Shown here piece by piece: positions 1 to 64,000 of a DNA stretch of 64,000 bases. The stretch is from Mustelus asterias. Its lineage: Eukaryota. Below the pieces are notes generated by a model. It worked only from the letters and a program-made list of their open reading frames with translations. It did no database searches and was not told the DNA's origin. Each line of letters opens with the position of its first letter. The first letter of the stretch is position 1. Made by a program: the position numbers and the translations under genes. The stretch covers positions 5,456,001-5,520,000 of the forward strand of contig NC_135830.1 of NCBI RefSeq assembly GCF_964213995.1, given 5' to 3'.

Positions 1-73
1 CCCCTTGTCACTCAATGATATTATGATACTGAATCACCCACTATAAACATCGGCGGGGTTACCATTGGCTAAT

Positions 74-912
74 AAGAACATAAGAACATAAGAAATAGGA
101 GCAGGAGTAGGCCATCAAGCCCCTCGAGCCTGCCCCGCCATTCAATAAGACCATGGCTGATCTGATAGTGGTTTAGTTCCACTTACCTGCCCGCTCCCCA
201 TAACCCTTAATTCCCTTATTGATCAGAGATCTATCTACCTGTGACTTCAGCATATTTAACGAGGTAGCCTCCACTGCTTCAATGGGCAGAGAATTCCAGA
301 GATTCACTACCCTCTGAGAGAAGAAGTTGCCCCTCAACTCTGTTCTAAACTGACTCCCCCTTATTTTGAGACTGTGTCCTCTAGTTCTTGTTTCCTTTCT
401 AAGTGGAAAGGATCTCTCTGCCTCTACCCTGTCTAGCCACTTCATTATCTTATATGTCTCTATAAGATCTCCCCTCAGCCTTCTAAACTCCAACGAGTAC
501 AGGCCCAATCTACACAATCTCTCCTCATAAGCTAACCCCCTCATCTCTGGTATCAACCTGGTGAACCTTCTCTGTACTCCCTCCAAAGCCAATATATCCT
601 TCCGCAAATAAGGGAAATAAAATTGCACACAGTACTCTAGTTGCGGCCTCACCAGTACCTTGTACAACTTCAGCAAGACCTCCCTGCTTTTATACTCCAT
701 CCCCTTCGCAATAAAGGCCAACATTCCATTTGCCTTCTTGATCACCTGCTGCACCTGCAAACTGAGTTTTTGCGATTCATGCACAAGGACCCCCAGGTCC
801 CTCTGTACAGTAGCATGTTGTAATTTTTCACCGTATAAATAATAGTCCATTTTACTATTATTCCTTCCAAAGCGGATAACCTCACACTTGTCAACGTTAT
901 ACTCCATCTGCT
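74..912 (-). mobile_element. CR1 LINE, 5'-truncated (RT C-terminus and 3' tail)
   Basis: ORF 173..916 with CR1 ORF2 motifs (KCEVIRFG, RPQLEYCVQF, RLRGDLIETYKI, FFSQRVVNLWNSLP); (TTCTTATG)n tail; empty site at ~17520. Confidence 0.95.
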
Positions 913-919
913 GCATTAT

Positions 920-1530
920 AATCGCTGCATTAACTAGGTATATAAATGCTCCGGCTAGAATATCAGGTCAGCCTGCTTTGAGTAACCCACCTCCTGACTC
1001 CCCAAACCTGTGCACCACCTACACGACACAAGTCAGGAGAGTAAAAGGGTTCTCTCCACTTGCTTGAGTAAGTGCAGCTCAAACAAAATTCAAGAATCTT
1101 CATACCATTCAGGACAAAGCCGCCGGCTGGACTGGCACAGCATTTGCAAATGCTCAGTCCCTCCACCACAGAGAGCAGCATTATGTACCATCTACAAGTT
1201 TCACTTCCGAAACTCACCGAAACTCCTTACGCAACACCTTCCAACCACACGACACCTACCATCTGGAAGGACAGGGGTAACAATTACCAGGGAATATCAC
1301 CTATAAATTCCCCTCCAAGTCAGTCATATACCTGACTTGGAAATATATCGTCCTTCCTTCACTATCGCTGGATCGAAATCCTAGAAGTCCCTCTGCAACA
1401 GCACAGTGTGGGTACCAGCACCACCGGTTCTGCAGCAATTCAAGAAGGTAGCTCACCACCAGCTCACTAAGGGCAATTAGGTATGGGCAACAAATGCTGA
1501 CTGAGCCAGCAACGCACGTATCCATTAAAT
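920..1530 (+). mobile_element. Older L2/CR1-superfamily LINE 3' fragment
   Basis: Same family as 46890-47510; paralog at 17410-18140; continues from 1-73 across the CR1 insert. Confidence 0.7.
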
Positions 1531-4500
1531 TAAAACTTAAACGATTAATGTTTATGAATGGATGATAACTTATGAACAAAATTGTGTAACTTTGTGAATG
1601 GATGGCAATTGGTGAAAATAAATACCAACTTTCTGAACATTTATTACCTTCTCTTTCTCTGCCAGAATATAGGTTCCGTTCCACAGGAGACTCATCATTC
1701 AAAAGCATCACACTATCCGAAGACAAGGTCGACAGAAGAGGCGGCAACATCTGCAGCTGTATCTCAATCATAGCATCATGGGAAAGGCCTTTGATAGGAT
1801 GACAATTTTGTTACTCATCTGCTTGAAGACCGGGATTAACCTGAAGCACAGTGTTGTGTTTGTGTCGGAAGATATACGTATCATAACCATACCTTCCTGA
1901 ATCTAAATAAGACATTCGACACTAGCATCAGAGCAGAGACTACAAGATTTGGGGGAACTAGGCTCTCCAACAAAAATTCCTCGGTCTTATTCATGACACA
2001 GAAAACGACAATATACAACCACAACTAATAGCTTCATGGGCAACACTTGCCGTTGAATCAATCTCTCAAAAATTGCCCATCGAGTCTGCACCGAATCTCT
2101 GACAGAGTATCTGAGCCAAACCCTTTCCCCTACCCATTCCCCATAGCCCCACACATTTACCATGACCAATCCACCTAATCTGAACATCTTTGGATACTAA
2201 GGGGCAATTTAGCATGGCCATTAGAATGTATTCCATACTTATTAGTTGAATTCAAATTCCATCAGCTGCAATGCTCCGATTTAAATCCCTGTCCCCACAT
2301 CATTGTCCTGGGCCTCTGGATCACTGGGCCAATTAAATTGATATTACGTCACCATCTGCGCAAACAATAAATGAATGCCTGTCTTGATGCAGGAATGAAT
2401 GACAGTTGAATGAATGATAGTTGGATGAATGACAGTTGGATGCCTGAGTATTTTGATTGAGGAACCAGTGAATGGATTGATAGATGCATTGTTAAATGGT
2501 ACTGAAAGATGTTGTTCTACATTCCCATATTTGTACTTCACTGGTCCATAAATTGAAACAGCTCCTTTATCCCATTTCTGTCAGTCTAATAACGTCAATA
2601 TTTCGAGAGGTTCTGGGAGAAATCCAACCCTAGTTTCGAGGGAGCTAGCAAGCTGATCCTCACGAAAAGAAGAGGGGATTTTCCTGCAGCACGGATGGTT
2701 CATTTCTCTGCTGATGCTGAATATTCATATCCAAGATCGAAAGAGGGAACATGATTTGGCTGAGGATGGAGGTTTGTAATATTTGAAACATGTGCAGCAA
2801 ATCACTCACCATGCCCTCACCCAAATAAATGAAGGTAACAGGCTGTAAAATAAATAATGTGGCAACAGATATATTGTGAAACTCACTGGATAACTACAAG
2901 TGTTACATTATTTCCCAAAACTGTGTAATAATGAATCGGGATTTAAAGATTCAGTAAAATCATATTTGGTGCAGGTAGTTTAATTTGTATGATTACTTTG
3001 GAAATCATCACACCAGTTATGATTCAGGAGTTTAAAGCGCAGAGTCTGCTGGGTAGCTACTCATGATCCTCGGTCTGTATTCATTCAATTTCCAACTGAA
3101 TTCTGGGACAGATTTTATCCTTGGTGACAAAAAGGTGTCAATAAATGTTAATATCAATAAATTATTCAAAGCAAAGTTGTTTAGAAGGAAATACTGGAAA
3201 CAAACAGAAAATGCTGGAAAATCTCAGCAGGTCTGACAGCATCTGTGGAGACAGAATAGAGCCAACGTTTCGTTTTTGGATGACGCTTCGGCAGAGTATT
3301 CCTGATGCGTTGGAGAGATCATCATTGTTTCTAACAAGGTGTCAGAGAAGCTGCATAACTTTCCTGTGAAATGGGAATAGTTCAAATAGATACTGTTTAA
3401 TTATATGCACTATTTCGAGCCACACACAAGTTGCATCAATTTACATACCGATCCCAAAAATCATCAACTTCTCCATGCTAACTAACCTAATCAACATCTC
3501 AATCGCTAACTATATCCTAATCCCTTTCCACCTCATCATTTCCCAATGTCATCACTCTCTTCAATTTCCCCCAAATAAAAAAAAAGGGTCATCCCGACTC
3601 GAAACTTTGACTCTGTTCTCTTTCCACAGATGCGATCAGACCTGTGGAGATTTTCGGAATTTATTGCTTTTGTTTCAGTTTCTAGAATCCGCAGTATTTT
3701 CCATTTATCAGAATGCTGAATATAATTGGTGAAATAATTGTTTATCTATATGAATTGATGTTAATTGGTGAATTAGAACAACCCCGCCTGGATATTCCCC
3801 TCCAAGACGCTTATAAACCTGACTTGGACATATATTACCGCTCCTTTACTGTCGCTGGGTCGGAATCCAGGAGAACCCTTCCTAACAGCACTGTGGGTGT
3901 ACCTACACTGCAGATTGTGCAGCGGTTCAAGAAGACGGCTAACCATCAGCTTACCGAATGCAATTAGCAATGTGAAATAAATTATAGCTTAGACAGTCGC
4001 CCACCTTCCATCAAGTAATTTTAAATAGACTAACCTTTGTGAATGAATGAGAATTGGTGAATGCATTTATTAAATTGCGAATGGATGGTCATTGGTGAAA
4101 ATAATTACTATCTTTCTGAACATTTATGACATTCTCCTTATTTGCTGGAAGATTTGAGGTTTGTAGTTTATTTATTAATGTCACAATGGGAATCAGGGGG
4201 AACAGAGTCCACTGCCTGAGTCACGCTGAGCACAAAGGAAGATGGTTGTTGATGGTCAATCATGCCAGTCACACGCATTGCTGCAGGATTTCTTCAGGTA
4301 GTGACCTAGCCCCAAGCTTCATCCTTCATCAAAGTTCAGAAGTGGGATTTTCACAGGTGATTGCACAAAGTTCCGCACCAGTTGTGACTCCTCAGTTACT
4401 GACACAGTCTGTGCCCATATGCAGTAAGAGTTAGAAAACATTCAGTCATTGGATAATGAATGACAAGGAACATTCATGCACCACAAGTGGCAGGCAATGA

Positions 4501-5454
4501 CAGTCTCCAATGAGGGAGATTCCAAACCACTCCCCATGACATTAAATGGCATTGCCCATCGCTGAATTCGCCCACTATCAACATCCTGGGAATTATAATT
4601 CGTGAAAATCTGAACGGAGACAGACGTTTAAATCATGTGGCCACAGGAGCAGGTCAGACGCTCGGAGTTCTGCAGTGAACAACGCACCTCCTGAATTCCC
4701 AACTCCTATCCATCATCTACAAGGCAAAAGGCAGGAGTATGAACAAATATCACAGAACAGTAAAGCACAGGAACAGGCCCTTCGGCCCACCAAATATGTG
4801 CCGACACAAATGATTGAATATTCTCTACTTGCCTGACTTGTGCCACTCAAAAACTCAATGTCATTCTGGAGAAAGTAGCTGGCTCGAAGAACACCCCACC
4901 CACCAGCTTCCCAAAGCCTGCCGCCATATTCTCAAAGGAAATCATGGTTTGACAACAAAAGCTGACTTTCCCAGTGACATCAAATCACATGAAACAATTT
5001 TAAACATACCATATCTCTGCCTATATTCAGCTAGCTTCTGCGTCTGTCTATATTACAGTAGGCTGCGCCTGGATCACATTCCAGGAGGTCATGTCTAAGC
5101 TATTTCCTACACTTGGCTCAATATCAGGTGTTCATATATGAGACACAGGCCCTGTTTATATTATAATTTCTAAGTTATGGCTGTACTGAGCCATGCTTCT
5201 GCTGATCCGACAAGAGGCCGTGTCTCAATTCTTACTGCCTCAGAACATTTGCCACTGCATATTAAACTGGAGCAACTGCTTCATGCATGACACATGGTTC
5301 TGTCACAGATATTATGCTAAGAGTTCATTAGATTTTGATAAACTCGATCCTGTTTACGTTAATGCTGCACCAGTCCATGTGTTTATTTATTTAAGACTAT
5401 GTCACGTCTCAGCTATAATTGCATTTTGCAATACCTCCTAATTGCTGCATTGTC

Positions 5455-5760
5455 CGTATCTCAGTGTGTATCAGTCTAGGCCCTGTACCAGTAATTATTA
5501 CAAATAAACTGGGCTCTGTCTCAGTTTACATCAGTCTAGGTGCTGTATCAGTAATCATTACTAATACACTGGACTCTGTCTCAGTTTACATCAGTCTAGG
5601 TGCTGTATCAGTAATCATTACTAATACACTGGACTCTGTCTCAGTTTACATCAGTCTAGGTACTGTATCAGTAATCATTACTAATACATTGGACTCTGTC
5701 TCAGTTTACATCTGTCACTGTCCTGTATCTATTAGTAATTATTATTAATGCACTTGACTC
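5455..5760 (+). repeat. 60-bp minisatellite
   Basis: Unit tcagtttacatcagtctaggtgctgtatcagtaatcattactaatacactggactctgtc, about 5 copies, three nearly identical; more diverged paralog at 24520-24800. Confidence 0.92.
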
Positions 5761-6879
5761 CGTCTCAGTCTAAAGAAATTTAGGTCCAGTATCATTAATT
5801 ACTGGGCTCTGTCTCAGTTTATATGCACAAGCTCCTATGTGCAGTAAAACCGCACTAGACACTGTCTCAGTTTTATTTTCCTCGACATTGTCATATATCT
5901 TTGAAATGTTTGTTTCATGGGATGTGGGTGTCACTGAAAAGATCAGCATTTGGCCTTTGAACATCCCCACATGGCACTCGGAACGAACCCATTTCTATTT
6001 TGCTGGATCAGGACCCCGTTTATGTTAAATTAGAGTCTGTCTCTGTTAATACACTGCTAGACTAGAAATCAGTTTATATTGCACTAGCCACACTCTCTGG
6101 TTAAGTAATATTTGATCCTGACCCTGTACATATTTCACTAGACTGTGTTAGTGTTATGCCTGCACTTAACTTTGCCTCTATTTGAATTATGTCTGCATTT
6201 CTCCGCGGTTCTCGAGAAGAAGAGATATTATGTTGGATGAAAAACAGTGGTCTCTGGCAGGATTCTGAAACAGGCAGTGTTGGATCGACAGTATTTGGTC
6301 GGTGTGGGCTTCCAGTGCTGAAGGACCTGTGCCTCTGCAGTAACTTTTCTTGTTCTTTGTTCTGTGTTGACAGTGCATGCTATACAGGTCTTAGTATCCA
6401 TTTTCAATGCAGTCAGCAGAAGTAGATTTCAGATAACACTGCTTCTTTTCCAGTGCCCAAGACCTCATAGCATTCCATGTTCAGGAGGATGCAGAGAATT
6501 GTGTCCCCCTAAACACTTTCCTCATTACTGGCATTGTCCAGTGCAGTAAAAACTGAGACCATGTCCAATTCAATATAAACGTGGATAAGGTCAAGTGCAG
6601 GAATAAGACTCCATCTATTTTAATACAAACAGACAGGTCTAAATTAATACAAACTGACACCGCGTCTAGTTTGAAATAAACTGAAACATGGTGATGCATA
6701 ATACAAACAGGGACAAGGTCTAATTTAGTATAGTTAGAGAAAGCATCTGGTTTAATATGTGTAGAGATAGGGTCTAGTGCAACATAAACCGAGGTATGAC
6801 CTTATATAATAGAAGCTGATGCAGGGTAAATTTACTGTCTAATAAAGAGACTGGTTCAACCCCCATGAAATGTGGAGAG

Positions 6880-7510
6880 ACGGCCTACTGCCCCATCAAA
6901 AATTCACAGGACAGGAGTAACAAGGGGTTAGCTGTTAAGTTCCCCCATGCATTGCCAAATTTAACACTCCCAAGGCAGGAATAGCATGATTTAGATACAA
7001 AGTGAACCTCCCTCTCACTATCAAAATCAAACATTCCTGGAAAAGGTAGATTGTCTAGAAACAGAGTGAAACTCCCTCTACAAAGTCTGCTCAAACACAA
7101 TAAAGACATACAGACCAGGGACTCTCTTCTCGGTAAAACCACTTCTGCATTTTTCCTTCAGAGAATCGGGAGGCAAGTTTGAATTGGTGTTCGGTAGAGG
7201 GGGAAGATCCCTCGGCACAGTCTCATAAAATACACTCAGGTTAGGTACAGCAGAGATTAGATACGGATTAAATATCCCTCTACAAGTAATATCAAACATT
7301 CAAAGGGCAGGTACGTGAGTTTAGATGCAGAGTAAATATTCCTCTACACTGTCCAGTCAAACAGTCCAAGGGCAGGGATAAATACAGGGAAAATTTATTT
7401 GGTGCTGCCACATCGAATCCTTGTTACGAGGTACAACACAGGTTCGATACAGAGGAAAATGTATAAAATATCCCAAGATCATAGAATGCTCAAGAGATCT
7501 TTTAGAGTAA
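6880..7510 (+). repeat. Degenerate ~60-70-bp tandem repeat
   Basis: Recurrent aaacactcc(c)aaggcagg..tagcatg..ttagatacagagtaaa..tccctctaca units; paralog at 25790-26080. Confidence 0.7.
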
Positions 7511-7829
7511 ATCTCCCTCATGGATTCCAATTCATTGCGTTGCATTCCTTACTACTCTGGCTGAGAGAATACATTGGGCAACATTGAATTCAGGTTGTGG
7601 AGGGAAGACGATGAACTATCGTGAAGAGACAAGACACAGAATCAGAAGGAGAAAGACAGAGAGAGAGAGATGAAACACAGGGAATTTCCACGAACACATT
7701 TGCCGTTTTATCATATTTCGGGATCAGAGGGATTCTTTCCTAATTCTGAATATAGATATTGTCATGATTTTTTCCTCGTATAATTGATGAATAACTAATG
7801 TATAAAAACAATCATTTCTGGAATCCGTT

Positions 7830-8035
7830 GATCGATTTGCATGTTTGTCTTATTTCTGTGCTGTGTTGGTGGGGAAATATTTGTTGTGTTTTTGTCAGTC
7901 AACAGTCTAATCTGGGATTTCTATTTCTGTGTTTATTTACATAAATACCTCACTGTTTACAATGAAATGTTCATGGCAGCAAAAACAGATAAACCGTCAT
8001 TTATTCATTAGTTTCAACTCAAAATAGCGGTTATT
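7830..8035. promoter_or_regulatory. Candidate conserved enhancer with octamer motif (copy A)
   Basis: ATTTGCAT at 7835-7842; roughly 14 differences over ~200 bp from 27300-27505 by manual alignment, clearly more similar than the flanking duplicated DNA; frame-breaking indels argue non-coding. Confidence 0.45.
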
Positions 8036-9065
8036 TTAAGAATATTAACAGTTGGTTCAAAAGGAATAGAAATCTTTTTTAACATACATTACACCAGATG
8101 CTATTTAATTAAATGAATAAATACATTCTATTTAAGAATTTGTCCTGAAAGTTCTGATGTCACAATAAATAAAGTATCTGTGAACAGGCTGGTATTCCAC
8201 TGAATGTTAATTTGATTGATGATCTAAATTGCTTCAACTAGACAAGTTAAAACAAAGAGAACTGATGCGTGAAATATTCCTGTCATAATTCCTCACACGA
8301 GGGAAGAATAAAAAATCCAGTGTGGTTATCACTAAGTGACACAAGTAGCATTGCTGCCTCACAGTGACAGGGAAGCGGGTTCGATTCCAACCTTGGGTGA
8401 CTGTGTGGTTTTTCACATTCGACCATGTCCATGTGAGTTTCCTCCGATGCTCCGGTTTCCTTCCACAGTCCAAGGATGTACGGCTAGGTGGATTGGTATG
8501 ATAAATTGCTCCTTTGAGTCCAAGGATGAGCAACGTAGAATCACAGAGTCCCTACAGTGCAGAAGGAGACCATTCGGTCCATCAAGTCTGCACTAGCTGT
8601 CCAGCAGGGCATCATTCCCAGGCCCAAGGTGGATTGGCGATTCTAAATTGCCCCTTAGTGTCCAACGATGTGTAGGTTAGAGACATTAGCCGCTGAATAT
8701 GTCTGGTTGTCGGGGTAGGGTGAAGATAGGATGCTCTGCTGGAGAGCAGCTGCAGACTTGAGGGATCGAATGGCCTCCTACTGCACTGGATTCTATGATT
8801 TTATGCTGCTATGATCAGGCAGAGGAATGAATATATTCGCATTAATCTCTAGCACTTCCAAAGTATTACAACTTTCATTTTGGTAGAGCTTACATTTATA
8901 CAACACTTTACCCGACTTCATGTAGTCCCAAAGATCTTAAAACTTACTGATGTACCTTTGCTGAATTTAGTCACTGCTATCATGGTGCAAATACAACAGG
9001 TAATGTACTGCAGCAAACTCCCACAAACCGAGATGTGATAAATTGCCAGTAAATTTGTGATTTTA

Positions 9066-9661
9066 AGACCATAAGACATAGGAGCGGAAGTAAGGCCATT
9101 CGGCCCATCGAGTCCACTCCACCATTCAATCATGGTTGATTTCAACTCCATTTACCCGCTCTCTCCCCATAGCCCTTAATTCCTCGAGAAATCAAGAATT
9201 TATCAATTTCTGTCTTGAAGACGCTCAACGTCTCGGCCTCCACAGCCCTCTGTGGCAATGAATTCCACAGACCCACCACTCTCTGGCTGAAGAAATTTCT
9301 CCTCATCTCTGTTCTAAAGTGACTCCCTTTTATTCTAAGGCTGTGCCCCCGCGTCCTAGTCTCCCCTGTTAATGGAAACAACTTCCCTACGTCCATCCTA
9401 TCTAAGCCGTTCATTATCTTGTAAGTTTCTATCAGATCTCCCCTCAACCTCCTAAACTCCAATGAATATAATCCCACGATCCTCAGACGTTCATCGTATG
9501 TCAGGCCTACCATTCCTGGGATCATCCGTGTGAATCTCCGCTGGACCCGCTCCAGTGCCAGTATGTCCTTCCTGAGGTGTGGGGCCCAAAATTGCTCACA
9601 ATACTCCAAATGGGGCCTAACCAGTGCTTTATAAAGCCTCAGAAGTACATCCCTGCTTTTG
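9066..9661 (-). mobile_element. CR1 LINE 3' fragment
   Basis: ORF 9142..9609 CR1 RT C-terminus; empty site at ~27990. Confidence 0.93.
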
Positions 9662-10098
9662 TTTGAAGAATCAGTATTAAGGTAGGATATTGGGGAGATC
9701 AGCCTTGCTCTTTAGAATTATATCAATGAGATTTTGCATCCCGGCATTGATTTTAAATGTGAATCTGGTTCTCTCTCTGCTGATGCATACTGATCTGCTG
9801 AGTAGCATTTGTGTTGCTTTAGTTTTAGATTTCCAGAATCGGCAGCACTTTACACTGTTGTTATTGATCCTCCGGATGTGATCATCACTGACAAAGCCAA
9901 CATTTAGTTGTCCCTGCTGAGAAGGCGGTTGTGAACCACCTTGTTGAAACCTGCCCTCGGGATGATTTTATTATTTGTTTTTCCATAGCATCTTTGATAC
10001 AACTGACTGGCCTGCCCGGCAATTTCAGTCGTGGTTAGGAGTCATTTTCATCATAGGAGAATTGGAGTCTGTGTAGAACAGACAGGGTAAAGATAGAA

Positions 10099-10597
10099 AT
10101 CTTCGGTTTTCAGTTATTTCCAAAGAGAAGATGTCGTTTGAAGTATAAAAGCAAATTACTGCGGATTCTGCAATTGAAACCAAAAGAGAAAATGCTGGAA
10201 ATCTCAGCAGGCCTGGCAATATCTGTGAGGAGAGAAAATAGCTGACATTTCGAATGTTTTGACAAAGGGTAATCTGGAATCGAAAAGTCAGTTCTTCCCT
10301 CTCCTTACAGGTGCTGCCAGACTTGCTGAGATTTTCCAGCATTTTCTCTTTCCGTTGTTTGAAGTGCATTTGGGCGGAGTAAATTGATTCTGAATCCCTG
10401 GGGGGGAGGAATTGTAGGTTGACCCAAGACTATCGTACTGAAGAAGACACTGTAAACACTGTTCAGGGACCTGTCGGACCCGGAACATCCAGATACTGCT
10501 AATATTGGACGCGTTGGCTTTGCAGTCAGTCTCAAAGAGTTTCAGGGACGCCCAGTTTCTGCCTCTCGCTGACTCAGCACAACCTCCGATTCCACAC
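10099..10597 (-). pseudogene. IGHV: Immunoglobulin heavy-chain variable (shark IgM/IgW-type VH) pseudogene, V exon
   Basis: Minus-strand translation (G)VESEVVLSQREAETGRP*NSLRL[frameshift]CKANASNISSIWMFRVRQVPEQCLQCLLQYDSLGSTYNSSPPGIQNQFTPPKCTSNN, resuming after an insertion as TSNDIFSLEI/LKTED. Matches the shark VH framework pattern (VVLTQPEAETG.PGGSLRLTCK...WM.WVRQVPGQGLEWL...I..RFT.SKDTSNNIF.LE...LK.ED). In-frame stop, frameshifts, acceptor mutated to CAA, YYC and RSS missing. Confidence 0.85.
10145..10353. mobile_element. Palindromic (MITE-like / Penelope-terminus-like) insertion within VH FR3
   Basis: Inverted arms aaagagaaaatgctggaaatctcagcagg...cttgctgagattttccagcattttctcttt; flanked by a 12-bp direct repeat gtcgtttgaagt (10133-10144) / gttgtttgaagt (10354-10365). 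Related sequence at ~3200-3700, 9750-9850, 46760-46870, 56740-56820. Confidence 0.7.
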
Positions 10598-10639
10598 TTG
10601 TAAAAATATCTAAAAGCCGATGAAAATAAAACGCCACGC

Positions 10640-10940
10640 ACTCCAGACATACTCTGTCACCTTTTTCCATCGGGATCAAGATACAAAAGTCTGAGGGCAC
10701 GTATAAACCGACTCAAAAACAATGTATTTCCTGCTGCAATAAGGCGTTTGAATGGACCTACGTCGCATTAAGTTCATCTTTCTCTACACCCCAGCTATGA
10801 GTGCAAAATTACATTATTCACTCTCTCCCTTCCTTCCCTATATACGTTATGCTCTGACTGTATAGTGCGCAAGAAACAATAATTTGCACTGTGTACTAAT
10901 ATATGCGATAATAATAAGTCAAATGAAATCAAATAAAATG
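10640..10940 (+). mobile_element. Rex1/Babar-like LINE 3' end inserted in the VH leader intron
   Basis: Homologous to 48060-48360, ending in an aataa/aaatc tail. Confidence 0.7.
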
Positions 10941-10994
10941 TATCAAAAACACCAAGGATTATTCCTGGTGAATTGATTGCTGACAATGGAACAT

Positions 10995-11043
10995 TCCAGA
11001 GACAGACTAACACCGAGGGAGTGACAGTGAGATCCATTGTCAT
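10995..11043 (-). pseudogene. Probable decayed leader exon of the VH pseudogene
   Basis: ATG-initiated hydrophobic stretch MTMDLTVTPSVLVCLW lies ~100 bp upstream of the V exon once the Rex1-like insert (10640-10940) is removed; no intact GT donor at the expected position. Confidence 0.4.
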
Positions 11044-11354
11044 GTCTCTGCTAATCCAAGAGGTGAAATTGCATTTGAGCATCTGTTACAGAAAAGAAAC
11101 AATTTCAGTGTAAATTAAGTGCCTTTATTTCTGCACCTCTTCACAAGGGAATGGACATAAACAGATGACATTACATTATCAGGGTAAAGCCGTCAGTCTG
11201 ATTTGCAATAATTCTGTATCTCTGACATATTACAGCGAAATATGATTCATTAGAAGAATTAATATCGATTTATGTAACTTCATGCTGGGATGATTGTGTT
11301 TCAGGTGTGGATAGCTATCACTGTAATTTGGGACTGGATATAAGAAGAAGGGAA

Positions 11355-11685
11355 GCAGTGACCCAGCGTTATTATCGCGAGACAATTAATCCACAAACTC
11401 AACTAATGTTCTCAGGACCCGGCTTCGAATCCCGCCACGGCAGATGATGGAATTTAAGTTCAGTAAAAACGTCTGGAATTAAGAATCTACTTATGACCAT
11501 GATATCATTGTCGATTGTGTAAAAACCTATCTGGTTCATTAATGTCATTTAGAGCAGGAAATATGCCGTCCTTACCTCATCTAACCTACTTGTGATTGCA
11601 GAGCCACAGCAATGTGTTTAGCTCTCAACTGCCCTCGACAGTGGGTGGGCAATAAATGCTGATCAGCCAGCGGCACCCATGTCCA
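11355..11685 (+). mobile_element. tRNA-derived Deu-domain-like SINE (SacSINE1-like)
   Basis: B-box-like ggcttcgaatcccgccacggcagatg, central atctggttcattaatgtc..aggaaa..gccgtccttacc, tail gggcaataaatgctg; minus copies at 13200-13550, 28430-28735, 54810-55020. Confidence 0.6.
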
Positions 11686-12984
11686 TAGAATCCCTGCAGT
11701 GCAGAAGGAGCATATCGGGCCCGCATTGACAACGCTCTTCCCCAGGCCCTATTCCCATCCCTGCTAATTCACTTGATTCTATGGGACAATTCATCATCGC
11801 CAAACAACCTAAATGGCATATCCTTGGAGAATGTGCAGACTACACACAGACAGAGACCCATTCCGGGAATTGAACCATCAGTCCTTGATGCTGTAAAGTA
11901 GCAATGGTAACCACTGTGCTACCGTGCCGCCCACTAATAAATTAACAAAATAAACTCCTTATCTGATACAATGTTACACCTTATATTTCCCCAACAGCTC
12001 CTTAACCCTGTGAAAATTAACGGTGAAAGAAAACTTCTTGACTTATAATTAAGCATTGAGTTGACAGAGAAACATAAAATTGACATTGACTTTTGACAAA
12101 GAAGCTAATGAATTAGAACGGAACACGGCAATCAGGAAAGTTCTCCTTCAGCATCCAAATCATGACAGATCATTGTATTGGCGAGCAGCTGGTATTGGGA
12201 ACACAGGATATCAGGACTTTGCGGCATAATGCACAATATCACAAGAATAAATACTTCATCTTTCACTGAACCAGGTTATGAACTGATCATTTCTTCACTC
12301 ATTGGCAGTTATGAGAGGGACTGTTAAATAATTGAAATCAGATTATGCTGTACAACAGAACACGTTATACATCAGATATAAGTTTTTAATGAGGTGCAGA
12401 ACATTGAGAATATGCCCAAGTCCCCGCTGTTCAAGGCAGATATATGATTTTCTTTTAGTTTTAATTATTTTCATTTTTGTGCCTTTACACTGATCTCATG
12501 AGACGGAGGGATTGGGGACATCAACATACGTTGGTCATAAAGAGGCTTTAATTGTTGGAAGGACATTTCTTTGGAAGCTATACAAATGAAATAGCATCAA
12601 GTCAATTGACTAGTTTCCGATACTTTTTAATCACATAATGGACAGTGCATTCATATAAAATATTTGCTTCGAAGAAAAAACATTTAAAATGTGCCTTCCT
12701 TTTGGGAATAAAACATTTATTGTATAACTGACGAAGTCCCATGTTATCCTTACAGATTCACGTTAATCTGTCCGACGCAGCATTTGGCAACTGTCCAGGC
12801 TGCTGCCAAATACCCAAAAATATTTACAGGAAGCATCTGAGGGTGTTTGTTCGGTAAATCAAAAACCTGTTTCCTCAGTACTGAACACTTGGCTGCAAGC
12901 CAACTTCAAACTCTCAGCATTGTCAATGAGGCCTATTTATAAACAAATCTACCCAGCAACAGTACTGGAGGCAATTTAATTATT

Positions 12985-13100
12985 TTTAAGTTGCAAACAT
13001 CTATGAATGTTTCCCATTTCTTCGGAAAAGAAAGTATTCAGCTTCTCCGGCACCTTGTTAGCAACAATGATGAATCTCTCCAACACAACAAAACATTGAT
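12985..13100 (+). mobile_element. Possible ancient Gypsy-type LTR retrotransposon RT remnant
   Basis: Frame KLQTSMNVSHFFGKESIQLLRHLVSNND resembles the RT motif KC.F...V.FLGHVVS.DG; nothing else recognisable. Confidence 0.25.
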
Positions 13101-13749
13101 GGATAGATGTAGAAAAAATACCGGCAGATTATGAGAGTTGATTCAGAGAGGTGATATATTTTATACTAGATAAACATGTATGCTTGTGTTTTATTTCACT
13201 TCATTCTTCCATGGGACGTCAGAATCTCTGGAAAGGCCAACATTTATTCCCTTTCCCTAATTTCTCTTGAACTGAGTGGTATGCTAGGGCATCTCAGAAG
13301 GCATTGCCCAGTTAGTTATATTGCTGTCCGTCTGCAGTCACATCCTGATGAGACCAGGTAGGGATGGCAGATTTCCTTCATTGGGGAATCAGAGAGGTTT
13401 ACCTGGTCGCTGTCAGTATGTATTCCAGATTTATTGATTGAATTCAAATTCCACCAGCTGCCAGGGTCGGATTTAATCTCGTGTCTCCACATCATTGGCC
13501 TGGGCTTCTGGATTACTGGTACACTGGCATTAATATTACGCCACCATCTACCCAGCAATAAAGGAATACTTGCGTTGATGCAGGGATGAACGATAGTTGG
13601 ATGCCTGAATGTTTTGCTTCAGAAATCAGAGAGTGGACGGATGGATGGGACGATAGCTGGTCCTAAAATATGCTGTTCTACATTCGCATATTTGTGATTT
13701 ACTACTTCAAAAATCGAAGCATGTCCTTTATTCCAAGTGTGTCAGTATA

Positions 13750-15770
13750 TAAGACCATAAGTCCAGAAGACATAAGAAATAGGAGCAGAATGAGGCCACT
13801 CGGTCCATTGAGTCTGCTCCCGCCATTCAATGATCGCTGATATTTTTCTCATCCATATTCTCTTGCCTTTTCCCCATAACCACTGATCCTCTTATAAATC
13901 ACAAACCCATCTATCTGTGTCTTAAAAACACCCAATGACCTGGCCTCCACAGCCTTCTCCGGCAAGAGATCCACAGATTCGCCACACTCTGGCTGAAGAA
14001 ATTCCTCCTCATCTCTGTTTTAAAGGATCGTCCCTTTAGTCTGAGGTTGTGCCCTCTGGTTCTAGTTTTTCCTACGAGTGGAAACATCCGCTCCACGCCC
14101 ACTCTATCCAGGCCTCGCAGTATCCTGAAAGATTCAATAAGATCTTCCCTCATCTTTCAAAACTCCAACGAGTACAGATCCAGAGGACTCAACCGTTCCT
14201 CATACAGCAAACTCTTCATTTCAGCAATCATTCTTGTGAAACTCCACTGGACCCTTTCCATGGCCAGCACATCCTTCCTTAGATATGGGGCCCAAAACTG
14301 CTCACAATACTCCATTTGGGTCTGACCAGAGCCTTGTACAGACTCAGAAGTACATCCCTGCTCTTGCATTCTGGCCCTCTCGACATGAATGCTAACATTG
14401 CATTTGCCTTCCTGAACCTGCACTTTAACCTTAAGAGAATCTTGAACAATGACTCCCAAGTCCCTTCGTATTTTTGATTTCCTCAGCATTTTCCCATTTA
14501 GAAAATAGTCTATGCCTCCATTCCTCCTTCCAAGAGCATAACCTCACACTTTTCCAAATTGTAATCCAGCTGCCACATCTTTGCCGACTCTGCTAACCTG
14601 TCCAAGCCCTTCTGCAGCCCCCCTGTTTCCTCAATACTACCTGTCCCTCTACATATCTTTGTATAATCTGCAACCTGAGCAACAGTGCCTTCAGTTCCTT
14701 CCTCCAAATCGTTAATGCATACTGTGAAAAGTTGTGTTCCCAATACTGATTCCTGAGGCACACCACTAGTCACCGGCTGCCATCCTGAGAAAGACCCCTT
14801 TATTCCCACTCTCTGCCTTCTGCTAATCAACCAATCCTCTATCCATGACAGGACCTTACCCTTAACACCATGTGCACTGAACTTATTTAACAGTCTCTTT
14901 TTCGGCACCTTGTCAAAGGCCTTCTGGAAATCTAAATAAATCATGTCCACTGGCTCTCCTTTACCTAACTTCCTTGCTACCTCCTCAAATAACTCTAACA
15001 GATTTGTCAGATGTTACCTCCCCTTCACAAAACTGTACTGGACTCAGGCCTACTTTATCATGCACTTCCATGTACTCTGCGGTCTCATCTTTAATAATGG
15101 AATTTAAAGTCTTGCCTCTGAACGAAGCCAGGCTAACCAACCTATAATTTCGCGTCTGCTGCCTCCCTTAAACCATCTGAAACAGTGGTGTTGCATTCGC
15201 TACTTTCCAGTCCTCTGGTACATTCCCTGCCTCCAGTGATTTCTGAAAGACCACCACCAATGCTTCCACAATTTCCTCAGTTATCTCTTTTAGAACCCTG
15301 CAGTGTAGCCCTTCCGGTCCAGGTGATTTATCCACCTTCAGACCTTTCAATTTCCCCAGAACCTTCTCCTTAGTGATGGCCACTACAGCCACCTGTGCCC
15401 CCAGAATCTCCTGGAGCTCTGGCATTCCACTGGTGTTTTCCACCGTGAAGACTGATATAAAGTAACTATTCAGGTCCTCTGCCATTGCTTTGTTTCCTAT
15501 TATTGCTTCTCCAGTCTAATTTTCCAGTGGTCCAATGTCAATTCTTGCGTCTTTCTTACCTTTTTTTATATTGAAAAGTACTCCCCCTGTCTTATTTTAT
15601 ATTACTAGCTAGCTTACACTCATATTTCATCTTCTCCTCCCCTTATTGCTTTTTTAGTTGTCCTCTGCTCGCTTTTAAATACGTCCCAATCCTCTGGCTT
15701 CCCACAAATCTTTGCCGCTTTGTATGCTTTAACTTTTGCTTTAATGCTGTGCTTGACCTTTATGCTGTGC
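13750..15770 (-). mobile_element. CR1 LINE, degenerate ORF2 fragment
   Basis: Broken ORFs 13911-15485 with YLDFQKAFDKVP, GVPQESVLG, KSPGPEG, PEDWKVAN. Confidence 0.92.
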
Positions 15771-15881
15771 TGCAACTTTTAGTCCTTCCAGATTTTCTCG
15801 GTGAATTCAATCCCCGAGATATCGGGAACAAATGAACTAAGAGCAGTCTGATTTTTTTTCCATCTGCTGACGGTGACTCGA

Positions 15882-16446
15882 GTCATAGTCATAGAGGTTG
15901 AGAGCATGGACACAAGCATTTCGGCCCAACTTGTCCATACCGCCCTTTTTATTAGCCACTAAGCTTGTCCCAATTTCCCGCATTTGGCCCATAACCCTCT
16001 GTACCCATCTTACCCATGTAACTGTCTAAACCCTTTTTAAAAGACAAAATTGTACCCGCCTCTACCACTACCTCTTGCAGCCTGTTCCAGACACTTGCCA
16101 CACTCTGTGTGAAACAATATCCCCTCTGAACCATTTTGTATCTCTCCACTCTCATCATCAACCTATGCCCTCTCGTTTTAGACTCCTCTACAATTGGGAA
16201 AATATATTGACTATCGAGCTGATCTATGCGCCTCATTATTTTATAGACATCTATAAGATCCCCCCAATCCTCCTACGCTCCGGAGAAAAAGTCCCAGTCT
16301 ATCCAGCCTCTCCCTACAACTCAAACCATCAAGGCCTCGTAGCATTCTAGTAAAACCTTTCTGCATTCTTTCCAGTTTAATAATATCCGTTCTATAATAG
16401 GGTGACCAGAACTGTACACAGCATTCCAAGTGTAGCCTCACCGATG
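15882..16446 (-). mobile_element. CR1 LINE 3' fragment
   Basis: ORFs 15952..16236 and 16241..16468 are CR1 RT C-terminal pieces. Confidence 0.9.
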
Positions 16447-16671
16447 TCTTCAAAATCTTCAAATCCAAGATGGAAAGAGGGATTAGGTTGAGGGGGAGGA
16501 TTGTAATATTTGGAACATATGGCCCTTTCTAGTGCAACAAATCACTCAACATATCATCACCTAAATTAGTGAAGGTAACAGGCTAAAAAATTAATGAGGC
16601 AATTGAAATGTTGTGAAACTCACTGGACAGATCCAAGTGGTAAATGACTTTCCAGTACTGTGTAAGTGTGC

Positions 16672-17000
16672 AAGGGCGACACGGTGTCATATTGGTTAGC
16701 CCTGCTGCCTCACAACGCCAGGGACCCGGGTTCAATTCCGTCCTCAGGTCACTGTCTTTGTGGACTTTGCAGTTTCTCTCCTTGTCTGTGTGGCTTTCCT
16801 CCGGGTATTCTAGTATCCTCCTGCAGTCGGAACATATGCAGTTCAGGTTGATTGGCCATGCTGAATTAACCCTTGTGTCAGGGGTATTAATGGGGTTAAT
16901 ATGAGGGGTCACGGGAATAGGGCCTGGGTAGGATTGAGGTCGCTCCAGACTCGATGGGCCCAGTGGTCTCATTCTGCACTGTAGATTCTTTGTTCTATGA
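16672..17000 (+). mobile_element. tRNA-derived V-SINE (HE1-like) with CR1-type tail
   Basis: Head ggttagccctgctgcctcacaacgccagggacccgggttcaattcc, V-like core, tail gactcgatgggcc...ctgcactgtag...ttctatga. Other copies ~8325-8805, 11685-11930(-), 44955-45190, 49052-49370(-), 58235-58385, 63790-64000. Confidence 0.8.
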
Positions 17001-18846
17001 ATAATTAATCTGGATCTTAAGATTCTATAACGTCATATTAGATATTATAAATTATATGTGACATTAGATACAGGTACTTTCAGTTCTACAGTCACTTTAA
17101 AAATGGTTACACACTCCAGTTATATATCAGGGGTTTGTGTGTGATGATGAGGTGATTACGTGTCAATAAAGCGCAGAGGCTGCTGGGTCGCTGCTCATTA
17201 TCCTCGGTCTGATTTGATTCGACTTCCCGCTGAATTCTGGGACAGATTTGATTCTTTGGTGACAGAAAGGCCAAAGTGACCTCAATAAATTTGAATCTCA
17301 ATAAACTACAATAAATAAACTGCAACTATATTTGTACCAATAAAATGCTGAAAATAATTTGTGAAATATTTATTTGTTTTTGTGATTTGCAGATTATCAG
17401 TAATATTAGCGCCAGGCAATGACCATCTCCAAAAAGAGAGAATCTACCCATTGCTCCTTGTTATTCAATGATATTACGATACTGAATCACCCACTATGAA
17501 CATCGTCGGGGTTACCATTGGCTAATCGCTGAATTAACTAGATATATAAATGCTCCGGCTGGAATATCAGGTCAGCTTGCTGTGACTAACTAACCTCCTG
17601 ACTCCCCAAACCTGTCCACCACCTACAAACAACAACTCAGGAGTAATTGAGTTCTCTCCACTTGCTTGAATGAGTGCAGCTCAAACAACATTCAAGAAGC
17701 TTTATAGCATTCAGGACAAAGCAGGCGGCTTGACTGGCATAGCATTTGCAAATGCTCACTCCCTCCATCACCGACAAACAACAGCAGCATTATACACCAT
17801 CTACAAGTTTCACTTCAGGAACTCACCAAGACTCATTAGGCAACACCTTCCAACCACAGGACTGTTACCATTTGGAAGAACAGGGGTAAGAGTTACCTGG
17901 GAATATCACCTGTAAATTCCACTCCAAGTCAGTCATATAACTGACTTGGAAAAATATCGCCCTTCCTTCACTGTCGCTCGATTGAAATCCTGGAATACCC
18001 TCTGTAACTGCACTGTGTGAGTACATACACCACAGGCTTCGCAGCAATTCACGAAGGTAGCTCGCCACCAGCTTACTGAGGGCAATTAGGGATAGGCAAC
18101 AAATGTTGACCTTGCCAGCAACGATCACATCCCTTAAATTAAAACGTAAATATATTAATGTTTATGAATGGTTGATAACTGGTGAACAAATTTATGCAAC
18201 TTTGTGAATGGATGGCAATTGGTGAAAATAAATACCAACTTTATGAACATTTATAATCTTCTCTTTCTTAATGGAAGATAGCATGCGCGCCACAGGAGAT
18301 GCATGATTCAAAAGCACAACACTACCGGGAAAAAAAGCCGCCAAAGGACACTGCAACAACTACAGATATATGTACATCATTGCCAGCGACACATCTGAAA
18401 ACATTCATCTGTTTGAAGATCCGGATTATCCTGAAGCACAATGTTGTGTTTTTAATGGAAGATTGACTCTGGAAAGTATCTGCTTCATATGCCCTATGTA
18501 CTTATCTTTACCTTCGTCAATCTCATCAAGACATTCAGCACTTGTAGCAGAGCAGGGACTACCATGCTTGGGAAAAAGTCGCACTCCATCAAACCTCCTC
18601 GGTCTCATTCATGACACAGAAAACGACAACATAAAACCACAATTGGTAGCTTCATGGGCAGCACTTGTAACAGAGCCAACCTCTCAAAAATTGTCCTTCT
18701 CAGTCATCAACAAAGGTGACATTTGAAAAAGAAACCATTCTGAAATTGATGTGTTTACTCTGTGTCTATTTTTTATTTTAAATGGAAGGACGTCGGTTAT
18801 CATTGTGAAATTGATTTGTAAACAATATGACGTTTTTCAGACAACG

Positions 18847-18884
<38 letters not shown>

Positions 18885-19384
18885 TTTTCCTTCAATTTAA
18901 GACTCCATCTTTGCTTCCTGGGGGGTTTAGAAGACAATTACCCCAACTATCTTTCAGATGAAATGAAGAACAAACAAATTTTCCTCAAGACCATGTTTGC
19001 TGAACTGAACATTAAAGGTCCCATTGTCTCCAACAGCGCCCTGGTCAGCATTCCTCCTTCTAACCAAAATGAACAAATATACATTACCGTGGATTGAGGC
19101 ATTATGCTCTGATGCTGACCTGGCAACATAGGAACAGAGGAGCAGAAGTTCCCCTCCAAGCCACTCACCATCCTGACTTGGAAATATGTCGCCGTTCCTT
19201 CACAAACGCTGAGTCAAAATCCTTAAATTTCCTCCCTAACGGCATTGTGGGTCTACCCACAGAACATGTACTGCAGCGATCCAAGAAGGCAACTCACCAT
19301 AACCTTCTCAAGGGCAACTAGGTATGGGGAATAAATGTTGACCAGCCAGCGAAGCCCATGTCCCAAGAATGAATAAAAAAAGCA

Positions 19385-20050
19385 GACGCAGGCCATTCAG
19401 CTTCTCGAACTCGCCCCCCATTCATAAGATCATCGCTGATCTGTGGCCAAACCCTATGTACCTGCCCTTGGCCCATATCCCTTGATACCCCTGTTCAATA
19501 AAAAAATCGACCTCAGACATAAATTTAATAATTAAACCAGCACCCACTGGCCTTTGCGGAAGAGAGTTCCTAAAGTCCACCACTCTCTGGGTGTAGAAAT
19601 ACTTTCTATCAACTCTCCTGAACGGCTTGGCCCTGTTTTTGTTTCATTATGGCCCTTTATTCTAGAGCCTTCAACTGGTGGAAAAAAAATTATCCGCACT
19701 CCTCAAGCTTCTGAATTCGAGAGAAAAAGTCCCAATTTGTCTAATTTCTCCTCGCAACGTAACCCCTGAAGGCCAGATATAATTCTTGTGAACCTGCATT
19801 CAACTCCCTCCAAAGCCAAAATCTTTGCAAAGGTGTGGTGCCCAAACCTGTGCACAGTACTCCAGGTGGACTCTAACCAGGATTTTGCATAATTGCAGCA
19901 TAACATCTGCATCGCTATACTCCAGTCCTGTAGATACAAAGGCCAAAATTCCGTTGACCTGCTTGACTATTTTCTGCATCAGTTCGTGGCATTTTAAGAA
20001 GCTATTCACTTGAAGTCCCAAATCTCGCTGGGCATCCACTAAATTTAATT
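19385..20050 (-). mobile_element. CR1 LINE 3' fragment, degenerate
   Basis: ORFs 19703..19939 and 19800..20039 (QRDLG, VHLEYCAQVWAP). Confidence 0.85.
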
Positions 20051-21009
20051 TTGTGCCTTCTAAAAACTACCTTGATCTTTCATTTGGATTATTTGACTTT
20101 TTGTGGCATTATCTAAGCCATTATGAATATTGTAAATAATTGAGACCTCAAGACAGATTCCTGCGGGACACAACTTAACCTGTATTATTCAGCAACGTAC
20201 ATCTCATCTATAATTCGTTGCACCTTAAATTTGGGCACTTTCTGCAGAAGGGGATGTGGTCTTACATTTATGAATGTGAGTTCTTTGTATATTACTGTCA
20301 TAAATCGTACCTGACAGCGATATATTTACAGTAACTGTAATTGCAGAATTTTGCCAGCAGATGGAATTGGCATCTTGATGGTTTACATTACATGAAGAAG
20401 GCACTGCCTCAATAAAGACTAACTGGACATTAACTTTGCAGTTCTGCCACATGCAGTCCTGAATGGTGATGGACATTTAAACAAGTAACTGCAGCAGGAG
20501 CCTCAAACGAAAGGGAAAAGAAACAAGACTGAAACAATTGCTCCTATGTTCAGGCAGAAGATGTTCCATCTCTGCCTTCCCCTGATGCCCCGAACATCAC
20601 AGATGCCAGTCTCCAAGGAGGTCAATTCATTCAACATGCTACGAGAGGACACAGGTTTAAGGTGCTGGGTGGTAGGTACAGGGGAAATGTTAGGGATAAG
20701 TTTTTCACACAGAGGGCGGTGGGCGATTGGAATCGGCTGCCGTCAGTGGTGGTGGAGGCAAACTCAATAGGGTCTTTTAAGAGACTCCTGGACTCCTGTA
20801 CATGGGACTTAATAGGATGGAGGGTTACAAGTAGGCCTAAAAGGTAGGGATATGTTCGGTACAACTTGTGGGGCCGAAGGGCCTGTTTTGTGCTGTAGTT
20901 TTCTATATTTCTATGTTTCTATAACATTGAGGATAGGAACAGGAGTAGACCATTCAGCCCCTGGAGCCCGCTCCGCCATGCAATATGATCATGATTGATC
21001 TGTGGCCTA

Positions 21010-22570
21010 ACCCTGTGCTGAAAGCATTGGATACTGCAAAGATTATGGATCCTGACAATATTTCAGCAATAATAATAACGGTTTGTGCTCTGGAGCTAGC
21101 TGAGCCTCAGCCAATCTATTCAAGTACAGCTACATCACGGTCACATACACAACAGTGTGAAAATTGGCAGACGTGACCTGTTTCTGAAGGTAGGACAAAC
21201 CCAACCCGACCAATTACCGCCCAATGCGTCCTCACTCGATCAACGTAATGGTAAGTATGAAGGATCATCTAAAAAAGTAATAATAATATAATAATATCAA
21301 TACTGCTACAACTACAAATAATAGTAATCTGCTCAATGATGCTCTGTTTGGGTCCCACTCGGAGCACTCAGTTCCAGAAATCATTTAAGCTTAGTCCAAA
21401 TCTAGTGGAAATAGCTGCTTTAATGAGGTGAGGTGAGAGTGCCTGCCCTCGGCATCAACGCAGCAGTTGACCGATTGTGGCATCAATAAGCCCGAGCAAA
21501 GCTGCAGTCAATGGGGATCCGGGGGAAAACAAAACATTCCACTGGCTTCAGTCATACCGAGCACAGAGTAAGATGGCTGTGGCTGTTGAAAGCCAATCAT
21601 CTCAGTCACAGGGCATTTGCTGAAGGAACTCCTCAGGATAGTGCCCTCGGCCTAATATTCACGCTTCAATACAAGCTCAGAAGTGGGATGTTCACTGATG
21701 ATTGCACGATGTTCAGCACATTTACAACTTCTCAGATACTGAGGCAGTCCGTGTCCGTCAGCAGAAAGACTTAGAAAACATTCAGGCTTTGGCTGTGAAG
21801 TGGCATGTGACATTCACGCCACCGGGGTGACAGGCAATGACCCCTTCAGGTAACGGAGATTGCAATCATCTCCGCTTGCCATTAATTGAATGACTACAGC
21901 TGAAACCCCACTATCATCATTCTGGGAATTGCCATTGATGGAAAATTGAACTGGGACAGCCATGTCAATAATATTGCTACAAAAACAGGTCAGAGGCTGG
22001 GAATTGTGCGTGGAGTAACTCACCTCCTGACTTCCCAAACCCTATCCATCATATAAAGGCAAAAGTCAGGATTGTGATTCTCCACTTGCCTGGCGCGTGG
22101 TACTGAAGCAACAACCAAAAAGCTCGAAACCACCCAGCAAAAAGCAGGCGGCTGGATGAACACCCCATCAACCACTTTAAACATTCACTCTCTGCATCAC
22201 AGATGTACAACTCTAGCCGTGTGACCCATTTACAACTTGTGTAGCAGCAACATAATCCTTTGGTAGCAACTTCCAAACACATTAACTCTGACACTTAAAA
22301 TGACATGGGCAGCAGAGGCAGGAGAATACAATTACCTGCAAATGCCCATAAAACCTCCACACCGTCTTGACTGGGATCTATATCACTATTTTTTCAGTGT
22401 CAACGGATGAAAATCTTGCAACTCCCTTCCCATCAGCACTGTATGTGTACTTACTCATAGGGAATGCAACGATTTAAAAAGAGGGCTCACTGGCACATTC
22501 TCAAAGGAAAAAATAGAAGTGGCAACAAATCCTACGTTACCAGTGACAGCAAAACCTCATTAAATGATTT
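21010..22570 (+). mobile_element. Older L2/CR1-superfamily LINE, degenerate RT and 3' end
   Basis: Remnants of ..PQDSALG and MFTDD (ORF 21511..21774); tail shared with 920-1530; paralog at 4180-4990. Confidence 0.7.
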
Positions 22571-22661
22571 TGAACATGTCATATATCTGATTACGTTCAA
22601 CTAGCCCCCACGTCTGTTTGCATTGCAACAGGCCATGTCCCAGCCACATTACAGCATGTCC

Positions 22662-23840
22662 TAGAACATAGAACATAGAAAAACAACAGCACAAACAGGC
22701 CCTTCGGCCCACAAGTTGTGCCGAACACGTCCCTACCTTCTAGACCTACCTGTAACCCTCCATCCTATTAAGCTCCATGTACTCATCCAGGAGTCTCTTA
22801 AGATACCCTATTGAGTTCGCCTCCACCACCACTGACGGCAGCCGATTTCACTCGCCCACCACCCTCTGTGTGAAAAACTTACCCATAACATCTCCCCTGT
22901 ACCTACCCCCCCCCCCCCCCCAGCACCTTAAACCTGTGTCCTCTCGTAGCAGACATTTCCACCCTGGGAAAAAGCCTCTGAGAGTCCACCCGATCTATGC
23001 CTCTCAACATCTTATACACCTCTATTCGGTCTGCTCTCATCCTTCGTCTCTCCAAGGAGAAAAGACCGAGCTCCCTCAGCCTATCCTCATAAGGCTTGCC
23101 ACTCAATCCAGGCAACATCCTTGTAAATTTCCTCTGCACCCTTTCAATCTTTTCCACATCCTTCCTATAGTGAGGCGAGCAGAACTGAGCACAGTACTCC
23201 AAGTGGGGTCTGATGAGGGTTTTATATAGCTGCATCATTATCCCCGGACTCCTAAACTCAATCCCTTGATTGATAAAGGCCAGCACACCATACGCCTTCT
23301 TAACCACCTCCTCCACCTGCGGGGCCGATTTCAGAGTCCTATGGACCCGTATCCCAAGGTCCTTCTGATCCTCTACAGTACTAAGAGTCTTTCCCTTTAT
23401 ATTGTACTCCTTCATCCCATTTGACCTACCAAAATGGACCACGACGCATTTATCTGGGTTGAAGTCCATCTGCCACTTGCCCACCCAGTCTTGCATCCTA
23501 TCTATGTCCCTCTGTAACTTCTAGCATCCCTCCAGACTATCCACAACCCCACCAACCTTCGTGTCGTCGGCAAACTTAACCCATCCCTCCGCTTCCTCAT
23601 CCGTGTCATTTATGAAAATGACAAACAGCAAGGGTCCCAGAACAGATCCCTGGGGCACACCACTGGTGACCAACCTCCAATTAGAAAAAGACCCATCTAT
23701 GCACACTATCTGCCTCCTTTGGGCAAGCCAGTTCTGGATCCACCGGCAGCAGCCCCTTGGATCCCATGCCATCTCACTTTTTCTAGAAGCCTTGCATGGG
23801 GGACCTTATCGAATGCCTTGCTAAAATCCATATAAACCAT
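22662..23840 (-). mobile_element. CR1 LINE RT fragment
   Basis: [24 protein letters not shown] in ORFs 22903..23772; short direct repeat atgtcct at the flanks; empty site at ~5095. Confidence 0.93.
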
Positions 23841-23969
23841 ATAATCCATATGTCCTGTCTCTGTTAGTTCTCTACTCGGCTCATTATCAGTTATTCATAA
23901 GTGAAGCCAAAGCCTGTTTACACGATGGTTTCTGAATTATGACTGTGCTGAAATATGTTTCAGTTAATC

Positions 23970-24255
23970 AGGGCGGCACGGTGGCACAGTGCCAGGGACC
24001 CGGGTTCAATTCCCAACATGGGTGACTGTCTGTGTGGAGTCGGCACGTTATCCTTATGTCTGCGTGGGTTTCCTCCGGGTGCTCTGGTTTCCACTCACCG
24101 TCCGAAAGAGGTGCTGGTTTGGTGCATTTTGGCCATGCTAAATTCTCCCTCGGTGTACTCAAACAGACACCGGAGTGTGACCACTCGGGGTTCTTCACAG
24201 TAACTTCATTGCAGTGTGAATGAAAGCCGACTTATGACACTAATAAATAAGCTTT
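23970..24255 (+). mobile_element. V-SINE variant with a different (non-CR1) tail
   Basis: Same head/core as the HE1-like SINE but tail ...ggagtgtgaccactcgggg.ttttcacagtaacttcattgcagtg...gacactaataaa. Other copies 29120-29435(-), 30160-30440, 36610-36890, 53970-54230. Confidence 0.75.
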
Positions 24256-26240
24256 AAATCTTTAATCTGGGAAGAGACGGTGTCTCAATTCCTACTGCAT
24301 CAGAACCTTTATCTGTGACTCCTAGACTGGACCAACATCCTTCTTGCGTTACACAAGTTTCGGTCACTGTCATTACTCTAATGGTTCATTAGATCTAATA
24401 AACTCGACACTGTTTTAGTTAATGCTGCACAAGTGCATGTATTTGTTTATTCAACACTGTGCCCTGCCTCTGTTATTATTGCATCATGTGATCCCTCTAA
24501 TTTGCTGCATTGTCCATATCTCAGTGTATGCCAGTCTAGATCACATATTAATAATTATTACCAATGCGCTAGACTCTTTCTGAGTTTATATCAGTCTAAA
24601 TATCGTACCTCTAGTCATTAATAACACACTAAATTCTGTCTCAGTTTTTATCAGTCTAGGTCCTGCATCAGTAATGATCACTAACACACTGGACTCTGTC
24701 TCAGTTTATGTCAGTCCAGATTCTGTATCAGTAATTACTCCTAATGCTCTAAGCTCTGCCTCCGTTAATATCGGTTCAGGCCTGTATCAGTAATTGACAC
24801 TATGTGTCTCAGTTTATATCGCGCAAGTAACTGCATTCGGTTAAATTGCACTGGACACCATCTCAGTTTTTCTTGTATTCGTTGATGTCATTCATATTTT
24901 TAAAATATTTATTTCATGGGATGTGGGTGTCTCTGGTAAGGCCAGTATTTCGCCTTTAACTTCCCACAAGGCACTCAGCACGAACTCATTTCTATTCCAC
25001 TGCATCAGGCCTCTGTTAATATTAAAATAGATCCTGTCTCTGTTAATATTCCGCTTGACCAGAGCTTAGTTTATGATGCACTAGACCCAATCCCTGTTTA
25101 TATGACATTTGATCCTGACTCTGTCTATAATTCGCGAGACCAGGTCACTGTTATTACTGCACTATAGTATTCCTCTGTCTGAACTATGGCTCCATGAACA
25201 TTACTCAACGGTTCTGTGAGGTAGAGAGATAATATAATGCATAAATATGCTGGGCTATAAACATCTGTATTCAGCAGGATCTTGAAACGGAAAATATTGG
25301 ATCGACAGTGTATGCTGCGCAGGTTTTGATATCTATTTTCAATGCATCAGTAGAATGAGCTTTCAAATATCACTTCTTCTTTTCCAGTTCCCAAGACTTG
25401 TCTCCATCCGTCAGAGTTGTATCTGTAGGAGGATGCAGAGAATCGTGTTCCCATAGCCACTTTTCACATTATTGCGCATTGTCCAGTACAGTAATAACTG
25501 AGTCCGTGCCCAATATAAAATGAACATGGACATGGTCAAGTGCATCCAGTTTAGTACAGAGACTGGTCTACATTAATAAAAGCAGAGTCATTGTCGATCT
25601 CAATATGAACAGAGACATGGTGACGTGTAATATAAACAGAGACAGCATCTAGTTTATTATAAACAGAAAGTACGTCTAGTGTAATGTGAACAGAGACAAA
25701 ATCTTCTTTAATATAAACCGAAACAGGGATTAGTTAATTTAACATCAGCAGAGACAGGTCACAGATGAGTGCAATATAGAGACAGGGCCGAGTGTCCCAT
25801 CAAACATTCCAAGGGCAGGTGTAGCATGTGTTTAGGCACCGAATGTAAAGCTCCCTGCACAGTGCAACATTAAACACTCCCAAGCAGGTGTAGCACGGGA
25901 TAGATAAAAAGTGAAACTCCATCCACACTATCTCAATCAAGCATTTCCAGCAAATGAAGACTGTTTAGAAGCAGTAAAAATCTCTCTACACTGTCCATTG
26001 AAACAATTGGACGCTGGGACAGAAAGGGTTAGATACAGGGAATGATCAAGATACATATTGGAGAAAAGCTCCCTCTATAGATTGAATTAAATCCATTTAG
26101 TTAGAGGCCTGAAAATAGACCTGAGAGAATACATTTGCTGGAGTTTGACTTGATGTTGTTGAGTAAAGACATTGACCCATCGTGGAGAGACAAAACAAGA
26201 CATAGAATCAGAGAGGAGAAAGACAAAGACAGATAAAGCA

Positions 26241-27172
26241 CATAAGAACATAAGAACATAAGAAATAGGAGCAGGAGTAGGCCATCTAGCCCCTCGAGCC
26301 TGCCCCACCATTCAATAGGATCATGGCTGATCTGACTGGATCAGTACCACTTACCCGCCTGATCCCCATAACCCTTAATACCCTTACCGATCAGGAATCC
26401 ATCCATCCGCGCTTTAAACATATTCAGCGAGGTAGCCTCCACCACCTCAGTGGGCAGAGAATTCCAGAGATTCACCACCCTCTGGGAGAAGACGTTCCTC
26501 CTCAACTCTGTCTTAAACCGACCCCCCTTTATTTTGAGGCTGTGTCCTCTAGTTTTAACTTCCTTACTAAGTGGAAAGAATCTCTCCGCCTCCACCCTAT
26601 CCAGCCCCCGCATTATCTTATAAGTCTCCATAAGATCCCCCCTCATCCTTCTAAACTCCAACGAGTACAAACCCAATCTCCTCAGCCTCTCCTCATAATC
26701 CAAACCCCTCATCTCCGGTATCAACCTGGTGAACCTTCTCTGCACTCCCTACAATGCCAATATATCCTTCTTCATATAAGGGGACCAATACTGCACACAG
26801 TATTCCAGCTGCGGCCTCACCAATGCCCTGTACAGGTGCATCAAGACATCCCTGCTTTTATATTCTATCCCCCTCGCAATATAGGCCAACATCCCATTTG
26901 CCTTCTTGATCACCTGTTGTACCTGCAGACTGGGCTTTTGCGTCTCATGCACAAGGACCCCCAGGTCCCTTTGCACGGTAGCATGTTTTAATTTGTTTCC
27001 ATTGAGATAGTAATCCCATTTGTTATTATTTCCTCCAAAGTGTATAACGTCGCATTTCTCAACGTTATACTCCATTTGCCATATCCTCGCCCACTCACTC
27101 AGCCTGTCCAAATCTCTCTGCAGATCTTCTCCGTCCTCCACACGATTCACTTTTCCACTTATCTTTGTGTCG
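26241..27172 (-). mobile_element. CR1 LINE 3' fragment, young
   Basis: ORFs 26749..27150 and 26341..26745 in one frame separated by a single stop; same subfamily as 74-912; absent from the paralog at ~7680. Confidence 0.94.
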
Positions 27173-27299
27173 CCGTGTCCTTATATTTTGTGATTAGGGG
27201 GAATCTTTCCTAATTTTGAACATTGATAATCATAGCTTGTTTTGTGCATATAACTGATGAAAAAATATGCCCAAAAAACAATCACAACTGGAATCCAAT

Positions 27300-27505
27300 G
27301 ATTGATTTGCATGTTTGCCTCTATTTCTGTGCTGTGTTGATGGGGAAATATTTGTTGCGTTTTTGTCAATCAATAAATCTAATCTGGGATTTCTATTTCT
27401 GTGTTTATTTCCATAAACACCTCACTGGTTACAATGAGATGTTCATGGCAGCAAAACCAGATAAACCGTCATTTATTCATTAGTTTCAATTCAAAATAGC
27501 GGTTT
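27300..27505. promoter_or_regulatory. Candidate conserved enhancer with octamer motif (copy B)
   Basis: ATTTGCAT at 27305-27312; paralog of 7830-8035. Confidence 0.45.
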
Positions 27506-29649
27506 CTTTTAAGTATATTGACAGCAGGTTCAAAATCAATAGAAACTTCGTGAATACCCATTAGACCAGACGCTATTTAATTCAAATAAAAAAATATCCT
27601 CTAATCAAGAAATTGTTCTGAAAGTTCTGATGTCAGAATAAATAAAACATGTCTGAAAAGACTGGTATTCCACTGAATGTCAATTTGATTGATGATTTAA
27701 TCTACTAAAACTAGACACGTTAAAACATCAGGCAGAGGAGTGACGATAATCGCATTAATCTCAGAGCTTTTAACATATCAATTCTTGCATTTTATAACAT
27801 TAACATTTGGAAAGGCCTTGCATTTTCATAACGCTTTACCTGACGTTAGGTCGTCCCAAACCATTTACAACTCACTGATATATTTTCGCTGAAGTTATTC
27901 ACTGCTGTAATGTTGGACATACAACAAGGATTTGGTGCACAGGAAGCTCCCACAAAGCGAGATGTGATAAATGAACAGTAATTTTGTGATTTTAGTTGAA
28001 GAATGAGTGGCCAGGATACTGGGCAGAACAGTCCTGTTATATCGAATTTTATCAATGAGATTCTACATTCTGTCATCGGCCTGAAATGAGAATCTGTTTC
28101 ACCCACTGCTAATACCCACTGACCTGCCTTTTTTGTTGTATTACTTTTAGATTTCCGGAATTCGCAGTAGTTTGCACTGTTCTATTCATTCTCTGGATAT
28201 GGGCATCACTGACAAAGTCAGCATTAATTGTCCATACTGAGAAGGCGGTTGTGAACTACCTTTTTGTAATAATTGCCCTCTGGTCGGTTTTATTTATGTT
28301 TGACTTTCTGCAGCAGCTTTGAAACACCTGAATGGCTGTTTTGTCAATTTCAGAGGCACGTAAGGGTCAGCTTCATCACTGTGGAACTGGAGTCACATGT
28401 AGGGCAGGCAGGCTAAACATAGCTTTTTTTATTGATTCGTGGGCCTTGCACATTACTGGCTGGCCAGCATTTGTTGCCCATCTCTAGTTGCCCGTGGAGG
28501 GCAGTTGAGAGTCAACCACATTGCTGTGACTCTGGAGTCACATGTAGGTCAAACAAGGTAAGAACGGCAGATTTCATTCCCTAAAGAGACGTGAGTAAAC
28601 TAGATGGGTTTTTACAACTATCAACAATGGTCTCATAGTCATCAATAGATTCTTAATTCCAGATAGTTTTTATTGATTTCAAGTTCCACCATCTGCCGTG
28701 GCGGGATTTGAACTCAGGTCCTCAGAACATTGACTGAACATTAGGTACATAGAAATTAGGAGCCGGAGGAGGCCAGTCGAGCCTGATCCACCAGTCTTCA
28801 TGATTATGGGTTATTTCCTATCTCAAGGCCACATTATTGGATTCTGCCCACACCCCCTGATACCATTAAGATCTAATCACAGATCGATTTATTTCTTGAA
28901 TCTATTCAGTGGCATGACATCCAAAGCCGTCAGTGCTAGAGCACTCCGTATGTTCACTAGCCTCTGAAGTGAAGAAATGTTTCCTCATTTCTGTCCTAAA
29001 TTGGCTACCCTATGTCTTGAGACTGCATCCCTGGTTTGAGACTACCTAACCAGCGAAAACGTCCTTCCTTCGTCTCGCCTGCTCAGCCCTGTTAGAATTC
29101 GTTTAATTATTCATAACTTCATTTATTATTAATGCACAAATAGACATATACTGCAATGAAGTTACTGTGAAAGGGCCCATGGCCACACTCCAGCGCCTGT
29201 TCAGGTACGCTGAGGGAAAATTTAGCATGGCCAATGCACCTAATCAGCACGTCTTTCTGACTGCGGGAGGAAAATGGAGCACCCGAAGGAAACCCACGCA
29301 GATAGGGGGAGAATGTGCAGTCTCTGCACAGACAGTGACCCAAGGTGGGAATCGAACCCAGGTCCCTGGCAATGAGAGGCAGCCGTGCTACGCATTGAGA
29401 GGCAGCCGTGCTAGTCACTGTGCCACTGTACCGCCCTCATTTGTTATGTTTTGAATGTTTCAATCACAATTTTATGTATTTCAATCAGATCTCTTCTCAT
29501 CCGTCTAAACTCGAGTGAATACATGAGGTGGAGATGCCAGCGTTGCACTAGGGTGGGTACAGTAAGTCTCGCAACGCCAGGTTAAAGTCCAACATGTTTA
29601 TTTGGACTCACGAGCTTTCTGAGTGCTGCTCCTTCATCAGGTCAGTCAA

Positions 29650-31430
29650 GTGAATACAGGCCCGGTCGAATCAATTTCGCCTTATAGGACAGTCCCACCA
29701 ATCCGGGTATCAGCTGCACTCGCCAGAGTCCCTTTCTTAGGGAGGGAGATCAAATCTACACGCATTACACCAGATGTGGTCTTATGAAGACCCAGCATTA
29801 CTGCAGTAAGACTTCCCTAATTCCGAACTCAAATCTTCTTGCAACGAAGGCCTTCCTAATTGCTTGCTGCACATACCTCTCCGATTTCATTGGTTGGTGT
29901 ACAAGGATACCCAGATCCAGTTGTACATCACACTTCCAAATATATATTGTTTTGTGCTTTACACACGTATATAACTGTACATTGAACCACGTTGTACTGC
30001 AGCTGCCACATGTTCACCCATTCACACAACTTGTCCAGATCACATTGAAGCCCCCCTGCATCCTCCTCACAGCTCACAAGTCACTGCACCCTCCTCATAG
30101 CTCACAGTTATATATCGCCAGCCGCTTAGGACATTTTACATTTGATTTCCTTATCCAGATCCCACGGTGGCACAGCGTCGGGGACCGGGTTCGGTTCCCG
30201 GCTTGGGGCATTTTCTGTACGGAGTCTGCACATTCTCCCCGTGCTAACGTGGATTTCTTCTGGGTGACCCGGTTTCCTCCAACAAATCCGAAGGACGTGC
30301 AGCTTCGGGACATTGGCCATGCTAAACTCTCCCTCAGTGCACCCGAACAGGCGCTGGAGTGTGGTGACTCGGGGTTTTTCACAGTAACTTCATTGCAGTG
30401 TTAACGTAAGCCGACATGTGACTAATAAATAAATAAAATAAGTCGGGATCCTGAAGTACCCCATCACTCGCTGACTACCACTCGGTAAAAAACCCATGTA
30501 TTTCCATTCTCTGTTTCTTATCTGTCACCGAATTCTACACCAATGTCAATACATTACTCCCGATCCCACGTGCTTTAATTTGACCTACTAATATTGTACG
30601 AGGAACCGTCTCAAACGTCTTCTGAAAGTACAAATGCACCACATAGCCTGGTTCCCTCCCCCCTCCCTCCACCCCCCTCTCCCTATTCTATTATTTACAG
30701 CCTCAGAAAACGCAAGTATGTTTGTTACGAATTACATATCTTCCTTAAGCCCATTTTGGCTTCATCAAATTCCGTTAATGCTTTCCAAATATTTTGCTAT
30801 CATGTCTTTGATAACAGCCTCCAACATCTTCACTGATGCTAAAGTCAGGCTGTAATTCAACATTTTTACTCTCCCTTCCTTTGTACATGTTGGGATTTCA
30901 TTTGTCACCCTCCAATCTATAGGAACTGATCCAGAGTGTATAGGATTTTAGAGGATGACACCAATGCACCCAATATTTTCAGGGCCATTTCCATTCATAT
31001 TCTGGGATGTAGATTCTCAGGCCTTAGTGATTTATCAGCATTTCACCCCATTAATTTCCCCAGCATGATTTTGCTACTAACACTGGTGTTCTTCAATGCC
31101 AACCAGCTCTTGGTTCCCTAACATTTCTGGGAGGATATTTGTGTCCCCTTTTGTGAAGATGGAGTCAAACTTTGTGTTCTATTCATCCAACATTTCTTTG
31201 TTCCCCATTATAATTTCCCTGGATTCTGACTGGAAGCTACCTAATTTGTCTTAACTAATCTTTGTCTCTTCAGATATTCAGAGAAGCTTGTACAATTAGT
31301 TTCTATGCTCCCTGCCATTTTACTTTCATTCTCTCTTTCCCCCCTCGCACATTGTGTCTTCTTTTGTTGAATTATAAAACGTTCCAAACCCTCAGGCTTG
31401 TTGCTTCTTCTGGCAATTTTATATGCCTTA
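29650..31430 (-). mobile_element. Old degenerate CR1 LINE with nested SINE
   Basis: Reverse-complement remnants of CR1 ORF2 (e.g. ccttagtgatttatcagc = KSPG region, ttgtccagatcacattgaagc = LQ.DLD.L). Confidence 0.6.
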
Positions 31431-33991
31431 GAAATAAAAAGTAAAATTTCCTCTCCTAAAATACATCAGAGAAGACAATGAGCTTTGCCGAAATATGATT
31501 GTTACTAATTAGACAACGATGTTTGATTCAGCTTAATCAATTAATTGAAATGAAATTCCCCAGCTGCTGGGGTAGAATTTGAACTCTTGCCCGCAGAGCA
31601 TTGCTTCAAGCTTCTGGAATACATTCTTAATAATAATATTGCTATGCTACACCTTGGACTGAAATATCATCACATCCAATAATGGAACAACTGAACATTC
31701 AGCACTTGGTCACAGGTTGCATCATGAGCTGAGGTATCTGTTGTGGGAATTGAGCACGTTACTATTTGACTCAAAAATGACGTTGATTCCACTGGGATAA
31801 GACTGTTAACCGATCACAGTTTGTGTTTTGACATGACATTGAGTTCAGTGTGTTTAAACTCTGAGATCTGTGTCCAATATTTCACTGATGCATTTAATTG
31901 TCAGAAGCAAGTCTTTTCTTAGCCTTGAATCTTATTCTGACACGATGCCATTGGTTAATGAGAATCCATGTGAAAGTTCCATCAATTCCTAAAATGACAT
32001 CGGGAAACATGCGAGGCAGAAGGTGGTATGGAGCTCGACGTTCATCATGCATGAGCTGCACTATCAGAACAGCTGAACGCTGCGTTTCTTTCCTTTAGAA
32101 CTGAGCAGTTTATGGGAGATTTAGTACAGAAGTTCAAAGTTATGAATGAGAATGTTTTGCTCATTAGGAAGAAAACGCTATCCATTGGCAATAGGGCCAG
32201 TATATAGAAGACCCTGCTTTATTAGTTATTAATTAACTGAATCAATCCTCTGATTACATTACACTGGTCCATACTTCTATTTATGTTGTACCAGACCCAG
32301 TCTTTAATGATATGGCAGCGGACCCTGTCTCTCTTTATACTACATTCGGTCGTTTTTCTCGTTATGCTACACTCAGCCATTTCTCTATTTATGCTACATC
32401 AGGTCATCTCAATTAGTCCTACAGTGGACCACAGATCTGATTATATTACGTCGGATCCCATCTCTTTTTATATTACACAGGATTTGTCTCTTTACATTAC
32501 ATCAGAGCCTGTCTCTGTTAATCCAACATGCAACCATGAATATGTTGCCTGTCGAGATATTATCAATCACGATATATGTGGGTGTGCCTGTCCGATACCA
32601 ATCATTCTTGTTTGAAACAGTAGGTTTATTTTTTGCTAATATCTATAAGTAGCTGTGAGAAACGTCTAATCACTCTGCTATTGTGTGGGTAATATTTAGC
32701 GTGAACGTTATAACAATTTCTCAGTGATAAACTGGCACTGAGGGACAGGTCAATATGAACAATAGTGCAGTGCTCTTTGCAATATCTTTAGGAATCTCTG
32801 TTATGATGCATTTTATTCGTTGTAGATTGTGTTGCACTATGTCAATTTGCTGCAGATTTTAGCGATAAAGATTGTTTCGCCTGCCTTATTTTATTAATAG
32901 CATTCAACTGATACACTGGCGGTATGAGACAGAATTTTGTACTCGCAATATCGCCAGATGGGCTCCCACAGGCTAATTTTCGAACCAATGGTTAATTGGT
33001 CATCTGTTTCATAGAGAAATAAAACGAAATGGCCACAGAACATGTTATGTTTGAATACAATTTAAATATATATATTTTCTGCAATTTCCATTCTTATCTT
33101 CAAAATTATTTTTCAGTTTGGGATGTGTTAATCTGCCCAGGCCCTAAGCTCTGTTATTCCCTCCCTAAATCTCCTTATCTCACTTTCCTCGTCTAAATCA
33201 ATGCATAAAACTGTCCCTGTATTGATCGTCCTTTTAGTAATCTGTTCAAATATCTCCTTGCTCAAAAACAAGATACCGTGGATGCATGGGATCTGAAAAA
33301 TGAACTGCCAGAAACACTCAGCAGATCATTTATCATAAATGGAGTGATATTAGTGAACTTGTTCATCTGTCTCTCTCTCTCTCTCTCTCTCCTCCCTCAG
33401 TCAACACTGCAGTTCACCCTCTCGGATTCATAGCATTAGATCACATATCGTTATTACTGAATTAGGCTATGAATGGCCATTTTTGTTCTATTGCTTACTA
33501 TGGTACGACGATGTATATGCTTATATTTCACTATATATTGAGTTTAGTTTTATTACACTGCCCCTCCTTCTGTTATTACTGCATTTAACCATGTAATTTT
33601 TTTAATTGCACAGGAGTTGTCTCAGTCATGTCTGTATGACACCATATCTCGTTTTATCTTTCTTTCTGCACTATATAACGCAACCTGAAGTTTAATTTAT
33701 TAACGGACTGGGCCTTGATCTATGAGGGCTATAATTAACCCTGTCTCAGTTAGTACTGTACTTGACGATGTTCGCTGCAATAACCCATTTGGTGCAGTCT
33801 TATACAGGAATGCACTAGGCCATGCCTCTTTATATACTGCATTTGATTCATTTGAATCATTATTGCAATATACCGTGTATCTGTTTACATTACATTACGT
33901 GCCGCTCCCTTTATATTACATGAAGACATGCCGTGATATATGCTATAATTAATCATTTCTGAGCTGTTGTTGCTCAGTCAATAGTCCACAT

Positions 33992-36435
33992 ATAGAACAT
34001 AGAACAGTACAGCACAGAACAGGCCCTTCGGCCCACGATGTTGTGCCGACCTTCATCTGAAACCAAGATCAAGCTATCCCACTCCCTACCATCCTGGTGT
34101 GCTCCATGTGCCTATCCAATAACCGCTTAAATGTTCCTAAAGTGTCTGACTCCACTATCACTGCAGGCAGTCCATTCCACACCCCAACCACTCTCTGCGT
34201 GAAGAACCTACCTCTGATATCCTTCCTATATCTCCCACCATGAACCCTATAGTTATGCCCCCTCGTAATAGCTCCATCCACCCGAGGAAATAGTCTTTGA
34301 ACGTTCACTCGATCTATCCCCTTCATCATTTTATAAACCTCTATTAAGTCTCCCCTCAATCTCCTCCGCTCCAGAGAGAACAGCCCCAGCTCCCTCAACC
34401 TTTCCTCATAAGACCGACACTCCGAACCAGGCAGCATCCTGGTAAATCTCCTCTGCACTCTTTCCAGCGCTTCCACATCCTTCTTATAGTGAGGTGACCA
34501 GAACTGCACGCAATATTCCAAATGCGGTCTCACCAAGGTCCTGTACAGTTGCAGCATAACCCCACGGCTCTTAAACTCCAACCCCCTGTTAATAAAAGCT
34601 AACACACTATATGCCTTCTTCACAGCTCTATCCACTTGAGTGGCAACCTTTAGAGATCTGTGGATATGGACCCCAAGATCTCTCTGTTCCTCCACAGTCT
34701 TCAGAACCCTACCTTTGACCCTGTAATCCACATTTAAATTAGTCCTACCAAAATGAATCACCTCACATTTATCAGGGTTAAACTCCATTTGCCATTTTTC
34801 AGCCCAGCTTTGCATCCTATCTATGTCTCTTTGCAGCCTACAACACCCCTCCACCTCATCCACTACTCCACCAATCTTGGTGTCATCAGCAAATTTACTG
34901 ATCCACCCTTCAGCCCCCTCCTCTAAGTCATTAATAAAAATCACAAAGAGCAGAGGACCAAGCACCGATCCCTGCGGCACTCCGCTAGCAACCTGCCTCC
35001 AGTCCGAAAATTTTCCATCCACCACCACCCTCTGTCTTCGATCAGACAGCCAGTTACCTATCCAATCGGCCAACTTTCCCTCTATCCCACACCTCCTTAC
35101 TTTCATCATAAGCCGACCATGGGGGACCTTATCAAACGCCTTACTAAAATCCATGTATATGACATCAACCGCCCTACCTTCATCAACACACCTAGTTACC
35201 TCCTCAAAAAATTCTATCAAATTTGTGAGGCACGATTTGCCCTTCACAAATCCGTGCTGACTATCCCGGATTAATCCGCATCTTTCTAAATGGTCGTAAA
35301 TCCCATCCCTAAGGACCTTTTCCATCAATTTACCAACCACCGAAGTCAGACTAACCGGTCTATAATTACCAGGGTCATTTCTATTCCCTTTTTTAAACAG
35401 AGGAACAACATTTGCCACTCTCCAGTCCTCTGGCACCATCCCCGTGGACAGCGAGGACCCAAAGATCAAAGCCAAAGGCTCTGCAATCTCATCCCTCGCC
35501 TCCCAAAGAATCCTAGGATACATTTCATCAGGCCCAGGGGACTTATCGACCTTCAGTTTATTCAAAACTGCCAATACATCCTCCCTCCGAACATCTATTT
35601 CCTCCAGCCTATTAGCCTGTAACACCTTCTCTTCCTCAAAAACATGGCCCCTCTCCTTGGTGAACACTGAAGAAAAGTATTCATTCATCACCTCGCCTAT
35701 CTCTACTGATTCCATACACAAGTTCCCACCACTGTCCTTGACCGGCCCTAACCTCACCCTGGTCATTCTTTTATTCCTCACATAAGAGTAAAAAGCCTTG
35801 GGGTTTTCCTTGATCCGACCCGCCAAGGACTTCTCATGTCCCCTCCTAGCTCTCCTCAGCCCCTTTTTCAGCTCGTTCCTTGCTAACTTGTAACCCTCAG
35901 TCGAGCCATCTGAACCTTGTTTCCTCATCCCTACATAAGCTTCCCTCTTCCTTTTCACAAGACATTCCACCTCTTTTGTGAACCACGGTTCCCTCACTCG
36001 GCCATTTCCTCCCTGCCTGACAGGGACATACCTATCAAGGACACCCAGTATTTGTTCCTTGAAAAAGTTCCACTTTTCATCAGTGCCTTTCCCTGACAGT
36101 TTCTGTTCCCATCTTATGCCCCCTAATTCTTGCCTAATCGCATCATAATTACCTCTCCCCCAATTGTAAGCCTTGCCCTGCCGTCCGGCCCTATCCCTCT
36201 CCATTGCAATAACAAAAGACACCGAATTGTGGTCACTGTCTCCAAAGTTCTCTCCCACAACCAAATCTAACACTTGGCCCGGTTCATTTCCCAGTACCAA
36301 ATCCAATGTGGCCTCACCCCTTGTCGGCCTATCCACATATTGTGTCAGGAAACCCTCCTGCACACACTGCACAAAAAGTGTCCCATCCAAACTATTTGAC
36401 CTACAAAGGTTCCAATCAATATTTGGAAAGTTAAA
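33992..36435 (-). mobile_element. Young CR1 LINE, 5'-truncated within the endonuclease domain
   Basis: Uninterrupted 773-aa ORF plus 3' UTR and (TTCTATG)n tail. Confidence 0.97.
34069..36390 (-). CDS. CR1 ORF2 (end of APE endonuclease plus complete reverse transcriptase), N-terminally truncated
   Basis: LDLVL and GDSDHN (endonuclease end), [44 protein letters not shown]. Confidence 0.93.
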   Translation of the reverse strand: MDGTLFVQCVQEGFLTQYVDRPTRGEATLDLVLGNEPGQVLDLVVGENFGDSDHNSVSFVIAMERDRAGRQGKAYNWGRGNYDAIRQELGGIRWEQKLSGKGTDEKWNFFKEQILGVLDRYVPVRQGGNGRVREPWFTKEVECLVKRKREAYVGMRKQGSDGSTEGYKLARNELKKGLRRARRGHEKSLAGRIKENPKAFYSYVRNKRMTRVRLGPVKDSGGNLCMESVEIGEVMNEYFSSVFTKERGHVFEEEKVLQANRLEEIDVRREDVLAVLNKLKVDKSPGPDEMYPRILWEARDEIAEPLALIFGSSLSTGMVPEDWRVANVVPLFKKGNRNDPGNYRPVSLTSVVGKLMEKVLRDGIYDHLERCGLIRDSQHGFVKGKSCLTNLIEFFEEVTRCVDEGRAVDVIYMDFSKAFDKVPHGRLMMKVRRCGIEGKLADWIGNWLSDRRQRVVVDGKFSDWRQVASGVPQGSVLGPLLFVIFINDLEEGAEGWISKFADDTKIGGVVDEVEGCCRLQRDIDRMQSWAEKWQMEFNPDKCEVIHFGRTNLNVDYRVKGRVLKTVEEQRDLGVHIHRSLKVATQVDRAVKKAYSVLAFINRGLEFKSRGVMLQLYRTLVRPHLEYCVQFWSPHYKKDVEALERVQRRFTRMLPGSECRSYEERLRELGLFSLERRRLRGDLIEVYKMMKGIDRVNVQRLFPRVDGAITRGHNYRVHGGRYRKDIRGRFFTQRVVGVWNGLPAVIVESDTLGTFKRLLDRHMEHTRMVGSGIA

Positions 36436-38863
36436 TTAGGTTCCATCTCAGATATTATTTTTGGTAGGTTGTATGTCATGCACTACTGAGTACACCCGTA
36501 CCTCACGTTGCATTACATTGGGTCCGAATAAAAAAGCAGGCACTGCCTCAGTTACTAATTTTCTATAAAATGCGTCTGATGGATGAAAAAAGAGGAAGAC
36601 CAAGCTAGCTGGATGGCGCAGTGGTTAGCAGTGGTTAGCACTGCTACCTCACAGTGCTGGGGACTCGAGTTCGATTCCTGGCTTGGTCACTATATGTGTG
36701 GAGTTTGTACGTTCTCCCTGTGTCTGTGTCGATTTCCTTCCACATTCCAAAGATGTGCTAGTTAGGTGCATTGGTAATGTCAAATTCTCCCTCAGTGTAT
36801 CCGAACAGCTGCCAGAGTGTGGCGACTGGGGGATTCTCATAGCCGCTTCATTGCAGTGCTAATGCAAGCCGACATGTGACTAATCAATTAACTTTGAATA
36901 AATAGATACTAACTGAAGAAATGAAACGTATTCGTGTGGATGAAAGGGGTTGGAAGTATGCATTTCATCTTGTTAATAAATATTAAGTGTTGCGCATCAT
37001 ATCTAGTTGCTCTCGTATTGTGTGCAATAATTTGTTGAAAGCTTGGGATGAATCTTGTAACATCCTCTTGTTCAAAAGAAATTGAGGAATACGATAAACG
37101 TATGCCACGTTGGACTGCAAATGGATACTCAGGGACAATTCAGCATGACCACTCCTCCTAACCTGCACATCTTTGGACTGCAGGAGGAAAGCGGTAAACT
37201 TGGCGGAAACCCACGCAAACAATTTGCAAAAACCAGACAGACAGTTACACAAGGCCGAAGTGGACCGTATGCCCATAACAATGTGAGATACCAGTCATAA
37301 CTCCTATGTAAATAATTGCAATTAGTTTTAAGCATTTTATGGTAATTTGTTCAGTATTTACTTGCACATTCTTTGCCTCAGTCAATGTCTAAAGTTAATG
37401 AACTGCTCTGGACGCTCTTGAATGTGATATACAGCTGGCCATTCCACTGCCAAGGCATTGCATCTTTCAAATGACTCACTGAACTTCTCTCCTCTCTTTC
37501 TCTGTCTCAGACAAGACCTAAATCGGAAAACCTCGCTTCTCTCTCTCAATCTCATTTAGCTCACTTACACAGGTACCCATGAGCCGGATCTGGCTACTCG
37601 TTCACAAATGTTTAACTTTCATGCTTAAGGCAACTTGTGACTGAAAAGATGAAACACAACAATCTCAACAGAGGAAAATTCAGTGCCGGAAACAGACCAG
37701 TTCACTCTTTTATACGCTCTCCTCGATTTCACTCACACAACACCTAACACACTTAAACTTTCTATTTTAGAACACCTGTGCGGGGAAAAATGTTGCTTTA
37801 ATTTTCCATCTTTTCTCTCAGCGATAATTTTCAATCCATCTTCCTTTCAATTAACCTACCTAAACCCCAAATATGATCATTTTCTTGATTCATTAACATG
37901 GCAATCGAAGTGAATGTAATGCTGCGACCGGCAGCAATTCTGTGACTGTTCTTGAAGCTTTCAGAATGAGTTCACCCTCGCAGGCAGGAAGACTGTTCAC
38001 GGTGATAACATTAAACTGGCCCCGTTTCTTTCATTCTCAGGTAATATAACTTCCTGATTCTTGTTGCCAGTTCCAAACCACACATCTCACTTCTGAGCAG
38101 AAAATAAATCCAGGGGCCACAATCTGACGAGAACATCTGTCAGTGCGGCCTATATCTGTCCACAGAGCCAGGGCAGAGTTATAAAGATCACATTGTGGTG
38201 ACATTTACAAATGAGTCTGTTGTGATCTGTTCAGAGTTTCCATTCCAGGACATAACTGGATGGTCAGTGGATCAGTCACTGAGCTCTCCCAGGTTTCGTG
38301 AAGAAAGGAAATGATAGCTGTTATCTTGCATTGTTCGATCATTTTCTCTCCATCTGCTATTTATTTTTTGTTCTTCAGCTTTTATCTGTCAGCACCCCGT
38401 TTTTCTTTCTCCTAACTCTCCCGGTGTCTCTCTCTCTCTATCTCCTTGCCAGTGTTTTGAACACTTTTATTCGTGTTCAAAATCATGACGTTTTGAGTGG
38501 GGTAATTAAAGAGAGGATATTTCAACTGGGAGGACGGTCAGCAACCAGTGGGCACAGATTTATTTTATTGAGCAGAGAGACAGAAATGTGATTGTTTACT
38601 TTTACACAAGAGTTGTTGTGGACTGGAATGAACAGCTTCAGAGGGTGATCGAATCAGATTTCACAGTAACTTTGAAAATAAATGAGATATATCCTTCATG
38701 GAGTAAAATGTGAAGGATTTTCGAGAACAGGTCCATTTTAATGGTTCTTATGCATCATTGTCCTAGCATCGTTTTTGAGTCTCCCCCTGTCCTTCATTGA
38801 GACTGAATAAGATGCAATATTTATACAGCTGTCGTCTTGTGCTAATCTTATCTTTTGGCAACA

Positions 38864-38864
38864 C

Positions 38865-38895
<31 letters not shown>

Positions 38896-38910
38896 TGCGT
38901 GTGTGTGCGC
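38864..38910 (+). repeat. (GT)n microsatellite
   Basis: Direct observation; a (CA)n tract also lies at 18846-18880. Confidence 0.9.
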
Positions 38911-52359: not shown

Positions 52360-52869
52360 CTGGAAGAACGCAAAGAAATATCAAGCTAAACAATGCGGCT
52401 GCGCATTAAACATCACATACCCCCCTTCCCCCCAACACCCCCCCCTCCCCCCCCCCCCCCCCCCCCCCCCACTCCCCAGAATCTGCTGTCATCTTGAACA
52501 ATAATCTCAGAGATAAATCACACAGCAGAACAGAAGCATATATTTTTCACAGTTCAGTGGCTGGAAAGGGAAGGTGCTTGTGGCGATTAAATAACATTTC
52601 CACTATAAACACCGTACGTTCTAACGAGATCAGTTCAATGTCTTCAGTTCATGTAACTGGAAACTGCTCACGGTCTGTCTGTTTGAAGTTGATGTTTGCC
52701 AAAGTTATTCGCTGATATCAGAGGAGCTTGAATCCCAGCCCAAACTATTCTCCCTCGTTCCCTCGGGGAAATGTGACGAATCCCAACAGTGTTCAGCGTT
52801 GAGGCCAGCGAGAACGGGATAACTTTTCCATGTTGAGATCAATAAATTCCCTGATCATCTACCCCTACC

Positions 52870-52954
52870 CATAGAACCAAAGAACCATGGAAAATTACAG
52901 CTCAGAAACAGGCCTTTTGGCCCTTCTTGTCTGTGCCGAACCATTTTATGCCTA
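52870..52954 (-). mobile_element. CR1 3' tail fragment, inverted match to 51907-51988
   Basis: Reverse complement taggcataaaatggttcggcacagacaagaagggccaaaaggcctgtttc... nearly identical to 51907-51960. Confidence 0.85.
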
Positions 52955-55083
52955 TATTGAGCGAACCGCTCAACCTATGTTGAGGCTCTATGTCTTCTTG
53001 GAGGAGATCTCCAAATCATCCAATTATCCCCGTAGCTCTGTGAAATCTCTATTTAACTAACGTTGTTCTCAAGAGTACAGTCCGGTCTCTATAACCTCAC
53101 CACAAAACTGAATTTCCTCATCTCTGGACATGATGCAAGGCGGATGATTGAGCAGAGATTTTGGAAAATATTGTCAGTTGGCAGTTGGGGAAAATGGAGA
53201 AGGAAGCAAACAAGAAAACACTGTCTCCAGCTTTGCGAATCTTTAGAAACTCTTTGGAAACCGGAACCAGAGGCGATTGAAGGGTGAACTGTCTGACAGT
53301 TGTGGGAGAGTTGGTTCCCGGTGACATGGATGTGTCTGCAATGGATGGGCTCTGACTGTTAGACTTAACTAACCATTAGAAATCCATTCAATTATTCCAT
53401 TCTCTCAAACTCATTAATTATTCTCTCTTTCTCCGTTACACGGTGAGTGAGACAGGGAAAAGCAGCAATCTTCCAGCCCCCACTCTCCAAACATCCCCTG
53501 CCAGCAAAAAGGACTGACGACTTAGCTGTGTCTGTTTTCTATGAAATGGTGAAGAGTAAATATTAAATATTTCGATTGATACCCAATTCAGTTCACATTT
53601 CACAATAAACTTCAATTCGGAGACTTCAGAGCAGTGAGTTTTGACAACATTTCTGCCCCGTTTAGCGCCTGGGACCTGCGCAAATATGAATACAATGTGA
53701 TTATCCCTTCAATACACAAAGTCCGCTCAGGATAAAAGCGACTTGATGGTCAAACAGTACAGTCTGATTTAACTTTATAACCTGATTTGTGGAAGTACAA
53801 TTCGGCTAAAAACCATTTTTCATGCGGCAGAGAAATTCATCTAACATTAGAATCAGTAAATGACATTTGTGCCATTTCTTTTCTCTTTTACCATGTCTGG
53901 GTGGCCGGGGGGTGGGGGGGGGGGGGGGGTGGCGGTAGGTGGGGTGTGGGGGGGAGGGTGGTTGCACTGTGGCACAGTAGTTAACACTGCCATCTCACAG
54001 TGCTAAAGATCGATTCCCGGTTTGGGTCTCTGTCTATTTGACGTTTGCACTTTCTCCCCGTGTTTGCATGAGTTTCCTTTGGATCCTCCGGTTTCTTCTC
54101 ACAGCCTGAAAGACGTGCTGGTTCGGTGCATTGACCCGAACAGCCGCCGGAGTTTGGCGACCAGAGAATTTGACAGTGTCTTCGTTACAGTGTTAAAGTA
54201 AGCCTTACATGTGACTAATAAATAAACTTTATTTTAACTGAGCATTTTGCAGAATATAATTTCACACTTGGGAAGTGCAACTGCAGTTCGGCAGAGAGTT
54301 AATGTTTTCTTTCAATATTTAATAACAGAAGAAAATGAGGTAACTTTTCCACACACTGCGAGATGAGTTAGTTCGTTTCCTATTTCACACAGGAAACCTT
54401 TCATATGTTAGGTGAATGTATAAAACACCACACTTCAGAAACCCTGAAGTACAATTAAATTGCACGGTTCGACACCCCAGTCTGTTGCAGAGTTGTAGAG
54501 CATCGTTTCTGTCTAATAATTATCACATTCAACTAAACACACGAAAGATTCCCGATTCGAAAACGGGAGGAAACATTTGTAGATACGTTTCACCTCGGAG
54601 TGAGGAAAATAGAAATAATTCACGTTTATTGCTGAATATTAGCTGAATACAGTAACTTACACGATGTTACATTTCGCCTTCCCGTCCACATTTCTGTACA
54701 CACTCAAACCCGACAGATTATCTTTAACTGGCTCCCGTTTCCAGCTCTGTCAGTTCAGAAAGCTTCTCTCAAACTTGCACATTCGGGCTTTTCTTTCGGT
54801 CATTTGTGAAACACTGGCGTCGCTGGCCAGCATTTAATGCCCACCCCGAGTTGAGTTGCAAGCATATTGCTGTGGTTCTGGAGTCACAAGTAGGCCAGAT
54901 AATAACAGCAGATTTCCTTCCTAAAATACATGAGTGAAGCATATGGCTTCCTCCAACAGTCGGAAATTGTTTCATGGTCATCAATGCGAGGTTTTATTTA
55001 TTGAATACAAATTCCACTACCGACCGTAACCGTCCCCAAAATGGTAGTTGGTCAAGCGATAGTAGCACCAACACCATCTCACG

Positions 55084-55178
55084 TGCTCCAGGTGAGGCTC
55101 GAACTCACAACCTCGGCATAGCCCACTGGCTGTACTGCTGTATAAGTACCGCGCGCTAACCGATTGCGCCACTGGAGC
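55084..55178 (-). tRNA. TRNAI-UAU: tRNA-Ile(TAT) with 21-nt intron (55120-55140)
   Basis: Exons match vertebrate Ile-TAT: GCTCCAGTGGCGCAATCGGTTAGCGCGCGGTACTTATA|ATGCCGAGGTTGTGAGTTCGAGCCTCACCTGGAGCA; intron CAGCAGTACAGCCAGTGGGCT. Confidence 0.95.
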
Positions 55179-56118
55179 ACTGCTTTCGGCTGATTTTTGT
55201 CAGATTATTAAAGACTTTTACAGCGCCACCTCCGTTAACACCAGTCATTCGAGGCAACATAGACGGGGAACAAACGCATCAATGATTCTCTCTTCACCAG
55301 CTCCACAGTAAGTGAGACAGGGACAAGCAGCAGCATTTTACCCCGCATTCTCCAATCATCCATCCGCTGCCAGCAGAAAAGCGGCGACTGCCGCTTCAAT
55401 TAGTGGGTTACCGCCCATCCCTGGGACACAAGATTCAACCCCGTTCAAAACTCGCAATACACCTAACACAAGTTCAGCAAAACGTTTACGGATTATATCC
55501 CGCGCACTGAACCTTCGAGTATCATTTAAACAGTATCTGAGTGAGTCACAAACAATATTCAAACCAACTTTCCAAAACGTTTCAGTGGTAGATTCCTCCA
55601 TTTGATTGAAAAGCTGAGCGCTGTGAATCTGGAAATGAACACCATGGGGTTTATGTTACCCAGTGACTATTAGTCCGTCAGGTTTCCAATTCCATTTGAG
55701 TTGTATATTGAAGCGAATCTCATTTCAAAATGAGGAGAAAACAAGGGAAATATTAACTCTTGGAACAAATCCTGAGGAAAATGGGTCACAATATTTGGAT
55801 GCAGGTGCAGCTGTGAATGGTGTTATTGATGATTGAGTGGAAACTATTGGATCCTTGGGCTTCTGGTGGTCAGTTCCCTTCCCTCCCGTTGAATTCCTCC
55901 CTGTGATAAGAGACATGGATTCATTTTACCTACACGTTCATAGGAAACAGAGAATAACCAACACACTACAGAAATGCTGCGGGATCAACGTAACCAAAGA
56001 TACTTGGATAGAATTCTAAACGGTGCGGTCATGCTGCAGTTCTGGAACAGGTTTTGCAGAAAGAGGATTGTGGTTATTGACACCCTAGCTTAGAATATCG
56101 TCAGCAGCTGCTGCCTTA

Positions 56119-56192
56119 GTGTCTGTGGCGCAATCGGTCAGCGCGTTCGGCTGTTAACTGGAAGATTGGTGGTTCAAGACCACCCAGGGACG
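56119..56192 (+). tRNA. TRNAN-GUU: tRNA-Asn(GTT), diverged (possibly pseudogene)
   Basis: GTGTCTGTGGCGCAATCGGTCAGCGCGTTCGGCTGTTAACTGGAAGATTGGTGGTTCAAGACCACCCAGGGACG; several substitutions versus consensus; TTTT shortly downstream. Confidence 0.8.
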
Positions 56193-57557
56193 CTGATTTT
56201 ACTGTTTTCTCACCATCTGCATTCATAGGCAAACAGTTGCGTGTTGGCAATGGGTCCGTGGTCGTCAATAAAAAATAGCTCTCAAGTGTTGCCAGCTGTA
56301 CTGTTATCTGTTGTCACCAACATTATTTAATGACTATTGATTTCTGACATATTACATATAATATTATATATATGCTTCCATTGTACCATTAAGCTTAACA
56401 GTTAGAATGGAAACATGAATTTGTGGCTGAGCATTTGTTCCAATTCCATATCCCTGCTACCATTCATTCCTGAATAGAACATAAATCTATCCAACCCGAA
56501 CCGAAATGTGTTCAATGATGGAGCATCTACAATCCTCTGGCATAGAGAATTCCCAAAATTCACTATCCTTTAAGTGAAGAAATGTCTGCTCATCGCAGTC
56601 CTAAATCATCAGCGCCTTATCCTGAGATTGTACCCCCGTGCTTTAGATTCCCGGACCAGGGAAAATAAAGTCTCAGCATCCACCCTATCAAACTCATAGA
56701 ATGATAGAATCCCTGCAGTTTTTCAATGTTATCTATTCCTTCTCGTTAAAGCTGTTGAGATTTTCCAGATTTTTCTGTTCTTGATTTAGATTCCAGCATC
56801 CTCTGATTTTGCTTTTATTTTGTCTAAAATGGGGAGATCCAAACTGAACACACTGTTCCAAATGTGGTCTCAACCAAACCCTGAATAACTGTAGCAAGAC
56901 TTCAAACACTTCAAATCTTAACTCCGTGCTCAAGGCTCGAAGGAGAGTGTGACAGTCGATAATTGGCACTGTGTCCGTTCCTGCAATCAGGAACTGGATC
57001 AGGAAGATTAGATATCTGTGTCTCCTTATACTGTTATCTCTAAACTCCATCTCCTCTCAATGCCGTGTGTCATACATTCGCTTCCCTTGCTTTCCAGGTG
57101 AAGATCGGGTTCACCAACTCTCTGTGTCTGTATCAAGCAGCTAACTGACCCTGGGAAATGAACAACCAGAGGGAACTTGATGAGAGGCAGCGACAGAAAA
57201 AGGAAGAGAAGCGGCAGGATAATGTTTCATAAATGAGTTCTGCCAGTTGCTCTCCGTGGTGAATGTCTGCCGTGTGTTACCTTGTAAGTTTCACAGAAGC
57301 CACAGTGATGAGTTTGGTGAGATTTGGAAATTGAAAGTGCCACATGACCAGCTTGCGGGACTATTTCACCTCACGGTCGATTTCATGTTGCAGCTAACAG
57401 GATTCGCTGTTTTAATTGGCTGAACAGTCCCTTGGCTTCGATCTAAACATGACAATTTAAAGGGGAAAATTGTTTTTTGTGAATAAAGAATCTGAAATAA
57501 AAATAAAAGGCAGAAGGCTCATGGATAAATCAATCTTTTAAAGAACTTAGGCCAGCT

Positions 57558-57629
57558 TCCCTGGTGGTCTAGTAGTTAGGATTCGGCGCTCTCACCGCCG
57601 CGGCCCGGGTTCGATTCCCGGTCAGGGAA
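57558..57629 (+). tRNA. TRNAE-CUC: tRNA-Glu(CTC)
   Basis: 72 nt matching the vertebrate consensus except one D-loop G>A (AGTAGTT). Confidence 0.92.
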
Positions 57630-58564
57630 AGTAGATATATTGCTGCGTAAACATCCTGCGTTACTTCCAGGTTTGTACCAGTTCTGTGGGAATCAGCAGT
57701 AGGTCGGTTTCCTCTTTTGTGTCTGAATTGGAAATGTCACATGTCAAGAACAAAAAAAAAGAGAGTAATAGGATACAAAGCGCTGATGATATAGATGGTG
57801 GTGTGGGCTAAGATCTGGCTGTTGATGGAGTAGATTTTATTGTTTCTACTGACATAAATACCTCGCAGGTCTGGGTCCAAATCTCGGACTCAGTGACAAG
57901 AAGACCTTTAATTGTAACTCTCCGACCTCCAGTGAAGTGGAGGCAGTTTTCACTCAGAAAGCAGTAACTGTGAGATTAACAGCGCGGGATGGAAAAAGAC
58001 TCAGTTTGAGCGGTGACGCTGCCGGAGGAATGGAGAGCTGGAGTTCACCCAGAAAAGCAGCAAAGTTGCTTCTTCTGTACAAACCTCCTTCTGTACAAAC
58101 AGTGGCCCCCAACTTGGGGCTGGAAGCCACCGTTCATTAACGCTGATAAGTTAATGTTGATCAGCAGAATATCCACAAAATGGTATATCACAGGTTGGTA
58201 CTAACACTGCAGTAAAATTAAATGCAGTAGAATAGGACGGCATGGTTTCACAGTGGTTAGCAATTATGCCTCACAGCGCCAGTGGCTCAGGTTAAATTCT
58301 CGGGTCACTCTGTGTGGAGTTTGCACGTTCTCCCCGTGTCTGCGTGGGATTCCTCCGTGTGCTCCGGTTTGCTTTCCAAACATGTGTGAGAGACGGCCCG
58401 AGTGGGGTGGAGGGAGAGGGGGCAACAAAATGGAAAGTGAGATTTTAAATAAACAATGCAAAACATGGAAATTTAAAAAAATAAATATATATATATAAAG
58501 ATATAAAGTAATAAAAATAAATAAGTAAGATCAAACGAAATAAAACAAAATAAATGGAAATGGG

Positions 58565-58685
58565 GAGAAGATGGAGGAAAGGAGATGCTCTGAAGTTGTT
58601 GAATTCAGTGTTGAGTCTGGAACGCAGTCAGTGCCGAATCGGGAGGTCGGGCGATGTTCCTCCAGTTTGCATTGGAGTTCCTCCT
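58565..58685 (-). mobile_element. Penelope-like element GIY-YIG C-terminal remnant
   Basis: Minus strand CKLEEH....RFGT.../LNTEFNNFR resembles the Penelope endonuclease C-terminus. Confidence 0.55.
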
Positions 58686-59579
58686 GATACCATTGTTTAT
58701 TGCCCCTTCCGTCACGTTACTGATGATCAGGAGTAGACTGATGGTCATTTGCGGCGTTGGATTTGACCTGATATTTGTAAACCGGGCAATCTTGGGCAAA
58801 TTGAAGCATTGGCGGTTAGATGGCAGTGTTGTAGCGTAGGAACAACTTAGCTCGGATTGCGGTAAGTTCTGAATCTGAATTCTTCAGCACCATTGCCAGA
58901 ATATATTTTTATGACCATAGCATTGGCTGTTTTCAATGCTTTCAACTTTCTTTTTCTTTAATTCAAATCAAATGGAATTGGCATTTTTTCCGTTCAGTGT
59001 CTTCCCCACTCCGTCTCTATCTTTCTCTTTGTAGATCTGCGTCGGTTATTCCTTCGCTCAGTCTCTCTATCCTATTCCCCTCTTTTGTTCTTTTTTATTC
59101 ATTCTATTCTCTCTATGTCTGGGTGGAACCAAACTTCATTGAATTGATTCCTGAGATGAGGTGGTTGTTGAGCTGGGGACCCATCTTGATTTTAAGTGGC
59201 GGAGGAGACTCAACGGGACATGTGATCCAATCCCGCCTCATTGGTTCTGTTCACTGCCAATAACAGCTCTGGTAGCAATCACTTCTGATGGTGTCACTGA
59301 TGAGAATTCTAGGACACTAAATTGAGGATAGTGCAATTTGTGGAGGAGTGAGTTCAAATTCCCCCACCGTCAGATATTCACTGAATTTGCTTTAAACGTT
59401 AAGAATAACGTTGGTCAAACATGTGATCGCCAAAATGTTTCGCAGTGGAATGTATCATTATTCATTTTGATTGGAGGAACCAGAAGAGGCAATGTAAAAT
59501 GAGAAACTTACGGGATTGTGGAAGGAGTTTTGTTGCTTCTCCAGTAAATCTGATCTGCTTCAGCTACACGGACTGCTGT

Positions 59580-59652
59580 GTTTCTGTCGTGTAGTGGTTA
59601 TCACGTTCATCTCACACGCGAAACGTTCCTGGTTCAAGATCGCGTAGAAGCA
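59580..59652 (+). pseudogene. Degenerate tRNA-Val(CAC)
   Basis: GTTTCTGTCGTGTAGTGGTTATCACGTTCATCTCACACGCGAAACGTTCCTGGTTCAAGATCGCGTAGAAGCA; anticodon- and T-stem mismatches. Confidence 0.75.
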
Positions 59653-59870
59653 TTTCCAAATGCTTTTTATTGCTCACTGATTCATATTTCAGAATTGTTC
59701 TCGTTTCTCACAAAGCTTTAATTGAACGGTTGAGTTATTGCAGCATTTAAGTCGGGAATTGCTCTGTAATGAGAACAAAACGGAAGGTATGTGACAGAGA
59801 GCAAGACAGCATGGATTAACTGACACAAGGAATGATGGACAAGTGCAACATTGAGCTGGTGATGGTGGAG

Positions 59871-59935
59871 TCCGGGTGATCTATTGATGCCGAATCAGTG
59901 TTTTCACCGCCAGGGCCCGGGGTTTATAACAATCG
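59871..59935 (+). pseudogene. Heavily decayed tRNA-Glu(TTC) fragment
   Basis: TCCGGGTGATCTATTG...TTTTCACCGCCAGGGCCCGGGGTT resembles the Glu-TTC anticodon/variable region. Confidence 0.45.
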
Positions 59936-60131
59936 ATAACTAAGTAGAACATTTTGAATTTGCTCCGTTTGTGGGGATAATTGGATCTGAACACAAGGAA
60001 AAAGGTGCATTTTACTGGAATCATAAAGTGATACCGTGATTGAGTGAATGTGTCTCAGGCGAAATTGGCCAGAAATGAAGCAATGAGTAAAGCGATCTTG
60101 ATCAACTGATTGCAAATCTCTTAAATCAGCT

Positions 60132-60194
60132 TCACTGGAAGTTTCGTGGTCATGATTCAGTACGGTGGTTCGGGTTTGATTTCCACCCAAGGAA
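60132..60194 (+). pseudogene. Heavily decayed tRNA-Glu-like fragment
   Basis: TCACTGG...GTGGTCATGATTCAG...CGGGTTTGATTTCCACCCAAGGAA resembles Glu ends with the anticodon arm deleted. Confidence 0.35.
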
Positions 60195-60568
60195 TGAATA
60201 ACTTTCTATAATTCTTCATTCAATGCAAACACACCTCATAGCATCTGTGAAGGGCGAAGCAAGATTAATCTTCCAGCTGGATGTACTTGCACTAGAGTTG
60301 GAAAAGTCAGAGATGTAACATCAGCAATAAGCTCTGACGAAGAATCACACGGCAAACACACGGCAGACAGTGATCACTGAAAGTAACTGACACATTTCAA
60401 ATTCTGCCGCTTTCCATTAACATCTTTGAACTTCGTATTGTCCATCTCAGACATTTCCTATGAATCAAATATTACCCACAAAATCTTCGTTCTGATGCTC
60501 GTTCCACTGATTACAGTAGAGTAACTGTTAAAATGGGCATGCGGTTGGCTTCATAGCTCATAGCGCCA

Positions 60569-60620
60569 GTCATCGTGGCTGGCTGGTTAACGTGATGGAG
60601 TTCAAATCCATTGGGATTCC
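60569..60620 (+). pseudogene. Decayed tRNA-Ser 5' fragment
   Basis: GTCATCGTGGCTGGCTGGTTAACGTGATGGAGTTCAAATCCATTGGGATTCC versus Ser consensus GTAGTCGTGGCCGAGTGGTTAAGGCGATGGACTTGAAATCCATTGGGG. Confidence 0.55.
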
Positions 60621-61171
60621 TGATTATTCCTGGTTTTAACTCTATGTCCACACAGCGAATTGAATCAAATCCACCCAAACACTCCGTTGCACATTTCCGT
60701 TCATTCACAAAAGCATCACGGAACCTGCAGTCAGAAATGGAACAGAGACGGAGCCAGGTTGTGTTTTCAGTATGTTGTCTCTCCTTCGGCCTCTGTCACC
60801 CTGGGTGCGTATATGTGTCTGGGTTTCTCTGTGTGCGTCAATGTGCTTTAGCTCCCCCTTGGAAATGATCAGCTTTTTACCGTCACAAAATTATCAACAT
60901 TAGTTCAAAAGTTTAGTCATGAAATGTTTAAGAGAAAAGGTCAGAGTGAAAGATGTAAGAGGAGTTTGTAATGTTTGGAAGGAGGTGCAGCAAATAAATA
61001 GAAGACGGGAATGATGTTACTGCTGACTGAGAGGAATGCATTGTAACGGTGGGGGATTTTATTGATCGGTTAATGGTAAACTTTGGATTCAGAACAAGCT
61101 GAGACACCAGATGGAAACAGCGTTTGGCTTCACGTATGTTCAGAAAGGGTGCAAGCATCGCTACAGCAGGA

Positions 61172-61241
61172 GGACGGTTAGCTTAGTCGCAGCATATCAG
61201 ATGTAATTTCAGAATCGTTGGTTGCAGCCCCACGTTAGACT
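61172..61241 (+). pseudogene. Decayed tRNA-Lys-like gene
   Basis: GGACGGTTAGCTTAGTCG...TAATTTCAGAATCGTTGGTTGCAGCCCCACGTTAGAC resembles Lys-CTT (...GTCGTGGGTTCGAGCCCCACGTTGGGCG). Confidence 0.5.
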
Positions 61242-61694
61242 CCATCGTGTTTAAACTTTGCTGCTTTCCTGGGTGAACTCCAGCTCTCCGTCCCTCCGGC
61301 AGCGTCACCAATCAAACTGAATCTTTTTCCATCCCGCTTTGTTGACCTCAGTGTCTGAATGAAAACTGCAATCAATAAAGGTGAAAGAGTTTAATGTTCA
61401 TTCGGTGAGAAGTTTTCTTCTTACCCTGGGAATTTTTATCCAGAAATGTGTGATATTTTTGTCAGTGTAAGCGGTTAAATCTGGCCCATTAGCACCCAGA
61501 CGTTAGTTGTATCACGATCTCCATCGGCAGAACCTTACAACCTATCACTGTCCTTCACTCTCTGTGTTTGTTCTTGACCAGTTGCACATGTGACATTTCC
61601 AACTCGCAAGCAAAACTACAAATCTCACTTCACTGATTCTGACAGAGCTGCTTTCGATCAGGAAGTACTTCAAGGTTTTTTCTCATTGCAAAAA

Positions 61695-61762
61695 AATCTT
61701 AGTACATCGAAGCCAGTCTGCGACCCTGAAAACGCGGACCCCTCACCACTAGTTGACCAGGA
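61695..61762 (-). pseudogene. Decayed tRNA-Glu, inverted duplicate of 57558-57629
   Basis: Minus strand TCCTGGTCAACTAGTGGTGAGGGGTCCGCGTTTTCAGGGTCGCAGACTGGCTTCGAT at the position predicted by the inverted duplication of the Glu 3' flank. Confidence 0.5.
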
Positions 61763-62173
61763 TCGCACCTGCCCGATTCTCCCAGATACTGATTTTAGCA
61801 ATGTGCACAGTGCCAATTATCCACAGTCACACTCTCCTTCCTGTCTGTTAAGGTTAGAAATTGTTCACATTTTCACACTGGCTTCCAATGTGACGAAAAC
61901 AGAGTTGTATACAGCTGACGCTGTTCACTGGATTTACTACAAGTTTATAACAGGTCGATGCTCACATTGCTCTTTGAATGTGGTGAGCTGCAGTGAAATT
62001 CAGTGCAGTTGAAGGTAGCGTACTCATTATTTTAGGAGGAAACAGCAAGGGCAATGTAAATATGAATTGCTGTGAGTAATTGACGGAATTGGGGAATGGG
62101 AATGGTTTTTCTCACTGCTGTTCAAACTGGCACAGGTATTGCATGATTATTTGCGGGCTACCATTGCGTGTTG

Positions 62174-62245
62174 GGTTCCGTGGTGTAATGGTGAGCACTC
62201 TGGGCTCTGAATCCAGCGATCCGAGTTCAAATCTCGGCGGAACCT
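62174..62245 (+). tRNA. TRNAQ-CUG: tRNA-Gln(CTG)
   Basis: GGTTCCGTGGTGTAATGGTGAGCACTCTGGGCTCTGAATCCAGCGATCCGAGTTCAAATCTCGGCGGAACCT; intact cloverleaf with compensatory G7-C66; TTTT follows. Confidence 0.9.
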
Positions 62246-62615
62246 TGCTTTAATTAGTCAACGCTGAGGGTTGATTTGCCGAAGGGCGTTTCGTTCAATT
62301 TTTTCACAAAGTACGAATCGAGAGGGCAATTTGTCAGCCAGTTCAACTGCTATTACAATGCGCATTGCTCAGCCTCTGGCGCCAGATGCCTGGCGCATCA
62401 ATGTCTTTTCATATTTTCTCTTCTCTTTAACTCCTCTCTTGAAAGAAAGGAGCAGCTGGTCCCGGAGCAACAGCCATTCGAATGGAGTCCAGCAATTATT
62501 GAGCAAGTGTGTGTGTGTGCGTGTTGTCTGTGTGCGCGCGTGTGAGAGAGAGCGAGTGTAGGTACGTGTGTGTGTTTTGGGAGAAAAGTCTAGTGTCTTC
62601 GGTTACAGTGCTGTC

Positions 62616-62660
62616 GATTCCATGGTGTAACGGATCGCACTCTGGCCTCTCGCATCCGAA
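62616..62660 (+). pseudogene. Truncated decayed tRNA-Gln
   Basis: GATTCCATGGTGTAACGGATCGCACTCTGGCCTCT... Confidence 0.55.
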
Positions 62661-62955
62661 CTCTTTAAATTGGGACAGATGAGTGAGTGAATGACACGAC
62701 ACATGAAGATGGACCCCGCCCCCCCCCCCCCCCTGTCTACAGTGGCTTCCCTGCCTCTCAGCGCATTGTATTCCTGAGCAATCATCCTCTGGGACTGATG
62801 CAATGACGCCAGGAGAGGCATTCGCTGCACCGTCTGCAATTTGATTACCGTGGAATTTGCTGAGATTTCGTCAGTGTTTCGATTTCCACTTTCTGACTAT
62901 TTAAAATAAAATGCCCTCCTGCAAACCCATCATAGGCTTTAGCAAAAAAAAAGCA

Positions 62956-63027
62956 AGGCTCCGCCACGATGCAAACTCGGGCTGTTGGATTCAGATTCCA
63001 GAGAGCTCACTGGTACACCACATATCC
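62956..63027 (-). pseudogene. Decayed tRNA-Gln(CTG)
   Basis: Minus strand GGATATGTGGTGTACCAGTGAGCTCTCTGGAATCTGAATCCAACAGCCCGAGTTTGCATCGTGGCGGAGCCT followed by a T-run. Confidence 0.65.
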
Positions 63028-63267
63028 CAGAACGCGCCCGCCGCTGGCAAATGGGCACTCGAAGAATTTGATCTCTTTCATTCGGTGTGACAGCAACAGC
63101 AAGTGTGATTTCAACGTATCGTTATGCGCCACCGTTGATAGCAGAAAATCTCAGAAGACAGAGTGCCCCAAATCTACAGCAAATCATTTCAAGGCAAGAG
63201 CTTTAGGGAGGTTTCTCAAGAAATAGTCAGGTTTCGCAGGTCATTTGCAGTTCCTTGACGTGTTCTG

Positions 63268-63339
63268 TGTTCCGTGGTGTAATGGTGAGCTCTCTGTCCC
63301 TTGAATCCAGCGATCTGAGTGCAAATCTCGGCGGAACCT
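63268..63339 (+). pseudogene. Degenerate tRNA-Gln(TTG)
   Basis: TGTTCCGTGGTGTAATGGTGAGCTCTCTGTCCCTTGAATCCAGCGATCTGAGTGCAAATCTCGGCGGAACCT; broken anticodon stem and B box. Confidence 0.75.
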
Positions 63340-63643
63340 TCCTTTCCTTCGCCAATGCTGATAATTGATTTTCTCAGGGACATTTCGTTTACATTTTTCA
63401 CCAAGTACGAATCGAGAGGACAATTTGTCAATGCACAGTGCTGAGACTCTGGCGCCAGATGCTTGCAGCATCAGTGTTTTTCTTTTTTCATCTTTCGCCA
63501 CTCTTTGACGCTCTGTCGAATCAAAGGAGCAGTTGGTGTCAAACAACAACAACCCTTCGACAGGAGCCTGGCAATAATTGAGCAAGAGTGTGTATGTGTG
63601 AGATCGGGGTGAAAGACCTCCTGCTTTCAGCTGGCGCCCAGTT

Positions 63644-63715
63644 GGTTCCATGGTTTAACGGTGAGCACTCTGGACTTTGAATCCAACAATCCGAGTTCTA
63701 ATCTCTGTGGAACCA
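63644..63715 (+). tRNA. TRNAQ-UUG: tRNA-Gln(TTG), diverged (likely pseudogene)
   Basis: GGTTCCATGGTTTAACGGTGAGCACTCTGGACTTTGAATCCAACAATCCGAGTTCTAATCTCTGTGGAACCA; several mismatches including B box GTTCTA. Confidence 0.7.
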
Positions 63716-64000
63716 CTATTCTCAACACCCCAACTCTTGCTGAACTGCGGACAGGTAACTCAGTGAATGATATCGGACAACTGTGCGTTTTGTGGTTAGC
63801 ACTTCTGCCTCGCAGTACCAGGGCCCGGCATTCAGTTTTGGCTTCGGGTGACTGTGTGCAGTTTGCACGTTCTCCCCGTGTCTGCGTGTGTGGAAGAAAA
63901 CCGAGCACCCGGCGCACAATCCAAAGATGTGCGTGTTAGATTGATTGGTCATGTTACGTTGCCCTTAGAATCAGGGGACTAACAGGGTAAATATATGGGA

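Follow-up and report, generated by a model that had tools for sequence, protein, structure and literature searches.

A VH pseudogene, probably of IgM type, in a repeated block of IgM clusters and TCR V segments of Mustelus asterias

The VH remnant and its surroundings

The window, that is, the whole stretch of 64,000 nucleotides analysed here, corresponds to C71:5456001-5520000 in the 3.68 Gb genome of Mustelus asterias, C71 being a 20.4 Mb contig that bears V-set and C1-set matches along most of its length. On the minus strand, positions 10099-10597 hold a dead VH segment of the IgM type, whose parts are collected in Table 1 together with the other features of the window. A preliminary description had reconstructed a VH remnant by reading across a stop, frameshifts and insertions, and this reconstruction was borne out by sequence comparisons. 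An intact IgM V located 18 kb to the left of the window matched it by tblastn (E 2e-8, 264 kb searched) and by blastn, with 70.5% identity over 268 nt (E 7e-29) and, beyond the insertion in FR3, 80% over 50 nt. A DNA profile made from 12 intact genomic IgM, IgW and TAILV V segments recovered two parts of it, 10353-10589 (E 1e-36) and 10100-10144 (E 0.003), and the longest open piece (10354-10524) matched antibody VH and VHH chains in the PDB (best E 2.6e-6). A Pfam search of the pieces matched no family. Thus, the failure of BLAST and HMM searches to find a VH, which had been named as a ground for abandoning the reconstruction, did not occur, since both the genomic V segments and the profile matched it, and the likeness to VH from FR1 to FR3 places the remnant among IgH V segments as a pseudogene.

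Table 1. Features of the window (positions counted from its first letter)
Position	Strand	Feature	Basis
1..51989		part of a duplicated block	reverse-collinear with C71:6.98-7.08 Mb of the same genome (G000)
9715..10098		repeat replacing the 3' end of the V exon and the RSS	72% over 388 nt to 28044-28422
10099..10144	-	3' part of the VH pseudo-exon, to LKTED, with a 5-nt deletion	similarity, profile
10145..10365		palindromic interspersed repeat, 221 nt, inserted in FR3	reverse self-match, 73% over 207 nt
10366..10597	-	5' part of the IgM-type VH pseudo-exon (leader part 2, FR1 to FR3)	similarity, alignment
10609..10940		repeat of ~330 nt in the leader intron	5 other matches in 264 kb, 74-85%
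10941..11043	-	what is left of an IgM leader intron; most of the leader exon is gone	75.5% over 98 nt to the intron of an intact IgM V
11190..11349	-	remnant of an IgM V upstream flank	71% over 174 nt to the flank of an intact IgM V
45440..45955	+	TCR alpha/delta-type V pseudogene (leader, stop, frameshift, 23-spacer RSS at 45917-45955)	similarity
52047..52360	-	TCR alpha/delta-type V, open frame, 23-spacer RSS at 52047-52085	similarity

The lesions of the segment are numerous. FR1 is closed by a TGA at 10542-10544, the frame is shifted twice (by a 1-nt deletion near 10526 and by a 5-nt deletion before LKTED, 10099-10113), the AG of the splice acceptor has become AA at 10598, and CDR2 is 6 nt longer than in the intact neighbouring V. 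The insertion in FR3 is flanked by copies of a 13-nt target repeat starting at 10366 and 10145, alike in 11 of 13 letters, and partial copies of the inserted palindromic repeat occur elsewhere in the 264 kb; alignment returned the same coordinates for this insertion and for LKTED as the preliminary description. Both insertions that it reported are real, the second of them lying in the leader intron, outside the exon. In turn, the ATG at 11043, which had been taken for an intact leader, lost that standing when the alignment revealed that 64 nt are deleted there, taking away most of the leader exon together with its donor. The second cysteine and the RSS are missing from the 3' part: no 3' RSS with a 22/23 spacer was found on the segment, and the best candidate for a YYC motif or RSS in the 10 kb downstream scored 24, against a maximum of 28 in shuffled sequences (n = 30). 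Measured against a functional IgH V, with its leader, splice sites, open frame and both cysteines, the segment falls short, and, because the acceptor, the frame and the RSS are lost, its DNA shows it to be incapable of splicing, translation or rearrangement.

An intact IgM minicluster lies 28 kb downstream of the pseudogene on the same strand and comprises a V, two D and a J segment with correct RSS, as well as four C exons and a TM exon, the three C exons that aligned cleanly being 86-96% identical to a houndshark IgM. The V of this cluster, the nearest intact one, has shark IgM heavy chains as its named relatives (71-79%); near-identical database proteins were not counted as independent support. 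Beyond the cluster come further C-mu exons, a second set in inverted orientation, with no TCR module there. Between the pseudogene and the intact cluster, 4 kb to the left of the window, a sister pseudogene (C71:5451866-5452012, L010) ends after FR2; it shares with the window copy the FR1 stop and the intron insertion, and the two are 84% alike. The TCR V segment placed about 35 kb from the VH remnant in the preliminary description was located where expected and proved to be a pseudogene, with at least 40 copies at 92-100% among the matches listed. The TCR V near 52 kb is in frame, 30 nt shorter than its paralogs, and has 10 copies at 88-100%.

Other elements share the window. A LINE-type reverse transcriptase frame of 788 codons (34069-36435, minus strand) is matched at 99% by copies that lie 42 kb and 118 kb further left and has no counterpart in the block at 7.0 Mb; as judged from these matches, it is a young insertion. 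Between 55083 and 63716, five tRNA genes or copies exceed the Rfam threshold (Asn, Glu, two Gln), the one at 55084-55178 carrying a 22-nt loop insert. Positions 46527-46615 hold what we take to be a tRNA-Pro-like sequence, with an insert of ~18 nt in its anticodon loop, for which neither ARAGORN nor Rfam made a call. Two related 60-bp tandem arrays occupy 5459-5769 and 24622-24802.

Lineage of the VH remnant

The pseudogene was compared with the V segments of the same genome. Its DNA identity to the IgM V segments was 74-75% (eight of eight, local scores 260-276), while it reached 59-66% with TAILV-like V segments (n = 4) and 62% with the single IgW-like V used (local score 74), with no score above 122 in either group. 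The read-through protein followed the same pattern, with 51-53% identity to genomic IgM V, 31-39% to TAILV and 32% to IgW V. In these comparisons, the TAILV-like label denotes a V that precedes D-J-C and resembles the VH-like domains found in gene model P0002, and the IgW-like label is our own assumption, based on motifs that we take to be diagnostic. The intron and upstream flank of the pseudogene also resemble those of an IgM V gene, and an IgM D-D-J-C lies downstream of the segment, on the strand that both share.

In a tree of 18 rows, the pseudogene, on a long branch, grouped with the IgM V segments (support 84/95, not starred), and the TAILV-like V segments of this genome formed a clade of their own (99/98). 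AU tests rejected neither of the alternative groupings, that with TAILV (p 0.059) or that with IgW (p 0.090). A codon-position test did not discriminate, since the third-position excess was absent from intact IgM V segments too. Grouping with the IgH-like V segments found directly before TCR-delta D-J-C, which would mark a TAILV, was not observed (AU p 0.059), nor did the comparison with one IgW-like V place the segment with IgW. The pseudogene is read as IgM-type, rather than as a TAILV or an IgH V serving TCR-delta.

A block repeated through the genome

The VH pseudogene has at least 40 genomic matches at 91-100%, a lower bound, with 40 of 1861 candidates scored. Among the matches listed, a C-mu exon lies downstream on the same strand, at 23-45 kb, in 35 of 40 copies (five have none nearby), and the TCR pseudo-V lies upstream on the opposite strand, at 24-49 kb, in 20, the remaining 20 being without it. 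All 30 copies fetched carried the FR1 stop, the FR3 insertion, the 5-nt deletion and the loss of the acceptor, and eight of them the 1-nt deletion. The divergence among 25 distinct copies was virtually the same in the exon (0.055) as in the intron insertion (0.056). These shared lesions and the equal divergence of exon and insertion indicate that multiplication came after the death of the V, which was carried as a passenger. Some of the copies, lying on small contigs, may be alternative haplotypes.

The duplicated block takes in the IgM V-D-D-J-C cluster and extends leftward to a point about 36 kb outside the window; from there to 52 kb within the window it is collinear with C71:6.98-7.08 Mb in blocks of 1.3-11 kb at 91-99%. 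A misjoin between 11 and 45 kb, which the preliminary description had raised as an objection to its own reading, was rejected by this collinearity with a second block of the same contig, and not by reads: the existence of that block, at 91-99%, argues against a misjoin in the window. The proposal that Ig and TCR segments are intermixed was upheld by the collinear blocks; the two settings offered for it, the edge of the TCR alpha/delta locus or a mixed orphon, both failed. Mapping of the scaffold placed the nearest delta-type C exon 1.67 Mb and C-alpha 12.95 Mb away, so that the pseudogene is not at the edge of a TCR locus, and it is not an orphon because its unit is repeated at least 40 times. 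Its position at IgM clusters, with the TCR pseudo-V in the same repeated block, makes it a passenger of IgM-cluster duplication.

Other segments deserve mention. Open-frame TCR alpha/delta V segments with RSS are repeated amid the IgM clusters (L064, L068 and the group of L075, C71:15164857), the L075 group occurring in 13 places with equal Pfam score and frame length. Germline IgM V segments joined partly or fully to D or D-J, in several patterns, were seen at L076, L082, L089, L091 and L092.

Such a mixed locus has a published counterpart. In the elasmobranch antigen-receptor complex (AgRC), IgH clusters show linkage with TCR alpha/delta, and TCR-type V exons and also lone IgM V segments lie between the clusters (Flajnik et al. 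2025, PMC12227049, as far as its accessible text goes). The genome studied here agrees with it in the linkage of IgM clusters to TCR alpha/delta and in the TCR V exons and lone IgM V between clusters, and the catshark scaffold shown there has the order IgM, TAILV, TCR-delta. The presence of TCR V exons between IgH clusters is thus already published, and the pseudogene lies within that mixed locus; a fixed, repeated block of V pieces, in contrast, is not described in the same portion of that paper. The neighbouring IgM cluster resembles the nurse shark IgM minilocus (Malecek et al. 2008, PMC2435157, in the text available): 2 kb hold one V, two D and one J, a single C-mu belongs to them, more than 100 kb separate the clusters, and there are groups of pseudogenes. 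However, one VH per minilocus is reported there, whereas here one or two dead VH segments stand 14-28 kb upstream of the working V.

Delta-type constant genes, origin and significance

A search with the C part of the basking shark gene model P0002 yielded 19 exon-1 and 19 TM matches for a delta-type C, and a DNA search for the exon matched 19 of 19 candidates, three of them on C71 (at 7138099, 11043417 and 12270562) and 16 on other contigs (all together L116 and L121-L138). All 19 copies of exon 1 have an open frame bounded by CAG and GTAAGT splice sites, and they amount to 14 distinct sequences. Over 1 kb, 16 of the 17 copies compared were 96-100% alike, the type on C436 being 89-91% identical to those. 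The block at 7.0-7.18 Mb carries, on one strand, two VH pseudogenes, the IgM V-D-D-J-C, a NAR-TCR V-D-J with its supporting V, a further V, a broken TAILV-like V, a TAILV-like V, D, five J and C, the D being flanked by 12- and 23-RSS. In the sister block of the window, IgM, NAR-TCR, TAILV-like V, D, five J and the delta-type C thus follow the pseudogene copy, and an intact IgM V (23-RSS) stands 56 kb upstream of D-delta (12-RSS) on the same strand. The TCR part of a unit at 12.2 Mb is identical in order. Four of the 19 units were read completely, two with a free D and two with a V joined to D, with 3-5 J motifs each, and in these four the anatomy of a TCR-delta locus (a D with 12- and 23-RSS, few J and a C, with NAR-TCR and TAILV upstream) is present. 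Among the matches listed, a TAILV-like V lies 25-38 kb upstream of 11 of the 19 delta-type C exons, a NAR-TCR V upstream of 10, and a C-mu exon within 150 kb on the same strand of four.

The joined segments have features of their own. At L197:3720-3830 (C71, 11.02 Mb), a germline TCR V is fused to the 3' half of D-delta with its 23-RSS; this fusion and that at L209 lie directly before the first J, the fused V at L209 (C436, 213.7 kb) being the supporting V of the NAR-TCR cassette. At L201-L202 (C71:12229725-12229847) and L112 (7091239-7091300), the supporting V of the NAR-TCR cassette has behind it two or three 23-RSS in tandem, at a spacing of 61 nt.

Since the anatomy of the unit (a D with two RSS, few J and a C) is that of TCR-delta, the 19-copy exon is likely to be the TCR delta constant gene. 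Against this label, its database names, which are automatic, read 'alpha chain ... like'; PDB and Pfam matches do not separate alpha from delta. A reading as C-alpha was set aside on account of the D segments and few J before the exon and of the existence of a separate C, behind 34 J motifs and without D, at C71:18.37-18.43 Mb. This alpha candidate has two genome matches, 84% alike, the second at C546:240136, and its intron is filled with a long simple repeat; the J-alpha array region spans C71:18.13-18.43 Mb (L141-L160, L171-L190). On C71, the gap-free 236 kb leading up to the J-alpha array yielded neither V nor D nor delta-type C, and the 19-match DNA search gave no delta-type C on C546 or near 18.4 Mb. 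The 19-copy unit is therefore neither nested in nor adjoining TRA before the J-alpha array.

This arrangement departs in several respects from what has been reported. In the accessible portion of PMC12227049, Table S1 gives at most one delta-C and one alpha-C model for each of four species, from selected models, as opposed to 19 delta-type C exons in mini-loci here, and a further difference from the AgRC is that neither delta C nor D nor V turned up in the 236 kb ahead of the J-alpha array here. Shark TCR genes have been termed translocons (PMC6795676, in part), and IgHV-TCR-delta chimeras and Ig-TCR linkage are confirmed in the consulted parts of PMC5931798 and PMC3964593. TAILV and IgHV-TCR-delta rearrangement (Deiss 2019 and Criscitiello 2010, as cited in portions of PMC12227049, PMC6795676 and PMC5931798) have in common with this genome the presence of IgH-like V near TCR-delta D-J-C, and TAILV-like V segments do occur in the sister block; the window pseudogene differs from them in being of IgM type, without RSS and unable to rearrange. 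In newts (PMC12698447, partial text), TRD is likewise apart from TRA, with two TRDC-J-V clusters in one haplotype and a duplicated TRA, in contrast to ~19 loci in one complex interleaved with IgM clusters. In the literature collection searched, which excludes most subscription papers, nothing was found on multiple shark TCR-delta C loci.

Could the 19 delta-type C exons and the other copies be mainly an artefact of assembly, through unpurged haplotigs and mis-scaffolding? That 16 of the 19 exons lie on contigs below 3 Mb, and that some pairs are identical over 1 kb (C71 at 12.27 Mb and C850), would fit such an explanation. Nevertheless, the three copies on C71 have different surroundings, 14 distinct exon sequences require at least seven loci, and C-alpha has only two matches in the same assembly. 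In addition, the variants CC, AC and CG of a single codon (L116:8324-8325) in one short-read run match assembled paralogs, although that run may be the source of the assembly or a pool, so that it tests the assembly method only. Considering all this, an artefact is improbable.

As for the pseudogene itself, it is very probably a non-functional IgM-type V that arose as an upstream duplicate of a minicluster V and then became a neutral passenger of multiplied blocks of IgM and TCR V. The shared lesions and the distances suggest an order of events: an IgM V would have been duplicated and died (~25% from intact IgM V), acquired the FR1 stop and the intron insertion, been duplicated locally into two pseudogenes (~16% apart), and received the FR3 insertion and lost its 3' end, and, last, the whole block would have been amplified (0-9% between copies). 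In some blocks, the 3' end of a likely TCR-delta locus (NAR-TCR, TAILV, D, J, C) is carried along, and this would explain the 19 copies of the C exon. It is rather unlikely, yet worth considering, that the segment is instead the V of a second, older IgM cluster that lost its D-J-C by deletion. The 25% divergence and the longer CDR2 suggest a different IgM subfamily, and the repeat that cuts the 3' end could mark such a deletion, but no D, J or C remnant was found between the pseudogene and the intact V, and this question concerns origin only, leaving the present state unaffected. Very improbable, finally, is the derivation of the segment from a TAILV, or from another IgH-like V, that formerly served TCR-delta and then decayed. 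It is true that a delta-type C stands on the same strand 102 kb downstream of an identical copy of the pseudogene, that both loci might have been served by an IgM V placed upstream of D-delta, and that the AU test mentioned above did not reject the grouping with TAILV. Against this, the TAILV-like V segments form their own clade and lie 25-38 kb before the C exon in 11 of 19 copies, while the pseudogene is far closer to IgM V and has IgM C exons downstream, not delta C.

A broader model can be put forward tentatively, as quite possible though somewhat short of probable. In place of one translocon within TCR-alpha, this genome would have a TCR-delta made up of working mini-loci (V, NAR-TCR, TAILV, D, J, C), ~10-19 in number, whose multiplication went along with that of the IgM clusters, and the dead VH would mark the block. 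The known IgM-V/TCR-delta 'trans-rearrangements' would then be ordinary deletional joins within a block, because the intact IgM V and D-delta, with their 23- and 12-RSS, lie on the same strand at the distance given above.

While the pseudogene alone is ordinary debris, its value is that of a marker of a repeated block: the TCR V exons between IgM clusters belong, in this genome, to a single block that was copied many times, and do not stem from separate insertions. The TCR delta constant gene is usually described as one locus, and the 19 open-frame copies found here, likely delta, point to a multiplied TCR-delta locus that would be new if copy number and expression hold. If the 19 delta-type loci are real and used, a T-cell receptor would have adopted the cluster layout thought typical of shark antibodies. 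This would raise the question of how one T cell picks one delta locus, and it would provide a short-range route for chimeric chains of IgM V and TCR-delta.
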